Part shown: piece after piece, positions 1 to 64,000 of the stretch
Position numbering within the stretch: the stretch's first letter is position 1
Layout of the letters: every line of letters begins with the position of its first letter
DNA from: Alphaproteobacteria bacterium
GTDB taxonomy: Bacteria > Pseudomonadota > Alphaproteobacteria > Rs-D84
NCBI GenBank assembly: GCA_017475605.1
Contig: JAFVFD010000002.1
Location: 11,769 to 75,768, forward strand
Length of the DNA stretch: 64,000 nt
Direction: 5' to 3'
Made by a program: the position numbers and the translations under genes
Notes under the pieces: generated by a model
The model's input: only the letters and a program-made list of their open reading frames with translations
Told to the model about the DNA's origin: nothing
Databases searched by the model: none

Positions 1-103
1 GTCGGTTTACCACATCTTCGGATTGTTATTACAGCACCAGTGCCGCGAATACATATTCAAATGTATGTCCAGCAAACTAGAAAGATAAATAGATGGGGGT
101 AAT

Positions 104-1063
104 GTGAAAAATTTGAAATTAATATTTGCTTTAATCGCGCTGGGTATTATGTATGCACCATGTGCAGCAGATGCAGTAGGTACCGCATATCATAGTGGAT
201 ACCCAATCTGTTTAGTAGATGATAACAATGTTTGTTGGCGGTGCGCTGGCACACCGGACCCAACAAATAACTGTACCGGGGGTTTCAATGGTGCCAGTTG
301 CACTAACAGTACATCGGGTGTAAAACCCATTGGAACGGTATATTACAAGACTGGGGGCAGGTTTGAATGTACCAGTTCCGGATGGCAAGAAATAAACACA
401 GAAATAGAAGAAGAGTGTGATGAAAAAGAAACATACCTTTGGACCCCCGCAACGGCCCTTGGAACAGAGCATTCCCCAGGTGCCCTGGTAAATGTTGCCT
501 GTGCCGATTGTGACTGTAACGGATATAATGTATCTGCATCACACAGTCCAGGATATGTCCATTATCAAGAAGTAGAGGTCGCGTGTTTGCCGGGATGGTA
601 TAACCCACGAATTGGTGGTGGGTTATCACAAGGGATTTACCTTTGTGATGAATGTCCAAAAGGGGCAATATGCCCAGGTGGTTATGAACCACCGGTTTGC
701 GGGCCTGGCGAATGTGGCGATCCGCTGACCGCTGAATGCACCCAATGCCCGAATACATCAATTTACAGCAACAGCAGTTTAACATCGTTTGCATCGGTTT
801 TTGTTTCATGGCCGGGCAGTTCCAATCCTAATAAATTCCTTTTGCGGAACCCCCTTAGTTCGCATGATGGCTTGGATATGGTATCTCTGCGGGTTGCTGT
901 AGATATGGGATTGCTTGTGGTTAGTTCTGATAATGATGCGTTTGTAACAACAAAATCTATTGCAGGTGGGACAACCGTTGATTCGTGTTATATAAAAGGT
1001 GAAACAATCTATTATGATGCGTCTGGGGCATTTAAATTTTCATCTGATTGTTACTATAAATAA
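104..1063 (+). CDS. Secreted cysteine-rich protein carrying ephrin-receptor-like CxxCPxGxxCPGG modules; small member of the Cys-rich surface protein family found in this window
   Basis: N-terminal signal peptide MKNLKLIFALIALGIMYAPCAADA. Many Cys residues. Module YLCDECPKGAICPGGYEPPVCGPGECG resembles the repeats in the 25487..28345 protein and in the giant proteins. A bidirectional terminator follows immediately. Confidence 0.6.
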   Translation: MKNLKLIFALIALGIMYAPCAADAVGTAYHSGYPICLVDDNNVCWRCAGTPDPTNNCTGGFNGASCTNSTSGVKPIGTVYYKTGGRFECTSSGWQEINTEIEEECDEKETYLWTPATALGTEHSPGALVNVACADCDCNGYNVSASHSPGYVHYQEVEVACLPGWYNPRIGGGLSQGIYLCDECPKGAICPGGYEPPVCGPGECGDPLTAECTQCPNTSIYSNSSLTSFASVFVSWPGSSNPNKFLLRNPLSSHDGLDMVSLRVAVDMGLLVVSSDNDAFVTTKSIAGGTTVDSCYIKGETIYYDASGAFKFSSDCYYK

Positions 1064-1095
1064 AAAACACCGCCCAAACGGGCGGTGTGTTTTTA
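1062..1095. terminator. Bidirectional rho-independent terminator between the Cys-rich ORF (+) and groEL (-)
   Basis: aaaaaacaCCGCCCaaacGGGCGGtgtgttttt: a GC-rich stem with an A-run on one side and a T-run on the other. Confidence 0.8.
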
Positions 1096-1108
1096 TGTCT
1101 TTAATGTT

Positions 1109-2725
1109 TTACATCATACCAGGCATACCGGCCGGCATTTGTGATGCGGGCTTTTCTTCTGGTATTTCAGCCATCACCGCCCCGGTGGTAAGCATTACGC
1201 CCGCCGTTGACGATGCCGCCATAATTGCGGTTTTAACGACTTTTGCCGGATCAATAATGCCAGATTTCATCATATCGACATATTCGCCGGTCTGGGCATT
1301 GTATCCAAAGTTATAGTCGGCGTTTTCCATAACCTTGCCAACAACGATTTCGCCCGATACCCCGGCATTGTCGGCAATTTGCGCAATTGGCGCAGTAAGG
1401 GCCCGGCGCACAATATCAATACCAACATTTTGATCGGTATTTGCACCAGACAATTTTTCCAATGCCGCCGTCGCACGCAACAGGGCGATTCCACCGCCCG
1501 CCACAATGCCATCGGCAACCGCGGCGCGTGTTGCCGCCAATGCGTCGTCAACGCGGTCTTTCTTTTCTTTAACCTCAACCTCGGTCATGCCACCAACCTT
1601 GATAACGGCGACCCCACCGACCAATTTAGCCAATCTTTCAGACAATTTTTCGCGTTCATAATCACTTGTTGTGTTCGAAAGAGCAACGCGAATTTCGTCG
1701 GCGCGTGCGGCAATCTGTTCCGGGTTGCCCCCGCCATGCGCCAACAATGTGTGGTCTTTGCTGACTATGACACGTTTGGCAGATCCCAACACATCCATTG
1801 TAATATTTTCAAATGTCATACCCATATCATCGGATATAACTGTTGCGCCGGTAACTGTCGCGATATCTTTTAACATCTCTTTGCGGCGATCGCCAAAGCC
1901 AGGGGCCTTGACCGCGCAAACCTTTAACCCGCCACGCAGACGGTTCAATACCAATGTTGCCAATGCTTCGGATTCGACATCTTCTGCAATAATCAACAAT
2001 GGACGGCCCGATTGTGCGATTGGTTCCAAAATTGGCAACAATGCCTGTAAACCTGTAATTTTCTTTTCAGAAACCAAGATTTGTGCGTTGTCCAATTCCG
2101 CCAACATCTTTTCGCTGTTTGTAACGAAATATGGCGACATAAAGCCCTGATCGAATTGCATACCTTCGACAACATCGATTTCTGTTTCCAGACCCTTGGC
2201 TTCTTCTACGGTGATAACACCTTCGCGGCCAACGCGTTCCATCGCATCAGCAATTTTTTTACCAATATCGGCATCGGAATTAGCAGAAATTGTCGCAACC
2301 TGGGCAATTTCAGATGAATCTTTGACCGGACGGGCATGTTTATCAATATCCGCAACGACCGCCTCAACCGCCATGTCAATTCCGCGTTTTACATCCATTG
2401 GATTCATGCCAGCGGCGATAACGCGGCGACCTTCGTGAATTAACTTCTGTGCCAATACTGTTGCGGTTGTTGTGCCGTCCCCGGCATCATCGCCGGCTTT
2501 TTTAGCAACTTCCTGGACCATGCGGGCACCAATGTTTTCCATTGGGTCTTTTAACGACACCGCCTTGGCGACTGTAACGCCGTCCTTGGTCGCAACAGGT
2601 GCGCCATATGATTTTTCAATGATAACTGTGCGGCCCTTGGGTCCCATAGTGATTTTAACTGCGTTGGCTAATTTATCAACGCCTGCTGATAATTTATCTG
2701 TATCAAATACAATATCTTTTGCCAT
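1109..2725 (-). CDS. groEL: Chaperonin GroEL (Hsp60)
   Basis: 538 aa beginning [10 protein letters not shown]. Motifs [11 protein letters not shown] and [13 protein letters not shown]-terminal GGM-type tail PAGMPGMM. Lies immediately downstream of groES. Confidence 0.97.
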
Positions 2726-2741
2726 AGTTTATTCCCCCAAT

Positions 2742-3029
2742 TTATTTCAAAATACCCAAAATGTCAGATTCGCGTATTAAAACATAGTCGGTACCATCAA
2801 TTTTGACTTCGTTTGCGCTTGATGCCCATTTAGCAAATAATACGGTATCGCCCACTGCGACAGTCATTGGTACGCGTGCACCGTTTTGAATTTCGCCATC
2901 GCCCACCGCGATAACGACACCACGAGACGGCTTTTCCCGCGCCGTATCTGGAATAATGATGCCACCGGCTGTTTTGGTTTCTTCTTCGATTCTTTGTAAT
3001 AAAACATAGTTATTTAATGGTTTAAACAT
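2742..3029 (-). CDS. groES: Co-chaperonin GroES (Hsp10)
   Basis: The ORF track gives 2742..3113, but the internal Met at MFKPLNNYVLLQRIEEE yields a ~95-aa GroES of typical length. Mobile-loop and GDTVLF motifs are present. A 16-nt gap separates it from groEL. Confidence 0.9.
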   Translation of the reverse strand: MFKPLNNYVLLQRIEEETKTAGGIIIPDTAREKPSRGVVIAVGDGEIQNGARVPMTVAVGDTVLFAKWASSANEVKIDGTDYVLIRESDILGILK

Positions 3030-3064
3030 ATTCTTAACCCCCTTGTATACCAATGTTATTCCAA

Positions 3065-3092
3065 ATATAGTGCGTAAAAACGCGATTTCAAG
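3065..3092 (-). promoter_or_regulatory. Sigma-32 (RpoH)-type heat-shock promoter upstream of groES
   Basis: On the minus strand: CTTGAAA (3092..3086), then a 13-nt spacer, then CACTATAT (3072..3065). The sigma-32 consensus is CTTGAAA-N13/14-CCCCATnT. It lies ~35 nt upstream of the groES ATG. No CIRCE inverted repeat is seen. Confidence 0.45.
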
Positions 3093-3136
3093 GCTTGATT
3101 TTATTCGTATCATACAATAATATGTATTAGTTAAAA

Positions 3137-3505
3137 ATGGGGGAAATTATGTACGATAAAAATAATGTTTTTGCGAAAATTATTCGTGGTGAAATACCAT
3201 CAAAACGTATTTATGAAAATGCCTATGCGCTGTCTTTCTATGATATAGACCCGGCGGCAACAATACACGCGCTGGTCATTCCGCGCGGGGAATATGAAAA
3301 TATGCTAGATTTTTCGGCGAACGCATCGGATGATGAAAAATTAGGCTTTTTTGATTGCTTGAATCAAACGGCGGCAAAATTGGGTGTGTCCGATTGTAAT
3401 ATCTTTGCCAACACTGGAAATGGTGTCTATATTCGTCAAAGTGTGCCACATTTTCATATGCACATTGTTGCGGGCGAAAAAATCAAGGAAATAACGACAC
3501 TGTAA
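3137..3505 (+). CDS. HIT-family (histidine triad) nucleotide hydrolase
   Basis: Histidine triad HFHMHIV near the C-terminus and the KIIRGEIP N-terminal motif. An alternative start at 3149 (MYDKNN) has a better-placed GGGGGA Shine-Dalgarno. Confidence 0.85.
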   Translation: MGEIMYDKNNVFAKIIRGEIPSKRIYENAYALSFYDIDPAATIHALVIPRGEYENMLDFSANASDDEKLGFFDCLNQTAAKLGVSDCNIFANTGNGVYIRQSVPHFHMHIVAGEKIKEITTL

Positions 3506-3723
3506 TGATTATAAATGTTCGTGTTATTCCACGCGCCCGCGTTCAAAAAATAGTTGCCGATGGCGACACCCTGCGCGTTTATACCAACGCGGCACCGTCC
3601 GATGGGGCGGCAAATGCCGCGGTGATAAAGATGCTGGCTAAACATATGGGGGTTCCAAAGTCAACAATTACCATTATTCGCGGGGCAACATCACACGATA
3701 AAGTAATTGAAATCAATAAATAA
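3505..3723 (+). CDS. DUF167/YggU-family small protein
   Basis: 72 aa. The motifs ARVQKIV...GDTLRVYTNAAPSDGAANAAVIKMLAKH are typical of UPF0235/YggU. The start overlaps the HIT stop (TAATG). Confidence 0.75.
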   Translation: MIINVRVIPRARVQKIVADGDTLRVYTNAAPSDGAANAAVIKMLAKHMGVPKSTITIIRGATSHDKVIEINK

Positions 3724-3746
3724 ACCGCCGTTTTGGCGGTTTTTTA
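3724..3746. terminator. Bidirectional terminator (YggU-like gene on +, LOG gene on -)
   Basis: aACCGCCgttttGGCGGTttttt. Confidence 0.7.
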
Positions 3747-4295
3747 ATAATTTAAAATATTGTTCATTATCTCTTCGGGGGTGTCGCCCATATATACGAT
3801 ATAGTCGTCCCAATCGTCAATAAAGCCATTGCGGCGCATACTTAACATAAGGACATTAAGTTGTTCCCAAAAATTAGATGTATTAAGTAAAAAGATTGGT
3901 TTTTTTGTTTCGCCAATCTGCTGCATCGTTAAAATATCGGTCGCCTCGTTCAAAGTGCCGATGCCGCCTGGCATAATGATAAATGCATCCGACAATTCAA
4001 ACATTTTCTGTTTTCGTTCGTTCACGCCATGCACAATTTGAACATCTATTTTTTCATGGGCGGGTTCCTGTTTTGCAATAACGTATTCGGTGGAAACACC
4101 AATAACATGCGCGCCGTTGTTAAGTGCCGCGGACGCAACAGTTCCCATTAAACCAACATCGCCACCACCAAATACCATATTTAACCCATTTTTGGCAATT
4201 AATTCACCCATAAGACCCGCATCGCGCACAAAGGCGGGGTTTATCCCAAATTCATGGCCGCAATAAACAGCAACGGTTTTGATTTTCCGTTTCAT
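3744..4295 (-). CDS. LOG-family cytokinin riboside 5'-monophosphate phosphoribohydrolase-like (TIGR00730)
   Basis: 183 aa. Motifs VYCGHEFG, VFGGGDVGLMG and PGGIGTLNEATD. Confidence 0.85.
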   Translation of the reverse strand: MKRKIKTVAVYCGHEFGINPAFVRDAGLMGELIAKNGLNMVFGGGDVGLMGTVASAALNNGAHVIGVSTEYVIAKQEPAHEKIDVQIVHGVNERKQKMFELSDAFIIMPGGIGTLNEATDILTMQQIGETKKPIFLLNTSNFWEQLNVLMLSMRRNGFIDDWDDYIVYMGDTPEEIMNNILNY

Positions 4296-4343
4296 TTCTT
4301 TTTCCCTTTATTTTTATAAATTATATCATAAAATGGCGATATT

Positions 4344-5318
4344 ATGAATCAAAAGTTTATTGATTTTATGCGGGCTTTCTATGGGAAAAAACTGGCTGTT
4401 GCGGTAAGTGGTGGTGTTGATTCCGTTGCGCTTTTACATTGGTTGGTGGAAATCGGGGCGGATATAGTGTGCTTACATGTGAATCATGGCCTGCGTGCCG
4501 CTGCGGACACAGAAAGCGAATATGTAAAAGAACTGTGCCAAAAATTGAAAGTGCCGGTCCAAATTTTTTATTGGACGGACGAAAAACCAACCGCAGGGAT
4601 CGAGGCCGCCGCCCGCGCCGCGCGCTATAAGATGATGACCGATTTTTGTGCCGATAATGGAATTGAATACCTGCTTACTGCGCACCAGGCGGACGATCAA
4701 ATTGAAACGTTTTTAATGAATTTGGGGCGGGGCAGTGGGGTTTTCGGCCTTGCCGCGATGCAGGCGGTATCGATGCGCGATGGAATTAAAATTGTGCGCC
4801 CGCTGTTAAATGTTTCACGCGAAGAATTACGTGAATATTGTGATTCGCGTGGTATTAAATATTTTATGGATGAAATGAACGACGATGCCCGATATACCCG
4901 CGTGCGTATTCGTCAAAACCGCCATGTTTTGCGCGATATGCTGGGGATAAGCGACGATCGTATTTTGTTGGCAATTGAAAATCTGGCGCGTGCGCGTGAT
5001 GCAATCGCAAACGATATTGATAAATTGGTGGCTGATGTCATGGGTGATGGATTTGCTATGTTTAGTGATTCTTTTCTGTTTGACCTTATGCCAGATTTTA
5101 GATTAAAGTTTATCGGAACATTGATTCAAAAAATTGGGGGGGACAAATATCCGCCGCGTTTGAATTCGCTGGAAAATGCCGAAAAGAAATTACATGCTGA
5201 TTGTAAGTTCACATTGGGGCATTGTACGGTGCGACGTTTAGGGGCGCGTATCTTAATTGTTCCCGAAGGGGCAAAAACAACATTCAGGAAAAGACATGGC
5301 AAAATTAGAAAAAATTAA
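4344..5318 (+). CDS. tilS: tRNA(Ile)-lysidine synthetase TilS
   Basis: PP-loop SGGVDS at the N-terminus. Conserved tilS-ftsH synteny. Confidence 0.85.
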   Translation: MNQKFIDFMRAFYGKKLAVAVSGGVDSVALLHWLVEIGADIVCLHVNHGLRAAADTESEYVKELCQKLKVPVQIFYWTDEKPTAGIEAAARAARYKMMTDFCADNGIEYLLTAHQADDQIETFLMNLGRGSGVFGLAAMQAVSMRDGIKIVRPLLNVSREELREYCDSRGIKYFMDEMNDDARYTRVRIRQNRHVLRDMLGISDDRILLAIENLARARDAIANDIDKLVADVMGDGFAMFSDSFLFDLMPDFRLKFIGTLIQKIGGDKYPPRLNSLENAEKKLHADCKFTLGHCTVRRLGARILIVPEGAKTTFRKRHGKIRKN

Positions 5319-7194
5319 AAATAAAATGAAACGCGATAAATCAATTTGGTATTTGATTGTGCCGGCATTCATTATGATATTGCTGGGGGCATTGGCATTT
5401 GGTGGGCGTGGCACATTGTTGCCGATATCGTCCAATGGGGCGGAACCTGCGCGTCCGGTGGAATTGTCTTTTTCAGATGTATTGCGTCGTGCCGATGAAA
5501 TCAAGACGATGAACATTCGTGGGTCTGATGCGACGGGGACATTGGACGATGGTACAAAATATACCGCAACAATTACATACGATCCTGAATTGTTGGAAAA
5601 AATTGCGGCGGGTGGCGCATCTATATCAATTGATTCATCAAAATCATTTTGGGACAAGACGGTGTATTGGTTCCCATTGTTTTTGTGGTTTGTATTTTTC
5701 TGGATGTTATTCCGCGGTCCGCGTGGTGGCATAAGTCGCAGTATCGCCGCACAAAACCCAACTAAAATAATGACCGGTAATTCCAAGAAAACGACATTCA
5801 AAGATGTCGCGGGAATTGATGCCGAAAAGCAGGAATTGATGGAAATAGTAGATTTCCTTAAAAACAAGGACAAGTTCCGCGCGTTGGGTGCGCGTGTGCC
5901 GCGTGGTGTGTTGTTGTCGGGTGAACCAGGCACCGGAAAAACATTACTTGCGCGCGCAATTGCGGGCGAAGCAAATGTTCCATTTTTTGCCGCATCGGGC
6001 AGTGATTTTTCCGGCATTATTGTCGGACTGGGGGTTGCTAAAATCAAAGAAATGTTTGAAATGGCAAAACGTAATGCGCCATGTATTTTGTTCATTGATG
6101 AAATAGATGCTATTGGCCAGAAACGCAGTACCCAGATTCATAACGACCAGGACCGCGAACAAACATTGAATCAGTTGTTGATTGAAATGGACGGGTTTGC
6201 GAATAATACAGGCATCATCGTTTTGGGGGCAACGAATCGTGTTGATATGTTGGATCCTGCGCTGTTGCGTCCAGGACGTTTTGACCGCCAGGTTTATATT
6301 GAATTACCGGACCTGACCGGGCGCAAACAGATTCTTGATTTATATGCGAACCGCGTGAAACTTGCCCCGGATGTTGATTTGATGGATGTTGCGCGTGGGA
6401 CAACGGGCTTTTCGGGGGCGGACCTTGAAAACCTGCTGAACGAGGCGGCTTTACATGCTGTACGCGTTGGGCATGTTGAAATCACAAATGCCGATATGGA
6501 CGAAGCGCGCGATAAAATCATGATGGGGCCACGCAAAGTGCGCAAGATTCGCGATGATGATAAAAAACTAACCGCTTTTCACGAAGCCGGCCACGCATTT
6601 GTCAGTCAACATTATGCGGATATTACAGACCCAATACACAAGGCGACGATTATTCCGCGTGGACGCGCGTTGGGCATGGTGCAACACCTGCCAATTGATG
6701 ACAAGGTTTCCATGACCATTGCCGAGGTTCGCGCCCAATTATCAATCGCGCTGGCTGGGCGTGCCGCCGAAGAAATATTCTTTGGTGCGAATAAAATTAC
6801 AACTGGCGCGGAAAGTGATATTGCCGGCGCAACACGTTTGGCACGTTATTCAATAACTACGGCGGGTTTGTCCGACAAAATAGGGCCGGTTGCGGTAAAT
6901 CAATCTAATACATGGGGCGGGCGCAGCGCGTTGGAAAACGCATCTGAAAAAACCGCTGAAATGGTTGATAACGAATTGCGTTCGTGGCTGGATGCGGCAC
7001 ATGGCGATGCGGTTAAAATATTAACCCAGAATAGAAAAACGGTGGAACGCCTGGCGGGCGAATTATTGAAACGCGAAACATTAACTGGTGATGAAATCCG
7101 CGAAATTATATTGGATAAAAAACCAGTGAAAAAGCAGCCCGCAAAATCAACCACCAAAACCACAACTAAAAAGAAAACAGTTGTGAAAAAATAA
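5296..7194 (+). CDS. ftsH: ATP-dependent zinc metalloprotease FtsH
   Basis: Two N-terminal TM segments, Walker A GEPGTGKT, SRH region and HEAGH zinc site. The start is taken at MAKLEKIKNK, internal to ORF 5257..7194. Confidence 0.95.
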   Translation: MAKLEKIKNKMKRDKSIWYLIVPAFIMILLGALAFGGRGTLLPISSNGAEPARPVELSFSDVLRRADEIKTMNIRGSDATGTLDDGTKYTATITYDPELLEKIAAGGASISIDSSKSFWDKTVYWFPLFLWFVFFWMLFRGPRGGISRSIAAQNPTKIMTGNSKKTTFKDVAGIDAEKQELMEIVDFLKNKDKFRALGARVPRGVLLSGEPGTGKTLLARAIAGEANVPFFAASGSDFSGIIVGLGVAKIKEMFEMAKRNAPCILFIDEIDAIGQKRSTQIHNDQDREQTLNQLLIEMDGFANNTGIIVLGATNRVDMLDPALLRPGRFDRQVYIELPDLTGRKQILDLYANRVKLAPDVDLMDVARGTTGFSGADLENLLNEAALHAVRVGHVEITNADMDEARDKIMMGPRKVRKIRDDDKKLTAFHEAGHAFVSQHYADITDPIHKATIIPRGRALGMVQHLPIDDKVSMTIAEVRAQLSIALAGRAAEEIFFGANKITTGAESDIAGATRLARYSITTAGLSDKIGPVAVNQSNTWGGRSALENASEKTAEMVDNELRSWLDAAHGDAVKILTQNRKTVERLAGELLKRETLTGDEIREIILDKKPVKKQPAKSTTKTTTKKKTVVKK

Positions 7195-7199
7195 TAAAT

Positions 7200-7226
7200 A
7201 AAAAGGGCATCATTTGATGCCTTTTT
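7200..7226. terminator. Bidirectional terminator after ftsH (+) and the methyltransferase gene (-)
   Basis: aaaaaGGGCATCAtttGATGCCtttttatt. Confidence 0.75.
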
Positions 7227-7794
7227 ATTTCCTTAAGTCATAAACAAATAGTTTGTGTGGATATTTATATCGACCATAACGTGTGGAACCATGGCCAACA
7301 TCAATTATGTGTGTCGGCTTTAATTCATCAATTGGCACATCAAGTGTGATAATCATATCAAATTGTTTTGTGTATTCCGCCAACCGATAATTAGTGTTCG
7401 GTCCCAGGTACGCAACCCCTATATCAAATCTTGGCGATGATTTTAAATATTCAAACGCATCGCATTTTATAATTTGAATATGCGTGCGTGCGAACCAATT
7501 GGCGATGCGTGAAACAGTTATGGTAAATGGCATGTTTTCCAATGCCACGACCGTCGCATTACAATTCCGCGCGATATATCGTGCCAGTCCGCCATATCCC
7601 GCACCAATATCAACAATCGATGTCGCGTTTGGGTAATATTTATTTATGGTACGTACCACTGCGCGACGCAAACGCTTTGCACTGGCCACAAATGGTATTT
7701 GATTGTGCGCAATGCACCAAATATATTCCGCGCCATATACGATGATATACAATTCGCCGATAAAAATTAAAAACGCAATTATGTACGCAATCAT
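7225..7794 (-). CDS. Class I SAM-dependent methyltransferase with an N-terminal TM helix
   Basis: Motif I VDIGAGYGG. 189 aa. Confidence 0.6.
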   Translation of the reverse strand: MIAYIIAFLIFIGELYIIVYGAEYIWCIAHNQIPFVASAKRLRRAVVRTINKYYPNATSIVDIGAGYGGLARYIARNCNATVVALENMPFTITVSRIANWFARTHIQIIKCDAFEYLKSSPRFDIGVAYLGPNTNYRLAEYTKQFDMIITLDVPIDELKPTHIIDVGHGSTRYGRYKYPHKLFVYDLRK

Positions 7795-7797
7795 ATT

Positions 7798-9093
7798 TTA
7801 TAACTGAATGAACCAATCTGGGTTCTTGGACAATTGTTCAATGCCATCGTCCAGTTTTTTACGGTATTCAATAAACTTCTTTTTATCTGCATCGCCCAGA
7901 TTGCTTATGGCCGGCAGTTTCGCGGTTAACGGATTTACATGTGTTCCGTTTTTAATTAATTCATAGTGTAAATGTGGACCTGTTGACATACCTGTGGAAC
8001 CGACATAACCAATCGTTTGTCCCTGTTTTACAGCGGTACCGACAACAACACCCTTGGCAAACTTGGACATGTGCGCATAAAGTGTTTCATATGTGCCGTT
8101 ATGGCGAATCTTTATATAGTTTCCATGTCCACGATTAAACCCGCGTGCAACGACACGTCCAGACCCCGCCGCCGGAATAGGTGTACCGGTTGATGCGCGG
8201 AAATCGACCCCCTTGTGTGCGCGGGTAAAGCCCAAGATTGGGTGTTTACGTCTTGATGAAAAGTTTGATGTAACCTTGGCATTATTAATAGGTGTGCGTT
8301 TTAATGATTTGATTGCGCCATTACCGTTTTCGTCATAATAACCCATTGTGCCATCAGATTTTTTGAATCGATACATTTTTACATTACCGCGCAGGGCTTC
8401 GAACTGAACGGCCAAAACATGCCCGTTATCAACCTTTTGTCCGTCTGAAAAGTTTTCTTCGTATAAAACAGAAAAGTGTTGTCCCGCACGAACATCGCGT
8501 TCAAAGTCCATTTCAAATGCCAATAAATCATACACATCAATCAAAATGCCCGCCGGAATACCCGCACGAACACCCGCCAGATAAAAACTGTCGCCGTTTT
8601 TGATTTCGCCCGATTTATATACCGCGCGTGTATCGCGTTCTATTTCAATTGTATTACAATTCCAACCGCCATTTTCGCCACATGTTAATTCAACCTGTTT
8701 CCATGGGGACGGTATAAGAACAATTTTAGACACCGGCGCATCGGTTGTGGCGCGCACGAATTCTATTTTATCGCTGTCTGCGCGCAGGGTGGAAATACCC
8801 GCACTTTTCTTTAATGCGTCCGAAATTGCGTTCACATCAGAATTATTCAACCCCTGGTCAATCAATAATTTCCCCAATGTATCGCCAGACGCGACAACAA
8901 CAACAGTTTTACATTCATCACTTGATGTGGGGGTAATTGTTCGTGTTCCTGGGTGTAATACAACGACAAAAATCGCGACAAGCGATAACACAATTGCCAA
9001 AACCATCACCAATCGGGACAGCATGGATGCATTTATAATATCTTTTGCTTTTTTCATAGGGGCAATTATAATAGTTTTATGAAAATAAATCAA
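7798..9093 (-). CDS. M23-family (LytM-domain) metallopeptidase, membrane-anchored
   Basis: HKGVDF...GxGRVV...GSTGMSTGPHLHYE near the C-terminus; N-terminal TM anchor. The start is probably the internal MKKAKD at ~9057, because the longest ORF overlaps the prmC start. Confidence 0.85.
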   Translation of the reverse strand: MIYFHKTIIIAPMKKAKDIINASMLSRLVMVLAIVLSLVAIFVVVLHPGTRTITPTSSDECKTVVVVASGDTLGKLLIDQGLNNSDVNAISDALKKSAGISTLRADSDKIEFVRATTDAPVSKIVLIPSPWKQVELTCGENGGWNCNTIEIERDTRAVYKSGEIKNGDSFYLAGVRAGIPAGILIDVYDLLAFEMDFERDVRAGQHFSVLYEENFSDGQKVDNGHVLAVQFEALRGNVKMYRFKKSDGTMGYYDENGNGAIKSLKRTPINNAKVTSNFSSRRKHPILGFTRAHKGVDFRASTGTPIPAAGSGRVVARGFNRGHGNYIKIRHNGTYETLYAHMSKFAKGVVVGTAVKQGQTIGYVGSTGMSTGPHLHYELIKNGTHVNPLTAKLPAISNLGDADKKKFIEYRKKLDDGIEQLSKNPDWFIQL

Positions 9094-9849
9094 GCGTTCG
9101 CAATTTTATCATCGGCATCTGATGCGCATACGGCGCGTATAATAACCGAACATTTCGGTAAAATGTCGCGGTTTGCCGTCTGGCGTGCGGCGCGTTGCCT
9201 GCGGCGTGGGGTGCCGGTTGCCAAAATAATACACGAAAAGTGGTTTTATGGCATACCATTTTATACCAATCGGCATACTTTGGACCCGCGGCCCGATACA
9301 GAAACCCTGGTGGAATCGGTGCTGGGTGATTGGCGCGGTGTGAACGGTGTGCGTATACTGGATATGGGAACCGGAACGGGTTGCATTATAATTTCTGTTT
9401 TGAAAAACATACCGAACGCATCTGGGGTTGCGATTGATGTGTCGCGCCGGGCATTGCGTGTTGCGCGCAAAAACGCGCAAAGGCATGAAATGGGGGCGCG
9501 CATGGATATTGTGCGGGGAACATTTTTAACCCCCAATATTCATCACGAACAATTTGATATAATTGTGTCTAATCCGCCATATATTGCGCCCGGGGATACA
9601 CGTGTAAATGCCGGTGCGACATTTGATCCAAAAATCGCACTTTACGCGGAAAATAATGGGTTGTGCGCATATGAACAAATTGCGGATACCGCGCGGTCGT
9701 ATATAAAGCCCGGCGGCTTAATCTATCTTGAAATTGGAAGCGGTATGTCGCGTGCGGTGCGTGGAATCTTTGCGCGAATGGGGTGGAAATTTGTGCGTGC
9801 CGATAAAGATTTAACTGGTAAAATACGCGTGTTAGTATTTAGTCTATAA
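9079..9849 (+). CDS. prmC: Release-factor glutamine N5-methyltransferase PrmC (HemK)
   Basis: DMGTGTGCI motif I and the NPPY motif. Confidence 0.85.
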   Translation: MKINQAFAILSSASDAHTARIITEHFGKMSRFAVWRAARCLRRGVPVAKIIHEKWFYGIPFYTNRHTLDPRPDTETLVESVLGDWRGVNGVRILDMGTGTGCIIISVLKNIPNASGVAIDVSRRALRVARKNAQRHEMGARMDIVRGTFLTPNIHHEQFDIIVSNPPYIAPGDTRVNAGATFDPKIALYAENNGLCAYEQIADTARSYIKPGGLIYLEIGSGMSRAVRGIFARMGWKFVRADKDLTGKIRVLVFSL

Positions 9850-10564
9850 AATCAAAATTGCGAATTTTTATGTTGCCATGCGTGGCATTCGGCACAACAA
9901 TAATCTTTTCCCCGCGTAACCATTTTTCCGATAGTGTTTTTGGCACTATTTTATCGCGTTCGGCAATATAATGTGTCGCCGACACACGCGGCAACCTGTA
10001 CATGTTAAGTGAATGTACAAGCGGTTCATCATTAAAATATTTGGTCCAGTCGGCATGATTTAATACGCCGGCAATTGTTATCCATTTTTTGACATTTATT
10101 TCGCTATGATTTTGTATAATTAACCCCGAAATCATCGCCCCACCGGAATAGCCGACAAGTATAACAGGGCGTGTGCCGGCGATGGTTTTTATTGCGTTTG
10201 CAACGGAATCTACCATCGCGGTTGAAAAGCGACCAGTGGTCCAATCACGCAAATTACATTTTTCATCCATCACAAATTGACATGGTCGCGCAACATAGGC
10301 AACATTTGGCGCATCGTCCGCCGCCGCCATATCGCGCACCAGGTGTGATTTTGGTGTTGGGTTGTTGGTCGGGTTTCCGGCCTTATCAAATGCGTGGCCG
10401 TCGCCTTCGATATAAATATGAAGTGGGGCGGTTTGGTCTGTGATTTTCTGTATCGTTGCGACAGCGTACAAATCGGGGCGATTGGGCGCAACAACAATCA
10501 TGTTATCGCCCGAACCGATGCCCGCACAGCCCGCCAATAAAAACGCAATAATCACCCGCCACAT
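9839..10564 (-). CDS. Lipoprotein with an alpha/beta-hydrolase (esterase/lipase-like) fold
   Basis: Lipobox LAGC after a signal peptide. Nucleophile elbow GYSGG. 241 aa. Confidence 0.5.
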   Translation of the reverse strand: MWRVIIAFLLAGCAGIGSGDNMIVVAPNRPDLYAVATIQKITDQTAPLHIYIEGDGHAFDKAGNPTNNPTPKSHLVRDMAAADDAPNVAYVARPCQFVMDEKCNLRDWTTGRFSTAMVDSVANAIKTIAGTRPVILVGYSGGAMISGLIIQNHSEINVKKWITIAGVLNHADWTKYFNDEPLVHSLNMYRLPRVSATHYIAERDKIVPKTLSEKWLRGEKIIVVPNATHGNIKIRNFDFID

Positions 10565-10604
10565 GATTTGATTGTAAAATGTGGTGCCGCAAAAGAAAAG
10601 AGTT

Positions 10605-11525
10605 TTATTTTTCGCTTAAATACTTTTTCTTTTGTGCGCTTATCATTGGTCGCATAAATACTGGTGATGAATATATCAACGTGTCCCAATCTTGTTCGCT
10701 AAATTGCGCCTTTAACTTCTGCATTTTTTCGGTGTTTTCCCGATCCCTTTTACCAGACATCGCCGAATCTCCGGCCTCCAATGCCAATTCGTGATATTGT
10801 TCCAGTAAAGATTTTTCCTTTGGCTCAATACGTTGTTTTAGTTCTTTTACACCCTGGGCGCGTTCCCATGGTGTTGTCCCATCACAATCGTAGTGGATTG
10901 GTTCAAAATCTTCGCGTTCTATACCGGCGCACATACTGCCAATTTTATGTTCTGCTTGTTCTTCCATTTGTTCGCAAAACTTATCGTGTTCCCACCAGTA
11001 ATTCAGCATAAGTGTTTTTAATGCATCGTCACATGGTTCGCTGGCTCTTTTTCGCGCGATTTTACATATTTCGCCATAATACCACATTTGGCTGCCCGGG
11101 TCGGTATTAAAGCGCATCCAGACAGTATCACTGTCAAGCCAATCGCGATGGATAGATTGCAAATTATGGGTCTTGTCTGCGAATATAACTGCCTGGACAT
11201 CTGCGTCTTGGCATTTACGCAATGCCGCAATAGTGTGTTTTTTACGTTCCATCCAAGATTGAGATTTGTCGGCTTCGGAACACGCGCGAACAATGTCGGC
11301 AACGCGTTTGCCAAAGTTTTTTACCAGTTCCGCGTATGTGGTGTTGGTGTCTTCCAATGTGTCGTGCAGTATGCCCGCAACGATTGCGTTTTCTGATGCC
11401 CCGGCGCGTATCAGCATTTCCATAACCCCCAATGGATGAACAAGGTATGGTATAATGGTTCCCTTGCGCACTTGTGTCGAGTGTTTTTTTGCCGCAAATA
11501 AAACGGCGCGTTGAATTTTATTCAT
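10605..11525 (-). CDS. Stand-alone HD-domain protein of the RelA/SpoT hydrolase type (small alarmone hydrolase-like) with an uncharacterised ~130-aa C-terminal extension
   Basis: AVLFAAKKH...YLVHPLGV...AGILHDTLEDT matches the (p)ppGpp-hydrolase HD signature. The start is taken at MNKIQRAV (11525), internal to ORF 10605..11570. The C-terminal half (WYYGEICK...EQMEEQ...) is not recognisable. Confidence 0.7.
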   Translation of the reverse strand: MNKIQRAVLFAAKKHSTQVRKGTIIPYLVHPLGVMEMLIRAGASENAIVAGILHDTLEDTNTTYAELVKNFGKRVADIVRACSEADKSQSWMERKKHTIAALRKCQDADVQAVIFADKTHNLQSIHRDWLDSDTVWMRFNTDPGSQMWYYGEICKIARKRASEPCDDALKTLMLNYWWEHDKFCEQMEEQAEHKIGSMCAGIEREDFEPIHYDCDGTTPWERAQGVKELKQRIEPKEKSLLEQYHELALEAGDSAMSGKRDRENTEKMQKLKAQFSEQDWDTLIYSSPVFMRPMISAQKKKYLSEK

Positions 11526-11727
11526 GTTTGTTTCCTTTTGGTTTAGATTTCGGAAACCACAACACGACACACCATCGGTGCCCCGCGTGGCAACCGAAAA
11601 GTTTGATGAGATTTTTTTGTTTGAGATTTTGTGGGATTATCAACCGGTGTCATATCACCACCCCACGCATACTATTATAGTGAAAATAATTTTGTTTTCA
11701 AGTGGGGGCGAAGTTGGAATATTTTTC

Positions 11728-11755
11728 TTGCAATCGGTATTTTTTAAGATAGAAT
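11728..11755 (+). promoter_or_regulatory. Candidate sigma-70 promoter for tRNA-Arg
   Basis: TTGCAA, then a 16-nt spacer, then TAGAAT, ending ~11 nt before the tRNA 5' end. Confidence 0.4.
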
Positions 11756-11766
11756 ATAACACCGTT

Positions 11767-11843
11767 GCGCCCATGGCTCAATTGGATAGAGCATCTGACT
11801 ACGGATCAGAAGGTTGAGGGTTCGAATCCTTCTGGGCGCGCCA
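11767..11843 (+). tRNA. tRNA-Arg (anticodon ACG)
   Basis: Folded by hand. Acceptor GCGCCCA/TGGGCGC. D-arm GCTC..GAGC. Anticodon stem TCTGA/TCAGA with loop CTACGGA. T-arm GAGGG-TTCGAAT-CCTTC. CCA is encoded. Confidence 0.9.
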
Positions 11844-11851
11844 GGTTTAAT

Positions 11852-11880
11852 AAAAAACACCACCTTGTGTGGTGTTTTTT
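11852..11880 (+). terminator. Terminator after tRNA-Arg
   Basis: aaaaaACACCACCttgtGTGGTGTttttt. Confidence 0.8.
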
Positions 11881-11897
11881 ATTAAATATTCTTGATG

Positions 11898-12045
11898 TCG
11901 CCCAGAAGGATGGGTCAGAGTGTCCAAAGGACACGCATGACCAATACGCAGATGAATAATTAAAAAAAATCTTAAAAAATCGACCGAGAGAGATTTTTTT
12001 GATTTTTATTATTATTCATCAAGGGGGAATGAATGGGCGCGCCAG
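11898..12045. repeat. Element B, copy 1. It is bounded on the left by an inverted copy of the tRNA-Arg 3' end and on the right by a direct copy of it. A second copy lies at 39436..39583
   Basis: Left flank CGCCCAGAAGGAT is the reverse complement of tRNA-Arg ATCCTTCTGGGCG. Conserved core GATGGGTCAGAG..GCATGACCAATACGCAGATGAA-AATTA. An AT-rich spacer follows, then ATCAAGGGGG plus GGGCGCGCCAG (the tRNA 3' terminus), then a terminator. Confidence 0.75.
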
Positions 12046-12046
12046 A

Positions 12047-12080
12047 ATAAAACAACACGGCTTTTGCCGTGTTTTTTTAT
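12047..12080. terminator. Terminator copy following element B
   Basis: aaaacaacACGGCttttGCCGTgttttttt. Confidence 0.6.
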
Positions 12081-12082
12081 TC

Positions 12083-12219
12083 TCTGGTCGCCCCAGGATT
12101 TGAACCCGGTCAAGTTGCGCAGCAACGCAGGGTTCGAAAACAAGTAGATTTGATAAACGCAGTGCAATCAAATCGTCACGGTTTGCGCGCAGGCATTTAT
12201 GCCGAGCGAATCCTTCTGG
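12083..12219. repeat. Element A, copy 1 (conserved ~135-nt structured element). A second copy lies at 39240..39385
   Basis: It starts with CTGGTCGCCC, an imperfect inverted copy of the tRNA-Arg 3' end. Next comes GGATTTGAACC (a reverse-complement T-arm), a hairpin, then GGGTTCGAAAACAAGTAGATTTG and a conserved core. It ends in the hairpin GGCATTTATGCC and GAGCGAATCCTTCTGG, which is the tRNA-Arg T-arm 3' half plus acceptor. Confidence 0.75.
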
Positions 12220-12225
12220 ACATGC

Positions 12226-12305
12226 TTTTATTTTTGTTTATCAAGGGGGAATGAATGGGCGCGCCAGGTTTAATAAAAAAACACCGTCTTTTGCGGTGTT
12301 TTTAT
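12226..12305. repeat. Third junction copy: TTTGTTTATCAAGGGGGAATGAAT, then the tRNA-Arg 3' end GGGCGCGCCAG, then a terminator copy
   Basis: It matches the right end of element B and the tRNA 3' end GGGCGCGCCAGGTTTAATAAAAAACACC. The terminator aaaaaaACACCGtcttttGCGGTGTtttt also serves the minus-strand OMP gene. Confidence 0.7.
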
Positions 12306-12310
12306 TTTTC

Positions 12311-12877
12311 CTAAAATCCCATATGTATTCCGCCGGTGGTAATAAGGTTGCCGTCCGATCCTGCGTCCGCAGTTGTCAAATAGCGCACGCCAAAATCGGC
12401 ATAGATTCCGGCAATTATATTCAAACTTATACCCGCCGATGCACCATATGTAAATGTGCTGTGGCTTTCGGTGGGGGCGGTCCATGGGCTTTTTAGTGTT
12501 GTGTCGTAATTGGTAACACCGGCACTTATACCGGCATAGATACTGGAACTAAAACCCGTTGGCTGAAACGAAGCGACAATGTTACCCATATAGATTTTTG
12601 TTTTTGTGTCGTATTCATATTTTATGCCGCCAACATCGTTTTTAAATGTATAGTCGCCCATCGCATATTCAATGCCGTTGCGCATTGAAATATTTGGTGT
12701 TAACGCGTATTGTATACCACCGTTTACAGTCCAGAGCATGTTATATGCCGTTGATGCGTGGCGACCGTTGTTCTGGATACCACTGGTCATGCCGGCGGAA
12801 AGATATGGGGTTAGTGCGCGTGCCATGGTTGGCATTGTCGCGCCAACAAGACATAGAAATAGTGTTATGTGTTTCAT
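12311..12877 (-). CDS. Outer-membrane beta-barrel protein (OmpA-like/OmpW-type small porin family)
   Basis: Signal peptide MKHITLFLCLVGATMPTMARA. Alternating amphipathic beta strands. C-terminal ...GGIHMGF with a terminal Phe. Confidence 0.7.
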   Translation of the reverse strand: MKHITLFLCLVGATMPTMARALTPYLSAGMTSGIQNNGRHASTAYNMLWTVNGGIQYALTPNISMRNGIEYAMGDYTFKNDVGGIKYEYDTKTKIYMGNIVASFQPTGFSSSIYAGISAGVTNYDTTLKSPWTAPTESHSTFTYGASAGISLNIIAGIYADFGVRYLTTADAGSDGNLITTGGIHMGF

Positions 12878-12879
12878 AC

Positions 12880-13461
12880 CTAGCGTCCCTTGGTTTTTTG
12901 ATTGTGATAAATCGCGTTAAAGTGCTGGCGACATACTGATTTATAATTACTGTCCCCAAGGGCGAATTGGTCGCCCGCACGAATTACACGCCCCGTCGAA
13001 TCAAAGCGCAGGTGGTGTGTTGCCAATTTTGTACACCCCGGCATTTGACAGCATGATTCCATACGGTGTAATTTTGCGCCAACTTCTATTAATCTTTTTG
13101 ATGCGGGAAATAATTGTTCGTTACTGTCCACCATTAAACCATAGCACATAACGATTATATTTTTCCCATCGGCAATCTGAACCAGTTTATCTATGTCCGA
13201 CGGGGTGAAAAACTGGACTTCGTCAACAAGAATGAATTTAGTTGATGGTTTTGGTGTATATGTATTCAGGTTTGGTAACGCAACCGCCGGTGTCTTGATG
13301 CCGATGCGCGAAACGATTTCAGAATTAGAAAATCGCGTATCAAAGGCCGGCTTTAAAACCTCGGTATCTGTGCCGTTTTGGTTAAAGTTGTATGCGGTAA
13401 TTACCAATTGTGCGGACTTTGAACTGCCCATGGTGCCATAATGAAAGTGCAGATTTGCCAT
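12880..13461 (-). CDS. tdk: Thymidine kinase
   Basis: P-loop GTMGSSKS and a C-terminal zinc ribbon with CxxC..C..C-type spacing. Confidence 0.9.
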   Translation of the reverse strand: MANLHFHYGTMGSSKSAQLVITAYNFNQNGTDTEVLKPAFDTRFSNSEIVSRIGIKTPAVALPNLNTYTPKPSTKFILVDEVQFFTPSDIDKLVQIADGKNIIVMCYGLMVDSNEQLFPASKRLIEVGAKLHRMESCCQMPGCTKLATHHLRFDSTGRVIRAGDQFALGDSNYKSVCRQHFNAIYHNQKTKGR

Positions 13462-14409
13462 TTATTTTCCCCCTTGACTTAATACCATAGATTCCAGGCG
13501 CGCTATGCGTTTTTGGGTATCGGGGTGGGTTGAAAAAACATCACCCATAAACCCACGCGCGCCGGGTTCGGCAATACATGCGATTGCCAACGAATGCATA
13601 TTGCCCAATTTTTTGCTTTCACTTTTCCCACTTATTTTCCGCAGGGCATTGGCAAGTCCCATTGGATTGCGCGTAATGTGTGCGCCGGTCGCATCGGCGG
13701 CATATTCGCGACTGCGTGAAATGGCCAGTTGTAACAACGGTGTAATAATCGTGTTGAATATGGTAAATGCCAGCCAAACCATCATCAATACTGCGCCCGA
13801 TTTGTTATCATTATCATCGCGCGAACCGCCACCATATAATGCCACCCGGTATATAAGGTCCGCCGCAAAAACCGTTACACCAATTCCGGTGATAATTAAC
13901 ATATCAAGTCGTATATCGCGGTTTCCAATATGTGCGCATTCGTGGGCGATAACACCTTCAAGTTCCATTCTGTCTAATTTTTTAACAATTCCGCGGGTAA
14001 GTGCGACAGATGCATCACGCGGGCTGCGCCCCGTTGCAAATGCGTTTAGTGAATCATCGTCAATGATATATACGCGCGGTGTGGGTAATCCGGCGGCCAG
14101 TGCGACATTTTCAACCGATTTGAATATATCACGATACTGGGTATCGGTATCATGTATTTCGTGCGCACCCGCTGCGGATAATATCATCGCATCCCCAAAT
14201 GCCCATGATATTATCATCCAGATTATACACCCGATAAATGTTGGAATTGCGACAGAAATTGTTGTGTTAATTGCGTCGTTCAATGGCACCACACACCATG
14301 TTAACAAAAATACCAGTGCAATAAAAACAACAGGGAACAGCAACACTAAAAATGCGGTTTTTATGTTGTTTTGCCGTATATGATCATAGACTGTTTTAAT
14401 TTTAGGCAT
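13462..14409 (-). CDS. htpX: M48-family zinc metalloprotease HtpX homolog
   Basis: Multiple TM helices and HEXXH as HECAH. The overall layout is typical of HtpX. Confidence 0.85.
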   Translation of the reverse strand: MPKIKTVYDHIRQNNIKTAFLVLLFPVVFIALVFLLTWCVVPLNDAINTTISVAIPTFIGCIIWMIISWAFGDAMILSAAGAHEIHDTDTQYRDIFKSVENVALAAGLPTPRVYIIDDDSLNAFATGRSPRDASVALTRGIVKKLDRMELEGVIAHECAHIGNRDIRLDMLIITGIGVTVFAADLIYRVALYGGGSRDDNDNKSGAVLMMVWLAFTIFNTIITPLLQLAISRSREYAADATGAHITRNPMGLANALRKISGKSESKKLGNMHSLAIACIAEPGARGFMGDVFSTHPDTQKRIARLESMVLSQGGK

Positions 14410-14491
14410 GACTTTCCTTTTCCATTGGATTCATTATTGAACAAATTGAAAACAATGTCATGAAAAATATTTTAAAATATGATATAATTTA

Positions 14492-15523
14492 GTGCGTATG
14501 AAAAAGGTGGTGTCTTATCTTGTCGTGATGGTGTGTATTGGCGGCTTTGTTTCTGCCAATGGGGAAAGTTTGCTTAAACCCGCATCGTTTCCAAAGGTTT
14601 TTAATGATGCACCATTCATTGCGCGGGTCCAAATTCTGGCCGAAGGTTACGATGATTATGAATCTGTATATGATGCAAACGGGCGGTGTATTTCCGGGTG
14701 TGCATATCCAGGCATCACCATGGAAAAAGAAACAGAAGCCATTGAACGCAACAGCCGCATGGCGCAATCTGCCGCCCAACAATACAATTATCCAAGTGGT
14801 AATATTGCCGCAAACAACGGGGTAATGCCGGAACAACAATCAAATACAAATGTTGTTATTCCAAATGTTTCGAACCAGCCAACAACAAATCTAAACGCAC
14901 CGGCAGCATCGACACCGCCCACACCCACACAACAAACATATAACTGTGCCACACATCGCGCGGCATATCGGACATTGGTGCCGGGTAATTCGCCAATTGA
15001 TGTCGATATTCATATATCATCTGATTTTGGACCACGAAAATCGCCAACCGCCGGTGCATCATCTTGGCACAAGGGGATAGATATTTCCATACCAACGGGA
15101 ACCCCGGTATATGCGACCGCGGATGGCACCGTCGAATATATACGGGACCAGGGAAACAAGGGTGGCGGTAAATACATCGTTATCAAACATGGCAATACCA
15201 ATTTTAGAACGGCATATTTTCATTTAAGTAATAACCAGGTGTTAAAGGTGGGTGATTTTGTGAATGCGGGGTGCCTTGTCGGAATAAGCGGGAATACAGG
15301 TGTTTCAACCGGACCGCATTTACACTATACGATTTATTACACCCAACCCGGAAAATCGTTTAATTTTGCGCTGGATCCGGTTGACCCATTGTGGACCGAA
15401 AACCAACTTAAAACGAATTATAGATTTAAAAGCCAGGCGGCAAAATCGTGTCTGCATACCGCACATAATTTTTGTGGAACGGGGGCTGTGCCGCCCGATA
15501 CATTACCAGGCGAAATAAAATAA
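14492..15523 (+). CDS. Secreted M23-family (LytM) peptidase
   Basis: Signal peptide. HKGIDISIPTGTPVYATADGTV...GNTGVSTGPHLHYTIY. Confidence 0.85.
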   Translation: MRMKKVVSYLVVMVCIGGFVSANGESLLKPASFPKVFNDAPFIARVQILAEGYDDYESVYDANGRCISGCAYPGITMEKETEAIERNSRMAQSAAQQYNYPSGNIAANNGVMPEQQSNTNVVIPNVSNQPTTNLNAPAASTPPTPTQQTYNCATHRAAYRTLVPGNSPIDVDIHISSDFGPRKSPTAGASSWHKGIDISIPTGTPVYATADGTVEYIRDQGNKGGGKYIVIKHGNTNFRTAYFHLSNNQVLKVGDFVNAGCLVGISGNTGVSTGPHLHYTIYYTQPGKSFNFALDPVDPLWTENQLKTNYRFKSQAAKSCLHTAHNFCGTGAVPPDTLPGEIK

Positions 15524-15919
15524 CTATTTTTTATGATGGAATCGAACCATAAAACTGCCGTTATTTATCGCATGAAAATCAACGATATATGGCGACAAAA
15601 TACTTTCGCGCGCCCATTGTGGAAAAAGTTCATGTAAGACACCGCTGGCCCCGGTAATAATATTTGCCGATTTCGCGCCCGATGTGGCCGCGTTCATTAT
15701 TTCAGACCATGCCTCTTCAACTGTTTTCATATGTAAATCAATAACGATATTGTCTGGGGTTGGGGCAACCGGTTTGGGTATGCGTTTTGATAATTGTAAT
15801 TCAGAACGCACCGCGCGCTTTGTCGTGGTGTCATCGGGTGTATATTCGGCCCCAATCATTTGTAATATATCGTTGTCTGATAATTGTTTCATGGTATTAA
15901 TGATACAATATATATTCAA
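15524..15919 (-). CDS. Smr-domain protein
   Basis: IVIDLHMKTVEEA is an Smr-type LDLHG-like motif. A probable alternative start lies at MKQLSD (15892). Confidence 0.6.
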   Translation of the reverse strand: MNIYCIINTMKQLSDNDILQMIGAEYTPDDTTTKRAVRSELQLSKRIPKPVAPTPDNIVIDLHMKTVEEAWSEIMNAATSGAKSANIITGASGVLHELFPQWARESILSPYIVDFHAINNGSFMVRFHHKK

Positions 15920-15935
15920 GATTTCAACGCAATAA

Positions 15936-15959
15936 AAAACGCCCGACGGGGCGTTTTTT
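15936..15959. terminator. Bidirectional terminator downstream of rlpA
   Basis: aaaaaaCGCCCgacgGGGCGtttttt. Confidence 0.75.
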
Positions 15960-15982
15960 AATGAATGTAAGTCGTATGCATA

Positions 15983-16855
15983 TTAAATGCTGTCCGCGTT
16001 TACCCAACGGCCATTCTTTAACAGACCCGGTGCCATACCTTCGCTGCTGCGCAGGGCATCAATTACACCACGTGCCTTTGGCGCATCAAGGTTTTCAATA
16101 CGAACCTTGTACATGTCGCCTTCGTGAACAACGGTTGCGTCGCCATATGCGCGCATACGTGCGGCCAGGGCATTAGCACTGTCTTCGGCATAGAACGCGG
16201 CAACCTGGACACTGTAATCGCCGGTTGTTGCGACCGGTGCCGGCTGTGCCGCCGGGGCAGGTTGTGCGGCAACCGTTTCTTCAACAACGGCTGCGCCTGT
16301 ATTACCAATAGTTGCGTTTTTAACAGCGATTGATTCATCGCCCAAAACTTGAATCTGAACCTTGGCAGAACCCTTCATACCGATACGTGCCGCGGCCGCC
16401 GGGGACAAATCCATAATACGAGTGTTCACAAATGGACCACGATTATTTACACGAACAACAACCGATTGTCCGTTATCCAAATTGGTAACGCGTGCGATTG
16501 TTGGTAATGGTAATGTTTTACTGGTTGCGGCCATTTGGTTAATGTCAAATGTTTCGCCGTTGCTGGTCTTGGTACCATTTAATTCAGCTGGAACGATACC
16601 TGCGATACCAGTTTGATTATATGTTAAATCTTCTGCTGGGATATATTGTACATCTTCGACCTTGTATGCGTTGCCGACATAATATCTTGGGGCGGCGGCC
16701 AATAAATAAGCATTATTCAGTGTTTGTTCGCCCGCGTCGGTCGTCAATGTTTCTTCGCCAAAGCCATCGGAACCATAGCCGGCATTATTTTGATTTGCGG
16801 TTGTACAACCCGCCAAAACAGCGGCCAATGCCGCCAATGAAATCAGTTTTTTCAT
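15983..16855 (-). CDS. rlpA: Septal ring lytic transglycosylase RlpA-family lipoprotein with a C-terminal SPOR domain
   Basis: Lipobox LAGC. DPBB region GETFDINQMAA..IARVTNLDNGQSVVVRVNNRGPF. The C-terminal SPOR-like segment is YSVQVAAF...MYKVRI. Confidence 0.85.
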   Translation of the reverse strand: MKKLISLAALAAVLAGCTTANQNNAGYGSDGFGEETLTTDAGEQTLNNAYLLAAAPRYYVGNAYKVEDVQYIPAEDLTYNQTGIAGIVPAELNGTKTSNGETFDINQMAATSKTLPLPTIARVTNLDNGQSVVVRVNNRGPFVNTRIMDLSPAAAARIGMKGSAKVQIQVLGDESIAVKNATIGNTGAAVVEETVAAQPAPAAQPAPVATTGDYSVQVAAFYAEDSANALAARMRAYGDATVVHEGDMYKVRIENLDAPKARGVIDALRSSEGMAPGLLKNGRWVNADSI

Positions 16856-16922
16856 GTGGAACTCCTTACATTCTTATGAATGTATTTTATCATATAATAT
16901 TTCCACTTTCAACTTTATTTTA

Positions 16923-18389
16923 TTACTTTATTTTTCGGTCAATCACATATGCCGCGGGCAGGTATATAATCGCATATCCGCCAATCGCGACACCCAACAT
17001 CCAAATAGATGTAATCGGAATCATCATCAGACCAACACCCAAGACCGCGGACAACACCGCAAAAGCAATAACTGCGCGAATTGTACGACCGTCTGTACTC
17101 CACAAACCACGTTTGCGACACGCGCGCCCCAACAAATAGTTTTTAAGATAACCACTTGCCACGACCCCAACTGGAATTGCCAAATATCCGATAAAGTGGA
17201 ACAGTCCCAAATAGATAGCCGATGCGGCACCCAATGAAATCATGCTGGTTCGCACAGGTGTTTTAACATCTTGGGTTGCGTAAAGTGTTTTACTGTAAAT
17301 CTGGCTGACCAACATAGCGGGCAAAACGAAAATCTGAATCATAATGGCAACGGCAACCGCATGTGTTGATTCCGCCGTCCACGCGCCATGTTGGAACAAA
17401 TATTTAATAATCGGTTCCGCCAACACGAAAAGCCCCACCAAACATGGCAAAATTAACATCAGCCCGCGGCGCATAGACGAATTTTGTTGGATATGAACAC
17501 TGCGCATATTATTGTCGGCCAACGCATTTGATATAGACGACATTAACACCGTTCCAACCGCCAGGCCAATCATCGCAAAAGGCAACTGAACAATGCGGTC
17601 CGCATAATAAAGCCACGATACCGCGCCACTTTGGAAACTGGCAACCAATGTCCCAAGGATAATCGTGATTTGATAAAAGCCGCTGCCCACGATGCTTATA
17701 CCGAAACGACCAAACATACTTTTAATTTGTTTGTTCCATTTTGGTATAACAAGGCGCAGACCGAAATGTTTTTGTCGAACGCGCATCCATAAAATACCAA
17801 ATTGAATAATTCCGGACAAGACGACCGTTGCCGCCATTATGAATAACGCGTTTGTCCCGGCCCCCAAAAACATTGCCAGTAATAACGCGCAAATTAACAT
17901 AATGTTTAACATTACAGGCATAAACGCAGCCAGCAAGAATCGCGAAAACGCGTTTAACACCGCGGATAAAAATGCCGCGCCACACACGAATATCACATAG
18001 ACGAACATAATACGCGAAATAATGACGGTTAATTCCATTTTGCCTGGGTCCGCATCAAACCCAGGGGCCAGCATCCAAATAACCAACGGCATAAATATCT
18101 CAAATACTATCGTTATGCCCAGCAACACAACCATCAGCCACGAAAACACATTTTTCGCAAAGTTTTCGTCCTTTTTTGAATCGGTGTACATTGGAATAAA
18201 GATAGCAGACAGGGCACCTTCGCCCAAAAGGTCGCGGAAAAGATTTGGCAACTTAAACGCAGCCAAGAAAATGTCGGACAGCCGACCCGCACCCAATACG
18301 CGCGCAATCAACATATCGCGCACAAAGCCGAAAATGCGGCTAATGCCAGTCATGGCACCAACCCCGAAAATATGTTTGCCTAGTTTCAT
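16923..18389 (-). CDS. murJ: Lipid II flippase MurJ (MviN)
   Basis: 488 aa and polytopic. The N-terminus GISRIFGFVRDMLIARVLGAG is typical of MurJ. Confidence 0.9.
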   Translation of the reverse strand: MKLGKHIFGVGAMTGISRIFGFVRDMLIARVLGAGRLSDIFLAAFKLPNLFRDLLGEGALSAIFIPMYTDSKKDENFAKNVFSWLMVVLLGITIVFEIFMPLVIWMLAPGFDADPGKMELTVIISRIMFVYVIFVCGAAFLSAVLNAFSRFLLAAFMPVMLNIMLICALLLAMFLGAGTNALFIMAATVVLSGIIQFGILWMRVRQKHFGLRLVIPKWNKQIKSMFGRFGISIVGSGFYQITIILGTLVASFQSGAVSWLYYADRIVQLPFAMIGLAVGTVLMSSISNALADNNMRSVHIQQNSSMRRGLMLILPCLVGLFVLAEPIIKYLFQHGAWTAESTHAVAVAIMIQIFVLPAMLVSQIYSKTLYATQDVKTPVRTSMISLGAASAIYLGLFHFIGYLAIPVGVVASGYLKNYLLGRACRKRGLWSTDGRTIRAVIAFAVLSAVLGVGLMMIPITSIWMLGVAIGGYAIIYLPAAYVIDRKIK

Positions 18390-18443
18390 AAGTTTTATTA
18401 TACTAACCTTCGAGACATAAAATCAAGACAGGAATAAAACGAA

Positions 18444-19166
18444 ATGAAAAGATTAATTTTTATGGTTTGTGCGCTGGGGATTCTGGCTGGATGTAATGGT
18501 TCATCGGTCAAGATTACGCCGGAACAACCATTAAACGACATTTATGACGAAGCCTATGCCCAGTTTAATAAAAAGCATTATGATACCGCTGCGGAAAAGT
18601 TTTTGTTGGTGGAAACCCAATACCCGACCAGTCCGTACGCGGCGGATGCGTTGATTATGGCGGCATATTCACACTATATGGACGATGATTTTGCCGGTGC
18701 GTTGTTGGTTGCCGATCGCTTTATGCGTTTTCACCCCGGGCATTCGGATGTACCATATATGTTATACCTGCGCGGAATGTGCTATTATCGCCAGGTAAGC
18801 GATGTGCGTCGTGAACCGGGCATGTCCGTTTACGCATTACAGCAATTTCAGCAATTGGTTGAACGTTTCCCAAACACCGAATATGCCAAGAATGCGAAAA
18901 ATAAAATTACAATCTTGAAAAACTATATTGCGGGCAAAATAATGTATGCCGCGCGCAACGATATGGCGGCGCAAAATTGGCCGTCCGCAATTACGCGTTT
19001 TCAATCGGTTGTGTCCGATGCCCAGGAAACCGTCATGACGGCCGAGGCTTTATACAGATTGACCGAATGTTATACCGCGATTGGTTTGCCGGAACAGGCC
19101 GCTGGATATGCGGAAATGTTGCGTAAAAACTTTCCAGATAACGAATGGACAAAAAAATTGAAATAA
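18444..19166 (+). CDS. bamD: Outer membrane protein assembly factor BamD (YfiO), TPR lipoprotein
   Basis: Lipobox LAGC. TPR-like repeats. The N-terminal region is BamD-like. Confidence 0.85.
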   Translation: MKRLIFMVCALGILAGCNGSSVKITPEQPLNDIYDEAYAQFNKKHYDTAAEKFLLVETQYPTSPYAADALIMAAYSHYMDDDFAGALLVADRFMRFHPGHSDVPYMLYLRGMCYYRQVSDVRREPGMSVYALQQFQQLVERFPNTEYAKNAKNKITILKNYIAGKIMYAARNDMAAQNWPSAITRFQSVVSDAQETVMTAEALYRLTECYTAIGLPEQAAGYAEMLRKNFPDNEWTKKLK

Positions 19167-19196
19167 AAAATCGCCCAAATGGGCGGTTTTATTTTT
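19165..19196. terminator. Bidirectional terminator (bamD on +, deaminase gene on -)
   Basis: aaaaaaTCGCCCaaatGGGCGGttttattttt. Confidence 0.8.
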
Positions 19197-19716
19197 GCTT
19201 TTCCATTAACGGTTTGAACTTTGCCACGATATTTGTGTTAACAAGTTCGCGTTTTAATTCGGCTGTTTTTACACCGGCTTCGCGGAACATTTCAAACGAA
19301 TTAACGACTGTATCGCGCCAATTTGCCGTTTGTGGTTTGGCGGCATCTATTTCAGGGGTCAAGAAATAAACCTGTTTTATCCCCGATTGAATAATTGCGC
19401 GTGCGCAATCGGCGCATGGTGGCATTGTTACATATAATGTGCACCCACGCAGCGATGCCCCGAACGAGCATGCGTTGTAAATAGCGTTGCGTTCGGCATG
19501 TTCATAGAACGCGTATTTTGTTGGGCGCAATTGGCGATATTCCACATCGTCATTTACACCACGCGGAAAACCATTGTATCCCTGGGAACGAATTTCTTTG
19601 TCTGGACCAACGACGATACAGCCCACCTTGGTGCTGGGGTCTTTGGACCACGTGGAAATGTGAAGTGCCAATTCCATAAAACGATAGTTCCATTTTTCCG
19701 AAAAGTTTTCAGTCAT
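19189..19716 (-). CDS. dCMP/deoxycytidylate deaminase (CMP/dCMP deaminase zinc-binding family)
   Basis: HAERNAI...PCADCA zinc motifs. Confidence 0.85.
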   Translation of the reverse strand: MTENFSEKWNYRFMELALHISTWSKDPSTKVGCIVVGPDKEIRSQGYNGFPRGVNDDVEYRQLRPTKYAFYEHAERNAIYNACSFGASLRGCTLYVTMPPCADCARAIIQSGIKQVYFLTPEIDAAKPQTANWRDTVVNSFEMFREAGVKTAELKRELVNTNIVAKFKPLMEKQK

Positions 19717-19819
19717 ACTGGTACCTTTTGTCTGTATTTATTTGTACAGAATATTATATTTGTACAAATTTTCAAGGTTTTTTGTTGCCTTTCCCAAATG
19801 GTGTGCTAACCTTTTTGGT

Positions 19820-20710
19820 ATGAACAAGACATATTCGGGTTTTATTGCGATAATTGGGCCGACAAATGCCGGCAAAAGTACTTTGCTTAACCAAATTATG
19901 GGGCGCAAAGTATCTATTGTTTCGCACAAGGTTCAAACAACGCGTACGCGCCTGCGGGCCGTTAAAATGGTGGGCGACAAACAATTGATATTTGTTGATA
20001 CCCCCGGTGTTTTCAAGCCAAAACGCAGACTTGATCGGGCCATGGTCGGCGCGGCGATGGATGCGATATCTGATGCCGATGCGGTGTTGTTGGTTGTTGA
20101 TGCAACGCATGGAATAACGGATACAATTCGCGATTTGGTTTCGCGTGTGCGCGAACACAAAAACCTTTTTGTCGCATTGAACAAGGTTGATGCGATTGCA
20201 AAACTGGACCTTTTGCCGATTGTTGATGAATTATCAAAAATGGCTGATTTTCGGGAAATCTTTATGATTTCGGCATTGAAGAACGATGGTGTTAATCAGA
20301 TGTTGTCTGCGTTGGCATCTGTTATGCCGGAATCGCCATATTTGTTTGATGCGCATGACGCAACCGATGTGCCAGATTTGCTGTATTTATCGGAATTGAC
20401 CCGCGAAAAGATTTATAAATATGTACATGCCGAATTGCCGTACCATATCAATGTGGTAACAGAACGGGTTGAAACGGCGGACGATGGTGTCTTGGAAATA
20501 TATCAAAAGATTGCCGTTCAAAACGAGGCACATAAAAAGATTGTTATTGGTCGGGGTGGGGCGCAATTAAAACAAATTGGTACCGCCGCGCGACATGATA
20601 TCCAGGACCAATGGGGTGTTAATGCGCGCCTGCATTTATTTGTGCGCGTGGAACCAAATTGGGAAGAAACCGCCGAAAACTACGCGGACCAGGGATTAGA
20701 GTTTAAATAA
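19820..20710 (+). CDS. era: GTPase Era
   Basis: G1 motif GPTNAGKSTLLN, G-domain motifs DTPG/NKVD, and a C-terminal KH domain. The start is taken at MNKTYSGFIAIIG, internal to ORF 19742..20710. Confidence 0.92.
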   Translation: MNKTYSGFIAIIGPTNAGKSTLLNQIMGRKVSIVSHKVQTTRTRLRAVKMVGDKQLIFVDTPGVFKPKRRLDRAMVGAAMDAISDADAVLLVVDATHGITDTIRDLVSRVREHKNLFVALNKVDAIAKLDLLPIVDELSKMADFREIFMISALKNDGVNQMLSALASVMPESPYLFDAHDATDVPDLLYLSELTREKIYKYVHAELPYHINVVTERVETADDGVLEIYQKIAVQNEAHKKIVIGRGGAQLKQIGTAARHDIQDQWGVNARLHLFVRVEPNWEETAENYADQGLEFK

Positions 20711-20721
20711 GCAGGATTAAA

Positions 20722-21117
20722 ATGAAAACGGAAACATTGACTAAATTGGCAATTGCATCGGTGCTTTGTGCGCCATCATGTGCGACCGAACGCGGTGTCG
20801 TTATTGACCGCCAAGATTTGCCTGACGAACGGGCTTTATATGTAAATCTTATACGAAAAAACAAAGCAAAACAAAAACCGCTTGCTGTACAACCGGATGG
20901 TATGTATGAAGCGGACCGCAAATTATTCTTTATGGATTCTACATATCAGGAACCGTTTTTGTATGTGTTACCGGGCGATACCGTATATATAAATAACCCA
21001 TTGAAAAAAACATATTTGGAAATGGGACGCGGTAAAAAACACATTATTCGTATCAACGGTGTACGTGAAAAACAAATCGTAAAAACGGTTCGTTTGTGGA
21101 AAGATAAGCAAAAATAA
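20722..21117 (+). CDS. Hypothetical protein (possible lipoprotein), translationally coupled to queA
   Basis: 131 aa with no recognised motifs. Its stop overlaps the queA start (TAATG). Confidence 0.4.
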   Translation: MKTETLTKLAIASVLCAPSCATERGVVIDRQDLPDERALYVNLIRKNKAKQKPLAVQPDGMYEADRKLFFMDSTYQEPFLYVLPGDTVYINNPLKKTYLEMGRGKKHIIRINGVREKQIVKTVRLWKDKQK

Positions 21118-22166
21118 TGTTACACACATCTGATTTCGATTTTGATTTACCGGCCGAACTTATTGCGTCGCACCCATTGGCACAACGCGATGCGTCGCGT
21201 ATGTTGGTTGTTAATGGCAATAATGTCGCCGATAAACACATTCGTGATTTCCTGGACTTTTTACAGCCCGGCGATGTTGTCGTTTTTAATAATTCGCGGG
21301 TTATTCCGGCGCGATTTGATGCGGTTGACAAAGATGGTAATTCACACGAAATCACATTACACACCGCAACAGATGATTCAAAAACATGGTGGGGGTTGTG
21401 TAAGAAATTCAATAAAATTGCAATTGGCGAACGATTGACTATTGTGGACGGTACGGAAATAGAAATCGTTGCCCATGATGACGAAAGTGGACTTAAAATA
21501 AGATTCCATTGTGATAATGTTTTTGATGTGTTAAATGCGGTTGGTAAAATGCCGTTGCCACCATATATGAAACGCGAAGAAGAAGAAGCGGACCGCGAAC
21601 GGTACCAAACTGTCTATGCCGACCCAATTGGGTCAATGGCGGCACCAACGGCGGGACTGCATTTCACAGATGAATTGATGCGCGAAATTGAAACGCGTGG
21701 TGCGACAATTGTGAAGGTAACATTACATGTTGGTGCGGGAACGTGGATGCCGGTAAAAACCGAAAATATTTCAGAACACAAAATGCATTCTGAATGGTGC
21801 CAAATTACCCCCGAACAAGCCGACATAATCAACAACGCAAAACGCGTTATTGCGGTTGGTACAACATCAATGCGCACATTGGAAAGTGCGGCAATTGATA
21901 ACCGTAAATTGCCGGCGGACAAGCAGAATAAAAGAATTGTACCAATTTGTCGTGCGACGGATATTTTTATTACACCGGGTTATCGTTTTGGGGCGGTTGA
22001 TGTGTTGCTTACCAACTTTCATTTGCCGAAAAGCACACTGTTTATGTTGGTATCTGCGTTTGCTGGGTTGGACGAAATGAAGGCGGCATATGCCCACGCG
22101 GTTGCCGAAAAATATCGTTTCTTTTCATATGGCGATTGCTGTTTGTTGTTCAAAAAGGAATCATAA
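21117..22166 (+). CDS. queA: S-adenosylmethionine:tRNA ribosyltransferase-isomerase QueA
   Basis: N-terminus FDFDLPAELIASHP is typical of QueA. Sits directly upstream of tgt. Confidence 0.92.
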   Translation: MLHTSDFDFDLPAELIASHPLAQRDASRMLVVNGNNVADKHIRDFLDFLQPGDVVVFNNSRVIPARFDAVDKDGNSHEITLHTATDDSKTWWGLCKKFNKIAIGERLTIVDGTEIEIVAHDDESGLKIRFHCDNVFDVLNAVGKMPLPPYMKREEEEADRERYQTVYADPIGSMAAPTAGLHFTDELMREIETRGATIVKVTLHVGAGTWMPVKTENISEHKMHSEWCQITPEQADIINNAKRVIAVGTTSMRTLESAAIDNRKLPADKQNKRIVPICRATDIFITPGYRFGAVDVLLTNFHLPKSTLFMLVSAFAGLDEMKAAYAHAVAEKYRFFSYGDCCLLFKKES

Positions 22167-23279
<1,113 letters not shown>

Positions 23280-23280
23280 T

Positions 23281-23637
23281 ATGCCCGATAAAAAACCAGA
23301 AAACATTGATATGAATAAAATGCCCGCGTTGACAATGAATATAAATGATAAACTGTTTTTCGCATTGGCGCGTCGTGATACCGACACTTTGTCGTATGTA
23401 TATTCACTGGTAATAAATCGAGAACAAGGCAGTTATCCCGCCGAAATGAAAACAGAAATATCCGCGTTCAAGGATACAGCCAGCGCAAATTTATATTATG
23501 AAACCGCAACACTTGTTATGGAACAGCAACAAAGCGGTATATTAAATAAAATACATGAATTATTCCGCGGAATGTTTGAATCACAAATAACTGCATTTAA
23601 CAAAAGTGCGTCAGGTTTTAAAACACGCACAAAGTAA
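23281..23637 (+). CDS. Hypothetical protein
   Basis: 118 aa with no recognisable motifs. Coupled to the tgt stop. Confidence 0.4.
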   Translation: MPDKKPENIDMNKMPALTMNINDKLFFALARRDTDTLSYVYSLVINREQGSYPAEMKTEISAFKDTASANLYYETATLVMEQQQSGILNKIHELFRGMFESQITAFNKSASGFKTRTK

Positions 23638-23682
23638 TTATAAAAAACACATCATAAGAATTAAACATAAAAGAGAAGCAAA

Positions 23683-24036
23683 ATGACACAATATAAACAA
23701 GTAACCAAATACGTAATTGATCGTAAAATAAATATCAATATAGACCCCAAATGGAAAGAAATATATCTTGGGGTTGCGGAACCGATACGGTATAAACAAG
23801 AATATCGTGTTTTGACATATTATATTCCGGTAACGGATAAATCTGACGACTCGTTCTTTTATATCCCCAAGGTTTCTGGTGCCAGATTTTCAACCAAAAA
23901 TGCTGCGATGAAATACTATAACGAAAAACAGTCATTAAAGGCAATGCAGTGGAAAATCAACACTGACGAGAAAAACAACACACCGTTTGATTTTATGGAC
24001 AAACAAATAGCAAATTTTTATTCCTTTGCGCGGTGA
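23683..24036 (+). CDS. Hypothetical protein
   Basis: 117 aa with no recognisable motifs. Confidence 0.4.
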   Translation: MTQYKQVTKYVIDRKININIDPKWKEIYLGVAEPIRYKQEYRVLTYYIPVTDKSDDSFFYIPKVSGARFSTKNAAMKYYNEKQSLKAMQWKINTDEKNNTPFDFMDKQIANFYSFAR

Positions 24037-24104
24037 TATGAATTATCGCTTGCATGAAAGCAATAAAATAATTATCTTTCATAAATATAAACAAGGGGGA
24101 CCAG

Positions 24105-25079
24105 ATGGCCAAAAAGAAAGAAGTTGAAGTAATTGATATGGGTGGCGCAAAAACCGTTGCTAAAAAGAAATCTTTTATTACACGTGTAAATGTTATATTT
24201 GCGATTTTTTCGGTCGTATGGTTGGCATTTGTTGTGTGGTATCCATTACACATTCGCGATAAATACGCATCTTCAATAAAGCAATCGACAGTAGTTGCGA
24301 TTTTCTATGATTTACAACGTAATATTGCGGATCAATATGAAAAAATGTTGTTGGGAATTAAAAAGTCTATCAATCTGGAAAAGCCAATAGCACAGGTTAT
24401 AGACAAGGTTAAAATGGCCGAAGGTGCGATTAACAAAGTAACCGATACAACTGCGCGCGCGACCGAGGCAACCAATAAAGCCAAGGACACAACGTCCGGG
24501 GTTCGTGCTTTAAGTGGTATCGCGGGCAAATTTGGTGTCAACACATCTGGGGTTGATAAAGCAGTTGGCAAGGTTGATAACACAATTAACAAGGCGGACA
24601 AGGCAATAGCAAAGGTTGACGATACCGCCGCATTGGTAAACCAGAAATTAACAAGTGTTGAAAATGAATTGACCAAGGTTGCAAAAACCGAAGTGGACAA
24701 GGTTATTGATGATGCAATCAAAAATAACATAGATCCTGCGGCTGCAATGTTATTAACACAATACGATATCAAACATGTATATCCATGGGACCCATCGTCG
24801 TGGCCGACCGCACGCAAGATTTATGCGGAATTGGTAAAATCTGACCTGGGGTTTGTACAAACTATTATCAAAACAGTGAACAAGTATTTCGGATATGTAA
24901 TGTGGGGTTATTTGATTTTGATGTGGGGTGTTGGCCTTTATATCTGGTTGACCGTCCGCAAGTATGTCAAGGGATTGACCGCGCCATTCTTGGTCTGTCC
25001 ACGATGCGGACACACATATGCCGACAAGCGTACAGCGGTAAGTTTGCTGAAAGTTGTACAACCATGGAAATGGTTTTAA
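24105..25079 (+). CDS. Hypothetical membrane protein with a coiled-coil/repetitive central region and a C-terminal TM helix plus zinc-ribbon (CPRCGH)
   Basis: N-terminal TM segment. The central region has an Ala/Lys/Thr-rich heptad-like repeat (KVDNTINKADKAIAKVDDTAAL). C-terminal CPRCGHTYADK. Confidence 0.5.
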   Translation: MAKKKEVEVIDMGGAKTVAKKKSFITRVNVIFAIFSVVWLAFVVWYPLHIRDKYASSIKQSTVVAIFYDLQRNIADQYEKMLLGIKKSINLEKPIAQVIDKVKMAEGAINKVTDTTARATEATNKAKDTTSGVRALSGIAGKFGVNTSGVDKAVGKVDNTINKADKAIAKVDDTAALVNQKLTSVENELTKVAKTEVDKVIDDAIKNNIDPAAAMLLTQYDIKHVYPWDPSSWPTARKIYAELVKSDLGFVQTIIKTVNKYFGYVMWGYLILMWGVGLYIWLTVRKYVKGLTAPFLVCPRCGHTYADKRTAVSLLKVVQPWKWF

Positions 25080-25130
25080 CGATAAACAAGAACCGCCATT
25101 GTGGCGGCTCTTTCTTTGAAAAAACAGGAA

Positions 25131-25283
25131 TCAAAAAACCACCTAAACAGGTGGTTTTTAAAATTTTGGTGCGAGCAAAGTACTTCGGCAATTTCATTGC
25201 CTTGCCTCGCAACTCGCCCCTTTGCCGACAAAATCAAAAAACCACCCAAACAGGTGGTTTTTAAAATTTTGGTGCGAGCAAAG
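25131..25283. repeat. Two direct copies (~47 nt each, ~105 nt apart) of the tRNA-Gly 3' end plus its terminator hairpin. The segment between them carries an inverted fragment of the same tRNA
   Basis: AAAAACCACC[T/C]AAACAGGTGGTTTTTAAAATTTTGGTGCGAGCAAAG occurs at 25131..25180 and again at 25237..25283. GCCCCTTTGC in the intervening segment at 25214..25223 is in the sense orientation of the minus-strand tRNA, so it is inverted relative to the gene. Confidence 0.8.
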
Positions 25284-25346
25284 GGGCTCGAACCCTCGAC
25301 CTCAACCTTGGCAAGGTTGCGCTCTAGCCAACTGAGCTACGCTCGC
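25270..25346 (-). tRNA. tRNA-Gly (anticodon GCC)
   Basis: Reverse complement: GCGAGCG-TA-GCTC-AGTTGGCTA-GAGC-G-CAACC-TTGCCAA-GGTTG-AGGTC-GAGGG-TTCGAGC-CCCTT-TGCTCGC-A-CCA. This is a perfect cloverleaf with CCA encoded. Confidence 0.88.
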
Positions 25347-25486
25347 ACTGCGTGGGGTATTCTGACATAACTTTTTTATGATTGCAAGTATTTTTTATGC
25401 GATATACGTAAAAAATACTTGATAGAGATTGTAATTTTTTTGTACGATTTTGTTGAAGTATTTATGGAAAGGGGGATAATCTGGTC

Positions 25487-28345
25487 TTGAAACGCATGGT
25501 TTTAGGGCTTTTTGCGTGTTTGTTTGGTGTGTTCGTCGTGAACGTGGCGATGGCTGCGTGTACAGAAAATGAAATTGATGTAACCGGTACCGGCAGTCAA
25601 TGTGAAACAGTAAAATTTACCCTGACAACAACGGAATTGGCGGCAAACGGATCATTAAATATATGGATGTCTGCCAAGGGAACATTCTATATTGATTGTG
25701 GGAAAAATGGTACGTTGTCTGGTGCCGGAACATCTGGTAAAACGCTTACAAAAACAACCAATTTGGTTTCAGAAGTGCAATGTAAATGGTCGTCCGCCGG
25801 TGTACACACGATTCGATTTGGTGGAACCGCGACGGAATATGCCAGTGTTGGTCTTGATGCATCTTCAACCAATGCGGCGATACAATTTGGTACCAGCACA
25901 AATCAGTCAAAAATAGCATCTGTGTCAGGTTCGTTGGGCGCAATGTTCCCGCAATTGGGATCGGCATCGAACCAAGTTCCAAGTTTTGCATCATTATTTG
26001 ATGGGGCCAGCAATTTAACATCTATACCATCGACATTGTTCAGTGGTTTAACCGGCAGTGCCAACGCAAGGTATATGTTTCATGAAACTTTTTCTGGTTG
26101 TACCAGTTTAACATCAATACCGGCGGGATTGTTTGCGGATATTACCACACCTGCCGAGCATATGTTTAATAAAACGTTTAATGGGGATACTAATTTATCT
26201 GGCTTTATACCATGGACTACATTTTCTGGATTGGTTGCAAATAACAGTCCAACCGTTTCAAATATGTGGGTTAATACATTCCAGGGCACCAATTTGGCTA
26301 CGGCTTGTCCAACGGGGTCAACCCAATATACAACCCAATACGAATCCAGTTGGAACAGCAAAATTTCATGTATTTGTGCCGGCGCATACTTTTTTGATGA
26401 TGCGCTGAACACATGCACCCCATGTCCAAATGGCTATGATTATGATACAACCAACGGCAAAACGGATGTAAGCCAGTGCCAAATACAGTGCGCAGCAGGA
26501 ACATATGTCGAAACCCCTGGTGTATATGGTTTTACAGTTCTGGAATATTTGGAAAGCCCCGGTGATGCGTACATTGATACGGGGTTCGTGCACAATTCAG
26601 ACAATATTCGGGGCGAAATTCGTGTTGGGGTATCTGAAAATATCGCGTCAAGCAAGAATTTTAATATAATTGGAAACCAAACAGCCAATGAGGGATATTC
26701 TGTGGGGTGGGCAGACAATCAGTTTAAAGTATGGGTTGTTACCACAGGTCAACGCTTAAGAGGTCCCGATCATCCATTGGTGGCAAATGGCGTGTATGAT
26801 ATTGCGTATGAATTTAAAAATGGTCGGCAATACCTGACAGATGGCAGTGATACAAGAGACATGGCACACGATGGTGGAATTGTGACAGACAAGCCTATAC
26901 ACTTGTTCGATAACGGTGTCCAAGAAATGTCTTATAATTTCAAGGGGCGTGTGTATTGGATACGGTTATATGAAAACAATGTGTTGGTGCATAATTTCCT
27001 GCCGGTGCGTCAAGATGGTACAGATCTGATAGGTATATTTGATACAGTAACAGGAAGCTTCTTTACCAACAGTAATGCCAATAGTCAAAGTGGATTTACA
27101 TATGGTGGCGATTTAAGCAACACATGTGTTGATTCTGGGCGTGGGTATTATGTTGGGCAATCTATAACCAATTTTGGTGATGTCGGCGAACGGATCCCGT
27201 GTCCGATTGGTAAGTATTCCAATAGTCTGCGAGGCACCAGTATCGCATCGTGCCAGAACTGTCAGGGCGCAACATACAACGATGTTACGGGTGCCGCCGA
27301 ATGTGCCGCATGTCCGGCCGGATATACCGATAATATAGACCCAGGTAAAATATCAAAAACACAATGCGAAACCACATGTCCAGGCGGAACGTATATGAGG
27401 TCTGATATGATTAATGGACATACAAAGTTAGAATATATTGTAGCGGAAGGCAAACAATGGATAAATACTAATATTAATGCATCATCATTGGTAAATCCAA
27501 TTATGAAATTGACAACGCAATATACCGCTGTTGAAAAAGGAAAACAAACCGGTGCGAAGAAAAACAATCTTGATTTCAAGGTGGGTATTTCTAATGGCAA
27601 TGTGTTCTTGTGCCAGGCCGGTGGGGCAAATACAGAAACAAAATTTGGTGCCGCTGACACCGCAAAACATACGTTTATATTGGATGCGGGTGCGGGAAAA
27701 TGTTCCCTGGACGACGAAATCAAAGACTTGGCTGTTGGCAATTTAACCGATGGACCCATTTCTATCGGGACGGTGAATAATCAATCTGGCAATGCTGGAA
27801 AACAAAAAATCTTTGCTTTTACTTTGATAAGCAACGGCGTAAAGTTACTGGACTTGATTCCAGTGCTTGATGCAAATGGCGTTGCAGGAATGTATGATGA
27901 GGCCCACGATCGATTTTACGCCAGTGCCGGATCCCAGCCGTTTGTTCAAGGGCCGCGATCAAATTCTAGTGGTTGTATTGATGTTGAACCGGGATATTGG
28001 GCGCCAGAAACTGTGTTAGGATATGGGGAAACAAGCGATCGTAATGAATGTCCGCTGGGAACAACAACGGTTGGATATGGCCATGGCGCAGACGAGGCAT
28101 CTGACTGTGGGCGTGTGTTATATATTGCCAATGGAAAGTTTTATGCGAAAACAATAAAGCCAACAACACCGGCACTAAACCTTATGACCAATGGGGGCGG
28201 TATATTTTACATCTGGGCCAGCCCAACAGACCATACATTATCCAACTTGCACCTGGGATCAATGGAAAATCAATATACGGTATATGATGACAGTTTGTTC
28301 TATGGTGAACGCGATTTTACGACGGACAATCGTATAAACAATTAA
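25487..28345 (+). CDS. Secreted cysteine-rich repeat protein (952 aa), member of the Cys-rich surface protein family
   Basis: Signal peptide LFACLFGVFVVNVAMA. Leucine-rich-repeat-like segment FSGLTGSANARYMF..FSGCTSLTSIPAGLF. Ephrin-receptor-like CxxCP.G.Y modules (CTPCPNGYDY, CQNCQGATYNDVTGAAECAACPAGY). The start may be TTG at 25487 or ATG at 25496. Confidence 0.7.
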   Translation: MKRMVLGLFACLFGVFVVNVAMAACTENEIDVTGTGSQCETVKFTLTTTELAANGSLNIWMSAKGTFYIDCGKNGTLSGAGTSGKTLTKTTNLVSEVQCKWSSAGVHTIRFGGTATEYASVGLDASSTNAAIQFGTSTNQSKIASVSGSLGAMFPQLGSASNQVPSFASLFDGASNLTSIPSTLFSGLTGSANARYMFHETFSGCTSLTSIPAGLFADITTPAEHMFNKTFNGDTNLSGFIPWTTFSGLVANNSPTVSNMWVNTFQGTNLATACPTGSTQYTTQYESSWNSKISCICAGAYFFDDALNTCTPCPNGYDYDTTNGKTDVSQCQIQCAAGTYVETPGVYGFTVLEYLESPGDAYIDTGFVHNSDNIRGEIRVGVSENIASSKNFNIIGNQTANEGYSVGWADNQFKVWVVTTGQRLRGPDHPLVANGVYDIAYEFKNGRQYLTDGSDTRDMAHDGGIVTDKPIHLFDNGVQEMSYNFKGRVYWIRLYENNVLVHNFLPVRQDGTDLIGIFDTVTGSFFTNSNANSQSGFTYGGDLSNTCVDSGRGYYVGQSITNFGDVGERIPCPIGKYSNSLRGTSIASCQNCQGATYNDVTGAAECAACPAGYTDNIDPGKISKTQCETTCPGGTYMRSDMINGHTKLEYIVAEGKQWINTNINASSLVNPIMKLTTQYTAVEKGKQTGAKKNNLDFKVGISNGNVFLCQAGGANTETKFGAADTAKHTFILDAGAGKCSLDDEIKDLAVGNLTDGPISIGTVNNQSGNAGKQKIFAFTLISNGVKLLDLIPVLDANGVAGMYDEAHDRFYASAGSQPFVQGPRSNSSGCIDVEPGYWAPETVLGYGETSDRNECPLGTTTVGYGHGADEASDCGRVLYIANGKFYAKTIKPTTPALNLMTNGGGIFYIWASPTDHTLSNLHLGSMENQYTVYDDSLFYGERDFTTDNRINN

Positions 28346-28369
28346 ATGATGGCACCTGTCAATTATTTC

Positions 28370-28398
28370 TTTACATTCCGATAATTTTCGTTAATAAT
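28370..28398 (+). promoter_or_regulatory. Candidate sigma-70 promoter for the lysS leader
   Basis: TTTACA, then a 17-nt spacer, then AATAAT. Lies ~35 nt upstream of the leader ORF. Confidence 0.35.
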
Positions 28399-28433
28399 CG
28401 GGACTGTGAAACACCAAAAGGCGATAAATAATT

Positions 28434-28517
28434 ATGAAATTAAACATAAAAAAATCTTTGTAATTGATGGTGCGACCAGAATAATGACGGACGCACCGCT
28501 TTGTGCGTCCGTTTTTT
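28434..28517 (+). promoter_or_regulatory. Putative leader-peptide transcription attenuator of lysS. It has a 9-codon Lys-rich leader ORF (MKLNIKKSL), then alternative antiterminator and terminator structures
   Basis: Leader ORF at 28434..28463 has 3 of 9 codons as AAA. GGTGCG (28469..28474) can pair with CGCACC (28492..28497). That pairing competes with the terminator stem GGACGCAC/GTGCGTCC (28489..28510), which is followed by GTTTTTT. Only ~30 nt separate the terminator from the lysS ATG, leaving no room for a separate promoter. Confidence 0.4.
28489..28517 (+). terminator. Intrinsic terminator 30 nt upstream of the lysS start (attenuator terminator)
   Basis: 8-bp GC-rich stem GGACGCAC-cgcttt-GTGCGTCC followed by GTTTTTT. 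Confidence 0.7.
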
Positions 28518-28547
28518 AATAACTAATCACAACCAGAAGGAACAACG

Positions 28548-30014
28548 ATGTCAGAAAACGCAACAATATCGACGAATGAATTACAGGCCCGTTTACAAAA
28601 GGCTGAAAATATCCGCGCGCGTGATGGTGTTGTATGGAAAGATACATTTGATCGTTCACATACAATTGCGGACGCGCGTAATTTGCCGGATGGAACCGCC
28701 GTTAAATTATGTGGACGTGTTACTGCGTTGCGTTGGTTGGGCAAATTGATGTTTGGCCGTATTTACGATATAAATGGCGAAATTCAGTTTTCTATGTCGC
28801 GTGAAGAAATTGGCGAAGAAGATTACAAGTTTATGAAGGCCAATGTTGATATGGGCGATTTTATTGGTGTTACCGGTGAATTATACCACACAACTGCGGG
28901 CGAATTGACTGTCAAGGTTTCGCACTATGATATTCTGTCCAAGGCATTGCGTCCGTTGCCGGAAAAGTTCCATGGCCTTACCGATACCGAGGCACGCTAT
29001 CGTCAACGTTATTTGGACGTAATTTCGAATCCTGAATCCCGTAACGCGTTGTTGGGCCGTTTCAAAATGACACAAAACTGGCGGCAATTTATGATTGATA
29101 ACGGCTTTTTGGAAATTGAAACACCAATTTTACAAAATGTTGCGTCTGGGGCGGCGGCAAAGCCTTTTACCACACACCATAACGCGTTGGACGCAGATTT
29201 TCAGTTGCGTATTTCGCCGGAATTGTTCTTGAAAATGGCAATTGGCGCGGGTTTTGACCGCGTGTTCGAAGTTGCAAAAGATTTCCGCAACGAAGGTATG
29301 GATGCGATGCACCTGCAAGAATTCACAATGGTTGAATGGTATGCGGCATATTGGGATTACAAGAAGAATATTGATTTTACATGGCGATTGATTCAACACC
29401 TGATTAAATCTGCACGTGGTACATTACAGATTTCATACCAGGGAACAGAATTAGATTTTTCAAAGTATGAAATGATGGATTACACCGCGAAAATGAATGA
29501 ATTGTTCGGATGTAATATTTTGGACTTTGATGATTTAGATGCGTTAAAGAAGCAACTGGTTGATTCCGGTATGTTCCCGGCCGAAGATTTGGAAAATCTT
29601 AATTCTATACCTGTATTGGTGGACTGGGTTTACAAACGCAAAATCCGCGACAGTATTGTTAAGCCAACATTCCTGTATAACTATCCAACATATATGGTAC
29701 CATTGGCGCGACACAGTGATGCCGATGACAGATGCCTTGATATGTTCCAATTGTTGGTATGCGGTGCCGAATTGTGCAAGGGGTATTCAGAATTGGTTAA
29801 CCCAATTCAGCAATTGGCGGCATTTGAACAACAGGCCAAAAACATTGCCAACGGCGATGAAGAAGCATTTAACCCAGATAACGACTTTGTGCGCGCGATG
29901 GAACATGGTTTCCCACCGATTTCCGGGGTTGGCCTTGGGGTTGACAGATTGGCCAGCATTATATTTGACCAGCCGACATTACGTGATGTCATATTGTTCC
30001 CAATGATGAAATAG
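28548..30014 (+). CDS. lysS: Lysyl-tRNA synthetase (class II)
   Basis: N-terminal OB anticodon-binding domain. Class II motifs: FRNEGMDAMHLQEFTMVEWY (motif 2) and GVGLGVDRL (motif 3). Confidence 0.95.
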   Translation: MSENATISTNELQARLQKAENIRARDGVVWKDTFDRSHTIADARNLPDGTAVKLCGRVTALRWLGKLMFGRIYDINGEIQFSMSREEIGEEDYKFMKANVDMGDFIGVTGELYHTTAGELTVKVSHYDILSKALRPLPEKFHGLTDTEARYRQRYLDVISNPESRNALLGRFKMTQNWRQFMIDNGFLEIETPILQNVASGAAAKPFTTHHNALDADFQLRISPELFLKMAIGAGFDRVFEVAKDFRNEGMDAMHLQEFTMVEWYAAYWDYKKNIDFTWRLIQHLIKSARGTLQISYQGTELDFSKYEMMDYTAKMNELFGCNILDFDDLDALKKQLVDSGMFPAEDLENLNSIPVLVDWVYKRKIRDSIVKPTFLYNYPTYMVPLARHSDADDRCLDMFQLLVCGAELCKGYSELVNPIQQLAAFEQQAKNIANGDEEAFNPDNDFVRAMEHGFPPISGVGLGVDRLASIIFDQPTLRDVILFPMMK

Positions 30015-30024
30015 GGCAATCAAG

Positions 30025-31422
30025 ATGATTTCTAAATCTGATACTTTTGCGGTTGATTTAACCGCAGATCACGACAGGAAAAACCTGGCCGATATTGAAC
30101 ACGCACTGGCCGAACACCGTATTAACGAAGAAGCGGCCGAATACCTGCGGTCCCTGTATTCCGACGGGATGGATTGGTTCCGTGAAGTGTTTCATGTCCT
30201 GGGTAAATGCCTTGGCGCGCCCAAGGCACCCGTTGTGCGTTATGATTATGAAAACGATTGTGGTGTTGATGAACAGATTAAAATATCTGATATTAACCCA
30301 TTGTCGCCATATCTTGTCCAGCATCGTTTGGACATGGACCCAATGCGTAATCAGTTCTTTACGGTTACCGCCGGACACCAGGTTGATTTGTCGGTGTCGT
30401 CTATTGTTACGGTTATTGTTGCTGCACAAAAACGCACAGAACGCGCACTGGAAAAAATTACGGGAAAATATTATCGGGACTATGTTAACGATGTTGCAAC
30501 AACCGCTGAACGCGTTATAACTGCGCACGAACGCGCGGCATCTGGGCGCGCAATCGCCGAAAAAATACGTGAAGAGTTTTCTGATAAGTTTATAACATCT
30601 GCACCAGAAACTGTATTAAAGATTATCGGTCGCGGCCACGAACAAATTGCCGTAGATTTAGTGCGCGAATTGGATAAAATTGAAAAGCCGCATTTAAGAT
30701 TGCAAGATGTTTGGCGCGTGAAGTGTTTGTTTGATTTGGTGCCCCAGGCGCGTACATTCATAGAACGCATCCGCGAAGCGATGCCGGAACGCATTATTTC
30801 CATGCGGGACAAGTTTTATGATATGGACAACCCACGTAATTATCGTGATGCCAAAATTATTTTGAATATTGGGCATGACGGCGGGCCGGTTATACCAATG
30901 GAAATTATATGCCAGGTGCGTACGTTCTTTGAATTTGAACGCATGACGCACATTCAATATGAACGCGCGCGCAAACGCAAAAACGCGGCCAGTGATAACA
31001 TAGAACGCAAATTGGCAGATTATATGGAAGATGGCATCAAAGAATACAACCTTATGATTTGTCGCTGTGTCGAGGCTTTGTTTGACCGCGTTGGGTGGAA
31101 TATTTTGTATGAACGCGGAATCGGCATGTCGCTTTTCGAAGGGTTCCCAAAGAATTGCACCTTGTATTATCCGCAAAAGATGTTGGATATCATTACCGAT
31201 AAATTGGATAACGCGATTGAAAACGAAGTGTTTCGCCTTACCACTTCGCCCGCGAAATTAACCCAGGCCCAAACAAGCGAAATCTTTCACTTTATGGCGC
31301 GGTTTATTTTGGTTGCGGCGATGCCATATCGTAAATCGGCATGGTCTGCGCCGACGAATACACCGGCGGGCAAATTATTTAATTTCGTTATGAAGGAAGT
31401 TCAACGTTATTACAAACAATAA
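30025..31422 (+). CDS. Orphan 465-aa protein whose central region carries a divergent RelA/SpoT-like (pol-beta-fold) nucleotidyltransferase signature. Possible alarmone-synthetase-like or toxSAS-like enzyme
   Basis: WRVKCLFDLVPQAR matches RVKS..yDllGiR. DKFYDMDNPRNYRDAKIIL matches DYIa.PK.nGYqSlH. GGPVIPMEIICQVRT matches E[IV]QIRT. FEFERMTHIQYE matches AE...H..YK. The N-terminal ~220 aa and C-terminal ~130 aa are unrecognised. A 10-nt gap follows lysS. Confidence 0.45.
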   Translation: MISKSDTFAVDLTADHDRKNLADIEHALAEHRINEEAAEYLRSLYSDGMDWFREVFHVLGKCLGAPKAPVVRYDYENDCGVDEQIKISDINPLSPYLVQHRLDMDPMRNQFFTVTAGHQVDLSVSSIVTVIVAAQKRTERALEKITGKYYRDYVNDVATTAERVITAHERAASGRAIAEKIREEFSDKFITSAPETVLKIIGRGHEQIAVDLVRELDKIEKPHLRLQDVWRVKCLFDLVPQARTFIERIREAMPERIISMRDKFYDMDNPRNYRDAKIILNIGHDGGPVIPMEIICQVRTFFEFERMTHIQYERARKRKNAASDNIERKLADYMEDGIKEYNLMICRCVEALFDRVGWNILYERGIGMSLFEGFPKNCTLYYPQKMLDIITDKLDNAIENEVFRLTTSPAKLTQAQTSEIFHFMARFILVAAMPYRKSAWSAPTNTPAGKLFNFVMKEVQRYYKQ

Positions 31423-31581
31423 TGTGTTGAAAATACTTAAAATATACAATCGCCCCATGGGAAATAAATCGTACAGGGGCGATTGTTTTTTTCTTGTGTT
31501 AGTTTTAATATTGCGCAACAATGAAATCAGGTTCATGGACAGTTACCCAGAACCATAACAAGCATAAGAAAGGAAACGATT

Positions 31582-31923
31582 ATGCGTCAAGGGAAAGTAA
31601 AATGGTATAATGGCAAAAAATGTTTCGGCTTTATTACGCCGGACGCGCCAAATGAAAACGGAAACACAGATGATGTATTTGTTCATTCCAGTGCATTAAA
31701 AGCAGCGGGTATCAGATTCTTGAATGAAAACGATATCGTTGAATTCGAAGAAGAAGTCCGTAATGACAAATTGTCGGTAACAACATTGAAATTGATTCAG
31801 CGTGACGAAGAATCGGCACGTCTGTTCCACGAACGTCGCGCGGAACGTCGCCGCGCCGCCGAAGACCGAAAACAGCGCGAAGAAAAATCAACGCGCCATG
31901 GATTCGCGTTCTGGAAAAAATAA
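31582..31923 (+). CDS. Cold-shock-domain protein (CspA family) with a C-terminal basic extension
   Basis: GKVKWYNGKKCFGFI...DVFVHSSAL, with RNP1/RNP2-like motifs. Arg/Glu-rich tail. Confidence 0.9.
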   Translation: MRQGKVKWYNGKKCFGFITPDAPNENGNTDDVFVHSSALKAAGIRFLNENDIVEFEEEVRNDKLSVTTLKLIQRDEESARLFHERRAERRRAAEDRKQREEKSTRHGFAFWKK

Positions 31924-31926
31924 TCA

Positions 31927-31949
31927 AAAACGCCCGGTTGGGCGTTTTT
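31927..31949 (+). terminator. Terminator after the csp gene
   Basis: aaaaaCGCCCggttGGGCGttttt. Confidence 0.8.
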
Positions 31950-32051
31950 AATTGAAAAAATTACGCTGTTGAATTATAATAAAAACAGGCAAAGGATAAA
32001 TAAATGATTATGAAAGAAGTTGATGAATAATTTTTAACAAAAGGATTTATT

Positions 32052-32594
32052 ATGTGGACAGCAATTGCGATTGTTGCAGTGATTTTGTTGTATTTTGTTG
32101 GTGTTTATAATGGTCTGATTTCTCGTCGAAACCAGGTACGTGAAGCGTGGGCGACAATTGATACCCAATTAAAACGTCGTTATGATTTGATACCTAATTT
32201 AATGGAAACAGTGTCGGGTGCGGCAAAACACGAAAAAGAAACATTGAATGCGGTAATTTCTGCGCGTAATGTGGCGATGAAGGCAACGGATGCCGGTGCG
32301 CGCGGTATGGCGGAAAATGCGCTTTCTGGGGCATTAAAGAATATTTTTGCGTTGGCGGAAAATTACCCTGATTTAAAGGCAAATGAGAACTTTTTGGAAT
32401 TACAACGCGAATTGGCGGATACAGAAACCAAGATTCAGGCGGCGCGCCAGTTTTATAATACCGTTGTAATGGGGCTTAATAACGCGGTTGAACAATTCCC
32501 ATCGAACATTATTGCGCGTATGTTTGGAATCGGAACCGAAAAGTTATTTGAAGCGGATGCATCCGAACGCGTTGCCCCGCGGGTAAAGTTTTAA
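32052..32594 (+). CDS. lemA: LemA-family membrane protein
   Basis: N-terminal TM helix. YNGLISRRNQVREAWATIDTQLKRRYDLIPNL is typical of LemA. Confidence 0.85.
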   Translation: MWTAIAIVAVILLYFVGVYNGLISRRNQVREAWATIDTQLKRRYDLIPNLMETVSGAAKHEKETLNAVISARNVAMKATDAGARGMAENALSGALKNIFALAENYPDLKANENFLELQRELADTETKIQAARQFYNTVVMGLNNAVEQFPSNIIARMFGIGTEKLFEADASERVAPRVKF

Positions 32595-32756
32595 TAGAAA
32601 ATACGCAGATTTTCCTTGATTTTACATAAAAAACAGTATAAACTGCGTTCCGCTGAGTAATCAGAACTGATTAAGTCATGGTGTCTTTTGGTCCCATGTA
32701 TGATAAGGATTCTGTTAAAATATTCGGCACCGAAAAACCAAAAAAAAGGATAAATT

Positions 32757-33389
32757 ATGGCAAGAATGGGCGCAAAACGTAATACGCGCAAATTGAAAAT
32801 CGGACGTTCGCTGGGTGTCAATCTGTGGGGCCAGGCGAAATCTCCATTTAACAAACGTAAATATAAACCGGGCCAGCATGGTCCAACATCCCGCGGTGGT
32901 AATTCGTCTGATTACGCAAAGCAGATGCGCGCGAAACAGACATTAAAGGGTTACTATGGCAACATCGGTGAAAAGAAGTTCCACGCATACTATGCCGAAG
33001 CGGACAATATGCGCGGCGACACACCGGATAATTTGATTGGCTTGCTGGAACGCCGTTTGGACGCAGTTGTATATCGTGCGAAATTGGCACCAACTGTTTT
33101 CTCGGCACGTCAATTGGTCAGCCATGGTCATATTTATGTCAATGGCAAACGCGTTAAAATCGCTTCATATCAGGTAAAACCAGGCGATGTTATCACAGTA
33201 AGTGAAAAAGCAAAACAGATGCCGTTGGTCGTTTTGGCATTGGAAGCAGGGGATCGCGAATTCCCAGAATACATCAATGTTGACAGTGCGAATTTCACTG
33301 CGACATACGTTCGTGTTCCGGCATTTGCAGATGTTCCATATCCTGTACAAATGTTTCCAGAACTGGTCGTCGAATTCTATTCTCGTTAA
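32757..33389 (+). CDS. rpsD: 30S ribosomal protein S4
   Basis: [14 protein letters not shown]...PGQHG, and the S4 domain RRLDAVVYR. Confidence 0.95.
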
Positions 33390-33408
33390 TAGAACGGGAG
33401 AAGAACAG

Positions 33409-33437
33409 AAAAATCACCGCATTTGCGGTGATTTTTT
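33409..33437. terminator. Bidirectional terminator between rpsD (+) and smpB (-)
   Basis: aaaaaTCACCGCatttGCGGTGAtttttt. Confidence 0.8.
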
Positions 33438-33455
33438 GTTTACAATGGAAAATAT

Positions 33456-33926
33456 TTATTTTCCCTTTAATATGCGTGATTTATTGCGTTCCCATTCGCG
33501 CTGTTTAATTGTTTCGCGTTTGTCGGCGCGTTGCTTACCATGACCGATACCCAGCAAAACCTTTAATTTTCCGCGATTATTAAAGTATAACTTTAACGGA
33601 ACAATTGTCGCGCCTTTTTCCTGTAATTGCCCAATCATGCGGTTTATTTGACTGCGGTGTAATAATAACTGGCGCGGGCGACGTTCATCAAAGTTCACAA
33701 TACGTGCGGCGGTTGGTAATTTCTGGATTTCAACACCCGCCATAAAAAGATTATCGCCACGACGTTGAACAAAACCATCAACAATCGTTACCAGCCCATA
33801 ACGCACAGATTTGATTTCCGCCCCGGTCATGGCAAGGCCAGCCTCTATCGTGTCTTCAATAGAGTAATTAAACCGCGCCTTGCGGTTTTCGGAAACTTGG
33901 CCAAACTTTATCAAACTGCGTGTCAT
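33456..33926 (-). CDS. smpB: SsrA-binding protein SmpB
   Basis: NRKARFNYSIEDTIEAGLAMTGAEIKS..., with a Lys/Arg-rich C-terminal tail. Confidence 0.9.
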   Translation of the reverse strand: MTRSLIKFGQVSENRKARFNYSIEDTIEAGLAMTGAEIKSVRYGLVTIVDGFVQRRGDNLFMAGVEIQKLPTAARIVNFDERRPRQLLLHRSQINRMIGQLQEKGATIVPLKLYFNNRGKLKVLLGIGHGKQRADKRETIKQREWERNKSRILKGK

Positions 33927-33927
33927 T

Positions 33928-34683
33928 TTATTGCCGTATTTTTTGATACAGGTTCAATGTATTTTGTTCCAGTATAGATTCCAATTCATCCATTTGCAAA
34001 TGTTTAATTTCCGCCAAAACTTTTGCCGTTTCACGCACCATGAATGGTTCACATGTTTTTCCACGATATGGCACCGGTGCACAATAGGGGGAATCTGTTT
34101 CAATAACAATGTGGTCAATTGGTATTTTTTCAAATGTTTCACGAATATCAGCCGCGTTCTTAAATGTCAAAATGCCCGATGCGGAAAAGTAAAAACCCCG
34201 ATCCAGCATCACATGTGCCAATTCCCAACCGGACGTAAAACAATGCATAACACCGCGTATGTTTTTCAATATGTCCGCCGTATCAGATACGGCATCACGT
34301 GTATGTATTGCCACAGGTAAATCGGCGTTGCGCGCAATTTCCAACTGTTCTTCAAACAGTTTTATTTGCGCTTTTCGGTCGTTGTCGCCCCCATGATAGT
34401 CCAAACCAATTTCGCCAATTCCGATAACGCATGGGTGCGACAAAACATCTGGTGTTAAAAAATTATGTGGGTCTGTTCCGGCGTATTCAGGGTGTATGCC
34501 CGTTGTTACAAAAATATTGTCATGGGTTTCTGCGATTTTTATTGCGGGCAAAATATCATGCGGTTCGGCGGTTGCGCATATCAATCGGCCAACACCAGCC
34601 GCCGCCGCACGCGTGATAACATCATCCAGGTTTTCACCCGCACAATAATCGTCTGTTAAATGGCAGTGTGTGTCTGTAAGCAT
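33928..34683 (-). CDS. tatD: TatD-family metal-dependent DNase/hydrolase
   Basis: HCHL at the N-terminus and GEIGLDYH. Confidence 0.88.
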   Translation of the reverse strand: MLTDTHCHLTDDYCAGENLDDVITRAAAAGVGRLICATAEPHDILPAIKIAETHDNIFVTTGIHPEYAGTDPHNFLTPDVLSHPCVIGIGEIGLDYHGGDNDRKAQIKLFEEQLEIARNADLPVAIHTRDAVSDTADILKNIRGVMHCFTSGWELAHVMLDRGFYFSASGILTFKNAADIRETFEKIPIDHIVIETDSPYCAPVPYRGKTCEPFMVRETAKVLAEIKHLQMDELESILEQNTLNLYQKIRQ

Positions 34684-35579
34684 TTTTTTATATCACTTAT
34701 AATAGAAAATATGGCGGTTTCAGGTTCCAAATTGATGCGGGTAATGTTCGCAATTTGTTGTGTTGCCGTTGGGTACAGTTCCGCCAACCCATACCGCGCA
34801 ATCACATCCAATAAAATACCATAAAGGGCATTGTCCGGCGCAATCTTGCGTGCGATTGCCAACAGGTCAGACGCACTTGCGTTCGGATTTTCAAGTGTCG
34901 CAATCAGTTCTTCATATATTTCATCGCCACCCAGGCTTTTCAGGTTCGCAACGCGACCAAAACTGCCGTTTGCCAGTTTTAGTGTCTCGTTACTTATTTC
35001 TGCATCGCCCATAAATCGTGCGCACAATTCACGCAATTCGGAAATGGTCAGTGGGCGCATCTTTTCCACGCGGGCGCGCGAACGTACGGTGGGTAAAACA
35101 TTGGCCAACTGGTGTACAATCAATAAAAACAGTGTTTGCGCCGGTGGTTCTTCCAACAATTTAAGCAGGGCATTTGATGCCGCGGTTGATAATTCGTCCA
35201 CAGAATCAATCACAATCACGCGCCACCGCCCCGACATAGACGATAACTGCATTCGTTCAATAACACCACGCACCGTATGTACCGAAATAAGTTTGGCATC
35301 GGTTTTTGGTTTGCCTTTGTCGTCAATATTGTGTGCCATGTCAATTATGAAAAAGTCGCCAACATTACCATAAACAGTTTTTGCTATTTTATATGCCAGT
35401 GTTGCTTTGCCGATGCCCCGCGGCCCGGTTAACATCCATACCGGGTGAATCGGGTGAACATCGCGCGCATTCCACGCATCCATAAACGCGCGCCAAACAT
35501 CGCCATGCCCGACCAGTTCATCGTTGTCAATCGGGTTCGGAAAAGAATAGGGCGATTTTGCCGATTTTCGTGGTGCCAT
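34656..35579 (-). CDS. holB: DNA polymerase III subunit delta' (HolB)
   Basis: P-loop-like GPRGIGK. VIVIDSVDEL...ASNALLKLLEEPP. Overlaps the tatD start. Confidence 0.8.
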   Translation of the reverse strand: MAPRKSAKSPYSFPNPIDNDELVGHGDVWRAFMDAWNARDVHPIHPVWMLTGPRGIGKATLAYKIAKTVYGNVGDFFIIDMAHNIDDKGKPKTDAKLISVHTVRGVIERMQLSSMSGRWRVIVIDSVDELSTAASNALLKLLEEPPAQTLFLLIVHQLANVLPTVRSRARVEKMRPLTISELRELCARFMGDAEISNETLKLANGSFGRVANLKSLGGDEIYEELIATLENPNASASDLLAIARKIAPDNALYGILLDVIARYGLAELYPTATQQIANITRINLEPETAIFSIISDIKKCLQTHTAI

Positions 35580-35580
35580 G

Positions 35581-36162
35581 TTATTTCTCGTATTCTGATT
35601 TTAATTTTGACCAACCCATATTGTTCGCATATCTGCCATCGGAAAATTTATATGCGCATCTGGATATTCCATCCAAAAAGAACCCCGCCTTGCGTATAGA
35701 TTTTTCAGAACGCGTGTTTTCTGTTGCGCACTGAACTGTTATTCGGTTTGCGTGTAATATATCAAATGCTATTTGATCGTATTTACGGTATATTTCGCGG
35801 GCAAAACCGTTGCCCCATGCCGAACGCACAAACCACATTTCGCCGATTTGTAATGTTTCGTTATCGGGGTGATAATATGCGCGTGTAAAGCCAATAATTT
35901 GATTATTATGGAATATATAATATGTTACACCGATATTCGCGGTCCATTTTTCGCTACGGCGCATTATCTGTAAAACTTCGTCTGCGTTTGCGGGTAGTAT
36001 GTCTTTCTCGTCCATGGCAATGGGCGTATATGGGAAATCGGATTTTTGTTCATTTTTTATCGCATCAAAAAACAGTTTAGCATTAGGTTCCGTTGCGTCC
36101 ATTTGGCGCAATACCAGACGTTCTGTTTTTATTTCGCGGGCAAGATTTTTAATCGGATTCAT
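35581..36162 (-). CDS. GNAT-family N-acetyltransferase (RimJ/RimL-like)
   Basis: RLVLRQ N-terminal motif and Q/R-x-x-G-x-G/A-like acetyl-CoA region WGNGFAREI. Confidence 0.7.
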   Translation of the reverse strand: MNPIKNLAREIKTERLVLRQMDATEPNAKLFFDAIKNEQKSDFPYTPIAMDEKDILPANADEVLQIMRRSEKWTANIGVTYYIFHNNQIIGFTRAYYHPDNETLQIGEMWFVRSAWGNGFAREIYRKYDQIAFDILHANRITVQCATENTRSEKSIRKAGFFLDGISRCAYKFSDGRYANNMGWSKLKSEYEK

Positions 36163-37359
36163 TTATTTGCCCTTTATCATTACGGAAATATTGCGCATTA
36201 TGCGGCCCAGGAAGCGCACCTTTTTAACATTGTCGGCGGCAACCAGTGGTGCACGCGCAATTATACGACCGTCCAATTCCGCAATAATTTCGCCCAGTGT
36301 GTCGCCCGCCGCAATTGGTGCCGGCGCGGGATCATTAAATCGTGCCAACACGCGCACAGAAGATACGGGTGTCGGTTTTGTCAACGTGATTGCGAACGGT
36401 TGCGCGACCGTTGCGTTGACCTTATCGGCGCGACCGTACCATACCGGTATTTCAACGACTGTATCACCAGGCTGATAATAAACCTTGTGTGTGGTGGTGG
36501 TAAAACCATAGTTTAATAATTTCTTCATTTCCGCCGCCAACGCATCGTGTCCACGACCGTTGAATCCGTTTATAATGCCAATTAAACGACGGCCCCCCAC
36601 GCGCGCAGATGCGACCATTCCATAACCACCGCTGTCGGTGTGGCCGGTTTTAAGACCATCCGCCCCCGGCATAGTGAACAATAATTTGTTGTAATTTACG
36701 GTATGTGTACGCCCCCAGTCGCGACACCAATCTGACTTATAATCATTAAATTCAAAACGTTTTGTCGCGAACAACGGGTAAATATCCGGATAATCACGAA
36801 TAATGTGTGTCGCCAATATTGCTAATTCGCGACTTGTCATCAAATTATTCGGATCCGGCAGGCCACTTGCGTTGCCAAACGTTGATTGTTCCATGCCGAT
36901 TGCACGCGCCTTGGCGGTCATTTGTGCGGTAAATGCGTTTTCAGACCCAGCCAGTTTTTCCGCCACAACAACCGATGCATCACCGCCCGACAGGACAATA
37001 AGTCCCAAAATCGCATCACGAACGGTTATTTCCTGGCCGGAAACAAGGCAAATCTTACTTGCCGGGTACCACAGTGGGTTTTTGTAATCTGCGTTGTCTG
37101 ATACGGGCAGTTTGCTGTCCATGTTAAGACGGCCGGCCTTGATTTCATCAAAAAGTACCGCCAGGGTCATCAATTTAATCATTGATGATGGCGGCATTAA
37201 AACATCCGCGTTTTTGGCATATATTTCAGTACCTGAATCGTAGTCTAATAAAAATGCGGAACGTGCCTTGGTCGTAAAATCTGTTTCCGCCTGTTTTGCG
37301 GCATTTGCGGTTACGGAAATCAATAACAATAAAGTGGTAATAAATATCTTTGTCTTCAT
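36163..37359 (-). CDS. D-alanyl-D-alanine carboxypeptidase (S11, PBP5/6-like)
   Basis: Signal peptide. SxxK as SSMIKLMT. SGN-like and KTG motifs. A C-terminal domain is present. The start is taken at MKTKIF, internal to ORF ..37395. Confidence 0.85.
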   Translation of the reverse strand: MKTKIFITTLLLLISVTANAAKQAETDFTTKARSAFLLDYDSGTEIYAKNADVLMPPSSMIKLMTLAVLFDEIKAGRLNMDSKLPVSDNADYKNPLWYPASKICLVSGQEITVRDAILGLIVLSGGDASVVVAEKLAGSENAFTAQMTAKARAIGMEQSTFGNASGLPDPNNLMTSRELAILATHIIRDYPDIYPLFATKRFEFNDYKSDWCRDWGRTHTVNYNKLLFTMPGADGLKTGHTDSGGYGMVASARVGGRRLIGIINGFNGRGHDALAAEMKKLLNYGFTTTTHKVYYQPGDTVVEIPVWYGRADKVNATVAQPFAITLTKPTPVSSVRVLARFNDPAPAPIAAGDTLGEIIAELDGRIIARAPLVAADNVKKVRFLGRIMRNISVMIKGK

Positions 37360-37412
37360 GCCCAAATCATAGCAATATTGATGGCAAAATGGCAACGATT
37401 TTTTACAATTTT

Positions 37413-38654
37413 TTATTTCATTGTAACAACGAAATTTTCCCCATCTATACCAATAATTTTACAATCACAAATCGTGCGATTTGGTATCGATTCCCCCATA
37501 ATTCGAACGGAAATATCGTGCGCAGTGCGCCCAAGGTTGTCATTTTCGACCAAAACAGTTACAAATTGTCCCAAATGTGCGTTCATAAAGTCTTTACGAT
37601 TACAGGTTGCCGCGTTTGTAATGGCTTTTACACGTTGTTTTGATGTGTTTTTAGGCACCTGGTTCGGCATGGTGGCGGCCGGTGTCCCCGGACGTGGCGA
37701 ATATGGAAATGCGTGAATCTTAATTGGTTTTGTATCGGCGACCAGATTAAGTGTTTCGGCGAATAATTCGTCTGTTTCACCGGGAAAGCCACAAATAATA
37801 TCCCAACTGAATGTGATGCCATCGGCATATGCCACAATGTCGCGCACCATTTGCGCTGTGTGCCGACGACGCATTGTGCGCAATATTTCGTCCGACCCTG
37901 ACTGCATAGAAAGGTGCATGTGTGGCATCATGCGTTCGTTTTCGTGTATAAGGTCTATTATTTTATAAATTTCGGGCGATGCCGGGTCCGTTGATGAAAG
38001 GCGCAGTCGCCGTATTTCCGGGACATCAGCCAACAATTTACGGCACAAGTCGGATATAAGGAACGGCTTGCCATCGTAAATTCGGTGATAAGATGCGCTG
38101 TCCACTCCGGTAAGGACGATTTCCGCATATCCGTTTTGAACGGCAAGGCGAACATCTGCCAGAATATCGGCGTATTCCAGTGATATTGACGGCCCACGCA
38201 AAAGGCGCGTTATACAATACGTGCATTCGTGATTACAGCCGTTTTGAATCTGGATAAACTGCTTGGACATTGGTGTGTCGGGGTTTGAAACATGTATTTC
38301 GTCCGGCTGGGTGGCAAAATCAAAGTCCGCCGCCGCGCGCACATAGGCATCTTGATTTAATTTTTCAGAATTATGAACAACGCGGGCATTTGGTATTTTG
38401 TCATAGGCGCGTGTGTCATGTGTGGCGGCACAACCAGTTATGAAAATAGGGGTTGTGGGGTTTTCGCGTGCGACGCGTCGTACATATTGCGCAGATTGAC
38501 GTTCGGCTTCGCCGGTTACCGCACAGGTGTTAACGACAATCGCCCGCGGCAGTGCCCCACGCAGCATTTCCGCAATCTTTTCAGATTCCACCGCATTAAG
38601 CCGGCAACCGAAAGTAACTGTCCTTATATAATTTTTATTATTTTCTGCTTGCAT
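37413..38654 (-). CDS. mtaB: Radical-SAM methylthiotransferase, MtaB-like (tRNA t6A37 methylthiotransferase) / MiaB family
   Basis: The N-terminal MTTase domain TFGCRLNAVESE has 3 Cys. Radical SAM motif GCNHECTYC. Confidence 0.8.
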   Translation of the reverse strand: MQAENNKNYIRTVTFGCRLNAVESEKIAEMLRGALPRAIVVNTCAVTGEAERQSAQYVRRVARENPTTPIFITGCAATHDTRAYDKIPNARVVHNSEKLNQDAYVRAAADFDFATQPDEIHVSNPDTPMSKQFIQIQNGCNHECTYCITRLLRGPSISLEYADILADVRLAVQNGYAEIVLTGVDSASYHRIYDGKPFLISDLCRKLLADVPEIRRLRLSSTDPASPEIYKIIDLIHENERMMPHMHLSMQSGSDEILRTMRRRHTAQMVRDIVAYADGITFSWDIICGFPGETDELFAETLNLVADTKPIKIHAFPYSPRPGTPAATMPNQVPKNTSKQRVKAITNAATCNRKDFMNAHLGQFVTVLVENDNLGRTAHDISVRIMGESIPNRTICDCKIIGIDGENFVVTMK

Positions 38655-38713
38655 TTTTACTGTCCTTGGGGCATTATAACCTGACTTAAAATGATTTCAA
38701 CAAAGGATTTAAA

Positions 38714-39097
38714 ATGGCCCGTACAACAAATTCAGATACTTTGCCATATGTAGAAAGCCGCTATGAACTGGGAATGCTGGCATCTCAACGTGTTCGCGAC
38801 CTTAACGGTGGGGCAGAGGCGGTTGTTGATAAAAACGATGATAAATTGACGGTTGTTGCGTTGCGCGAAATCGCCAGTGGTAAATTAGACGTTCAAAATG
38901 TTCGCCATGAATTTATCCAGTCTTACAAGGAAGCACCGATTTCCGAAACAGCCGAAGAAACCCTGGAAGTTGGCAGTGAAGATCCAATGTTGCGTGAAAT
39001 TGATGCGGAATTGGAAAACACATTGGTTGATACGACCACGGATGCCGGCGAAGATGTTGCCGACGATGTCGCGGTTGATTCACCAGATGCCGAATAA
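38714..39097 (+). CDS. rpoZ: DNA-directed RNA polymerase subunit omega
   Basis: SRYELGMLASQRVRDLNGG matches the RpoZ core. Acidic C-terminal tail. Confidence 0.85.
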   Translation: MARTTNSDTLPYVESRYELGMLASQRVRDLNGGAEAVVDKNDDKLTVVALREIASGKLDVQNVRHEFIQSYKEAPISETAEETLEVGSEDPMLREIDAELENTLVDTTTDAGEDVADDVAVDSPDAE

Positions 39098-39115
39098 TTC
39101 AGCATATTGATATCC

Positions 39116-39206
39116 GGAGACGTCGCATAGTTGGTCTAGTGCGCCACATTGGAAATGTGGTATACTCGCAAGGGTATCAAGGGTTCGAATCCCTTCGTCT
39201 CCGCCA
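39116..39206 (+). tRNA. tRNA-Ser (anticodon GGA)
   Basis: Acceptor GGAGACG/CGTCTCC. Anticodon stem CCACA/TGTGG with loop TTGGAAA. Long variable arm. T-arm AAGGG-TTCGAAT-CCCTT. CCA is encoded. Confidence 0.88.
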
Positions 39207-39239
39207 GAAAATTACCCCGCATTTGCGGGGTTAATTTTT

Positions 39240-39385
39240 GGCGGATATGTGAGGCAGATTTGAACCATTAGCAACGAATGTTGCTGGGTTCGAAAACAAG
39301 TAGATTTTGCAAGCGCAGCGTGGCGAAATCGTTACGGTTTGCCCGCAGGCACATTGTGCCGAGGGAATCCCTTCGTCTCCGCCAG
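39240..39385. repeat. Element A, copy 2
   Basis: It starts with TGGCGGA, an inverted tRNA-Ser 3' terminus. Then ..CAGATTTGAACC, the hairpin AGCAAC-gaat-GTTGCT, GGGTTCGAAAACAAGTAGATTTTG, a core, and the hairpin GGCACA-tt-GTGCC. It ends with GAGGGAATCCCTTCGTCTCCGCCAG, the tRNA-Ser 3' end. Both hairpins carry compensatory changes relative to copy 1. Confidence 0.75.
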
Positions 39386-39435
39386 AAAATTAAAATCTTA
39401 AAACGCCCCGTTCGGGGTGTTTTTGATTTTAACTG

Positions 39436-39583
39436 GCGTGGACGAAGGGATGGGTCAGAGCGAAGCGCATGACCAATACGCAGATGAACAATTACAAAAC
39501 CTGCAAAAACGGATATTTTTAATAGAGTTTTTGCGTTTAGGTTTTGTTTTTGTTTATCAAGGGGGGGGTATCGTCTCCGCCAG
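39436..39583. repeat. Element B, copy 2
   Basis: GGCGTGGACGAAGGGAT is the reverse complement of the tRNA-Ser 3' end, with 15 of 17 bases matching. Core GATGGGTCAGAGCGAAGCGCATGACCAATACGCAGATGAACAATTA. An AT-rich spacer follows, then TTGTTTATCAAGGGGGGG plus CGTCTCCGCCAG. Terminator copies lie at 39398..39426 and 39598..39625. Confidence 0.75.
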
Positions 39584-39688
39584 AAAATTAAAATCTTAAA
39601 ACACCCGTTCGGGGTGTTTTTTATTTAGGAGGGGGAGGAATTGATTGATTTTTTTATGGTTTTGTGATATAATATGTGCAACTAAACG

Positions 39689-39713
39689 GACGGCATTTGC
39701 CGTCTTTTTTTAT
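39689..39713 (+). terminator. Terminator-like hairpin between the repeat array and the toxin gene
   Basis: GACGGCAtttGCCGTC followed by a T-run. Confidence 0.55.
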
Positions 39714-39758
39714 TTCCACCGCTACGTGCGGGTTTTTTATTTAACAAAAGGAGTTATA

Positions 39759-40910
39759 ATGCAAACACCAAAATTTTTACGCAATTTATTACAATCTAAT
39801 AACTATTGGAATAAAAATAGTACTGAATTCGCAAAAGCAAATGAATATCTGGAAAAGTTATATCCAGTGCAACTGTCCGCTGATTTATCAGGAAGATTTG
39901 TTGAACCGCCATACGATATGACCCTGGAACAATTTGAAAGCGCACAACGGCAATTCGACAAAGATTTGGAAGATGCGATTCATGAAGCAGAAGATTCAGT
40001 AGATGATGCAAATGGAACAGCAGAGCCAATTGACTATGACCAATATGTAGATATTGAAGAAACGATAGATGTTCGTGTTTTGATGCCAGGTGGAAATATA
40101 GAATATATGCAACTTGTCGTATATATGTTGAATTTGCCTGATGATGACACTGATGTGGAACTGGAACCAGATAAAACACAAAGGATTTGGATATGGCACA
40201 GCGAAGAAGACGAAAATGTTTGCGATGATTGTGTATCACACGATGACGAAGTATTCGAAGACAAAGACGATATTCCAGAAATTCCCGTGCATCCTAACTG
40301 TCGTTGTTGGGTTGAAGAAGTAAAGTTAGATGACAACGGTAAACCTATTTCAAGTAAAGCATACAAAGGGCAAAAGCCAGAAATACCGAAAAATGACAAA
40401 GAACCTCAGTCAGAAAAAACGCCAACTTTTGATAAACCTGTTGATATAAAAGAAGGTCAATATGCCACATTTGACGGGAAAAATCTGACTATATTTCAAG
40501 ACGGCAAAGTTGTTGCTTCGTGGAATGCGGTATCAGGTCGTCCAGAGTATCAAAGTCCAGAATATCAAAATCTAAAATCCACAGGTCCAATTCCAGAAGG
40601 TGCATATGTAGCAAGACAAGAAAAATTACAACATATGTCACCAGCAGATTGGGCAATTGGATGGTCCAGAGTTCTGGGAAATAAATTTGGTGGGAAATGG
40701 CCGGGTTCATCTGTTTCTTGGGGAAATTCTCGCGTATGGCTGGAACCTTCAAAAGAAACAAACACTTTTGGACGTGACAAATTCAGTATTCACGGAGGCT
40801 TGTTTCCTGGTTCTGCAGGTTGTATAGATTTGACGGACCAAATAAACTCTTTTACATCTTGGTTGGAAAGTACTGGAAAAGATTTACTGATATATGTAAA
40901 ATATAAATAA
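39759..40910 (+). CDS. Fusion protein with polymorphic-toxin architecture: a MuF-like C-terminal motif (CxxC...HPNCRC) plus a C-terminal L,D-transpeptidase/YkuD-like domain
   Basis: Start taken at MQTPKF with an AAGGAG Shine-Dalgarno (the ORF track starts earlier, at 39645). VCDDCVSHDDEVF...IPVHPNCRCWV resembles the phage Mu F / SPP1 gp7 C-terminal signature. The C-terminus FSIHGGLFPGSAGCIDL resembles the L,D-transpeptidase His...Cys active-site motif. No signal peptide. Confidence 0.5.
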   Translation: MQTPKFLRNLLQSNNYWNKNSTEFAKANEYLEKLYPVQLSADLSGRFVEPPYDMTLEQFESAQRQFDKDLEDAIHEAEDSVDDANGTAEPIDYDQYVDIEETIDVRVLMPGGNIEYMQLVVYMLNLPDDDTDVELEPDKTQRIWIWHSEEDENVCDDCVSHDDEVFEDKDDIPEIPVHPNCRCWVEEVKLDDNGKPISSKAYKGQKPEIPKNDKEPQSEKTPTFDKPVDIKEGQYATFDGKNLTIFQDGKVVASWNAVSGRPEYQSPEYQNLKSTGPIPEGAYVARQEKLQHMSPADWAIGWSRVLGNKFGGKWPGSSVSWGNSRVWLEPSKETNTFGRDKFSIHGGLFPGSAGCIDLTDQINSFTSWLESTGKDLLIYVKYK

Positions 40911-40925
40911 GTCAAAGGACATTTT

Positions 40926-41273
40926 ATGAAATATTGGAAACGCGCAGCAATAATTTTTGTTGGAATTGATTTTTTTCTACTTTTTGCGTTGATTGATGAA
41001 TATTATGAATTTTTTATCAAGGATTGTCGTGATGCGTTTCCATTCCATTATTGTCCATGGGGTGGCGAAAGTATGGGTTGGGGATGGAGAAATGCCGATG
41101 TATATTTGAATGGCATAGCATCATCTGGTGCTGTTTTATTATTGTTTATTCCATTGGCAATATATCATTTGTACAATCAAAATTATAAATATGCATTTTG
41201 GACTGCTTTAGCCCCAATCATAATATCTTGGAGTAGTGAATTTTTAGAACGTATTTTATATTATTGTGCTTAA
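40926..41273 (+). CDS. Small polytopic membrane protein; candidate immunity protein for the upstream toxin
   Basis: 115 aa with 3 predicted TM helices. Starts 15 nt after the toxin stop. Confidence 0.4.
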   Translation: MKYWKRAAIIFVGIDFFLLFALIDEYYEFFIKDCRDAFPFHYCPWGGESMGWGWRNADVYLNGIASSGAVLLLFIPLAIYHLYNQNYKYAFWTALAPIIISWSSEFLERILYYCA

Positions 41274-41280
41274 CTTGTTG

Positions 41281-41335
41281 ACATTTGAAAATAATGGACA
41301 TGATTTAATTGTTAATGTAAAATACAAATGATGAG
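41281..41335. repeat. Direct repeat, left copy, flanking the 41328..41630 cassette
   Basis: TTGAAAATAATGGACATGATTTAATTGTTAATGTAAAATAC compared with the copy at 41632..41690, TTGAAAACAATGAACATGATCTAATTATCAATATAAAGAAATAC. Confidence 0.6.
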
Positions 41336-41630
41336 TTTTATAGGCAGTTTTTTATCTATGACCCTTGCATTATTCTTTCTGAATGATTTGTCGGGGCTTT
41401 TAAGTAACGGTAAATGGGACGGCTTACTGCATTTTATATGCGAACATGATTGCCTTATGCTTGTTGATAAAATAGCCCTAGTATTATTTAGTACGATGTT
41501 TGTATTTTTTTCTATACAGGCAATAAAACTATACAAATGGAAATTTTTATTTGTCCCTTTATTATCTTGCCTTGCATGGTTATTGTTGATGATGTTACAT
41601 TTATTGACAGTATATTTGTTTTTTGTATGA
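41328..41630 (+). CDS. Small hydrophobic membrane protein; second immunity-like cassette
   Basis: 100 aa with 3 TM helices. Flanked by ~55-nt direct repeats. Confidence 0.35.
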   Translation: MMSFIGSFLSMTLALFFLNDLSGLLSNGKWDGLLHFICEHDCLMLVDKIALVLFSTMFVFFSIQAIKLYKWKFLFVPLLSCLAWLLLMMLHLLTVYLFFV

Positions 41631-41631
41631 T

Positions 41632-41690
41632 TTGAAAACAATGAACATGATCTAATTATCAATATAAAGAAATACTTTGTCCTGCATCAT
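41632..41690. repeat. Direct repeat, right copy
   Basis: See the left copy at 41281..41335. Confidence 0.6.
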
Positions 41691-41719
41691 TTGGTGCAGG
41701 TTTTTTTATAAAAAAAGAG

Positions 41720-42238
41720 ATGAAAGATATGAAAATGAGTGACAATGGCATAAATATGTTAAAAAAATTTGAAGGTTCTGTAACAAAAGGCGATAAACAC
41801 ATTATATATGATGATAAAACCGGGAAACCCGTGGATGTGAACAAACCTTTACCAAGTGGTGCAACTATCGGTTATGGTCATTTAATCAAACCGAACGAAG
41901 ATTTTAGAAACGGAATTTCAGAATCTAAAGCCACCGAATTATTACGCGCCGACATTGCAACTGCAGAACGTGCCGTACGAGATAACATAACTGTACCATT
42001 ATCACAGAATCAATTTGATGCTCTGACTTCTTTGGCTTATAATATCGGCTCAAAAAATTTCGCAAATTCAACCGTTGTTAAATATGTAAACAATCCGAAT
42101 TTTCATAGTTCTGTGTATCCAAATCTGGAATCTGCATGGAAGACATGGAATCGTTCCCAGGGCAACGTATTAAAGGGTCTTGTAAACCGCAGACAAAACG
42201 AATGGGTTATGTATAATCGTGGTATATATTTAATTTAG
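41720..42238 (+). CDS. Phage-type lysozyme (GH24, lambda/T4-like endolysin fold)
   Basis: LKKFEGSVTKGD..YDD..GKPV....TIGYGH matches the GH24 catalytic region. QFDALTSLAYNIG. Confidence 0.85.
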   Translation: MKDMKMSDNGINMLKKFEGSVTKGDKHIIYDDKTGKPVDVNKPLPSGATIGYGHLIKPNEDFRNGISESKATELLRADIATAERAVRDNITVPLSQNQFDALTSLAYNIGSKNFANSTVVKYVNNPNFHSSVYPNLESAWKTWNRSQGNVLKGLVNRRQNEWVMYNRGIYLI

Positions 42239-42307
42239 ATAATAACAGTAAGGTTCTGCTGTTTTTTAGCGTTTTTAATTGGCAATATTGGGGTAATATG
42301 ACATAAT

Positions 42308-43528
42308 TTGCCCATGGGTCAAATAATAATACATGTTGATATGGATGCCTTTTATGCCGCGGTTGAAATGCGCGACAATCCGTCGTTGCGTGGGAAACCC
42401 CTGATAATAGGTTCTTTGCCACACGAACGCGGGGTTGTGTCAACCTGTAACTATGCCGCACGCAAATATGGTGTGCATTCTGGTATGAATATCAAGGATG
42501 CGTACAGACTGTGCCCAAATGGGGTATATATGCACCCAAATTTTGATAAATATAAATCTGTGTCGCACCAGTTACATGAAATATGGGATGGGTATGCAAC
42601 GGCATCAGAATCGGTTGCCTTTGACGAGGCTTATTTAGACGTAACAAAACAGGCCGGCGATTTTGCCGGTGCGCGTAAAATCGCACATGAAATCAAGCAG
42701 CGTGTCCGCGATGAATTGCAATTAAGTTGCTCGGTTGGTGTTGCGTATTCTAAAACCGCGGCGAAAATCGCCAGCGAAGAGAAAAAACCAGATGGCTATT
42801 TTGAAATAGAAACCCCCGACGATTTTGTAAACCTTATAATAGATCGTGATGTCGGGGTGCTTTATACTGTTGGTGCGCGAACCGCACAAAAATTGTCGTC
42901 TGTCGGTATAAAAACGGTGCGTGATATACGCGATAACAGCGCGCGCGTAATTGAATTGTTGGGCAAACATGGTCGCTGGTTAACAAATATTGCGTTTGGG
43001 GTGGATAATCGGAGTGTAACACCATATGACCCGCATAATGCGAAAACAATCGGACGCGAAATTACATTTCAACAAGATGTAAATAACACTGATTTATTGC
43101 GTGATATCCTGTTGTTGTTGTCGCTTTGTGTGGAACATCGGGTGAATCGTGTTGGATTGGTGGGCGGTGGGGTTACTTTAAAAATTACATATTCCAATAT
43201 GCGCAAAATCACGCGCAGCGAGTTGTGTTCATGTGCCAATGCCGTTGATATATATAATACAACGGTGCGTTTGCTGGGGAATATTGAACGGCGGCCTGTG
43301 CGATTGATTGGTGTTGGGGTATATAACTTGACGCATACCGGTGTTGCGCAATTGTCATTAGGTGAAATGTTAAAACCAAACGCTTCTGAAACTGAATTGC
43401 ACGATTTGTTAACTATGCTGGGGAATAAATATAATTTGGACTTTGCTGGTAATTTGAATAAACTTTTTGAAATGGAAACACTTTACAAAACAATTGAATA
43501 TATGCGAAAGCATGCAGTGCATGTTTAA
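42308..43528 (+). CDS. dinB: DNA polymerase IV (Y-family)
   Basis: IIHVDMDAFYAAVEMRDNPSLRGKPLIIG and SCSVGVAYSK. Confidence 0.9.
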   Translation: MPMGQIIIHVDMDAFYAAVEMRDNPSLRGKPLIIGSLPHERGVVSTCNYAARKYGVHSGMNIKDAYRLCPNGVYMHPNFDKYKSVSHQLHEIWDGYATASESVAFDEAYLDVTKQAGDFAGARKIAHEIKQRVRDELQLSCSVGVAYSKTAAKIASEEKKPDGYFEIETPDDFVNLIIDRDVGVLYTVGARTAQKLSSVGIKTVRDIRDNSARVIELLGKHGRWLTNIAFGVDNRSVTPYDPHNAKTIGREITFQQDVNNTDLLRDILLLLSLCVEHRVNRVGLVGGGVTLKITYSNMRKITRSELCSCANAVDIYNTTVRLLGNIERRPVRLIGVGVYNLTHTGVAQLSLGEMLKPNASETELHDLLTMLGNKYNLDFAGNLNKLFEMETLYKTIEYMRKHAVHV

Positions 43529-43565
43529 TCAAAAATGATTTGTTTATAGTGTTTTTTATGGTATA

Positions 43566-43880
43566 ATGTACACTATGAAAAAGAATATTTTATTTTTATT
43601 AATTGCGGCGGTCGCTTTCGCGGGCTGTCGTTCAGATGATGCGCCGGTTGACAATGGCGATTATGTTGATTGTATTGACTGTGGAACGGTGAATATGGTT
43701 GAATATTCGATGCCACATGGCAATGATTTAAAACTGGAAACCGCGCACCATGTGATTCAGATTGATGCCGTACCTGGCAAAACATACGATTATTATGTTT
43801 GGACCGGTAACAAAGATTATGCGGACGATCCTGATATCATTGTGAACGAAGGGACGGCTGCGGTTCTGGTGTCTGAATAA
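43566..43880 (+). CDS. Small lipoprotein, hypothetical
   Basis: Signal plus lipobox FAGC. 104 aa. Coupled to ybaK. Confidence 0.5.
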   Translation: MYTMKKNILFLLIAAVAFAGCRSDDAPVDNGDYVDCIDCGTVNMVEYSMPHGNDLKLETAHHVIQIDAVPGKTYDYYVWTGNKDYADDPDIIVNEGTAAVLVSE

Positions 43881-44350
43881 TGGAATATAAAACAAATGTT
43901 ATGCGCGTTTTGGACGCGCATAAAATATTTTATCAACATTTTGAATATGTTGTTAACCCCACAATGAATGGGGTTGATATTGCGCACGCGCAAAATCAAA
44001 ATCCAGATATGGTATTCAAAACATTGTTAACAATGGCACGTCCGGGGCGTTATTATGTGTTTTTGGTTCCTGTGGCGCATGAATTGGACCTTAAACGTGC
44101 AGCGGTTGCCGTAAATGAAAAGTCCTTGAATATGGTTCATCAGCGCGATTTGTTGGGTATATGTGGCTATGTTCATGGTGGATGCAGTCCGATTGGTATG
44201 AAAAAACAATTCCCAACGGTTATTGATGCGTGTGCTAAACGGTTATCTGAAATAATAGTAAGTGCCGGTCGCCCCGGTCATCAAATACAAATCGCATTGT
44301 CGGATATTCAGAAAATCATACCGTTGTCATTTGCGGAAATATTGGAATGA
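43880..44350 (+). CDS. ybaK: Cys-tRNA(Pro)/Cys-tRNA(Cys) deacylase YbaK
   Basis: YbaK/ProX editing-domain motifs. GYVHGGCSPIGMKK. Confidence 0.85.
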   Translation: MEYKTNVMRVLDAHKIFYQHFEYVVNPTMNGVDIAHAQNQNPDMVFKTLLTMARPGRYYVFLVPVAHELDLKRAAVAVNEKSLNMVHQRDLLGICGYVHGGCSPIGMKKQFPTVIDACAKRLSEIIVSAGRPGHQIQIALSDIQKIIPLSFAEILE

Positions 44351-45147
44351 TACATTGTATTTGTATCGTTAAAGAAAGATAAAATATCATCGCCAATCGC
44401 CCCGCAATTTATTTCCATAAGCATTCTGTCCCGGACATCAGGATACATAAGTAACATTGTGTGTGTTAAATCGTTGTTGGCATAAGAATTATACAATGCG
44501 CGACTTAAACGCACACTGGGGGTGCCATAATCGTTCGGACCGCATATAATTAAAATAGGGTTTTCATAGTTACTTTTTTTATCTAATTTTATTAGTCCGT
44601 CCAACAAAGAAGCATAAAAACCATAGGTTCCGATGGGGGCCTTTTGGGTGTGTCCACAATGGCGGCGGGTAAAAAAGTTTACTATTCGTGCCGTTGCATC
44701 GGCCCCATAAATACGCATACCAATATGCGCGATTAATTGGGCCATTTTTAGTTTCCACCGCGCATGCCGTCCTGATTTTATAAGGCATACACCCGCAGAT
44801 TCTGTATCAATATTTTGTAACATAGACTGAACAATAAAACCACCATACCCGTATCCAATTAAAAACAATGGTAAATCGTATTTGATATTAAGGTGGCGCA
44901 TAATGTCAATCTCTTGATTAACTGCGGATTCAAATGTGCGTGGCTTTTTTGACAACGATATATCTGTGCTGAAAACGATATAACCATTTTGATTCAAAAA
45001 GTGCGCAAATTTATCATATGTCGCGGCGCAATCAAAGACACCATGAACAATTTGAATAACACCAATCGGATTTGAAACATTATCCCAGGTCGCACACATA
45101 AGGCGTGCATTATCAGATGTTGTAAAAATTTTATTTTTCATATACAC
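44308..45147 (-). CDS. Alpha/beta-hydrolase-fold protein
   Basis: The HGVFDC...LIGYGYGGF elbow region has an atypical nucleophile. The 3' end overlaps ybaK convergently by 43 nt. Confidence 0.55.
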   Translation of the reverse strand: MYMKNKIFTTSDNARLMCATWDNVSNPIGVIQIVHGVFDCAATYDKFAHFLNQNGYIVFSTDISLSKKPRTFESAVNQEIDIMRHLNIKYDLPLFLIGYGYGGFIVQSMLQNIDTESAGVCLIKSGRHARWKLKMAQLIAHIGMRIYGADATARIVNFFTRRHCGHTQKAPIGTYGFYASLLDGLIKLDKKSNYENPILIICGPNDYGTPSVRLSRALYNSYANNDLTHTMLLMYPDVRDRMLMEINCGAIGDDILSFFNDTNTMYHSNISANDNGMIF

Positions 45148-45199
45148 ATGGACAATGATATATGTATATCAAATCTTATGCGATAGGTTCATTTTCCGA

Positions 45200-46357
45200 T
45201 TATATCGCGTTTCCGGCAACAAAACCGCTGGACCATGCCCATTGTAAATTAAAACCGCCCAAATCGCCCGCTATGTCCAATACTTCGCCAATGAAATACA
45301 GGCCCGAACATAATTTTGATTCCATTGTTTTTGATGAAACATCCGCGGTATCAACGCCACCACGAACAACCTCGGCAGACGAAAGCGAATGATATTTAAT
45401 ATCGGTGGCTGGTATTTCTGTGTGTGATATAGATTTTGCGATGTTTTTTAGGTCTGTGTCGCGTAAATCGGCAATTCTGGTGTCAATGCCGCCACAAAAC
45501 CATTTAGCAACGCGTGTGGGCAATTTTTGCGCCAATACGGACGAAAGAGTTTTTTTCCCATCATTATGTTTTGCCATGCGTAAATATTCGTAAATATCAA
45601 TACCCGGGCACAGGTTTATTATTATGTTATCTTCTATATCACGAACAGATGCGCGATATGCCGCCGGCCCTCCAATTCCAAAATGCGTGAACAGCATATC
45701 GTCATAAATGGTTTGCCGTCCGATAGTTATTGATACGGGTAATGATATCCCCATAAAATCTGATGGGAAAACCTTTGTCGCAATTGCACACAGGGCGGGG
45801 CGTATTGGTACGATTTTATGCCCAAAACTTTTTGCGATTTTGTGCCCTATATCCGATACCCCCATCGAATCAAATGATGTGCCGCCGGTTGCAACAATAA
45901 GATTGTGTGCGGTAAAATTGCCGTTCGTTGTTTGTATGTTGAAAATATTATTCTGTTTTGTTGCACCAATAACCGCGGTGTCATAAAAAATATCGGCATC
46001 ATGTGCATCGGAAACCAATGCCATAACGACTGCTTTTGCGCCGTCCGCACAGAAGTATTGTCCAGCCGCTTTTTCTGTTATCTTTATTTTGTGGTCTTTT
46101 GCCCAGGTCAACATATCGGTTGGGGAAAATCGTGCCAGTGCTCCACGAATGAAGTTGGGATTTTTACCAAAGTAATGTGTTGCATCGGCGGACAGGTTTG
46201 TGAAATTACAACGTCCACCGCCAGATACGGCGACCTTGCGTGCCGGGGCATTCCCCATGTCAATAATGGCGACAGACCGATTGTTTTTCAGCGCATTTGC
46301 CGCCGCAAACAATCCAGACGCACCACAGCCTAATATAATCACATCATAAGTTTTCAT
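45200..46357 (-). CDS. HI0933/BaiN-family NAD(P)/FAD-dependent flavoprotein
   Basis: Rossmann motif VIILGCGASGLFAA. 385 aa, which is typical for this family. Confidence 0.85.
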   Translation of the reverse strand: MKTYDVIILGCGASGLFAAANALKNNRSVAIIDMGNAPARKVAVSGGGRCNFTNLSADATHYFGKNPNFIRGALARFSPTDMLTWAKDHKIKITEKAAGQYFCADGAKAVVMALVSDAHDADIFYDTAVIGATKQNNIFNIQTTNGNFTAHNLIVATGGTSFDSMGVSDIGHKIAKSFGHKIVPIRPALCAIATKVFPSDFMGISLPVSITIGRQTIYDDMLFTHFGIGGPAAYRASVRDIEDNIIINLCPGIDIYEYLRMAKHNDGKKTLSSVLAQKLPTRVAKWFCGGIDTRIADLRDTDLKNIAKSISHTEIPATDIKYHSLSSAEVVRGGVDTADVSSKTMESKLCSGLYFIGEVLDIAGDLGGFNLQWAWSSGFVAGNAI

Positions 46358-46387
46358 GGTTATATTTATAATACAACGATTTGTTTA

Positions 46388-46415
46388 TTTCAATAAAAAG
46401 CCCCATCTTGCGATG
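46388..46415 (-). terminator. Terminator of giant gene 1 (minus strand)
   Basis: Reverse complement: GCCCCATCgcaaGATGGGGCttttt. Confidence 0.75.
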
Positions 46416-46431
46416 GGGCAGGCGGTTAGTG

Positions 46432-49400
46432 CTACCACGATATATATCCTGGATTACACGTCCGTTCGCACTTTTTGGTGGCATTGTTCCACCGCAGCGA
46501 ACCTGTTTCGTCTGAATATGGGCGATCACAAATTGGGACACATTCGTTGTTGTCCAAATTGTACTTTTCGCCTTGATACAGACATGATGCTATTTCGCAA
46601 CCGGTGCTGTAACTGGCCGCGGCAACTTCGCCCAGAACACTGAACTTGTTGCGACATGCGCTGCACTGTTCGGATGCGTTATTCTTTTCGTATGGGTCGT
46701 TCGTATAGCCCGGTACGCACGATGTCGCAATACATTCGTTCCATGAACCCGTTGCGGTGTTCCATGTCTTTGTACCAACACCGTTCGGGACGTTACACAC
46801 CTGTTCATTTTCAACACACGCGTTTGATGCCAGGTGGAACCCATCTTCACACGATTTTATCGTACAGATGCCGAATGCGCCATGTGCTGCATCCCACTTC
46901 TGTGTGGCAACTGTTGCGTTTGGTGCCACGTCTGTACAATCTTTGACATCTTCCTCACAAACACTGTTGTATGGATGGTAACCAATCACGCAGCTTTCAA
47001 TTATACAGTTTCCATCAGGTTTATAGGACAATGCGTTTTCACGATTGCATGGCTTACATGACCCATTGACCATTTCGTAGTTACTGATACACGCTGTTTC
47101 TATACAATGCCCGTCAACAACTTCTGCCGGGTTACCAGTCGCAGATGTACCAGTGTACTGACAATTGTTTGGCCAATAGGCGGTGGTTTCAACTGGGCTA
47201 AGGGTACAATTATCCTCAACATATCCAGTACACTTGCGGTAACAATCGCTTGCCTTGGTGGCCCCAGGGGCTGAATACATCCAACTGCCATCACCCAGGT
47301 CCGCGCAAGATTTCGCGCCGTTGCCACCTTCGCCGCCCGGTGTTCCATCACAGAAACTGCCCGCTGGACAAGTTACACATTGGCCATTGGACAGTGTATA
47401 ACCTGATGCACAAGATGTAATCGCACATGTGTCTGTGGCAGTATAATAATCATGGCCCGACATCGCATTTGCGTTTTCGCCCATTGTACAGTCGCGATAG
47501 CAATATGCCTTATCTATTGTTCCTGCTTCTGACTTTGGATACAACCCACCAGTCAGATATTCGCAGGTTTCTACTTCCTGTCCAGGTTCACATACACTGT
47601 TTTCTGGACATACGAAGCAGGCACGTTCGCTTTCGCTGGTTGCTGTACGTGTTGTTGTCCCCGCCGGACACGCATACCGCGCCAAATCGCGATCTGGGCT
47701 GTAATACGCATAGTCCGCCACAGAACATTCTATATCGGTCGCATTTGCCAACCAATAACCCGCATCGCAGTACAGCATAGTTGGGGTTCCGCAACCGGCC
47801 AGGTACGCATCATCCGCAACACTCCATTTACATGTGCGTTCGCCACCACCATGTTCCGCAACATACGGTTGTCCATTCTTCCAGCATTCAGATATCGTAC
47901 TGGTGTTGTTGTATGATGTCTTACCTTCGTTCGGACACGCATGACGTTCCAGTTCGTCTTCAATGCTGTAATAGTTGAAGTCTACGACAGTACATGCGAT
48001 ATCTGTTTGTGCCGCCAAATAATACCCACCACGACACTTTGTAATAACCTTGTCAAAGCAATCGCGTCCATAAACCGCACTATTTCCTGTGCCATTTGAA
48101 TACCAGCAACTTTGTGTCCCAGTACCCGACCCATCGGTCGCCGCATAGGCCAAATTCGCCTTGAAGCATTCCTGGACCGTTTCCGCGGTTGTGTTATCAG
48201 ACTTCGTTGTACCGCCATTCGGGCACGCATCACGTGTTAATATATTGTTCGCACTGTAATACCCGACACCGGCCGCTGAACAATCGGTGCCTGTTGTGGT
48301 TGCCAACCAATGACCCGCATCACAGGATGTTATTACAAAGTCTTTACATCTGTCGGAATAGGCCAGGGCTGTTTCGTTGTAATAACATGTTTGTGTACCG
48401 CGTCCATGTGTTGCAACATATGTTGGCAACAATTCTTTATAACATGCCGCACTGCTTTCCGAATTGGCAGGCGATTTACCATCGTCCGGACAGGGTTCAA
48501 TACCTGCCTGGCCAGAATTTGTAACGACGGTTACACCAGGGCAATAGTTGTTTGCCGTACATGGTAAACAGTCTGTTGTCGGATTTTCGCCGGCACCGCG
48601 ATAATATTTACCCACTGGACATGTAATAGGTGCATCGGTCCATTGTGCAGAAACCGTAGCATTGGATGTTGTAAATGTCAGTGCGGCCGTTGTTGTTACA
48701 AATTTGCCGTCCGCATCAACAACAGATACATTATTCCCTGTGTATCCAGCGAATGTCAACACACCCTTGACCGGTTTTGTGGTCAGTGTGGTAATTGCCG
48801 TTGTGGCGGCTGCATTTGAATACCAGCCGGTCGCATACTTCAAATACACCTTGGCCGGTGAACCAGCGGTTGTCGCACCATTGTGATTCAATGTGATTTC
48901 ATACACATTCGGTGTCCACTGGGCAAACAATTCAATATCAGATGCATCAGACGATATATTTGTCGTAACCGTAGTACCCGCGTTATAGCATGTGCCACCA
49001 CCATTCGCCGCGGTGCACCATTTGTTCGCGGTGCTGTACCCGGTGCGTGTATCCACAATCGCCGGTAATGCGCATGCGCCACTGTCGAATGTGCACTTTA
49101 CACTTGGTGCGGTTGAACCCGTACCACCATTTTTGTTAAGGGTAATGGTGTATTCGTGTGCATCGCATGTTGGTGCGGCGGTGTTGTTGTTTTTGACATC
49201 ATAACCGGTCTTGCACACTACATTGTATGAACAAGCATTATATGTTGTCGCGCTGTTACCATACACGATATTTTCCGCGGCGGATACAGTCTTGGAATTT
49301 GCGAAATCCGCAGGTGTTTTATCGCATTCGGTATAGCATGCGGTGTAACTTGCCGCGAATTCTGTTGAACCCGCCCAGCCCGCCGGACATTCCGTTTGGG

Positions 49401-52400
49401 TTGTTGCACCATCACCACTGTAATAACCGCTTGTTGTGCCGGAACACGCGAACGAACCGGCGACCCTGTAAAAGTATCCCGCGTTACAGGTCAAAGCATC
49501 GGCATCCATACAGTTATTATAATCACCACTAACTTCTGTGCCGTTGTAATAGCATGTGGCGAAACCTGTACCATTTGCCCAATTGTGATTTGGATAGCCG
49601 GTTGTTGCGGTATATGGATTATATGTTACATAACAAGTCTCAATACCACGATATTTTTGACCTTCAACCAGGGCGGCCTTGCCCGGGGTGCCATCTTTGT
49701 CGGTCGGACAGTCGTGGAATCCATCTGTATCGCACCACATATCTTCTGGGCAAACATTGGAACTATAGATACATTTGTTATAAGCATTTGTCGTTGTGTT
49801 ATAGGAAACATGTTGGCTTACCACATTAACGGTAGTTCCGTTCAGATTCTTGGTTGCTTTACATGTCAAATAACAATCTGTAATCGCTTTACCATTTGTC
49901 GCACTGCCAGTATTTGGTGTGTTGCTGACCACATCGCCAGATGTATCTGTACCCGCGGGGCACACATTTAATTTAGTAGATGTGGTATCTGTTATATTTG
50001 TTTCGTTCCAATTAGTCGGGGCAGGACTCCAATTGCCATCGCCAACCGCAACACAGTCCAGATTTTCATTTGTACTTGTTGCGCCGTCTAATTCATCATA
50101 GTATCCAGCATCACACTTGCGCATTGTATAACTGTTGCCGCAATTGATTGAATAGGTGTTGTTAACAGTGCTCCAATGGCAACGTTTTGTGCGACCACCA
50201 TGAGTTGTCTTTTCCCAAATGCCTTCGCGGACACAACCTTCTATCGAGCCACTTTCATCACCATCTGTGGATATCGTATTACGGGAATCATCAACATCGT
50301 ACACAGCTTCTGGACAGCGTGTGCGTGCGGTAAAGTTGGTCGCACTGTAATATTGATAACCAACCAAAGAACAGTCAGTTGTTGTTTTGGTTGTATCCAA
50401 CCACCAACCACTGTTACATGTCAATATTTCAATTGTATTACAGTCGGAATTATACTTGCCCGCACTGTAATGGCAAACCTGCTTACCCTTACCATGATCT
50501 GCGCTGTATTGTACTGTGGCAAAGCAGTCTGATTCTTCGTCTCTGCCATTGTCAGAACCAACACTTGGGGCAACATTGGAAAGCGCGGTGCCGTTCCAGG
50601 TTTGTGCCGGGGTATATGTTGTCCCCGCAACCGCAGTTGGACAGGCGTTTATAAAGTGATTCTGGCCATCGCGGTCTTCGTCGCTGTATGCGACACCACC
50701 CGGACACCATGACCCATTCGGACAAGACTTACATGCGTTGTCTGCATCATCAAAATATTGTCCCGCATTACATGTCTTGGTCTTTTTAGCAACCCAACTT
50801 GCTGTCAGGGTTGTTGTAGTTGTGGTATCGGTATAATTTACCAGTTTATTGGTCGCCACGATTTGACCGGTGCCATTTATCACAGCAACCTGGGTTCCGC
50901 CAATCGTTGCATCATAGCCAGAACAATTCTGTGAGCCCTTGGTTGGCAGCACGATGCTTGTTATCGCGTTTGTCGCGGCGGCATTTGAATACCAGCCTTT
51001 GCCATATTTCATATAGATTGGACCATCTGTACCACCGGTACCACCATCTTTTGCTAATATGAATGTATAGATGTTTGGTTCACATGTTGTACCAGATGTA
51101 TGATAGCCGGCAACGCATACTGGGTTTTGCCAGGTGCATGTTCCAAATGTACCACTTGTTGTAACGGTTTTGTTCGTTGGGTTGTATGCCGTTATGGTCC
51201 CGGCAAAACTGACCGTTTCCGCAACCGGCGCACGTGTACCAATTACTTCGCCATTGTCGGTAACATTCACCGATGAACAAGAGTTATAACATGCTGTCGG
51301 CAAAGCACTCTTTTCGCCTTCTGTTGTGGAATTGATGTGTCCAGGCAAAGCACTACATGGATAGCGCGCCATACTTACAGCGTCTTCTGTGTTATTTGTC
51401 GGGGCGGGGCTCCAATTGCCTTTACCCGCTGGTTCACAGGTAGAAGAATCTTCTGCAACGCGATAATAACCACCACTGCAGTATTTAATTTTTATAGATT
51501 CACAGTTCTTATACCCGGCACTTGAATCATCAACATAATTGCAAACCTGGTCGCCACCACCGGTTCCATTGGCCAAGGCCACACCTGTTCTTGTCGTTTT
51601 ACATGCGGTAACAGCAGAACTGCCCGCCGGTGATGTTACGGCCCCGCCAGATGTGTCTGTTGGGCAAGTCTTATGGCACCCGTCATCTGCCTTGTCTTTG
51701 TCTTCGTAGTCAACCTGGCCACCTGGGCAATAGAAGCCAGCAGGGCATTCTGCGTCAGAACCAGTTAACCCAGCGGTACATGTGAACAAGTTTGTTGACC
51801 AACGGGCATACAACGTGTCAAATACACCCGCGGTTGATGCGGTGCCGCCTTCGGCTGTGTCGGCAATACCAATGGTTGTTGCTACCGACAGATTACCAGA
51901 GGCATCGATTACTTGAACCCCACCTGTTTTTTCAGATACGGTATAGTAGCCCATAAATGTGTGATTTTCCCATGTCGGCGGTGTAATCTTGGTTACCGTT
52001 GTGCCAAAGTTAGTCAAAGACCACCCAATTGAATATTTTTCATATATGGTCTTGTTTGTGCCCGGCGCACCGTTAAGGTCAAGTGTTATTGTGTACACCT
52101 TGGGATCACATGTACCCGCTGTTGCGTTTTTATCATAATTGCCCATGCAGGTATATGTCATGGCACAACTTGACGGCATCGCGGTACATCCGCATAACAC
52201 ACCGTCTATATTATTACAAGTGCCATCGCAATAATAGTCTGCACCACTTGTTTTTGCGTTTTCATTTTGGGTGCATGTCTTATTGTTGGCTGGGCATACT
52301 TGCGGTGTACAATACAAAGAGCATGTTGTATAGCATGTTCCACACGCACCACCTGTGTTGCCAAGTATCGACTGATTGTAGCCGGTTGTACTACAAGATT

Positions 52401-54987
52401 CGCATGTTCTTGTTTCTGTATTTTCGAAATATCTGTTCTTACACCAAACTTGTTTAAGTTGGCATGCAGTATTGTTTACATTAGTACATGCAGAACTTCC
52501 ATAATCTGAAATACCAGCAACCTTGTTTTCTGTATCATAAGAACAATTTGTTGAGTTTGTTGGGCATGTGCTTGGTTCAACACAAGTTGCGGTGTTACAT
52601 GTTTTATAGCAGCCCGCAGATGTTGTCGATGCCGCATCAGACTTGGTATATTCCGATCCCAATGTTGTACAGGCAACAAAGCATCCCGCGCTACCTTCAA
52701 TAGCAGTTCCGGTGCCCGGACAGTATTTACCGTCGGTTGGGCAATCTACGTGTTGTTCGCCATCGTAGTATTTACCAGCCTGACATTGAACGGTATTTTG
52801 AGACCAATGTGCATATAGTGTTGTATTGGTGGTCTTATCCCAAAGACGCAAAGAAACACCACTTGCGGAATAATATTGTGTTCCGCCTGTTTGTGCATCA
52901 AAATACCCGGCAAAAGACCATGTGGCGCGTGTCGGCAATTCAGAAGCAGACAAGGCCGGCAGATGCGCATCGTATGTCGCCGTAACTGATGATTTACAGC
53001 CCGTTCCACACGTGCCTTCATTTGCGTTCAGTGTAACTTGATATTCTAATGGTTCGCAATATGTGCCATCATCACTTACTTTATATCCTTCTGTACAAGA
53101 GAATGGTTCGTCATCGCCCGGACAGGTGGCATGTGGAACGCATGCGTTACAACCGTTGCCGGACAGATAATAATTTTCAGCACACGCAGTTGCCGCGCAA
53201 TTGTTTTCCCCATTTTTATGATAAATGCCAGATACCGTCTTTGAACCCGCAACATCGGATACCTTACATTCACGATAACAATAATTCGAATCGGTTGTTC
53301 CCTGGACTGAATAAGGGAATGTCGAATTAGATGCCGAACATAATGTACAATTTGTCGCGGTCGTAGATGCAAAGTAATTAGCGGCAGCCACAACCGGCGC
53401 AACAACCGTTTTGTTACATGTGTTTGTGTTTGTTTCACAGCCGCTCTTTATGGTGCCATCGGCGGTACCTGTCGCGTTCGAATATGCGACATAATCGCAT
53501 GTCGCCGGTGTACAATCTTGGAATGTGGCAGAAACGCAACCGTTTGGTAATGTTTCAATATGTGCGCCACTTGATGTACGCTGTTTGGTCTCGCTGAAAC
53601 ATTGGGTGATGGCGGTCGATGTCGTGCTTTCTGTGTGTGGGTATGCCGTAGGGCATGTTTCGCATGCCGCATTCGCCTTGGCGGATGATGCCTTGTACTT
53701 GTTGTATCCGCATGCAGTCCACACCGCATAAACCGTTTTGTCAGTTGTTATTGTTATTGTATACGAACCAGTCGTCGCAGATGCAGATGTTGCCCAGCCA
53801 CCAAATACATAGCCCGCACGATAGAACGAGTTTGTATCACCACTGGCCAGTGTACATTCAACCCCGGATGCACATTGTTTGTTTGCTGGTTTTGTCCCAT
53901 CACCACCATTCAGGTTATATGTTACAGTGAACGTATCTTGGGAATAATTGCCGGTAAATGTAACTGTGCCGGAATACACCCCAAGGTTTTCATAGGTACA
54001 CGCAATACCGGTTTGTCCACTGCCGAATGATTTAGTAACCAAAGTACTTGGAACCCATGATCCAAATGACCAATTGTCAACAGTTGGTGCGGTTGCCGCA
54101 TTAAATGTTTCGCCATATGTACATGACGCAGGGGTTGTTGGTGCAGTACCTTTTGTTGGTGCCCAAACAAAGTTAATCGTGTTTGGTGTCGCGGTACATG
54201 TATATGATGTCGCACCTGCGGTTGAATTGGTTTGTGTGGTATTTGTGGTATAGCCTTGGTCGGCTTCTACACTATACACACACTTGTTGTCGTTTGAAGT
54301 TGTGGATGCGGTACAGGTCTTTACCCCCGTACCCTTGGTGGCAAGACACGCACTACATGCATACGGTGCAGACCCTGTGCGAACATATTTTGAACTACAT
54401 GTTTTAATCGTACAAAGGTTAGTTATAATATTGTTGTTCCAGGCCGTTGTTTCCCAGTTTGCGACATTAGACGCATTGGCGCAGTTTGCATCGCAACTGG
54501 TCTTGCCGGTACCACTGGTGGTTTTGCCTGCGGCACACGCGGTACAGGATGTGTTGCCGGTACCGGTATTGTATGAACCTGTGGCACACGCAATACACGC
54601 ACTTTCGGCACTGCTGCCGGTGCTGGCATTGTATGTTCCGGCGGAACATGCTGTGCGACCACCAACATCATCATAATGTACAGTAACTCCGCCCGGACAA
54701 TATCCGCCGGCGGTACAGGTCGTTTCGCCCGCACCAGCGGTTGCTACATACTTACCGGCCGTTGTTGTTAAATAACAGTTGTTTATGCCACCTGTGGTAT
54801 TATCAGATGCACTGTTTGGATAGTTTGTTGGGCATTTTGCGCACTGACTGGACCCATCAAGGTAATAACCGGCATTACAGCTGATGTATGTTTTTTCGCA
54901 TGAATAGCCCTCGGCAAAAGAATTCGCCGAAAATGCGAACAGAAACAAACCAACGAAAAACCCGAGAAAACAGCGCTTTCTTCCCAT
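46432..54987 (-). CDS. Giant secreted cysteine-rich repeat protein 1 (~2850 aa). It has Listeria-Bacteroides (Flg_new) repeats, ephrin-receptor-like CxxCPxGxYC modules, a reiterated ~70-aa Cys module, and a ~500-aa C-terminal region shared with gene 2
   Basis: Signal peptide MGRKRCFLGFFVGLFLFAFSANSFA, with the start at 54987 preceded by AGAGAGGAAG. YTITLNKNGGTG...TGYSTANKWCT and YEITLNHNGATTAG...FAGY are Flg_new-like. Many modules of the type CLPCTANNYCPG and CKSCPNGSWCPGG. Repeated module CDAGYWL..C...YYS..R..CP.G. Confidence 0.85.
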   Translation of the reverse strand: MGRKRCFLGFFVGLFLFAFSANSFAEGYSCEKTYISCNAGYYLDGSSQCAKCPTNYPNSASDNTTGGINNCYLTTTAGKYVATAGAGETTCTAGGYCPGGVTVHYDDVGGRTACSAGTYNASTGSSAESACIACATGSYNTGTGNTSCTACAAGKTTSGTGKTSCDANCANASNVANWETTAWNNNIITNLCTIKTCSSKYVRTGSAPYACSACLATKGTGVKTCTASTTSNDNKCVYSVEADQGYTTNTTQTNSTAGATSYTCTATPNTINFVWAPTKGTAPTTPASCTYGETFNAATAPTVDNWSFGSWVPSTLVTKSFGSGQTGIACTYENLGVYSGTVTFTGNYSQDTFTVTYNLNGGDGTKPANKQCASGVECTLASGDTNSFYRAGYVFGGWATSASATTGSYTITITTDKTVYAVWTACGYNKYKASSAKANAACETCPTAYPHTESTTSTAITQCFSETKQRTSSGAHIETLPNGCVSATFQDCTPATCDYVAYSNATGTADGTIKSGCETNTNTCNKTVVAPVVAAANYFASTTATNCTLCSASNSTFPYSVQGTTDSNYCYRECKVSDVAGSKTVSGIYHKNGENNCAATACAENYYLSGNGCNACVPHATCPGDDEPFSCTEGYKVSDDGTYCEPLEYQVTLNANEGTCGTGCKSSVTATYDAHLPALSASELPTRATWSFAGYFDAQTGGTQYYSASGVSLRLWDKTTNTTLYAHWSQNTVQCQAGKYYDGEQHVDCPTDGKYCPGTGTAIEGSAGCFVACTTLGSEYTKSDAASTTSAGCYKTCNTATCVEPSTCPTNSTNCSYDTENKVAGISDYGSSACTNVNNTACQLKQVWCKNRYFENTETRTCESCSTTGYNQSILGNTGGACGTCYTTCSLYCTPQVCPANNKTCTQNENAKTSGADYYCDGTCNNIDGVLCGCTAMPSSCAMTYTCMGNYDKNATAGTCDPKVYTITLDLNGAPGTNKTIYEKYSIGWSLTNFGTTVTKITPPTWENHTFMGYYTVSEKTGGVQVIDASGNLSVATTIGIADTAEGGTASTAGVFDTLYARWSTNLFTCTAGLTGSDAECPAGFYCPGGQVDYEDKDKADDGCHKTCPTDTSGGAVTSPAGSSAVTACKTTRTGVALANGTGGGDQVCNYVDDSSAGYKNCESIKIKYCSGGYYRVAEDSSTCEPAGKGNWSPAPTNNTEDAVSMARYPCSALPGHINSTTEGEKSALPTACYNSCSSVNVTDNGEVIGTRAPVAETVSFAGTITAYNPTNKTVTTSGTFGTCTWQNPVCVAGYHTSGTTCEPNIYTFILAKDGGTGGTDGPIYMKYGKGWYSNAAATNAITSIVLPTKGSQNCSGYDATIGGTQVAVINGTGQIVATNKLVNYTDTTTTTTLTASWVAKKTKTCNAGQYFDDADNACKSCPNGSWCPGGVAYSDEDRDGQNHFINACPTAVAGTTYTPAQTWNGTALSNVAPSVGSDNGRDEESDCFATVQYSADHGKGKQVCHYSAGKYNSDCNTIEILTCNSGWWLDTTKTTTDCSLVGYQYYSATNFTARTRCPEAVYDVDDSRNTISTDGDESGSIEGCVREGIWEKTTHGGRTKRCHWSTVNNTYSINCGNSYTMRKCDAGYYDELDGATSTNENLDCVAVGDGNWSPAPTNWNETNITDTTSTKLNVCPAGTDTSGDVVSNTPNTGSATNGKAITDCYLTCKATKNLNGTTVNVVSQHVSYNTTTNAYNKCIYSSNVCPEDMWCDTDGFHDCPTDKDGTPGKAALVEGQKYRGIETCYVTYNPYTATTGYPNHNWANGTGFATCYYNGTEVSGDYNNCMDADALTCNAGYFYRVAGSFACSGTTSGYYSGDGATTQTECPAGWAGSTEFAASYTACYTECDKTPADFANSKTVSAAENIVYGNSATTYNACSYNVVCKTGYDVKNNNTAAPTCDAHEYTITLNKNGGTGSTAPSVKCTFDSGACALPAIVDTRTGYSTANKWCTAANGGGTCYNAGTTVTTNISSDASDIELFAQWTPNVYEITLNHNGATTAGSPAKVYLKYATGWYSNAAATTAITTLTTKPVKGVLTFAGYTGNNVSVVDADGKFVTTTAALTFTTSNATVSAQWTDAPITCPVGKYYRGAGENPTTDCLPCTANNYCPGVTVVTNSGQAGIEPCPDDGKSPANSESSAACYKELLPTYVATHGRGTQTCYYNETALAYSDRCKDFVITSCDAGHWLATTTGTDCSAAGVGYYSANNILTRDACPNGGTTKSDNTTAETVQECFKANLAYAATDGSGTGTQSCWYSNGTGNSAVYGRDCFDKVITKCRGGYYLAAQTDIACTVVDFNYYSIEDELERHACPNEGKTSYNNTSTISECWKNGQPYVAEHGGGERTCKWSVADDAYLAGCGTPTMLYCDAGYWLANATDIECSVADYAYYSPDRDLARYACPAGTTTRTATSESERACFVCPENSVCEPGQEVETCEYLTGGLYPKSEAGTIDKAYCYRDCTMGENANAMSGHDYYTATDTCAITSCASGYTLSNGQCVTCPAGSFCDGTPGGEGGNGAKSCADLGDGSWMYSAPGATKASDCYRKCTGYVEDNCTLSPVETTAYWPNNCQYTGTSATGNPAEVVDGHCIETACISNYEMVNGSCKPCNRENALSYKPDGNCIIESCVIGYHPYNSVCEEDVKDCTDVAPNATVATQKWDAAHGAFGICTIKSCEDGFHLASNACVENEQVCNVPNGVGTKTWNTATGSWNECIATSCVPGYTNDPYEKNNASEQCSACRNKFSVLGEVAAASYSTGCEIASCLYQGEKYNLDNNECVPICDRPYSDETGSLRWNNATKKCERTCNPGYISW
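48660..49290. repeat. Near-identical intragenic repeat, copy 1 of 3 (Flg_new pair unit). The other copies are at ~57320..57960 and ~59700..60250
   Basis: The ORF track shows identical spurious peptides (MPPPFAAVHHLFAVLYPVRVSTIAGNAH..., MIQCDFIHIRCPLGKQF...) at all three places. A DNA comparison by eye shows only scattered mismatches over ~500 bp. Boundaries are approximate. Confidence 0.8.
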
Positions 54988-55061
54988 AACTTCCTCTCTT
55001 TTATATTTCATGGTAGAAAAAATATATGGGGTAGTGCAAGAATAAAATTAACAAAATATAA

Positions 55062-55092
55062 AGATTAACAATACTCCCCGCGGTAAAGGCGG
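55062..55092 (-). terminator. Terminator of giant gene 2 (minus strand), in the 92-nt gap between the paralogs
   Basis: Reverse complement: TCCCCGCctttaccGCGGGGAgtattgtt. Confidence 0.65.
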
Positions 55093-55103
55093 GGAATATT
55101 TTA

Positions 55104-58100
55104 TTACCACGATATATATCCTGGATTACATGTCCGTTCACACTTTTTGGTGGCATTGTTCCACCGCAGCGAACCTGTTTCGTCTGAATATGGTTTGGCA
55201 CAAATTGGGACACATTCATTATTTTCCAAATTGTACTTTTCGCCTTGATACAGACATGATGCTATTTCGCAACCGGTGCTGTAACTGGCCGCGGCAACTT
55301 CGCCCAGAACACTGAACTTGTTGCGGCATGCGCTGCACTGTTCGGATGCGTTGTTCTTTTCATACGGGTCGTTCGTATAGCCCGGCACGCACGATGTCGC
55401 GACGCATTCGTTCCATGAATTTGTTGTGGCATTCCATGTCTTTGTACCAACACCATGTTCAATGTCGCATGCTTGTTCGTTTTCAACACATGCGTTTGAC
55501 GCCAGGTGGAACCCATCTTCACACGATTTTATCGTACAGATGCCGAATGCGCCATGGGTCGCATCCCATTTCTGAGTCGCCGCGGTTGCGTGTGGTGCGG
55601 CGCAGCCTTTGACATCTTGTTCACAAGTGTTGTTGTATGGGTGATATCCGATTGTACAACTTTCAATCACGCAATTTCCGTCTGATTTATAGGACAGGGC
55701 ATTTTCACGATTACATGGCTTACACGACCCATTAATCATTTCATAATGGCTGTTACATGATGTTTCAACGCAACGTCCGTCAACAACTTCCGCTGGGTTA
55801 CCGGTTGCAGATGCACCAGTGTACTGACAATTGTTCGGCCAATAAGCAGTATTTTCAACCGGTGTTAATGTACATGTGTCTTCAATATATTCTGTACACA
55901 TACGGTAACAATCGCTTGCCTTATTAGCACCTGGGGCTGAATACATCCAACTGCCATCACCCAGGTCCGCGCAAGATTTTGCGCCGTTGCCACCATCGCC
56001 ACCCGGTGTTCCATCACAGAAACTGCCCGCGGGACAGGTTACACATTGACCGTTGGATAAACTGTAACCCGGTGCGCACGATGCAATTTGGCATGTGTCC
56101 GCGGCGGTATAGAAATCGCGTCCAGACATGGTGTTTGCGTTTTCGCCCATTGTACAGTCGCGATAGCAATATGCGGCATCAGTTGTTCCGGCATCTGATT
56201 TTGTAAATTGTCCACCGGTTAGACTATCACACGTTGCCACCTCTAATCCTGGTTCACATACACTGTTTTCTGGGCAAATAAAGCATGCGCGTTCATTTTC
56301 ACTGGTTTGTGTGCGTGTTGTAGAACCCGCCGGACACGCATACCGCGCCAAATCGCGATCTGGACTGTAATACGCATAGTCCGCCACAGAACATTCTGTA
56401 TCTGTTCCGTTCGCCAACCAATAACCGCCGTTACAATATGTCATTGTCGGAACACCGCAACCGGCCAGATAGGCATTATCCGCAACACTCCACTTACATG
56501 TGCGTTCACCACCACCATGTTCCGCAACATACGGCTGACCGTTCTTCCAGCATTCAGATATCGTACTTGTGTTATTGTATGATGTCTTACCTTCGTTCGG
56601 ACACGCATGACGTTCAAGTTCGTCTTCAATGCTGTAATAGTTGAAGTCTACGACAGTACACGCGATATCTGTTTGTGCCGCTAAATAATACCCACCACGA
56701 CACTTCGTAATAACCTTGTCAAAGCATTCGTGTTTATAGACGGCATCGTTTCCGGTACCACTTGAATACCAGCAACTTTGTGTCCCGGTACCCGAAGAAT
56801 CTGTTGCGGTATAATCAAGGTTTGTCTTAAAGCATTCGTCAACGGTTTCCGCGGTTGTGTTATCAGACTTTGTTGTACCGCCATTCGGGCACGCATCACG
56901 TGTTAATATGTTATTCGCGCTGTAATACCCGACACCGGCCTCCGAACAATCGGTGTCTGTTGTGGTTGCCAACCAATGACCCGCATCACAGGATGTTATT
57001 ACAAAGTCTTTACATCTGTCGGAATAGGTCAGGGCATTTTCATTGTAATAGCATGTTTGTGTACCACGACCATGTGTCGCAACATATGTTGGCAACAATT
57101 CTTGGAAACACATTGTCGCACTTGCGGTACCAACCAAAGACTTACCGTTGTCTGGGCATTCATCGATACCTGCCTGACCAGAGTTAGTCATTACGGTTAC
57201 ACCAGAACAATAGTTGTTTTCCGTACATGGCAGGCAGTCCGTTTCGGGCATTTCACCGGTGCCACGATAATATTTACCCGCCGGACATGTAATAGGCGCA
57301 TCGGACCATTGTGCCGTCAATGTGGCATCGGCCGTCGTAAATGTTAATATCGCGGATGTTGTGGCGAATTTACCATCAGAATCGATTACAAAAACATTGC
57401 TTGTATTCTTGTATCCGTCAAATTTTAATACACCCTTGACCGGTTTTGTGGCAAGTGCTGTAATTGCCGTTGTGGCGGCTGCATTAGAATACCAGCCGGT
57501 CGCATACTTCAAATACACCTTGGCCGGTGAACCAGCGGTTGTCGCACCATTGTGATTCAATGTGATTTCATACACATTCGGTGTCCACTGGGCAAACAAT
57601 TCAATATCAGATGCATCAGACGAAATATTCGTCGTAACCGTAGTACCCGCGTTATAACATGTACCACCACCATTCGCCGCGGTGCACCATTTGTTCGCGG
57701 TGCTGTACCCGGTGCGTGTATCAACAATCGCAGGTAATGCGCATGCGCCACTGTCGAATGTACATTTTACACTTGATGCGGTTGAACCCGTACCACCATT
57801 TTTGTTAAGGGTAATGGTGTATTCATGTGCATCGCATGTTGGTGCGGCGGTGTTGTTGTTTTTGACATCATAACCGGTCTTGCACACAACATTGTACGAA
57901 CATGCGTTATATGTTGTTGCACTGTTACCATATACGATGTTTTCTGCGGCGGATACAGTCTTGGAATTCGCGAAATCCGCGGTTGTTTTGTCGCATTCGG
58001 TATAGCATGCGGTGTAACTGCCGGCGTTAGCCGTTGAACCAGCGCAACCGGCCGGACAGGCAATTTGATAAGTAGAAGAGCCTGCCTGCGCGACGGTCGG

Positions 58101-61100
58101 TTTGGTTTCGCCCGCAAAATAGGATTGTTCAGGGCTGTAATAACAAGTATCAACAGACGAACATTCCATGCCGGTCTTGTAGTAATAACCAGCATCGCAC
58201 GTCAATGCGCCCATATCTGTATAATTAGAGTATGTATTGGTTGATTTTTTATAGAATGCCTTTACCCAACCTGTACCCTTGGTCCACAAATTGTTATCTA
58301 TAGATTTGAACGGATTGTACAGAATGTAACATGTATCAATATCGCGATACTTCATGTTGTCAACCAAGACAGCCTTGCCGGTTGTGCCATATTCGTCGAC
58401 TGGACAATCATGGAATCCATTTGTGTCGCACCACATATCTTCTGGGCATGTATCTGAATCATACATACATGTGTTATATGCGGACTTGCTAGTGTTGTAA
58501 GAAACATATTCATTAACAACTTCGGCTATTGTTCCATTAAGATTCTTGGTTGGGTTACATTTCAACCGACAGTCTGTGATAAATTCTGCTGTTTCCGTTG
58601 GTGTACCGGGGTTAGTGCTTGTTACATCTGTCGCGCCTGTGCCGGCTGGACATGCGTAACGAACAAGTGCAGCATCTGGACTGTAATATGCATTACCCGC
58701 CACAGAACATTCTATATCGGTCGCATTTGCCAACCAATAACCAGCATCGCAGTATAACATGGTTGGTGTTCCGCACCCGGCCAGGTACGCATTATCTGCA
58801 ACACTCCATTTGCATGTGCGTTCGCCACCACCATGTTCCGCAACATATGGTTGACCGTTCTTCCAGCACTCTGATATTGTACTGGTGTTGTCGTACGTGG
58901 TTTTACCTTCGTTCGGACACACGTGGCGTTCCAGTTCGTCTTCCGCACTGTAATAATTATAGTCGGCCACAGAACAAGTCTTGTCGGAAGCATTTTTCAA
59001 ATAATATCCGCCACGACATTTTGTAATGACTTCATCAAAGCAATTGCGTCCATAAACCGCATTATTCCCGGTACCACTTGAATACCAGCAACTTTGTGTC
59101 CCAGTACCCGACCCATTAGATGCCGCGTAATCCAGATTTATCTTGAAACATTCCTGGACTGTTTCCGCGGTTGTATTATCAGACTTTGTTGTACCGCCAT
59201 TCGGGCACGCATCACGTGTTAATATATTGTTCGCACTGTAATACCCGACACCCACCGCCGAACAATCTGTATCGTTTGTATTTTTCAGATAATAACCTGC
59301 ATCGCAAGATGTCATAACAAAATCTTTACAGTTCGCAGAATAGGTCAGGGCATTTTCATTGTAATAACATGTTTGTGTACCGCGTCCATGTGTCGCAACA
59401 TAGGTTGGCAACAGTTCCTTGTAACATGCGGCACTGCTTTCCGAATTGGCCGGCGATTTTCCACCGTCCGGACATGCGTTTAATCCACGTACACCGTCAT
59501 CGGTCGCAAACGAGCCGCCCGGGCAATAATGGTTTTCGGTACATGGCAAGCATGTTGAACCAGAACCACTGTAATATGTTTTTGCCGCGCATGTTGTGTT
59601 CCCGGCCGGCCATTTTGCCGTAATTTCCGTATTTGTTGATGTAAATGTCAGTGCCACCGCAGATGTGCTAAACTTGCCATTTGTGCCAATGATTTCGTTG
59701 TCGTTCGTATCATAATAGCCCGCAAATTCATAACCTGTTTTCTGGGGTTTGGTGACAAGTGTGGTAATCGCCGTTGTGGCGGTCGCGTTTGAATACCAGC
59801 CGGTCGCATACTTCAAATACACCTTGGCCGGTGAACCAGCGGTTGTCGCACCGTTGTGATTCAATGTGATTTCATACACATTTGGTGTCCATTGGGCAAA
59901 CAATTCTATATTTGATGCATCAGACGATATATTTGTCGTAACCGTAGTACCCGCATTATAGCATGTGCCACCACCATTCGCCGCGGTGCACCATTTGTTC
60001 GCGGTGCTGTACCCGGTGCGTGTATCAACAATCGCCGGTAATGCGCACACACCACTGTCAAATGTACACTTTACACTTGGTGCGGTTGAACCCGTACCAC
60101 CATTTTTGTTAAGGGTAATGGTGTATTCATGTGCATCGCATGTTGGTGCGGCGGTGTTGTTGTTTTTGACATCATAACCGGTTTTGCACACAACATTATA
60201 TGAACAAGCATTATATGTTGTCGCGCTGTTACCATACACAAAGTTTTCCGCGGCGGATACAGTCTTGGAATTGCTGATGCTTGCGGGGGTCTTGTTACAT
60301 TCGGTATAGCATGCGGTGTAACTGCCGGCGAATTCTGTTGAACCCGCCCAGCCGGCCGGACACTCTGTCTGGGCTGTTGCACCGTTTCCGCTGTAATAAC
60401 CGGTTTCTGTGCCGGAACACGCGAACGAACCAGCAATTTTATAATAGTATCCAGCATTACATGTTTTTGCATCAACATCCATACAGTTAGAATAATCGTT
60501 TGTTGAATTGGTATAGAAACACTTTGCCCAACCAGTACCATTTTCCCAATTGTGATTTGGATAGCCGGTTGTTGCGGTATATGGATCATATTTTACATAA
60601 CATGTATCAATACCACGATATTTTTGACCTTCAACCAATGTTGCTTTACCTGGTGTGCCATCTTTGTCGGTCGGACAGTCGTGGAATCCATCTGTGTCGC
60701 ACCACATATCTTCTGGGCAAACATTGGAATCATAAACACAAGTGTTATATTTATTCGTACCATAAGACACAGTCGGTGTTTTTACTTCGACGGTTGTACC
60801 ATTCAGATTCTTGGTTGGATTACATGTCAAATAGCAGTCCGAAATAGAACCAGATGTTGTGGTCGCTGTGTCTGGGGTTGTGCTTACCACATCAACCGCG
60901 CCTGTGCCAACCGGACAATCATAACGTTGTGTCGAAGAGCCCGGGTTTTGCATGCTTGGTTGTAATTCTTCGCCCGAGAATGCTGACTGTGCAGGGCTGT
61001 AACGTCCTTTGCCAACAGGTACACAATCGCGGTCGCCATCAGAATTAGTATACGAACCATCGTCATAATAACCCGCATCACAAGTTACAATCACAGATAC

Positions 61101-64000
61101 ATTACAGTTGTATGAATACCCGGTTGATATATTCGTGTCAGATTCATCAGATTTGTGATAGCAATTACGTCTGTGGCCACTGTGTCCGCCCGTTGGTTCA
61201 TACCAGATATTACCACGATAACATTGTGATACCTTTTCAGAAACATCGGTTTCGGTTGTAATAGTTGGGTCTTGGTCTGTATTTGGACACTTTGTCCTTG
61301 TTGTAACAAGATTCGGACTGTAATACTGATAACCAACATTAGAACAGTCTTTTGTCGTTTTTGTTGTATCCAACCAGTGTCCAATTGTACAGGTCAAAAT
61401 CTGTTCGTCTTTACAATTATCAACATACTTGTTCGTTGCGGTATTGAAATAGCATGTTTGGCTTCCTGCGCCCTGGGTTGCGGAATATTTCACATTTGAT
61501 GCAAAACAGTCTGACTTTTTGGTCGAACCCTTGGCCGACGAAACCGATACCGTCAATGTTTGGTTGTTGGCATTGGTCGCGGCGGTATATGTGCTGGCGT
61601 CTGCCGGGCATGTGTCAAGTCCGGACACACTGCCGTTGTCCTGGTATGGTGTCGTGCCGGTACAATATGACCCAGCGGGACATTCAGTACATGTTGTGCC
61701 ATACCCTGTGTAATATGTTCCCGCGGCGCAATTTACGATTGGTATTTCGTCCCAATTTGCAGTGATAAGGGTTGGTGCCGTAAATACAGTATAGTTGGTC
61801 GTTAATTTACCTGTCCCATCAATTATTTGTTGGCCGGCCGCAAAATACCCACCGAATGTATTTCCAATGGATACAGGTTTTGTAACACTTGTAATAGGTC
61901 CAGAAACCGCCTTGGTTGTGGAATTATAATTTGAATACCAGCCTGTATTATATTTCAAATAAATATCGTATGTAGCGGTATTGCCATTAACACTGCCACC
62001 GTTATGATTTAATGTTATCTTGTATACATTTGGTTCGCAGGTTTCGCCAGATGGTATATATCCAGTATCGCAATCTGGGGTTTTATAAGTACAGGCCGGT
62101 ATCGTTGTTCCGTTAAAGGAAACTGTATCTGATGTTGGAACACGTGAACCATGGTCAATATTTATCGTTGAACACGTATTATAGCAATCACTTGCGGAAT
62201 CGCTGTCTGAATCTGTTGTTGTAACCGTTGAATTCGCGCCACTCAGATTGCTACATAAAAATCTATCTGTATCGCCCGCTGGACTGTATGCGCCCTTGCC
62301 AACGACAGCACATGTTGTTGATGCGGTTGATACACGATAGTGTCCGCCAACACAACTTGTAATCTTGATTGTACAATCTTTATCATAAGATGTTCCACCA
62401 AAGAAGCAGGTTTGATCGCCCGCGCCGGTTACAGGTGTTTCGTCCAATTCAACATTTGCGCGTGTTGTTTGGCATTGATTGATGCGTGTACTACCGGTGT
62501 CGGCTGTGGCGACATCGCCGTTTTTAATGTCGGTTGGACACTTGCGGGCGCACCCGATTTCTTCATCATCTTTGTCTAATTCTGAAACGATTTCACCCGG
62601 ACAATAATAGCCAATCGGACAGGCGGTTGTTTTGTCTGATTTTTTGCCGGCTTCGCATTGGAATGGTGTTGCATCACCACAGTTTGGACTTGTTTTGTTT
62701 GCAACACCGGCGGAACCGCTGAATGTGCCACTGGCATTGCCGGCATTATTATATCCGTATTCGCATGTATAGGTATACTTGCAAACATTGTTTGATACAC
62801 CGGTTACAGTACATGAATCGACTTTATCGCCAGGTGTACATGTGCAGCCCGCAAATTGAGCATACCATTTGGTTGTGTTGTTTGCGACGACCTTGGCGGC
62901 GGTAATACCATCACTTGTTATATAACCACTGGCATCAATATATTTGGTTCCGTTGCTTGATGCGCTGAAATAACCCAAGAATACGGCATTGGTTTTTGTT
63001 GGTATGGTAACGTTGTTTGCGCTTGCTGTCATCGCCTTGGAACGCGCACTGTCTTTGTAAACATTAGTGGCATAAGTGGTGTAAATCGTGCCGGAACCGT
63101 TCGCGCCACCGTTGGTGCTGTCGTCCAGGCTGATACTGTAATTGTTTGGGGTCCATGTTGCCGTAAGTGTTATCGTTGCACCCGCAACCGTTGTCGCGGT
63201 GCTGATTGACGCATCGGCGGCATATGTTGGGCTTGTGCAATTACCAGTGCTGGCGGAACATGCCCAACCCGCAAACGAATAACCCGTTCTAGTATAGGTG
63301 TTTGCTGGGGCCTTGCATGTGCCATTATATGTACACGATGTTGGACTTGTTGGTGCGTTGCCAAAACCGCCTGTACCGGCATTATATGCAACATTAAATG
63401 TGTTCGCGGTCCAAGTTGCCGTCAAAGTGATTGTTGCGCCCGCCACAGTTGTGGCCGTATTGATTGCTGCACCCGCGGCATATGTTGCACTTGCGCAACT
63501 GCCACTGCTGGCGGAACATGCCCATCCGGCAAATGTATATCCTGGTTTAGTATATGTGTTCGATGGGGCCTTGCAGTTGGTGTCATCATATGCGCACCAT
63601 GTTGGACTTGATGGGGCGGTGCCAGATGCACCAGTTCCCGCATTATAGGAAACATTAAATGTGTTTGCGGTCCAGGTGGCTGTAAATGTTACAGTACCCT
63701 TGTTATAGTGCAGGTTTTTGAATTTGGTTGCCTTGACACCAGCAAGCGATGTGTCCGTTGTTGAATTATCACCGTAATAGTGGGCAACCTTGTTATCCAT
63801 GCCGGCGATGTTCCAACCAGTAAATGTATAGCCTGTTTTGGTCGGATTGCTTATAGTTATTTCTGTGTCGAATGTTGCACTTGTTGGGTGCGATGCGCCG
63901 TGTGTCCCGCCGTTAAGTGTATATGATATGGTATAAGAAGTGGCCTTGCATGTTTCGCCGTTTGCTTCATATCCATTGACACATGTCGTTGTATACGTAC
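55104..64000 (-). CDS. Giant secreted cysteine-rich repeat protein 2 (>2960 aa). It is a paralog of gene 1, and its 5' end runs beyond the window's right edge
   Basis: The reading frame stays open from the annotated Met at 63800 up to position 64000 and reads as further Flg_new repeats (..GYTFTGW..). It ends in the same C-terminal ~500 aa as gene 1 (..CNPGYISW). It contains two of the three near-identical repeat copies. Confidence 0.85.
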   Translation of the reverse strand, partial: TYTTTCVNGYEANGETCKATSYTISYTLNGGTHGASHPTSATFDTEITISNPTKTGYTFTGWNIAGMDNKVAHYYGDNSTTDTSLAGVKATKFKNLHYNKGTVTFTATWTANTFNVSYNAGTGASGTAPSSPTWCAYDDTNCKAPSNTYTKPGYTFAGWACSASSGSCASATYAAGAAINTATTVAGATITLTATWTANTFNVAYNAGTGGFGNAPTSPTSCTYNGTCKAPANTYTRTGYSFAGWACSASTGNCTSPTYAADASISTATTVAGATITLTATWTPNNYSISLDDSTNGGANGSGTIYTTYATNVYKDSARSKAMTASANNVTIPTKTNAVFLGYFSASSNGTKYIDASGYITSDGITAAKVVANNTTKWYAQFAGCTCTPGDKVDSCTVTGVSNNVCKYTYTCEYGYNNAGNASGTFSGSAGVANKTSPNCGDATPFQCEAGKKSDKTTACPIGYYCPGEIVSELDKDDEEIGCARKCPTDIKNGDVATADTGSTRINQCQTTRANVELDETPVTGAGDQTCFFGGTSYDKDCTIKITSCVGGHYRVSTASTTCAVVGKGAYSPAGDTDRFLCSNLSGANSTVTTTDSDSDSASDCYNTCSTINIDHGSRVPTSDTVSFNGTTIPACTYKTPDCDTGYIPSGETCEPNVYKITLNHNGGSVNGNTATYDIYLKYNTGWYSNYNSTTKAVSGPITSVTKPVSIGNTFGGYFAAGQQIIDGTGKLTTNYTVFTAPTLITANWDEIPIVNCAAGTYYTGYGTTCTECPAGSYCTGTTPYQDNGSVSGLDTCPADASTYTAATNANNQTLTVSVSSAKGSTKKSDCFASNVKYSATQGAGSQTCYFNTATNKYVDNCKDEQILTCTIGHWLDTTKTTKDCSNVGYQYYSPNLVTTRTKCPNTDQDPTITTETDVSEKVSQCYRGNIWYEPTGGHSGHRRNCYHKSDESDTNISTGYSYNCNVSVIVTCDAGYYDDGSYTNSDGDRDCVPVGKGRYSPAQSAFSGEELQPSMQNPGSSTQRYDCPVGTGAVDVVSTTPDTATTTSGSISDCYLTCNPTKNLNGTTVEVKTPTVSYGTNKYNTCVYDSNVCPEDMWCDTDGFHDCPTDKDGTPGKATLVEGQKYRGIDTCYVKYDPYTATTGYPNHNWENGTGWAKCFYTNSTNDYSNCMDVDAKTCNAGYYYKIAGSFACSGTETGYYSGNGATAQTECPAGWAGSTEFAGSYTACYTECNKTPASISNSKTVSAAENFVYGNSATTYNACSYNVVCKTGYDVKNNNTAAPTCDAHEYTITLNKNGGTGSTAPSVKCTFDSGVCALPAIVDTRTGYSTANKWCTAANGGGTCYNAGTTVTTNISSDASNIELFAQWTPNVYEITLNHNGATTAGSPAKVYLKYATGWYSNATATTAITTLVTKPQKTGYEFAGYYDTNDNEIIGTNGKFSTSAVALTFTSTNTEITAKWPAGNTTCAAKTYYSGSGSTCLPCTENHYCPGGSFATDDGVRGLNACPDGGKSPANSESSAACYKELLPTYVATHGRGTQTCYYNENALTYSANCKDFVMTSCDAGYYLKNTNDTDCSAVGVGYYSANNILTRDACPNGGTTKSDNTTAETVQECFKINLDYAASNGSGTGTQSCWYSSGTGNNAVYGRNCFDEVITKCRGGYYLKNASDKTCSVADYNYYSAEDELERHVCPNEGKTTYDNTSTISECWKNGQPYVAEHGGGERTCKWSVADNAYLAGCGTPTMLYCDAGYWLANATDIECSVAGNAYYSPDAALVRYACPAGTGATDVTSTNPGTPTETAEFITDCRLKCNPTKNLNGTIAEVVNEYVSYNTSKSAYNTCMYDSDTCPEDMWCDTNGFHDCPVDEYGTTGKAVLVDNMKYRDIDTCYILYNPFKSIDNNLWTKGTGWVKAFYKKSTNTYSNYTDMGALTCDAGYYYKTGMECSSVDTCYYSPEQSYFAGETKPTVAQAGSSTYQIACPAGCAGSTANAGSYTACYTECDKTTADFANSKTVSAAENIVYGNSATTYNACSYNVVCKTGYDVKNNNTAAPTCDAHEYTITLNKNGGTGSTASSVKCTFDSGACALPAIVDTRTGYSTANKWCTAANGGGTCYNAGTTVTTNISSDASDIELFAQWTPNVYEITLNHNGATTAGSPAKVYLKYATGWYSNAAATTAITALATKPVKGVLKFDGYKNTSNVFVIDSDGKFATTSAILTFTTADATLTAQWSDAPITCPAGKYYRGTGEMPETDCLPCTENNYCSGVTVMTNSGQAGIDECPDNGKSLVGTASATMCFQELLPTYVATHGRGTQTCYYNENALTYSDRCKDFVITSCDAGHWLATTTDTDCSEAGVGYYSANNILTRDACPNGGTTKSDNTTAETVDECFKTNLDYTATDSSGTGTQSCWYSSGTGNDAVYKHECFDKVITKCRGGYYLAAQTDIACTVVDFNYYSIEDELERHACPNEGKTSYNNTSTISECWKNGQPYVAEHGGGERTCKWSVADNAYLAGCGVPTMTYCNGGYWLANGTDTECSVADYAYYSPDRDLARYACPAGSTTRTQTSENERACFICPENSVCEPGLEVATCDSLTGGQFTKSDAGTTDAAYCYRDCTMGENANTMSGRDFYTAADTCQIASCAPGYSLSNGQCVTCPAGSFCDGTPGGDGGNGAKSCADLGDGSWMYSAPGANKASDCYRMCTEYIEDTCTLTPVENTAYWPNNCQYTGASATGNPAEVVDGRCVETSCNSHYEMINGSCKPCNRENALSYKSDGNCVIESCTIGYHPYNNTCEQDVKGCAAPHATAATQKWDATHGAFGICTIKSCEDGFHLASNACVENEQACDIEHGVGTKTWNATTNSWNECVATSCVPGYTNDPYEKNNASEQCSACRNKFSVLGEVAAASYSTGCEIASCLYQGEKYNLENNECVPICAKPYSDETGSLRWNNATKKCERTCNPGYISW
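57320..57960. repeat. Near-identical intragenic repeat, copy 2
   Basis: See copy 1. Confidence 0.8.
59700..60250. repeat. Near-identical intragenic repeat, copy 3
   Basis: See copy 1. Confidence 0.8.

Follow-up and report, generated by a model that had tools for sequence, protein, structure and literature searches.

Organization of the tRNA Arrays

The analysed window is a 64,000-nucleotide stretch of the genome of an Alphaproteobacteria bacterium (Rs-D84). It contains tRNA-Arg(ACG), tRNA-Gly(GCC) and tRNA-Ser(GGA) genes, and both ARAGORN and Rfam called them at the coordinates given in the original prediction. The repeats reported there are real: all three genes are trailed by cassettes made up of a terminator, a structured module and a copy of the gene's own 3′ end (Table 1). 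Module families X and Y are both present at tRNA-Arg and tRNA-Ser, and a small module, Z, is present at tRNA-Gly.

At tRNA-Arg, the downstream copies of the tRNA end, the three terminator hairpins and the inverted CGCCCAGAAGGAT were found again in the sequence. The second inverted copy, CTGGTCGCCC, is also present, but at 12084-12093, one base away from the coordinate first assigned to it. The empty allele L086 has T3 as its sole terminator, and T3 is thus probably the native terminator of the tRNA gene. The tRNA-Ser array has the same layout, with two families of direct repeats (28 nt and 52 nt), three terminators, the inverted arm and TGGCGGA (39239-39245). The duplication described for the 3′ end and terminator of tRNA-Gly, with an inverted fragment, was found as a 52-nt repeat with 98% identity and a spacing of 103 nt. 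The two terminators on either side of a module are often near-identical.

Table 1. Features of the three tRNA arrays in the window.
Feature	Position	Strand	Description
tRNA-Arg(ACG)	11767..11843	+	CCA encoded; the sequence that recurs is segment A (nucleotides 59-76)
Terminator T1	11845..11887	+	Opens the X cassette
X left arm	11899..11911	+	CGCCCAGAAGGAT; perfect reverse complement of tRNA-Arg nucleotides 59-71 (13/13)
X core	11912..12033	+	Xa hairpin (GGGTCAGAG..CATGACC), AATACGCAGATGAA, long AT-rich Xb hairpin ending ..TTCATCAAGG
Direct copy	12034..12045	+	TGGGCGCGCCAG; tRNA-Arg acceptor 3′ strand + CCAG; closes the X cassette
Terminator T2	12046..12083	+	Bidirectional; opens the Y cassette
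Y left arm	12084..12130	+	Diverged inverted tRNA-3′-end-like sequence (..GGATTTGAACCC), then a small hairpin
Y core	12131..12209	+	GGTTCGAAAACAAGTAGATT, helix P2, AATCGTCACGGTTT, helix P3, GAGCGA, in this order
Repeated CGAATCCTTCTGG	12207-12219
Partial A copy and following sequence	12210..12267	+	Partial A copy (ATCCTTCTGG, nucleotides 59-68), Xb-like tail, second full acceptor + CCAG copy (TGGGCGCGCCAG) at 12256-12267
Terminator T3	12277..12303	+	Sole terminator of empty allele L086
tRNA-Gly(GCC)	25270..25346	-	ARAGORN, Rfam
Gly array	25129..25269	-	Minus-strand order: terminator, module Z, tRNA-end copy, second terminator
Module Z inverted piece	25216-25225	-	10 nt, GCAAAGGGGC/GCCCCTTTGC; GCAAAGGGGC is the reverse complement of nucleotides 59-68
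Module Z core		-	~36 nt with hairpin
tRNA-Gly end copy	25168-25180	-	TTTGCTCGCACCA
tRNA-Ser(GGA)	39116..39206	+	ARAGORN, Rfam
Y cassette	39207..39385	+	Terminator hairpin 39214-39231
Y left arm	39239-39286	+	Opens with TGGCGGA
Y core	39287-39366	+
A copy	39367-39385	+	Perfect nucleotides 59-76 plus G
X cassette	39386..39583	+	Terminator hairpin 39400-39423
X inverted arm	39433-39451	+	Complementary at 17/19
X core	39452-39571	+
Acceptor + CCAG copy	39572-39583	+	Ends the X cassette
Last terminator	39584..39625	+	Hairpin 39598-39620

Distribution and Association with tRNA Genes

The tRNA genes of related loci were searched for repeats of their last 12 nt (at most one mismatch) in 1-kb windows on either side, disregarding L065, whose tRNA is truncated at the edge of the locus. 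Such repeats occur downstream of 54 of 81 genes and upstream of none (0/81). For the 22-nt cores common to the Arg and Ser arrays, the shuffle expectation is 0. A chance origin of the repeats is excluded.

The Y core was found at 81 loci in 52 assemblies, all of them gut or rumen Candidatus Enterousia and related Alphaproteobacteria, and in a scan of 185,579 species genomes it was limited to Enterousia-like assemblies. Enterousia genomes are smaller than 1 Mb (PMC12306168). A same-strand tRNA gene lies less than 1 kb upstream of 74 of the 88 Y copies, mostly at a distance of 54-126 nt, and 15 isoacceptor types are represented; the remaining copies are mostly located at locus edges. In an independent sample selected by X, all Y matches (7/7) fall inside tRNA arrays. 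The orientation of Y relative to the tRNA is constant, orthologous Y copies follow tRNA-Gly(CCC) in 13 species, and, of the tRNA isoacceptor types seen, about half have units of this kind behind them. Cassettes, 100-320 bp in length, contain no ORF, and the duplications are between 11 and 55 nt long. The view of the units as discrete elements tied to tRNA 3′ ends was borne out: each copy examined elsewhere lies in a tRNA 3′ array and is flanked by the end of its own tRNA, and the refuting case put forward, copies that lack tRNA-derived flanks, was not encountered among them.

Arms and the Local tRNA

The first stretch of the X module is an exact reverse complement of the local tRNA, starting from nucleotide 59. 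In 18 copies at seven tRNA types, the run of the inverted arm has a median of 12.5 nt (range 10-19), compared with at most 6 nt for non-cognate tRNAs. The X arm follows the species variants of tRNA-Tyr and reaches 19/19 in L058. In 17 of 63 copies, the right arm of Y agrees with tRNA nucleotides 59-76 at every position (18/18). The left arm of Y was considered as a specific antisense of the local tRNA and rejected, being weakly cognate (-13.2 vs. -10.3 kcal/mol, rank 0.69). The claim that the inverted copies come from the same tRNA end therefore holds strongly for X and Z, and only weakly for the left arm of Y, which is a diverged inverted sequence resembling a tRNA end. Direct repeats of the tRNA 3′ end bound the inserted DNA, as attL and attR bound an island, and the junction of the direct copy falls in the T-loop, at the centre of the T-arm palindrome.

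Folding and Covariation of the Modules

Paired cells account for 98.3% in the Y core, compared with 84% in shuffles and 18-53% in slid controls, and double-change cells number 223 versus 66 in shuffles. The X core features compensatory change at seven pairs. Variable pairs of both cores include G-U without A-C, so the tRNA-sense strand is the one that folds. X was also considered as a minus-strand unit; this was rejected, as one Xb pair is G-U on the plus strand in 12 of 17 copies. The folding z-scores range from -5 to -6.6. In the predicted structures the 5′ and 3′ arms pair, and the closing helix is a copy of the tRNA acceptor stem. Invariant single-stranded motifs occur alongside the strong covariation, and the Y helices P2 and P3 are unrelated to one another.

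The predicted closing helix is acceptor-like, but the core breaks up the T-loop or takes its place, and neither ARAGORN nor Rfam made a tRNA-like call. A hammerhead ribozyme or a group I/II intron inserted at the T-loop was ruled out by size, missing core motifs and the lack of an Rfam match. The original prediction had also considered nested remnants of many excision and integration events. This did not stand: conservation of the cores in about 50 species, together with compensatory base-pair changes, marks them as selected folded elements and not as decaying scars.

Allele Comparisons

Polymorphism in the presence and order of cassettes was found at exactly these junctions. Locus L086, which is 98.7% identical to the window, lacks precisely positions 11833-12255 (423 bp) between 25-nt repeats, that is, the whole Arg array. 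The syntenic locus of a related species (L124, 86% identity) carries X only. At tRNA-Gln(TTG), one species has the order [Ta-Y-A][Tb-Q-A] and a second the reverse, [Tb-Q-A][Ta-Y-A]; further tRNA-Gln(TTG) loci carry Y alone or tandem Y. In the comparison of L086 with the window, and likewise of L025 with L013 and of L124 with the window, the difference between occupied and empty alleles falls exactly at the repeats. The single empty allele L086 can be a deletion; since relatives carry Y or X at tRNA-Arg, this is more likely than an unoccupied site. As a natural allele, L086 hints that an array may be lost without a fitness effect.

Y cores only 1.3% apart are found at two different tRNA-Lys genes of one genome, and many of the Y copies located at orthologous tRNAs appear to have been inherited vertically. 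Tandem joins between cores share GA(A) microhomology. The allele comparisons show that cassettes are added, lost, duplicated and reordered via recombination within the repeated tRNA-end/terminator segment.

Coding Content and Database Searches

Pfam searches of the window ORFs tested revealed no integrase, transposase, TnpA/TnpB or reverse transcriptase; the products were housekeeping proteins or had no match. This agrees with the earlier statement that no integrase gene is nearby; among these ORFs no integrase was seen within or next to the units, unlike in an integrase-borne island. Neither a recombinase nor an autonomous parent element was found in the 64 kb of the source genome or in the 8-kb flanks elsewhere. 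The suggested involvement of a tyrosine integrase thus gained no support, as no recombinase could be tied to the cassettes. The proposed link between the Ser array and toxin/lysozyme genes was not upheld either, the gene block after tRNA-Ser being identical in all contigs of the species. In L039, tRNA-Arg is followed by a 4.4-kb element with a large serine recombinase; it has no sequence in common with X or Y, and a tblastn search of all loci found no homologues of this recombinase at other loci.

With Rfam 15, only the three tRNAs passed the gathering threshold, and nothing credible was detected in the arrays at E-values up to 10. The Arg array had no blastn match in the phage and plasmid collections, and the Y core had none in viral contigs. 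The single viral-contig match of the X core (L082) lies in a coding region and was discarded as a chance match. The Arg-locus flank used as a query in the first metagenome scan gave no matches. No sigma-70-like promoter was found within the arrays, and a terminator precedes every module. The arrays break metagenome assemblies and give rise to spurious small genes in the output of gene callers. No account of such elements turned up in the literature searches.

Interpretation of the Arrays

With moderate confidence, we interpret the loci as arrays of miniature, non-coding, non-autonomous cassettes, specific to Enterousia/Rs-D84, that recombine at the repeated tRNA 3′ end. Each cassette consists of a terminator, a structured module (families X, Y and Z in the window and V, Q, U and W at other loci) and a copy of the host-tRNA 3′ end, which runs from about nucleotide 59 in the T-loop, or comprises the acceptor strand only, through CCA. 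As the terminator comes first in a cassette and the tRNA end last, insertion after any ...CCA would keep both the tRNA and its termination intact, and each insertion would make a new copy of the target. The closing helix of the modules is predicted to be a copy of the tRNA acceptor/T stem. The agent may be a recombinase supplied in trans, as for cis-mobilizable elements; alternatively, recombination or template switching between the 12-55-nt repeats and hairpins may be responsible. Simple att × att recombination does not account for the arms that a cassette acquires at a new tRNA. The modules are probably transcribed by read-through from the tRNA promoter, but the lack of a promoter in the arrays and the terminator before every module count against RNA expression.

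A different origin, unlikely in our estimate, is that X and Y are immobile host genes for conserved small RNAs of the tRNA transcription unit. The copy of the tRNA end would pair with its complement into an acceptor-stem mimic that recruits tRNA 3′/5′ maturation for trimming and stability, the arrays would change solely through unequal crossing-over, and local gene conversion would hold the arms identical to the tRNA. Strong covariation with invariant single-stranded motifs, folding of the sense strand in a fixed orientation with the tRNA, a predicted closing helix equal to the acceptor stem, the orthologous Y at tRNA-Gly(CCC) in 13 species and the retention of modules in genomes below 1 Mb (PMC12306168) speak for such RNAs, and the apparent vertical inheritance of many Y copies at orthologous tRNAs also fits. 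However, the same family occurs at no fewer than 15 unrelated tRNA genes with local arms at each, which requires some transfer mechanism; moreover, close relatives differ at one tRNA (none, X, X+Y, Y or Y+Q), and a terminator stands ahead of each module in arrays where no promoters were found. Hairpin-driven replication errors appear less probable still. Snap-back or template switching at the terminator and T-arm hairpins would give direct-inverted-direct copies of the tRNA end, and the cores would spread by microhomology-mediated template switching or gene conversion, with no dedicated enzyme. A tandem-inversion-duplication model exists in the Salmonella literature. Segment A, the terminator and inverted A do form an imperfect palindrome centred on the terminator, the direct-copy junction coincides with the centre of the T-arm palindrome, cognate arms follow by construction, and both the GA(A) microhomology at core-core joins and the near-identity of the terminators flanking a module are in line with such errors. 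Homologous cores at the same nucleotide in at least 15 tRNA loci would, however, need a strong selective filter, and the origin and conservation of the cores are left unexplained.

Two further explanations seem highly improbable. Retroviral primer-binding sites span 18 nt, and the X arm, covering the reverse complement of nucleotides 59-76 (19/19 in L058), has exactly this span; read-through transcripts of a SINE-like retroelement with a tRNA-like CCA end could be reverse-transcribed, the 18-nt antisense arm that ends at nucleotide 59 would be a copy of the tRNA akin to a primer-binding site (reverse transcription stops at position 58), and the cDNA could recombine with the tRNA gene. The structured sense strand and the variable duplication lengths suit this scheme, but no reverse transcriptase was found in any sequence examined, and poly-A and other retroelement hallmarks are lacking. 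The genomic base that follows CCA and the terminator are also part of the copies; it was hence the gene or its precursor that was copied and not the mature tRNA, which again speaks against a retroelement. Equally little credence can be given to decayed attL/attR scars of islands or prophages repeatedly integrated at tRNAs, or to miniature elements of the IS200/IS605 type with guide-like flanks, both largely refuted. A real island does occupy such a site in L039, the known tandem islands at ssrA have a 20-bp 3′-end repeat and are inserted in the T-loop (PMC3146451), and the order 'GGTTCGA, Y core, nucleotides 59-76' recalls a series of target motif, element and guide. Compensatory evolution and conservation across about 50 species are nevertheless unexpected for scars, and coding remnants and phage or plasmid homology are absent. 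As for IS200/IS605 or TnpB guides, the window ORFs tested include no TnpA/TnpB, the two Y hairpins (P2 and P3) are unlike each other, and the copies are confined to tRNAs and not dispersed at other short target motifs.

If the recombining cassettes favoured here are indeed mobile, they would represent a minimal integrative element and point to a recombination activity that recognises tRNA ends. If the modules are host RNAs, they would form a new class of tRNA-linked RNAs with exact sense and antisense copies of the acceptor/T-stem. The 3′ ends of tRNA genes are the classic landing sites of kilobase-sized islands, and selfish or useless DNA is normally purged from genomes below 1 Mb. Here the island logic of tRNA-end regeneration and target duplication is found in protein-free units of 100-320 bp with covarying folds.

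Comparison with Known Systems

REP/BIME, Correia, RPE and MITE-like repeats are, like the cassettes, short, structured, non-coding and lineage-specific, and often lie by terminators. These repeats are dispersed at many gene ends and have element-specific inverted ends and fixed short target duplications, whereas the cassettes occur only in tRNA 3′ flanks and their 'terminal repeats' are target-derived. Assignment to MITEs is likewise contradicted by ends that vary with the local tRNA, duplications of 11 to 55 nt and confinement to tRNA flanks. Plant-mitochondrial t-elements, mascRNA and tRNA 3′ external transcribed spacer RNAs are non-tRNA RNAs linked to a tRNA unit, as the putative cassette RNAs would be, and an acceptor-stem-like helix with CCA, which is predicted here, could recruit tRNA-processing enzymes. 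Unlike these RNAs, the cassettes retain no T-loop/elbow and have no Rfam match, and they recur at many tRNAs, each time with the end of the tRNA at that site copied exactly.

The likeness to integron attC cassettes is one of architecture only. Both kinds of cassettes are promoterless and arranged in arrays in one orientation, with imperfect palindromes that fold as single strands between units, and shuffling, gain and loss take place in integrons as well. The present cassettes are non-coding, the window ORFs tested gave no sign of an intI/attI platform, and the palindromes, composed of the tRNA 3′ end, an intrinsic terminator and the complement, do not appear to be R/L-box attC sites. Alphaproteobacteria reportedly lack integrons. 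As a speculative suggestion, which we hold to be unlikely as a whole, the tRNA end, terminator and tRNA-end complement may act as attC-like folded recombination sites, and the cassette RNAs may copy or pair with the acceptor/T-stem strand (nucleotides 59-76) of the neighbouring tRNA and affect tRNA 3′ ends as decoys, guides, primers or processing competitors; the arrays would then form a new type of cassette system, tied to tRNA genes and encoding RNAs, that parallels integrons in strongly reduced genomes.

The CIMEs of Streptococcus thermophilus ICESt1 are cis-mobilizable elements at the 3′ ends of tRNA and tmRNA genes; as in CIMEs, the units described here are att-flanked and without recombination genes of their own. 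In Dehalococcoides, tandem islands at ssrA feature a 20-bp 3′-end repeat and T-loop insertion (PMC3146451). In common with these islands and CIMEs, the cassettes lie between direct repeats that comprise the final ~18-20 nt of the (t)RNA gene, the repeat begins in the T-loop, the units stand in tandem downstream, the gene is regenerated by the element, and some units have no recombinase of their own. The islands measure kilobases, while the cassettes measure 100-320 bp, have no ORF and no known cognate integrase, and each contains a terminator and a covarying folded core. They also carry an inverted copy of the target, and the same core families are found at 15 or more different tRNA genes, with arms that match the local tRNA.

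Architecture of the tRNA arrays

Both ARAGORN and Rfam call three tRNA genes in the window, and re-reading of the Arg, Ser and Gly arrays upheld the original prediction of tRNA-end repeats at all three, save for one-base coordinate shifts. The tRNA-Ser array contains the same parts as the tRNA-Arg array in swapped order. At tRNA-Gly, a 52-nt repeat made of the tRNA end and terminator (98% identity, copy spacing 103 nt) encloses a module of ~55 nt, the start of which is the reverse complement of tRNA nucleotides 59–68. CCA is encoded in every tRNA gene called in the window and in loci L001–L081, where terminator stems typically start at CCA itself (CCAAAAAT.../...ATTTTTGG); hence the terminator hairpin includes the 3′ end of the tRNA.

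tRNA genes of the window and successive elements of the tRNA-Arg array
Feature	Position	Strand	Source or description
tRNA-Arg(ACG)	11767–11843	plus	ARAGORN + Rfam
tRNA-Gly(GCC)	25270–25346	minus	ARAGORN + Rfam
tRNA-Ser(GGA)	39116–39206	plus	ARAGORN + Rfam
Arg element 1			terminator T1, 3′ of tRNA-Arg
Arg element 2	11899–11911		13-nt perfect reverse complement of tRNA end
Arg element 3			core of ~120 nt
Arg element 4	12034–12045		TGGGCGCGCCAG
Arg element 5			terminator T2
Arg element 6	core start 12131		second module
Arg element 7			ATCCTTCTGG and short tail
Arg element 8	12256–12267		TGGGCGCGCCAG, second occurrence
Arg element 9			terminator T3

Alignment of the Arg and Ser arrays gave two common module families, X (GGGTCAGAG, hairpin, GCATGACCAATACGCAGATGAA, long AT-rich hairpin, TTYATCAAGG) and Y (GGTTCGAAAACAAGTAGATT, hairpin, AATCGTYACGGTTT, hairpin, GAGSGA). 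The cores are common to both loci, the flanking arms differ and each matches the local tRNA; differences in the hairpin stems are compensatory. In each unit, the structured core gives way to sequence of the local tRNA that begins in the 3′ half of the T-loop, near nucleotide 59, and continues through CCA to the next base; a terminator follows. In Y, the two bases 3′ of the invariant GAGSGA track the local T-loop (AT, TT, GT or GC) and are followed by the T-stem and acceptor strands. This right arm equals the tRNA at 18/18 nt in 17 of 63 copies and has at most one mismatch in 22 of 63; in many others a further module lies between the core and the tRNA-end copy. X opens with a local-tRNA reverse complement whose end falls exactly at nucleotide 59, with a perfect run of 10–19 nt (median 12.5; 18 copies, 7 tRNA types) versus ≤6 nt against other tRNAs. 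The arm tracks species-specific tRNA-Tyr variants, and the direct copy at the end of X is shorter, comprising the acceptor strand and CCA. The Y left arm, which resembles the inverted tRNA 3′ third (..GGATTTGAACCC), is only weakly cognate; the inverted copies described originally are thus strong only for X and for the third window family, Z.

Head-to-tail fusions of Y cores that lack arms are also present (L016, L024, L045). An extra hairpin of ~40 nt nested in the helix P2 loop of the Y core (L018:~1–190, L027:44–160) looks like an insertion within an insertion. Module W lies directly 3′ of the last array ..CCA in L003, L007, L037, L038, L069, L074 and L054, in place of the terminator or 5′ of it (consensus CCA CCCTTCG..hairpin..CTAYGGGTGG CAGGCC); its 3′ arm pairs with CCA and the next 3 nt, with covariation of CCACCC/GGGTGG versus CCACAC/GTGTGG. 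Other core families occupy the same slot, between GGGTTCGA and nucleotide 58/59 of the tRNA-end copy (L029:~6930–7100, L058, L025:~6440–6610, L026). Among the further families, V contains ..GACGTTAGTATGCCGG.., Q occurs at tRNA-Gln and U lies 3′ of Y at tRNA-Arg(TCT).

Folding and selection

In the predicted folds of the window modules, the 5′ arm pairs with the 3′ tRNA-end copy to form a closing helix that reproduces the tRNA acceptor helix. Fold z-scores are −5.1 to −6.6 in three of the four window X/Y modules and only −1.3 in the truncated Y at tRNA-Arg. Across 73 distinct Y cores and 19 proposed pairs, standard pairs fill 98.3% of cells versus 84% when shuffled, with the observed value reached by 0/500 shuffles, and both-side changes occur in 223 cells versus 66; sliding the partner by 1–3 columns lowers pairing to 18–53%. 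X shows compensatory change at 7 pairs (17 copies). The X/Y cores are thus selected folded elements, and these compensating folds rule out the earlier suggestion that the units are decaying att scars. At variable pairs of both families U-G or G-U is present (12 U-G at one Y pair, G-U in 12/17 at one X pair) and A-C is essentially absent, so it is the tRNA-sense strand that folds, as RNA or single-stranded DNA. The window Arg and Ser arrays contain no sigma-70-like promoter and each module there has a terminator 5′ of it; we infer that module transcription would need read-through from the tRNA unit.

Distribution and linkage to tRNA genes

A search with a 20-nt Y core against one genome each of 185,579 species returned 81 loci in 52 assemblies, all of them gut or rumen ‘Candidatus Enterousia’ or other Alphaproteobacteria MAGs, and taxonomy identifies the Y-bearing lineage as the order Rs-D84, whose genomes are mostly <1 Mb (PMC12306168). 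The Y core was absent from viral contigs, and the Arg array had no match in phage and plasmid collections. Y lies <1 kb 3′ of a same-strand tRNA in 74/88 copies, typically at 54–126 nt, and most of the remaining copies are at locus edges. Fifteen isoacceptor types carry Y (Gly, Gln, Ser, Tyr, Arg, Pro, Lys, Val), and the last 12 nt of the tRNA are repeated downstream in 54 of 81 genes and upstream in none of the 81.

A metagenome scan by X core served as a second, independent sample and gave ~24 true X copies, located at tRNAs for Gln, Arg, Tyr, Pro, Ser and Glu. A Y covariance model applied to these loci found 7 more Y copies, including a diverged variant at tRNA-Glu(TTC); all seven lie within tRNA 3′ arrays. 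Copies lacking tRNA-derived flanks, named at the outset as grounds for refutation, did not turn up. The ATGACCAATACGCAGATGAA 20-mer in L099, L100, L102, L103, L106, L113, L117, L120, L123, L127, L129 and L134 was rejected as X, being a coincidental match to a conserved coding gene of unrelated GC-rich bacteria.

Gain, loss and order of cassettes

An empty Arg allele is found in L086, a Logan contig with 98.7% identity to the window across 1.2 kb, in which T3 and then the outer-membrane-protein gene come right after tRNA-Arg. Window positions 11833–12255 (423 bp; T1, X, T2, Y) are missing, and the junction is the 25-nt repeat TGGGCGCGCCAGGTTTAATAAAAAA. At tRNA-Arg, the syntenic relative L124 (~86% identity) has an X cassette alone and more distant relatives have Y alone. 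A second, inverted X cassette of L124 (9250–9480) lies at a distance of 4.6 kb from the tRNA; its arms are of tRNA-Arg(ACG) type, and the tRNA end upstream of it is reduced to a remnant, GGCGCGCCAC. It represents a cassette that was relocated or else a rearrangement.

At tRNA-Gln(TTG), identical in five related species, array content varies. With Ta and Tb as distinct terminators, Q and W as further modules and A as the tRNA-end copy, the arrays read: tRNA, [Ta-Y-A], [Tb-Q-A], Tb′; tRNA, [Tb-Q-A], [Ta-Y-A]; tRNA, [Ta-Y-A], Tb; tandem [Ta-Y-A] x2; and module W inserted 3′ of CCA. These permutations indicate that a terminator moves with the module 3′ of it, and an idiosyncratic tRNA-end variant moves with the module 5′ of it; this co-travel narrows the site of exchange to ~12–14 nt of the repeat, in its acceptor-strand/CCA part. 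Mean Y-core distance is 0.21 between different tRNAs of one genome, 0.19 at the same tRNA in different genomes and 0.285 for unrelated pairs, and cores at two different tRNA-Lys genes of one MAG are 1.3% apart, pointing to vertical inheritance plus within-genome exchange. The Arg-locus variation, tRNA-Gln content and Y-core distances support cassette behavior. A census excluding the artefactual L065 row counted 62 cassettes of 80–322 nt, with one at 49 tRNA genes, two at 5, three at 1 and none at 32.

Other features of the window

Independent metagenome/Logan contigs of the window's species (L084, L085, L091, L094, L097) terminate within tRNA arrays, and a 60-aa ‘gene’ was called within the array at tRNA-Ser (L090/L095); the repeats fragment assemblies and give rise to spurious ORFs. 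Immediately 3′ of the tRNA-Ser array (39759–42238, plus strand) lie a 383-aa protein with a Tlde1/YkuD-like and a weak MuF-like match, an ORF of 115 aa and a lysozyme of phage type; next comes a DinB-family polymerase gene. The block is identical across all same-species contigs, and no evidence of insertion was seen for what had been read as a toxin/lysozyme island. Adjacent minus-strand ORFs at 46432–55011 and 55104–63800 (2,859 and 2,898 aa) contain Flg_new (Listeria-Bacteroides repeat) domains and probably encode giant surface proteins, striking in a genome likely <1 Mb.

Origin of the arrays

That the arrays are miniature integrative cassettes is our first-ranked reading, held with moderate confidence. 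Pfam tests of window ORFs gave housekeeping genes (including GroES/EL, FtsH, TilS, MurJ, Era, LysRS, DinB, peptidases and rpoZ) or no match, and none of the ORFs tested is an integrase, transposase, TnpA/TnpB or reverse transcriptase. A retroelement and a scar/IS origin rank jointly last, both very improbable. In L039 (129–4760; JAFZXK01 MAG), a 4.4-kb island lies exactly 3′ of the CCAG of tRNA-Arg(ACG), bounded by a 9–10 nt repeat (GTGCGCCAG(G)); a Y cassette has been displaced by it and lies 4.4 kb away from its tRNA. The island's products are a large serine recombinase of 523 aa, a DUF6994 protein and one that is MerR-like, and the recombinase ORF extends, on the opposite strand, into the 3′ end of the tRNA. 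The island shares no sequence with X/Y and is in no other locus. Among described systems, the nearest analogue is found in Dehalococcoides, in its tandem ssrA islands, some units of which have no integration genes (PMC3146451). Such islands and this analogue make a recombinase acting in trans a reasonable candidate agent.

Snap-back or template switching would also give the direct-inverted-direct layout seen here (tRNA end, terminator, inverted end, tRNA end); it would take place at two hairpins, the terminator and the T arm, the latter centred on the T-loop. GA(A) microhomology at core-core tandem joins likewise favors such hairpin-driven replication errors, which we rank third and regard as unlikely. 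Ahead of them, in second place, X and Y as purely host RNA is a doubtful reading.

Comparison with known systems

The arrays match no Rfam family, and no description of them was found in the literature searched. There is a small but real chance that they are a cassette system of a new type, one that encodes RNAs and acts on the 3′ ends of tRNAs. We class the arrays as integration at tRNA 3′ ends that regenerates its target, here pared down to structured cassettes that are non-coding and carry terminators. They do not belong with integrase-bearing islands, having neither integrase nor ORF, nor with MITEs, since their ends are target-derived, their duplication length is variable and their copies are tRNA-confined, nor with IS200/IS605 derivatives. 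In their workings the arrays resemble the accretion arrays that cis-mobilizable elements form at tRNA genes, and in architecture they resemble integron cassettes.

Follow-up and report, generated by a model that had tools for sequence, protein, structure and literature searches.

Element A, a covarying two-hairpin core within spare tRNA 3'-end copies of gut and rumen alphaproteobacteria: a putative miniature mobile element

Several described systems resemble, each in part, the element analysed here. REP/REPIN sequences, associated with RAYT proteins (Y1 HUH), are short extragenic palindromes situated 3' of genes near terminators and structured on one strand; a genome contains tens to hundreds of them, frequently arranged as inverted dimers. 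REP superfamilies are recognised by a GTAG or a CGTC tag, those with CGTC occurring chiefly in alphaproteobacteria (PMC3733652). MITEs derived from IS200/IS605 (PATEs) are strand-specific, lack TIRs, display subterminal hairpins and insert 3' of a short fixed target with no or minimal target duplication. At tRNA islands, att repeats and CIMEs consist of direct repeats of the tRNA 3' end, with an incoming replacement 3' end and terminator, tandem accretion and a T-loop junction. Direct repeats of a tRNA 3' end and terminator are a hallmark of integrase-mediated insertion. Integron attC sites and the attP(+) site of phage CTX combine imperfect inverted repeats, in which mismatches are conserved, with a strand-specific structure and with arrays of small cassettes. 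Bridge or seek RNAs of IS110/IS1111 (roughly 150-190 nt) contain two large guide-bearing internal loops and adjoin a DEDD transposase, and tRNA-like RNAs (the tRNA-like domain of tmRNA, YrlA, viral RNAs) carry GGTTCGA and a T-stem/acceptor 3' strand with CCA.

Element A was analysed in a window of 64,000 nt (the whole stretch of DNA under study), in which a sequence-only reading had placed two copies (12083-12219 and 39240-39385) behind tRNA-Arg and tRNA-Ser. Both placements were confirmed by the sequence and by ARAGORN, and pairwise alignment returned the same shared blocks. The two tRNA genes, tRNA-Arg(ACG) at 11767-11843 (68.2 bits with the Rfam tRNA model) and tRNA-Ser(GGA) at 39116-39206 (also found with that model), lie on the + strand 5' of copies 1 and 2, respectively, and all parts of the two copies listed below are on the same strand. 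The copies are not a chance resemblance, since the 22-mer GGGTTCGAAAACAAGTAGATTT occurred exactly twice in the window (up to three mismatches allowed) and never in dinucleotide shuffles. Both begin with a terminator and continue with an inverted, degenerate version of the 3' end of the local tRNA, a variable hairpin (P1), GGGTTCGA and a core of 72-73 nt; what remains of the local tRNA 3' end and a second terminator complete the layout.

In copy 1, the inverted arm TGGTCGCCCCAGGATTTGAACCC (12085-12107), which matches CCA, acceptor strand and T-arm at the 3' end of tRNA-Arg in degenerate reverse complement, precedes the P1 hairpin GTTGC-gca-GCAAC (12114-12126) and the left insert flank GGGTTCGA (12130-12137), i.e. 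the T-stem 5' strand and the start of the T-loop. The 72-nt core (12138-12209; 99.6 bits and E = 4e-23 with the covariance model, also supported by covariation and fold) is made up of P2 (AAAC..GTA-GATTTGAT / ATCAAATC-gt-CAC-g-GTTT), one nucleotide, P3 (CGCGC..GCATttATGC..GAGCG) and an A. The remainder of the tRNA-Arg T-loop and T-stem, ATCCTTCTGG (12210-12219), is cut short by the next module, an AT-rich 'Z' module (..TTTGTTTATCAAGGGGGAATGAA) that is followed by a second tRNA-Arg acceptor 3' strand with CCA (12256-12266, within 12220-12266). Module Z was also present at loci L037, L061, L063, L015 and L047. An intrinsic terminator (12277-12303) closes the array and is a near-duplicate of tRNA-Arg's own terminator at 11845-11887, the tRNA-Arg 3' end being the source sequence for the copies in downstream units. 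Copy 2 is composed of the inverted arm TGGCGGATATGTGAGGCAGATTTGAACC (39239-39266), the P1 hairpin AGCAAC-gaat-GTTGCT (39270-39285), the left flank GGGTTCGA (39286-39293), a 73-nt core (39294-39366; 101.1 bits, E = 2e-23) whose MFE fold is the consensus fold (z = -2.1), and the right flank ATCCCTTCGTCTCCGCCA (39367-39384), which a repeat scan also recovered and which reproduces the tRNA-Ser 3' end exactly, starting at position 59 in the T-loop and including CCA; an intrinsic terminator follows at 39400-39423. Arms and flanks were read directly, the left flanks also against a flank table, and the P1 hairpins were both read and folded. In both copies the core occupies exactly the site between T-loop positions 58 and 59 of the direct tRNA-end copy (TTCGA|core|A/T/G-TCC). 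The split T-arm of the sequence-only reading was thereby retrieved, and held up over more than 200 copies, but its insert of ~95 nt had to be shortened to 72-73 nt; the reverse-complement T-arm noted at the 5' side proved genuine, yet belongs to a longer inverted stretch in which the entire tRNA 3' end is degenerately copied.

A pattern scan combined with the covariance model uncovered about 100 cores, distributed over at least 51 species-level MAGs of gut/rumen alphaproteobacteria ("Ca. Enterousia" and relatives). The genome scan provided 90 loci, of which 88 belonged to MAGs of gut or rumen alphaproteobacteria, and the metagenome scan a further 119 cores, for a total above 200. Roughly 80 of 95 genome-scan cores were located 55-130 nt 3' of a same-strand tRNA (at least 16 isoacceptors), and 77 of the 119 metagenome cores less than 150 nt behind one (18 isoacceptors); tRNA-linked cores were nearly always co-oriented with the tRNA, 55-150 nt downstream. 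Terminators on the + strand occurred before and after each A unit, and no promoter proper to the unit was found. Copy number was low, with two copies in the window and about 3-6 loci per MAG among the matches. Copies were single or head-to-tail, inverted dimers being absent, and tandem arrays were recorded at L034 (three units, period 167), L002, L038, L082 and L035. The order of modules differed as well, B preceding A in the window and A preceding B in L079. Since core lengths ranged from 62 to 112 nt across the family and were not multiples of three, the core is non-coding, as had been proposed. ORF clustering over 88 loci yielded only syntenic housekeeping genes; no transposase, RAYT or integrase adjoined A units among the ORFs recurring across tRNA types at these loci, and the neighbours in the window were housekeeping genes too. 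Within ~0.72 Mb, made up of the window and the 88 loci of the genome scan, a longer, possibly autonomous copy was not encountered, and lone left-end or middle motifs were chance or truncated occurrences.

Repetition of tRNA 3' ends was widespread: a copy of the last 11 nt was found downstream of 59 of 98 tRNAs and upstream of one, and the terminal 11 nt of the tRNA preceding a core recurred about 85-95 nt past the core start. In all family members the inverted arm was related to the local tRNA. The target is destroyed in this arm, its TCGA site being altered (TC replaced by GA, GC or TT), and the junction displayed a systematic mismatch, GA opposite GA. The left flank was GTTCGA in most contexts, and the right flank tracked the remainder of the local T-loop (ATCC, TTCC or GTCC). 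The 3' tRNA copy was truncated in L011, L012, L024, L029 and L033. Terminators were duplicated alongside tRNA 3' ends, and A units, like att-repeat and CIME inserts, were enclosed by direct repeats taken from the 3' end of their target gene, a layout also seen at the 3' end of an OMP gene. Integrase islands occurred at the same tRNAs (L043, L047, L048, L090), with tRNA-targeting integrases, one of them beside a rolling-circle Rep gene (L047); integrases of the DUF6538 type are present in these genomes. That the core might be an end of the L043 and L047 islands was rejected, as each has its own att repeat ahead of the A unit and lacks the core. One integrative island (L065/L048) appears to bear an A unit together with a terminator and a tRNA 3' part of its own.

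RNAalifold folded the core into two hairpins, P2 and P3. Paired cells amounted to 96.5%, against 85.8% in shuffles (none of 500 reached the observed value), and double-change cells to 170, against 46.7 in shuffles (0/500) and 1-20 when partners were slid. Covariation was strong in P2 and lower P3. The most variable pair, 29:47, occurred as UA (21), CG (17), GC (17) and UG (13), and every non-Watson-Crick cell at this pair was a U:G wobble of the + strand. Wobbles were all G:U on the tRNA-sense strand, and the core structure is selected on one strand only, the tRNA-sense strand. P2 has the form GATTxxxx/xxxxAATC, an 8-bp stem with GTAG directly 5' (columns 21-24) and CGT(C/T) directly 3' (columns 52-56) in 68 of 68 aligned copies. 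Upper P3 (51 distinct segments, mean MFE -5.7 versus -1.4 in shuffles) and the P1 region both folded better than shuffles across the family. The two hairpins in which selection on structure was originally seen, P1 and upper P3, are accordingly hairpins of many sequences, while the main covarying helix is P2, hidden in what had been described as a ~60-nt core. MFE folds repeatedly gave a cloverleaf-like four-way junction (basal helix, P0/P1, P2 and P3), and the thermodynamic stability of the core alone was unremarkable (z = -0.8 to -2.1). A census of loop sizes (triloops, GNA) as a DNA-versus-RNA indicator was biased as a method and did not discriminate.

The core also occurred outside the tRNA frame. 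In L070 it lies within a B/Z module (cccacGA/core/gttttt) at a site that is uninterrupted in L022, and in L012 a + strand copy is flanked by aaaGA. Head-to-tail fusions of the type GAGGGA/ACACAAG were found in L049 (three cores), L019 and L027, with GAGCGA/AAATAAG in L010. In L115, L129, L163, L104 and L130, with no tRNA near, the core stands between GC-rich hairpins (GGGGGAG-A/core/ATT..CTCCCCC); L125 and L174 carry a hybrid element with a flanking 75-nt repeat that consists of the 3' end of an OMP gene and terminator. Over the 60 contexts of the flank table, position -2 was G in 57 and position -1 was A in 58. As a discrete unit, the core has entered several sites that are unrelated to one another, always directly after ...GA and usually in the loop of a hairpin or palindrome. 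These unrelated contexts and fusions bear out the idea of a small element having entered the T-loop of a tRNA 3' half that had been duplicated, and the interpretation first drawn from the two window copies is supported as essentially right. A search for empty sites gave neither uninterrupted spare T-arm copies nor an uninterrupted GGGGAGAATTCTCCCC.

Element A is kept under selection. At 13 tRNA-Gly(CCC) loci, which are orthologous by the synteny of neighbouring genes, the unpaired core bases were invariant and the stems covaried; the inverted arm and terminators varied. More generally, the core remained nearly unchanged over dozens of species as its flanks drifted.

Rfam 15, with its tRNA, tmRNA, ribozyme, HEARO/omega RNA and sRNA families, reported at gathering thresholds only three tRNAs in the whole window, and relaxing the search to E up to 10 at the two loci gave nothing credible over the core (best overlaps of 12-25 bits against thresholds of 47-80). 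The core had no match in a viral contig scan, phage and plasmid BLAST gave none either, and literature searches retrieved no description of element A. A tRNA gene or pseudogene was rejected, ARAGORN calling no tRNA or tmRNA at either copy and only the T-arm and acceptor 3' strand, split by the core, being present. Pairing of the arm with its own tail (-12.5 kcal/mol) was barely above that with foreign tails (-11.2 kcal/mol), so a tRNA-like minihelix or acceptor mimic is not maintained, and T-stem pairing (3.3 of 5) was close to shuffles (2.9). Although GGTTCGA, the CCA-bearing strand and the predicted four-way junction recall tRNA-like RNAs, the unit differs from them by its interrupted T-loop, by its poor acceptor pairing and by escaping the ARAGORN and Rfam tRNA/tmRNA models. 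A TnpB-type guide RNA, with a scaffold and a 3' guide formed by the tRNA end, was likewise discarded: the TAM-like TTCGA and the target are present in the intact tRNA gene too, and the scaffold is too small. Nor does the core qualify as a bridge or seek RNA, having 72-73 nt, internal loops of 1-3 nt only and no adjacent transposase; the only points of resemblance are that both target strands are copied and that there is an apparent 2-nt repeat.

Closer parallels exist with mobile sequences. As in REPs, the core has GTAG 5' of an 8-bp stem with A:T-rich first pairs and CGTC/CGTT 3' of it, an extragenic position near terminators and a one-strand structure. It differs by its low copy number, by its two unlike hairpins with long invariant unpaired stretches, by its precise insertion after GA in a T-loop-like or hairpin-loop site, and by the lack of a RAYT in the loci searched. 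With IS200/IS605-derived MITEs it shares the absence of terminal inverted repeats, a target duplication that is minimal or lacking, the hairpins, the strand specificity and a short fixed target; its right end (GNGA) resembles that target (xCGA), and a covarying N:N' pair near the right end recalls guide-to-cleavage-site pairing. In contrast to PATEs, its hairpins abut the ends, it is much smaller, its target lies within tRNA 3'-end copies, and neither tnpA nor tnpB was found, no autonomous tnpA (Y1) relative with the same ends being found in ~0.72 Mb. Compared with att repeats and CIMEs, A inserts are only 110-230 nt long, include an inverted att copy, and are homologous over at least 18 tRNAs with a covarying structured core. 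Unlike attC and attP(+), the arms of A units copy the local tRNA instead of a fixed site, and the apical sequence is highly conserved; we know of no IntI or Xer link of element A.

We favour, tentatively (probability about 0.42), the view that element A is a miniature, non-autonomous, strand-specific mobile element targeting hairpin loops in the style of REP and IS200 elements, with a putative mobilising enzyme. It is a composite of a tRNA-derived frame and an inserted two-hairpin core. The frame behind the tRNA consists of the tRNA's own terminator, the degenerate inverted tRNA 3' end, a small hairpin, the direct T-arm/acceptor 3' strand with CCA and a second terminator, the flanking direct repeats (tRNA 3' end and terminator) being of the kind that integration into a gene 3' end with restoration may leave. 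The core would be processed in single-stranded form, as nucleic acid, by an enzyme whose gene lies elsewhere, possibly of REP/RAYT or IS200/IS605 (HUH Y1) style or a hairpin-targeting IS110/IS1111 one, for which the two subterminal hairpins and the invariant GTAG/CGTY-flanked P2 could form the recognition surface. Genuine tRNA T-loops share the target but would presumably not tolerate the insert, which would be retained only in spare tRNA 3'-end copies; any transcription would be read-through from the tRNA promoter. The mobile-element reading leaves unexplained the origin of the inverted arm and of the matching direct copy at each new tRNA, and ~3-6 copies per MAG count against its REP-like form. 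The lack, in the loci searched, of a linked transposase, RAYT or integrase, of a longer copy and of an empty site also speaks against it, as does the unremarkable stability of the core alone. That unpaired bases are strictly conserved where loci are inherited vertically would fit a functional host RNA or DNA site, but not a dormant MITE.

Terminator bracketing and near-constant co-orientation with the tRNA fit a transcript and speak against mobility. The main rival, which we regard as somewhat unlikely, is a functional ncRNA produced by read-through from the strong tRNA promoter and ending at its own terminator or at a tRNA-like processed CCA end; the conserved four-way junction would be a protein-binding or catalytic fold, and the spread to many tRNAs would be secondary. 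The missing promoter of the unit, the sense-strand G:U wobbles, the recurrent cloverleaf-like fold, the junction bases held invariant among drifting flanks at orthologous loci in 13 species and the island equipped with an A unit, a terminator and a tRNA 3' part of its own all suit this reading. It is weakened by cores that stand without a tRNA or flanking terminators and opposite to the neighbouring gene (L115, L129, L125), by the feeble acceptor-stem mimicry, by the truncated 3' tRNA copies and by the lack of an Rfam match even at E up to 10. On a separate and quite improbable reading, the 72-73-nt core would represent a new class of small functional nucleic acid, either a self-cleaving or self-inserting ribozyme-like RNA or the recognition module of an unknown single-strand, hairpin-loop-specific integration system that would seek out tRNA T-loops and restore the 3' end of the tRNA, leaving inverted and direct tRNA-end copies. 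Both versions fit the invariant junction bases, the placement between positions 58 and 59, the GA-opposite-GA junction and the lack of a known family.

It is rather improbable that the whole unit (terminator, inverted arm, P1, core and direct arm) moves as a micro integrative cassette of folded ssDNA, the paired inverted and direct arms rebuilding a duplex tRNA 3' end on which a tRNA-targeting tyrosine recombinase would exchange one strand, as with CTX phage attP(+) or integron attC. One-strand exchange predicts exactly the arrangement found, in which the tRNA is followed by the terminator of the element, the inverted arm, the body, the direct arm and the original terminator. It also assigns a function to the inverted arm and accounts for the tandem arrays; variable module order, the junction mismatch, a G:T-tolerant strand-specific structure suited to ssDNA and the use of these tRNAs by integrases agree with it. 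Yet at L047 and L043 the islands possess att repeats of their own and are distinct from the A unit, pairing between the arms is poor in their acceptor portion, and a single family would require recombinases for at least 18 tRNAs or some means of re-deriving its arms. The core moves alone without arms; to our knowledge, no circular or single-stranded form of the A unit has been reported. Very improbable, finally, is an inert scar of decayed tRNA-integrated islands or prophages, with neither function nor mobility. Its direct repeats of tRNA 3' end and terminator are typical of integrase insertion and islands do occupy the same tRNAs, but about 45 invariant unpaired bases with covarying stems over more than 50 species and 18 tRNAs are not expected of a scar, the core is absent from the ends of the intact islands examined, and the phage and plasmid collections hold no match.

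Element A forms an undescribed family of more than 200 strongly covarying copies, conserved in 51 or more species-level genomes from a little-known clade of gut and rumen alphaproteobacteria and unmatched in Rfam, phages or plasmids. As a mobile element it would rank among the smallest known mobile modules, with the tRNA T-loop, the most conserved loop in biology, as its target. This raises the questions of how the cell tolerates such an element and whether the tRNA 3' flanks of these bacteria serve as a breeding ground for modular micro-elements (A, B, Z, C and D). If a dedicated enzyme exists, it would make up a compact and highly site-specific single-strand insertion system.

The core of Element A is a discrete insertion, located precisely after A58 of a spare copy of a tRNA T-arm. 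Both copies in the window (12083..12219 and 39240..39385) occurred on the + strand, which is also that of the upstream tRNA-Arg(ACG) (11767-11843) and tRNA-Ser(GGA) (39116-39206). Their positions agreed with those of the sequence-only reading, whose conserved blocks were also recovered by pairwise alignment. A 22-mer common to both (GGGTTCGAAAACAAGTAGATTT) had no third occurrence in the window when up to 3 mismatches were allowed, and no occurrence in shuffles, and a covariance model recovered exactly these two copies at ~100 bits each. In Rfam, tRNA was the sole family found for the window, and nothing credible matched the two loci at E values up to 10. The surrounding genes were ordinary housekeeping genes, and no promoter-like site was found before the A units of the window.

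An A unit starts with a terminator and an inverted arm, in which CCA, acceptor strand and T-arm appear as a degenerate reverse complement that usually ends in ..GGA(N)-GA/TT-GAACCC. A linker or variable hairpin P1, (G)GGTTCGA and the core come next, then (A/T/G)TCC with what remains of the local tRNA 3' end up to and including CCA, and finally a second terminator. The core, at 12138-12209 and 39294-39366 in the window, is composed of AAAC-AA-GTA-GATTxxxx, a loop with a mini-hairpin inside, xxxxAATC-GT-YAC-G-GTTT, one nucleotide, C-N-C-G-C-A-G, a variable hairpin and C-G-A-G-N'-G-A; its two hairpins are termed P2 and P3. Three copies (L021 1-105, L031 37-166 and L085 728-856, L numbers designating related loci from the genome or metagenome scans) carried an extra segment of ~40 nt (..CATCGGGCCCCGCAAAATTTGAAAAATTTTGTGGGTGATAAATAG..) in the P2 apical loop, which indicates that this loop tolerates nested insertions.

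The core also occurs independently elsewhere, after ..GA and usually between inverted repeats. Five loci (L104, L115, L129, L130 and L163), with tRNAs far off, displayed it between GC-rich hairpins (..CTCCCCCtatGGGGGAG-A/core/ATT..CTCCCCCagaGGGGGAG) that form inverted repeats of ~43 nt. In L070 it was located within a module of another small unit (B/Z, ..cccacGA/core/gttttt) that is uninterrupted in L022, and in L012 a + strand core followed an unrelated flank (..aaaGA). Head-to-tail fusions were encountered as GAGGGA/ACACAAG in L049 (three cores), L019 and L027, as GAGCGA/AAATAAG in L010 and as GAGGTA/AAAC in L143. The two bases preceding the core were G in 57/60 and A in 58/60 distinct contexts, and the bases 3' of it followed the local T-loop remainder. 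Since GA is present at both junctions, a 2-nt duplication is indistinguishable from a fixed target. The core displayed no terminal inverted repeats, no longer copy with separated core ends was found in the genome-scan loci or the window, and no empty frames were seen. Two metagenomic loci (L125 and L174) contained a hybrid of the A-core left half, B body and Z, bracketed by ~75-nt direct repeats of the 3' end of an outer-membrane beta-barrel gene (last ~30 nt, minus strand) and its terminator; duplication of a gene 3' end plus terminator is therefore not confined to tRNAs.

The genome scan (exact 18-mer, one genome per species) yielded 90 loci, of which two were discarded as chance coding matches and 88 came from gut or rumen alphaproteobacterial MAGs labelled 'Candidatus Enterousia' or 'uncultured Rickettsiales/Alphaproteobacteria'. 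At least 51 assemblies were concerned, the better MAGs carrying 3-6 loci each, and tandem arrays exist (e.g. three units of period 167 in L034). The covariance model detected 103 cores in these loci. According to ARAGORN, ~80 of 95 cores had a tRNA on the same strand 55-130 nt upstream, with at least 16 isoacceptor types represented. The last 11 nt of the upstream tRNA reappeared ~85-95 nt after the core start; such a repeat was found downstream of 59 of 98 tRNAs and upstream of one. A looser pattern applied to metagenomes contributed a further 113 loci (119 cores), 77 of the cores having a same-strand tRNA no more than 150 nt away (18 isoacceptors). Searches of viral contigs and of phage and plasmid records gave no match to the core.

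Downstream of every tRNA of the window, including tRNA-Gly(GCC) (25270-25346, - strand), an intrinsic terminator preceded at least one small unit; such units opened with the tRNA 3' end in inverted copy and closed with a direct copy of it and a further terminator. The tRNA-Arg and tRNA-Ser arrays each comprised two units, with a terminator before, between and after them: B and then Element A with an AT-rich Z module for tRNA-Arg, Element A and then B for tRNA-Ser. The order of A and B varies between genomes (B-A behind tRNA-Arg in the window, A-B in L079). Element B, the second conserved unit (11897-12044 and 39434-39580, +), starts with an inverted tRNA 3' end halting at the T-loop 'AT', followed by a hairpin (GGGTCAGAG..GCATGACC), then AATACGCAGATGAAYAATTA..AAAATCTTAAAAAATCG.., and its 3' portion consists of Z (AT-rich, ..TTATTATTRTTYATCAAGG), the acceptor 3' strand of the tRNA with its CCA, and a terminator. 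A third, shorter unit, C, was observed downstream of tRNA-Gly(GCC) (25150-25262, - strand), with arm GCAAAGGGG (the inverted tRNA-Gly 3' end), a middle part of ~36 nt with a hairpin (GGCAATgaaATTGCC), then CTTTGCTCGCACCA and a near-identical duplicate of the tRNA-Gly(GCC) terminator. Module D (CCCGMTAGTTGRTGARAACGAGTGYMAACGAAGTTYGAAYC; L001 ~7520-7570, L007, L018 and the second unit of L030) adjoins T-loop-like GTTCGA sequences or the A-core right end. Right after the tRNA-Ser array, a gene at 39645-40910 (+) weakly matched Tlde1 / L,D-transpeptidase-like and phage Mu F-like sequences and may be toxin-type or phage-derived. Two adjacent, highly similar giant ORFs of 2859 and 2898 aa (46432-55011 and 55104-63800, - strand) contained internal repeats with periods of ~267-288 nt and ~555 nt (repeat families D1-D20).

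RNAalifold predicted P2 and the lower part of P3 from 68 distinct cores. On the hand-refined core structure, 96.5% of cells were paired versus 85.8% in shuffles, and 170 cells were changed on both sides versus 46.7; none of 500 shuffles reached either value, and sliding partners by 1-3 columns reduced the latter count to 1-20. Covariation across aligned copies, which the sequence-only reading had suggested examining with a covariance model, was strong. The two compensated hairpins that it had pointed out (P1 and upper P3) were confirmed as well, both being built from many different sequences. Pair 29:47 was represented by UA21, CG17, GC17 and UG13, and the N:N' pair (66:105) by CG45, GC15 and AU5. 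All non-Watson-Crick cells at 29:47 were + strand U:G wobbles; the selected strand is therefore the tRNA-sense one, as RNA or top-strand ssDNA. Thermodynamic z-scores of the core alone were modest (-0.8 to -2.1); support for its structure comes from covariation, not stability.

Among tRNA-Gly(CCC) loci of 13 species, orthologous as judged by neighbouring genes, unpaired core bases were invariant and stems covaried; the inverted arm and terminators drifted, and even a few tRNA positions differed. The direct tRNA-end copy remains identical to its tRNA. Inverted arms paired barely better with their own 3' tail than with those of other tRNAs (-12.5 vs -11.2 kcal/mol, p = 0.009), which rules out a maintained tRNA acceptor mimic. 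Arm segments adjacent to the junction were conserved (GAACCC:GGGTTC and GGAA:TTCC), and the two bases opposite T-loop G57-A58 were systematically non-complementary, mostly GA (e.g. GGAA-GA-GAACCC, GGAC-GA-GAACC and GGAT-TT-GAACC; window 12096-12107 and the Gly(CCC) alignment). The TCGA target is consequently destroyed in the arm, where tandem G.A mismatches would form at the junction.

Ordinary integrative islands occupied the same tRNAs. Two of them, of ~4.5 kb and integrated in tRNA-Tyr and tRNA-Arg, encoded a DUF6538-type tyrosine integrase with a REP_ORF2-G2P rolling-circle replication protein (L047, 3000-7300) and a 523-aa large serine recombinase with MerR-like and DUF6994 proteins (L043, 314-4727); L048 and L090 displayed defence-island or prophage ends at A-unit tRNAs. 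In all four, the island had its own att repeat and terminator before the A unit, which indicates that these A units are resident and not island ends. On one contig, A units stood behind both an intact tRNA-Arg(TCT) and a partial tRNA-Arg(TCT) at the far end of an island, and the two units differed; at least one island therefore appears to carry an A unit along with its replacement tRNA end. In the loci examined, no mobility gene recurred beside A units.

The core is a conserved, covarying and strand-specific two-hairpin module persisting vertically under purifying selection. Our tentative interpretation, with a probability of about 0.4, is that Element A is a miniature non-autonomous mobile element, the core of which would be acted on in single-stranded form by an enzyme supplied in trans, and that the tRNA-end and terminator repeats would reflect integration into gene 3' ends with restoration of the gene. 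In style it comes closest to REP/RAYT and IS200/IS605 elements. GTAG and CGTY border the 8-bp stem of P2; GTAG and CGTC tags define the two REP superfamilies, the CGTC one being mainly alphaproteobacterial (PMC3733652). The main rival, a functional ncRNA made by read-through, would fit the shared orientation with the tRNA, the terminators around the units and the conservation of the core in situ, and we regard it as possible, if doubtful.

A folded single-strand att cassette, in which the 3' end of the tRNA gene would be restored by the inverted and direct arms, is the sole model that gives the inverted arm a role, yet it requires many recombinase specificities and appears quite improbable. 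That the units are inert scars is unlikely. Neither Rfam 15 nor phages or plasmids contained a match to Element A, and no published description of it emerged from literature searches. It would best be grouped with small structured repeats or MITEs, among which its tRNA T-loop target and tRNA-matched arms are unusual, and there is a small chance of its being a ribozyme or single-strand integration system of a new kind.

Follow-up and report, generated by a model that had tools for sequence, protein, structure and literature searches.

How does RNA polymerase reach lysS, the gene for class II lysine--tRNA ligase (LysRS), when a strong intrinsic terminator stands directly in front of it? In the 64,000-nt stretch of DNA analysed here (the window), the T-run of this terminator ends at 28517 and the lysS start codon follows 30 nt later, at 28548, as an earlier note on this DNA had described. 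The same note proposed that the gene is controlled by attenuation in the manner of trp and his, with a lysine-rich mini-ORF preceding two mutually exclusive helices. All of our evidence is computational and comes from metagenome-assembled genomes. Based upon this evidence, we put the probability that the element is a ribosome-mediated (leader-peptide) transcription attenuator of lysS, sensing Lys-tRNA, at roughly 70%.

Elements of the leader and its distribution

Read from the sequence, positions 28370-28547 hold a promoter, a mini-ORF, an antiterminator and a terminator, in that order and all on the + strand, each at the position that had been assigned to it, and lysS begins directly after them. 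The sigma-70-type promoter (28370-28398) consists of TTTACA at 28370-28375 and AATAAT at 28393-28398, separated by a 17-nt spacer. It matches the consensus at 10 of 12 positions and is the best promoter-like site in a 1.1-kb scan of the region; the earlier note had located it to the nucleotide. The predicted transcription start is near 28405, ~28 nt upstream of the mini-ORF (28434-28463; ATG AAA TTA AAC ATA AAA AAA TCT TTG TAA), which encodes MKLNIKKSL followed by a stop codon. Three of its nine codons are AAA, again in agreement with the first description: K2 (28437-28439), K6 (28449-28451), which is invariant across relatives, and K7 (28452-28454).

Folding pairs the 5' arm of the antiterminator (GGTGCGaCC, 28469-28477), an imperfect upstream copy of the terminator 3' arm, with a 3' arm (GGaCGCACC, 28489-28497) that overlaps the terminator 5' arm. 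The complementarity of GGTGCG (28469-28474) to CGCACC (28492-28497), on which the attenuation proposal had been built, is exact, but the helix is longer than the 6 bp first described: it has 8 bp around a conserved A.A mismatch, with a folding energy of -12.3 kcal/mol. The terminator (28486-28517) has its 5' arm at 28486-28496, a CGCTTT loop at 28497-28502, its 3' arm at 28503-28513 and a run of six Ts at 28512-28517, and folds at -19.3 kcal/mol (z = -5.9 against shuffles).

The lysS gene (28548-30014, + strand) is preceded by a Shine-Dalgarno sequence, AAGGA, at 28537-28541. Upstream of lysS, the duplex with the anti-Shine-Dalgarno sequence averages -5.5 kcal/mol, and it is at or below -4 kcal/mol in 93% of loci. 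The product, and the putative target of regulation, is a class II lysine--tRNA ligase of 488 aa, identified by profile matches (NCBIfam NF001756, 516 bits; TIGR00499, 467 bits) and containing the Pfam tRNA-synt_2 and OB anticodon-binding domains. No Pfam or NCBIfam profile matched the flanking ORFs, 25487-28345 upstream (952 aa) and 30025-31422 downstream (465 aa); the latter has a homologue that also lies 3' of lysS in one related locus (L066).

Scanning one genome per species yielded 80 orthologous lysS loci, all from gut or rumen metagenome-assembled genomes labelled Candidatus Enterousia or uncultured Alphaproteobacteria (order Rs-D84). Their LysS proteins are 81-95% identical to that of the window, and in the homologue listing all LysS relatives were at least 82% identical. 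One locus (L017, CAVGNU010000014.1) was deposited as 'Bacteroides fragilis isolate H07647-L1_cleanbin_000047'; its lysS is of the Enterousia type (88% identical) and is preceded by the same leader, and this contig was probably mis-binned. Two loci that start at lysS (L029, L080) and one that is cut inside the upstream gene (L030) were excluded, leaving 77 informative loci. The leader is present in 73 of these, directly upstream of lysS in 71 and 1.6 kb upstream of it in the other two (L056, L066). Conservation of the mini-ORF and of the pairing in related genomes had been named beforehand as a check on the proposal; in addition to the layout in 73 of the 77 loci, we find the ORF in every one of 72 leaders. 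A MAFFT alignment of these 72 leaders has a mean column identity of 61%.

Four loci depart from this layout. L006 and L007 keep the homologous promoter but have no ORF, antiterminator or terminator (L006:3800-4003), and in them the promoter is fused directly to the lysS ribosome-binding site, which argues that this promoter drives lysS. In L016 and L068, the region ~200 nt upstream of lysS has a tRNA-Gly(GCC) followed only by the terminator, with neither ORF nor antiterminator. From their sequences, all four look like natural deletion variants.

Upstream of the mini-ORF, 52 of the 72 leaders have, in the equivalent place, a promoter-like site that matches the consensus at 9 or more of 12 positions, and in 7 others a tRNA-Gly lies directly upstream in its place. 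In these 7 loci the tRNA-Gly is 35-123 nt upstream of the mini-ORF and no promoter-like site was detected between the two, which suggests a tRNA-Gly-leader-lysS transcript.

The leader appears to be confined to this position. A covariance model built from it found a single copy in the 64-kb window, at 82.9 bits, with the next best match at 17.6 bits (E = 2.2); in 675 kb of related loci, it found one copy per locus, at this position only. When metagenome contigs were searched for leaders at other genes with the pattern GTGCGACC-N(6-30)-CGGRCGCAY, none of the at least 120 loci listed matched the covariance model, and the pattern matches among them are chance matches from unrelated environments. 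Likewise, no analogous attenuator on another gene was found in the window and the 80 loci. The window contains no other synthetase gene, and the other cases in which a gene follows a terminator were set aside as ordinary terminators with a promoter after them, as in front of a GMP-reductase-like gene.

In two loci the leader heads a longer operon. In L066 and L056, the same leader precedes the gene for a 522-aa class I lysine--tRNA ligase (lysK; NF001968, 781 bits), and class II lysS lies immediately 3' of lysK with no terminator between them. Thus, even where the operon includes a second LysRS of unrelated structure, the leader is still its first element. The tandem class I and class II genes under a single Lys leader span L066:2286-5467 and L056:2320-5464, and a tandem also occurs at L030:1-2938. 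Stand-alone class I lysK genes (L201-L205, 63-80% identical to L066 LysK) instead have plain promoters and no leader, so the leader is a feature of this lysS lineage and not of lysK generally. Most relatives have class II LysRS alone at this locus, and the mixture of classes looks like a LysRS class replacement in progress within an alphaproteobacterial lineage.

Two further features of the window lie away from lysS. Within 39116-39625, two more copies of the tRNA-Ser(GGA) 3' end (tccgccagaaaatta) lie downstream of the tRNA, near 39376 and 39575. Both copies are followed by the same hairpin terminator, and next come genes for a Mu F-like/YkuD-Tlde1 protein, a phage lysozyme and an impB/umuC-like polymerase; the repeats look like tandem attachment sites of integrated elements. 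On the - strand, two adjacent giant ORFs (46432-55011 and 55104-63800; 2859 and 2898 aa) are notable in a lineage with genomes of ~1 Mb.

The leader reading frame and the two competing helices

The attenuation proposal requires that the short ORF be a real reading frame. Our test looked for an ATG-initiated ORF of 7-12 codons that ends 0-10 nt before an invariant TGCG, with dinucleotide-preserving shuffles as the control. Such an ORF is present in 71 of the 72 leaders (72 of 72 if one TTG start is counted) versus 5.9% of shuffles, and the other frames of the 72 leaders contain none. The ORFs are 8-11 codons long across relatives, and their sequences are diverse: there are 63 distinct ORFs encoding 57 distinct peptides. 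After the initiator Met, the only residue that is invariant in all 63 is one Lys, encoded by AAA in 52 and by AAG in 11 and located 20-24 nt upstream of the invariant TGCG. The codon that follows this anchor Lys is Lys in 41, Arg in 19 and something else in 3, and synonymous codons vary for Arg (CGT/CGC), Leu (TTA/TTG) and Phe (TTT/TTC). Of all leader codons, 26% specify Lys, versus 5.0% of the 11,378 residues in the proteins of the window. Each leader has a mean of 2.5 Lys in ~10 codons (range 1-4), and two leaders have a single Lys in total. RNAalifold detected no conserved RNA structure in the ORF region, so coding is the simplest explanation of the conservation of the ORF.

How a ribosome would start on this ORF is less apparent from the sequence. 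Pairing with the anti-Shine-Dalgarno sequence is not above chance at the mini-ORF (-3.5 kcal/mol, compared with -3.3 for shuffles and -5.5 for lysS). Because of this, we infer translation of the mini-ORF rather than read it from a ribosome-binding site. In 8 leaders, only 9-10 nt separate the -10 box from the ATG, which suggests that these may be near-leaderless in their translation.

The end of the ORF is under a constraint that a simple attenuation model leaves unexplained. It affects the two codons after K-K/R (28455-28460 in the window, and the homologous positions in the 72 leaders). The first of them has T as its third base in all 72 leaders. Where this codon encodes Ser it is always TCT, though the genome uses all six Ser codons. 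In the K-[K/R]-x motif, the codon that follows x always encodes Leu, Phe, Trp, Tyr, Cys or Met, that is, a hydrophobic or aromatic residue. This U-rich constraint, whether on nucleotides or on the peptide, is not explained by stalling at Lys codons.

The antiterminator is supported by covariation. In the 72-leader alignment, the TGCG of its 5' arm is invariant and the ACC nearly so, and the arms pair in 89.3% of cells, whereas sliding the 3' partner by 1-3 columns leaves 30-46% paired. Changes on both sides are seen at six of the 12 pairs, and the covariation observed was not reached in any of 500 shuffles. Most tellingly, pair 57-72, which lies outside the terminator stem, is C-G in 37 sequences, A-U in 10, G-C in 5 and another standard pair in 4; at pair 56-73, five sequences have C-G in place of U-A. 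The internal mismatch (columns 52 and 77) is never Watson-Crick in the 72 leaders, and its 3' base pairs within the terminator in 71 of them. The antiterminator is thus an upstream copy of the terminator 3' arm that carries a conserved defect, and this defect is consistent with an antiterminator that is kept weaker than the terminator.

The terminator itself is kept across the leaders, with T-runs of 4-8. Mean energies over the 72 leaders are -16.3 kcal/mol for the terminator and -13.1 kcal/mol for the antiterminator, and in 69 of the 72 the antiterminator is the minimum-free-energy fold of a transcript cut before the terminator 3' arm. RNAalifold found the terminator alone. A pause or anti-antiterminator helix (segment 1) was also sought, and none was positionally conserved: upstream partners for the antiterminator 5' arm were only weakly better than those in shuffles (mean z = -0.9) and had scattered positions. 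Some known attenuators lack such a helix.

These results bear on the idea that the same antiterminator/terminator pair is operated by a small-molecule riboswitch for lysine or a related ligand. In its favor, the genes under the leader are specific to lysine. However, there is no conserved structure beyond the two competing hairpins, the ~30 nt of poorly conserved 5' UTR and the unstructured ORF region leave no room for an aptamer, and conservation of a reading frame would go unaccounted for. Rfam searches agree with this. At gathering thresholds, the whole window yields three tRNAs and nothing else, and at E <= 10 the region 28300-28600 gives weak matches to unrelated small-RNA families, all far below gathering scores; at neither level does the leader match the Lysine riboswitch (L-box), a T-box or any other named leader family. 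We therefore regard a riboswitch as highly improbable.

Ribosome position and the input to the switch

If the ORF is translated, the spacing between its codons and the antiterminator determines what a ribosome can mask. In every leader, 2-9 nt separate the end of the stop codon from TGCG. In the window, the antiterminator 5' arm starts 6 nt after the stop codon of the mini-ORF, and K6 and K7 lie 15-20 nt upstream of the arm. A bacterial ribosome covers ~12-15 nt of mRNA downstream of the first P-site base. With this footprint, a ribosome that has the stop codon in its A site would therefore cover the first 2-6 bases of the antiterminator 5' arm, and one with K6 or K7 in its A site would end several bases short of the arm. 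Thus, the spacing of the stop and Lys codons predicts masking at the stop and none at the Lys codons.

We propose the following mechanism. Transcription would start ~28 nt upstream of the 9-codon ORF. The antiterminator (28469-28477 with 28489-28497) would form first and block the terminator (28486-28513 and the U-run), allowing polymerase to enter lysS. A ribosome that arrives at the stop codon (28461-28463) would cover the first bases of the antiterminator 5' arm with its leading edge; the terminator would then fold, and termination would yield a leader transcript of ~112 nt. When charged tRNA-Lys is scarce, the ribosome would wait at K6/K7, the antiterminator would remain free, and more LysRS mRNA would be made. 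In this three-segment design, the default with no ribosome at all should be read-through, unlike trp, which controls biosynthetic genes and defaults to termination when untranslated. The response to lysine, and the coupling of ribosome and polymerase in time on which it would depend, are what we infer from the arrangement of these parts.

A plainer account takes the terminator to be an ordinary one that ends upstream transcripts, from the 952-aa ORF here and from tRNA-Gly elsewhere, with lysS transcribed by constitutive read-through or from an unrecognised promoter; on this view, the short ORF would either encode a micro-peptide of its own or be non-coding sequence that is conserved. The order of tRNA-Gly, terminator and lysS in L016 and L068, with neither ORF nor antiterminator, fits this account, as do other terminators of the window. 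Strong terminators at 46400-46419 (- strand) and 41681-41700 (+ strand) are separated from the start of the next gene by only 20-45 nt, too little for a promoter, and have no leader ORF; they suggest that terminator read-through is common in this compact genome. A candidate for the unrecognised promoter also exists inside the leader, at 28458-28485, but it has only 9 of 12 matches, is not conserved, and is no better than chance, with 4 promoter-like sites found in the 1.1-kb region versus 3.3 expected. Moreover, the account has no place for a conserved promoter between the upstream gene and the leader, for an antiterminator that covaries independently of the terminator, for a stop codon that is always 2-9 nt from the antiterminator, or for a leader that moves with LysRS genes. 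We consider it quite improbable, although the terminator-only lysS loci and the close terminator-gene pairs of the window mean that read-through may be substantial regardless of the switch.

Most of the probability that lies outside lysine attenuation goes to the same RNA switch with a different input, which we judge unlikely. The switch would then be real, and its input would be general translation capacity or coupling, where any ribosome that reaches the stop causes termination, or a trans factor acting on the conserved GUGCGACC(A) segment, which LysRS, tRNA-Lys or another protein could bind. Several observations could be read in this way: the Shine-Dalgarno sequence of the mini-ORF is weak or absent, the Lys codons are few, the second conserved basic codon is Arg in 19 of the 63 distinct ORFs, the nucleotide-level constraints on the ORF are unexplained, and GUGCG-A-CCA superficially resembles a tRNA acceptor end. 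Yet the spacing between the invariant Lys and the switch is fixed, both Lys codons are used for it, and the residues around it vary freely. Also against a different input, the leader has no specifier or T-box-like element, no Rfam T-box match and a length of only ~110 nt. We also considered mimicry of a tRNA acceptor by GUGCGACCA and rejected it: its ACCA is not constant among leaders, where ACCG, GCC, ATCC and inserted forms are also seen, and the bases concerned change together with their partners in the antiterminator helix.

The preferred reading, attenuation by stalling at Lys codons, thus accounts for the parts that a ribosome-mediated attenuator is expected to have: a conserved short ORF, a modest enrichment of Lys codons (1-4), a terminator, a covarying and mutually exclusive antiterminator, and a geometry that allows masking. 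At the structural level, each prediction of the trp/his-style logic that could be compared across genomes is borne out in these sequences.

Other features of the leader could reflect additional functions. The K-[K/R]-x-hydrophobic tail, in which U-rich bases are invariant, may do more than fill space: as a nascent-peptide or termination-pause module, it could keep the ribosome positioned on the antiterminator. By analogy with rnTrpL and peTrpL, the terminated leader RNA or the peptide could act in trans. It is tempting to combine these features and view the element as the smallest natural ribosome-mediated attenuator, a three-segment switch with an 8-11-codon ORF that lacks a Shine-Dalgarno sequence or a leader, one invariant sense codon and a functional tail, but we think it unlikely that all of this holds together. 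If it did, the lysS switch would belong to a very small set of regulators that respond to amino acids in an obligate symbiont with a genome below 1 Mb.

Related systems and the place of the leader in Rs-D84

The textbook cases of leader-peptide attenuation concern Trp, His, Phe, Leu, Thr and Ile/Val. The leader of the E. coli trp operon (trpL) has its Trp codons four to five codons before the stop codon. It resembles the lysS leader in having regulatory codons 3-5 codons before the stop, two only, and in having a stop codon that adjoins the antiterminator 5' arm. Among synthetases, a close parallel is pheST of Escherichia coli and other gamma-proteobacteria, where a short ORF rich in cognate codons (pheM) and competing hairpins likewise precede a synthetase operon. 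pheM has a run of Phe codons, and pheST uses a four-segment design in which segment 1 pairs with segment 2. The lysS leader differs in its amino acid, in its 1-4 Lys codons and in having no detectable segment 1, and it shares no sequence similarity with pheST.

The earlier note had presented attenuation on a synthetase gene as a departure from known control of lysine genes. The logic fits, but its novelty was slightly overstated: the gamma-proteobacterial pheST attenuator is a precedent for classical attenuation of synthetase genes, and comparative genomics has predicted classical attenuators for trpS and leuS of Streptomyces (PMC1262725). The latter are also leader-peptide attenuators on synthetases outside the gamma-proteobacteria, and differ from the lysS element in phylum and amino acids. 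Within the Alphaproteobacteria, trpL of Sinorhizobium meliloti is reported to be leaderless (PMC10117765), and some Enterousia leaders are nearly leaderless in appearance.

For lysine, the known systems work differently. The class I lysK gene of Bacillus cereus is under T-box control (PMC2916919), which is likewise transcription attenuation of a LysRS gene in response to tRNA-Lys charging. However, a T-box senses uncharged tRNA via a specifier loop and a T-box bulge in a leader of >200 nt, and neither feature is found in the lysS leader. The L-box riboswitch (RF00168) also provides lysine-responsive terminator/antiterminator control, but it does so through a five-helix aptamer of ~180 nt that binds free lysine, typically at lysC or transporter genes, and the lysS leader has no match to it. 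The survey that predicted the Streptomyces attenuators gives no RNA element for lysine genes (PMC1262725), and our literature search on lysine and synthetase leader-peptide attenuators found neither a lysine-codon leader peptide nor a lysS attenuator. Control of LysRS has so far been ascribed to T-boxes or to no RNA element.

We therefore describe the leader as a candidate lysine-specific attenuator on LysRS in Rs-D84 alphaproteobacteria, with the structure that defines a ribosome-mediated attenuator. Members of this lineage have genomes below 1 Mb and no amino-acid biosynthesis (PMC12306168), so that a synthetase gene is a sensible target for lysine-responsive control, and one of few. The leader would provide a compact natural part of ~110 nt for control that responds to lysine or Lys-tRNA, and its covariance model is ready for use in annotating roughly 70 species-level genomes. 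The class I and class II enzymes found under one leader offer a handle on LysRS replacement in the Alphaproteobacteria. Finally, the lysS element would extend leader-peptide attenuation to lysine, and would also extend this mechanism to uncultured alphaproteobacteria of the gut and rumen with reduced genomes, the order Rs-D84.

Follow-up and report, generated by a model that had tools for sequence, protein, structure and literature searches.

We propose that the 465-aa protein (X) encoded immediately behind lysS in the 64-kb stretch of DNA analysed here, hereafter called the window, is an active housekeeping pyrophosphokinase of the RelA/SpoT (RSH) fold, which represents a new divergent family and is co-transcribed with lysS; we would give this reading a probability of roughly 55%. 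X is regarded as active because the residues required for the chemistry are exactly those that survive the deepest divergence. It stands for a new RSH family that is cryptic on the sequence level, yet recognisable by structure prediction.

The position directly downstream of lysS, already recorded in the initial annotation, is confirmed, as X starts 10 nt past the TAG stop codon of lysS (Table 1), whose product matches the Pfam families tRNA-synt_2 (1.5e-73) and tRNA_anti-codon (the OB anticodon-binding domain, 3.9e-09). The hairpin in front of lysS forms the 5' limit of the lysS-X unit and may be a terminator of the upstream gene or a leader element, and the intrinsic terminator on the other side (RNA fold dG -23.9 kcal/mol, z -4.1 in comparison to shuffles) separates lysS-X from the downstream cold-shock-domain gene. 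Owing to the 10-nt gap and these bracketing hairpin and terminator signals, lysS and X look like one transcription unit. With the short gap on one side and the terminator on the other, no small ORF able to serve as an antitoxin or immunity gene adjoins X, and inspection of the ORF and the Pfam search revealed neither a signal sequence nor a secretion-associated or PAAR-type domain. The GC content around X is 0.43, the same as in the flanks.

Table 1. Coordinates in the window of the lysS-X locus, of the modules and motif residues of X with their RelQ counterparts, and of the hydrolase gene
Feature	Position	Strand	Remarks
Small-alarmone-hydrolase (SAH)-type protein	10605..11525	-	HD_4 1.3e-20; ~130-aa C-terminal extension
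Promoter-like site	28458..28485	+	Consensus match only; immediately 5' of hairpin 28486..28513
GC-rich 11-bp hairpin and T-run	28486..28513	+	Terminator-like; between upstream 952-aa ORF and lysS
lysS, class II lysyl-tRNA synthetase, 488 aa	28548..30014	+	Pfam; first of two operon genes
X, 465-aa protein, ATG start	30025..31422	+	ORF list; present as described initially
X residues 1-126, N-terminal module	30025..30402	+	Three helices and beta-hairpins; loop 106-125 disordered
X residues 127-146	30403..30462	+	Strand 127-132, then helix 138-146 (AQKRTERALEK)
X residues 147-227, ~80-aa helical insertion	30463..30705	+	Between RxK-like helix and catalytic-Asp strand
X residues 228-317, catalytic core	30706..30975	+	beta-alpha-beta-beta-beta-alpha
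LQ-D228-VWRVK	30706-30708 (D228 codon)		RelQ MQ-D72-IAGLR; Mg2+ Asp strand
R261-D262-KFY			RelQ R105-D106-YI; RDYI motif
N-Y273-R-D-A-K277	30841-30843 (Y273 codon)		RelQ G-Y116-R-S-Y-H120; acceptor-stacking Tyr
M-E293-I	30901-30903 (E293 codon)		RelQ V-E139-I; catalytic Glu
T-H309-IQ-Y312			RelQ H/Y helix; following helix
X residues 318-465, C-terminal part	30976..31419	+	Long helix 321-362, then small family-specific three-helix bundle
Intrinsic terminator 3' of X	31446..31492	+	11-bp GC-rich stem, then U7

The AlphaFold2 model of X is of moderate confidence (pLDDT 76.5, pTM 0.67), and its beta-alpha-beta-beta-beta-alpha core occupies the centre of the chain. When this model was compared with the PDB using Foldseek, a check that had been suggested along with the initial annotation, the approximately 45 top matches were all RelA/SpoT-type synthetases (weak E-values from 3.9e-3 upwards, but probability ~1), while DNA polymerase beta first appeared at E 0.24. 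For P0168, a distant relative, the model is of high confidence and superposes on 172 of the 188 RelQ residues. The predicted fold of X is that of a RelA/SpoT synthetase of the SAS-like alpha/beta type, surrounded by modules of its own. The N-terminal module is acidic (pI 4.8), and its residues N20, I24, I33, Y45 and M49 are invariant in both branches of the superfamily. The helical insertion, with helices at 148-166, 171-187, 193-201 and 206-217, comprises ~80 aa at a site where RelQ has ~16 residues; it holds the clade-specific segment IIG(R/S/K/G)GHE at 200-206, and most of it is missing in the distant branch. Helix 321-362 resembles the C-terminal helix of small alarmone synthetases. The whole C-terminal part is conserved throughout the Enterousia clade, with Y341 and N342 near-invariant in both branches, and its terminal bundle may serve in regulation or oligomerisation.

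Common profile libraries do not recognise this relationship. Neither X nor 35 members of the Enterousia clade gave any significant match in Pfam including PF04607, NCBIfam, PADLOC, PHROGs or the PDB sequences (phmmer, hmmsearch), and the search with PF04607 (RelA_SpoT), likewise proposed at the outset, left X and all 35 clade members undetected even at E<=10. Matches to PF04607 on the expected region were obtained for P0126 (15.0 bits, E 0.031) and P0123 (13.4 bits, E 0.096), both of them below the gathering score of 27 bits. A match of X to MpsC (E 0.0021, below the cutoff) and another one to ThrH were set aside as noise. Comparison of a narrow clade profile with three SAS sequences by hhalign was not significant (E 0.25); it was the addition of the distant branch to the family alignment that made hhalign informative, the wide alignment matching RSH profiles with P values of 0.0018 and 0.0014 and as many as 176 aligned columns in a consistent register. 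The RSH references were checked against the PDB (RelQ 5ded, 2be3, 3l9d; RelSeq 1vj7; Rel 7oiw, 6yxa, 5xnx). An HMM built from seven RSH sequences was further run unfiltered on all ORF segments (6,816) from the window plus 92 loci; it matched 90 of the 92 ORFs belonging to the family, whose members also took all of ranks 1-35 (best E 6.7e-4), X itself reaching only E 0.44.

Both hhalign and HMMER place X and RelQ in a single register (Table 1), in which R231 and K233 lie on the D228 strand and K277 takes the canonical His position of GYxSxH. Across 19 sequences reaching down to 16% identity, seven residues of this core never vary (D228, R231, Y273, K277, E293, H309 and Y312), the catalytic pair D228 and E293 among them; K136, R140 and K144 are invariant to the same depth. 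The Asp coordinating Mg2+ and the Tyr stacking the acceptor are essential in FaRel2 (D90G / Y128A; 10.1101/2021.04.30.441581). The description of X as a divergent RelA/SpoT-like nucleotidyltransferase with retained catalytic Asp and Glu is borne out by fold and residues, with the correction that the Asp is D228 and not D237. Among the five blocks previously aligned by eye, the last three fall into the register given here: RDKFY..NYRDAK pairs with RDYI..GYRSYH, the strand bearing E293 matches that of ExQxRT, and TH309IQY312E falls on the H..Y helix. The first two were out of register according to hhalign and HMMER, since WRVKC (230-234), taken for RxKS, is the strand following the catalytic D228, and FDLVPQAR, taken for DxxGxR, comprises D237 and R243, neither of which is conserved in the distant branch.

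Some canonical motif residues are substituted. In DxxGxR, R231 replaces the Gly and K233 the Arg (Thr or Ser in the distant branch); in ExQxR, the Enterousia clade reads E-I-I-C-Q-V-R with Ile295 at the Gln position, while the distant branch keeps E-x-Q-x-K; and Ala134 stands for the Arg of RxKS. K136, R140 and K144 belong to helix 138-146, which comes straight after strand 127-132. Their spacing, i/i+4/i+8, is that of K48, S52 and K56 in RelQ (GRVKPVASILEK), and the P0168 model has a matching layout (strand 130-134, K138, helix 140-169). We infer that these three residues may constitute a re-made RxKS block for binding of the ATP phosphates, equivalent to GRxKxxxSIxxK. Alignment by hhalign put RxKS not on these residues but on the clade-specific segment IIGRGHE (200-206), which was rejected as an equivalent because it is missing in the distant branch and residue 203 varies.

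The designation of X as an orphan does not hold. A word-indexed search returned 615 homologs, the best 120 of which are all ~466 aa long, share 67-99% identity, are annotated as 'hypothetical protein' and derive from MAGs of uncultured Alphaproteobacteria; when each species was represented by a single genome, 284 genomes carried the gene, their titles naming Candidatus Enterousia or uncultured gut/rumen Alphaproteobacteria. The family is narrow, as an HMM run exhaustively against 1.84 billion cluster representatives matched only 51 clusters. One part of it consists of the Enterousia clade together with a few members of 35-59% identity (P0121-P0126), the other is the distant branch (P0153-P0170) with 16-23% identity and 456-687 aa, which has no Pfam domain either and originates from Alphaproteobacteria MAGs. 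Ca. Enterousia belongs to the order Rs-D84 and has genomes of 0.75-1.0 Mb with about 820-1,195 genes (PMC12306168).

Conservation of the lysS linkage in relatives, which had been raised as a question, holds for 85 of 86 related loci, where lysS immediately precedes X at a gap of ~4-34 nt; in the one exception, the locus is cut by a contig end. A cold-shock-domain (CSD) gene follows 3' of X in 74 of the 86 loci, and LemA and rpsD lie further downstream less regularly, giving the order lysS-X-CSD-LemA-rpsD. X is under strong purifying selection, its dN/dS against eight close relatives being 0.044-0.075, with 0.031-0.050 for lysS. A family HMM detected no second copy in the window, and X is a single-copy, vertically inherited housekeeping core gene of the reduced-genome gut Ca. 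Enterousia. Outside this clade the picture changes: relatives of 35-47% identity lack lysS as a neighbour and adjoin Peptidase_U32, GIY-YIG, a CdiA_C-like ORF and SMC_N, and members of the distant branch occupy ordinary chromosomal settings, with tRNA_edit and RND or with Sel1 and MlaA/C. A phage or plasmid origin of the distant branch was rejected, as its genes have chromosomal, Gram-negative-like surroundings (RND, MlaA/MlaC) and those members that bear a name come from Alphaproteobacteria MAGs. Since the linkage is missing in the 35-47%-identical relatives, it might be a relic of frozen synteny and not a sign of functional coupling; co-transcription with lysS is firm in Enterousia, whereas a coupling of X to LysRS is only what we infer.

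If X is an active enzyme, it would act as a Mg2+-dependent pyrophosphokinase transferring the beta,gamma-pyrophosphate of ATP to the 3'-OH of a purine-nucleotide-type acceptor. In this model, K136, R140 and K144 together with R231 and K233 would bind the ATP phosphates, Y273 would offer a stacking surface to the acceptor base, and E293 would serve to activate the acceptor's 3'-OH. As candidate acceptor we favour a free nucleotide, which would yield a (p)ppGpp/(p)ppApp-type alarmone, and rank the tRNA 3'-CCA end second, given the operon with lysS and the basic core. Regulation or partner binding is probably the task of the N-terminal module, the 80-aa insertion and the C-terminal bundle, and the transcript shared with LysRS would tie the dosage of X to the translation apparatus.

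Among the alternatives, one that we consider unlikely, although it retains real weight in view of the missing motif residues, is that X is a dead pseudo-enzyme or an NTase-fold protein of other chemistry (nucleotidyl transfer, for example, or the binding of an Ap4A-like LysRS product), with a role in sensing nucleotides or as a partner, structural or regulatory, of LysRS or the ribosome. The missing RxKS Arg and DxxGxR Gly and, in Enterousia, the missing ExQ Gln count against an active RSH enzyme and speak for such a protein, as does the fact that no curated profile recognises X, with PF04607 giving no score on it at all. The family-specific N-terminal, inserted and C-terminal modules, which make up more than half of X, and the tight lysS operon would suit this reading as well. 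A dead scaffold would, however, not be expected to keep the Asp, the Glu, the stacking Tyr and the basic set invariant at 16-23% identity, nor does it agree with the canonical E-x-Q-x-K strand retained in the distant branch.

Rather doubtful, too, is a housekeeping pyrophosphokinase of the tRNA 3'-CCA end, perhaps that of tRNA-Lys, or another RNA-end modifier, which would restrain charging in a regulated, physiological manner and not as a toxin. CapRel and FaRel2 do pyrophosphorylate the tRNA 3' adenosine, and the fixed lysS operon would be accounted for. To our knowledge, however, all characterised tRNA-pyrophosphorylating RSHs are growth-arresting toxins requiring an antitoxin, and none is encoded beside X; the lysS linkage is gone in deeper relatives, the lone tRNA_edit neighbour is anecdotal, and an RNA-binding domain was not detected in X. 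More speculative still is the notion that X is either the sole alarmone-type synthetase of its lineage or a non-toxic, physiological CCA-pyrophosphokinase of tRNA(Lys). No canonical long Rel/SpoT is present in the window or in the ±6-kb loci. If either were true, these organisms would have re-invented a minimal stringent-response device in genomes of <1 Mb and hard-wired it to LysRS expression; RSH-type signalling would then be commoner than catalogued, and pyrophosphorylation of tRNA or nucleotides would have a housekeeping role outside toxins.

A toxSAS toxin, fused CapRel-type defence protein or Tas1-type effector, of which the toxSAS and CapRel types had initially been considered, is very improbable, for although the fold is common to X, CapRel, FaRel and Tas1 (Tas1 having the highest identity among the matches, 17-19%), the extra C-terminal domain recalls fused CapRel, an SAH-type hydrolase is encoded within the same window, one 35%-identical relative adjoins a small CdiA_C-like ORF and one distant relative a Sel1-repeat gene, X is core in 284 species within the conserved housekeeping neighbourhood described above, has dN/dS values near those of lysS and the base composition of its flanks, lacks a neighbouring antitoxin or immunity ORF, a secretion or PAAR-type domain and any mobile context, and is blank in PADLOC and PHROGs, while the hydrolase lies 19 kb away and is known from ~17 clusters only. 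Distribution and context thus largely refute this reading.

The same features set X apart from the known toxic systems. Compared with toxSAS, CapRel, FaRel2 and Tas1, it has neither a toxin-antitoxin or effector-immunity pair nor a prophage or defence-island context or PADLOC match. Modules of the toxSAS type are conserved as bi- or tricistronic units with their antitoxin, whereas the neighbours of X are lysS and, past the terminator, the cold-shock-domain gene; they are patchy, mobile or prophage-linked in distribution, whereas X is syntenic across 284 species genomes of one lineage. Tas1-type effectors carry a delivery domain and have an adjacent immunity gene, both of which X lacks. From the small alarmone synthetases (SAS) RelQ/RelP (B. 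subtilis YjbM 5dec/5ded, S. aureus RelP 6ewz), to which its identity is 9-16%, X differs by escaping PF04607 and by the motif substitutions listed above (RxKS Arg, DxxGxR Gly, Enterousia ExQ Gln), by more than twice the length, owing to the 126-aa N-terminal module, the 80-aa insertion and the C-terminal three-helix bundle, as well as by its restriction to uncultured gut Alphaproteobacteria, where it is fixed in the lysS operon. Unlike the long RSHs Rel, RelA and SpoT, it has no HD hydrolase, TGS, ZFD, ACT/RRM or ribosome-binding C-terminal region, and its motifs differ.

By means of HMMs, the RSH superfamily has been divided into 30 SAS, 11 SAH and 13 long-RSH subfamilies (PMC7229694). As Pfam RelA_SpoT and all other libraries searched miss the family of X, such HMM-based censuses probably missed it too; a literature search for the structure-based discovery of new SAS families found nothing. 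X is core in organisms that have ~900 genes and retain little dispensable sequence. If active, it would either extend alarmone signalling to a new lineage and a new sequence space or demonstrate non-toxic RSH chemistry on another acceptor, and with one protein and three point mutants it offers a compact target for testing.

The hydrolase itself (10605..11525) had been put forward as a possible partner of X, an idea that was rejected as regards a dedicated partner, since the gene is 19 kb off and not co-conserved, only ~17 full-length homolog clusters standing against 284 species for X. Beyond these clusters, its best matches are SAHs of ~180 aa from Bacillaceae and others, with ~50% identity over the HD half, and its best PDB match is 7qoe, an HD protein of 204 aa (6e-30). 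The organism encoding it is probably able to hydrolyse 3'-pyrophosphorylated nucleotides.

The gene for X, the 465-aa divergent RelA/SpoT-fold protein, directly follows lysS. The Cys-rich protein encoded immediately 5' of lysS, which starts with a signal-like hydrophobic segment and gives a weak match to Ephrin_rec_like, was matched in just nine of the 86 related loci (only three of the nine near full length, with ~80% identity); the region 5' of lysS is therefore variable, the lysS-X arrangement itself being fixed. A mere 35 nt separate the hairpin with its T-run from the lysS start; this element could either terminate transcription of the 952-aa protein's gene or act as a leader/attenuator controlling lysS-X. 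Beyond the terminator closing the unit, the cold-shock-domain (CSD) protein is strongly conserved (83-99% identity, 74/86 related loci).

Features around lysS-X, elsewhere in the window and at related loci
Feature	Location	Strand	Remark
SAH-type HD hydrolase	window 10605..11525	-	
952-aa Cys-rich protein gene	window 25487..28345	+	immediately 5' of lysS
Promoter-like site	window 28458..28485		directly 5' of hairpin
11-bp GC-rich hairpin + T-run	window 28486..28513		abuts promoter-like site
CSD protein, 113 aa	window 31582..31923	+	3' of terminator
Giant ORF, 2,859 aa	window 46432..55011	-	sole Pfam match Listeria-Bacteroides repeat (Flg_new)
Giant ORF, 2,898 aa	window 55104..63800	-	sole Pfam match Listeria-Bacteroides repeat (Flg_new)
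CdiA_C-like ORF, 117 aa	L087 5379..5732		upstream of P0126
YbaK-type tRNA_edit gene	L089 4841..5314		divergent from P0153
Sel1-repeat protein	L091 2116..3243		directly downstream of P0160

Past its CSD, the cold-shock-domain protein continues into a basic, Arg/Glu/Lys-rich C-terminal tail of ~45 aa. In the distant branch of the X family (P0153-P0170; for example, L089 5472..6881), most proteins share among themselves a basic tail at the C-terminal end. Their extreme C-terminus is mostly conserved as K/R-x-R (..NRGR, ..KKAR, ..QKSR, ..EKDR, ..TKDR, ..QKGR, ..KKER), whereas the Enterousia clade, the close relatives of X, terminates in YYKK/YYKQ. The CdiA_C-like, tRNA_edit and Sel1-repeat neighbours of divergent family members were each encountered once and hence provide no evidence of a conserved partnership.

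The HD protein of small alarmone hydrolase (SAH) type in the window bears a C-terminal extension of ~130 aa. Only ~17 full-length homolog clusters were found, followed by ~180-aa SAHs from Bacillaceae and others with ~50% identity in the HD half, which suggests a patchy distribution or horizontal acquisition within an Enterousia subclade.

The two giant ORFs, probably coding for surface or adhesin proteins, adjoin each other and together occupy ~17 kb; the host genome likely is smaller than 1 Mb. A local dip in GC content (0.35 at 40001..42000 vs ~0.43-0.47 in the rest of the window) covers several small ORFs and could represent an island or recently acquired DNA.
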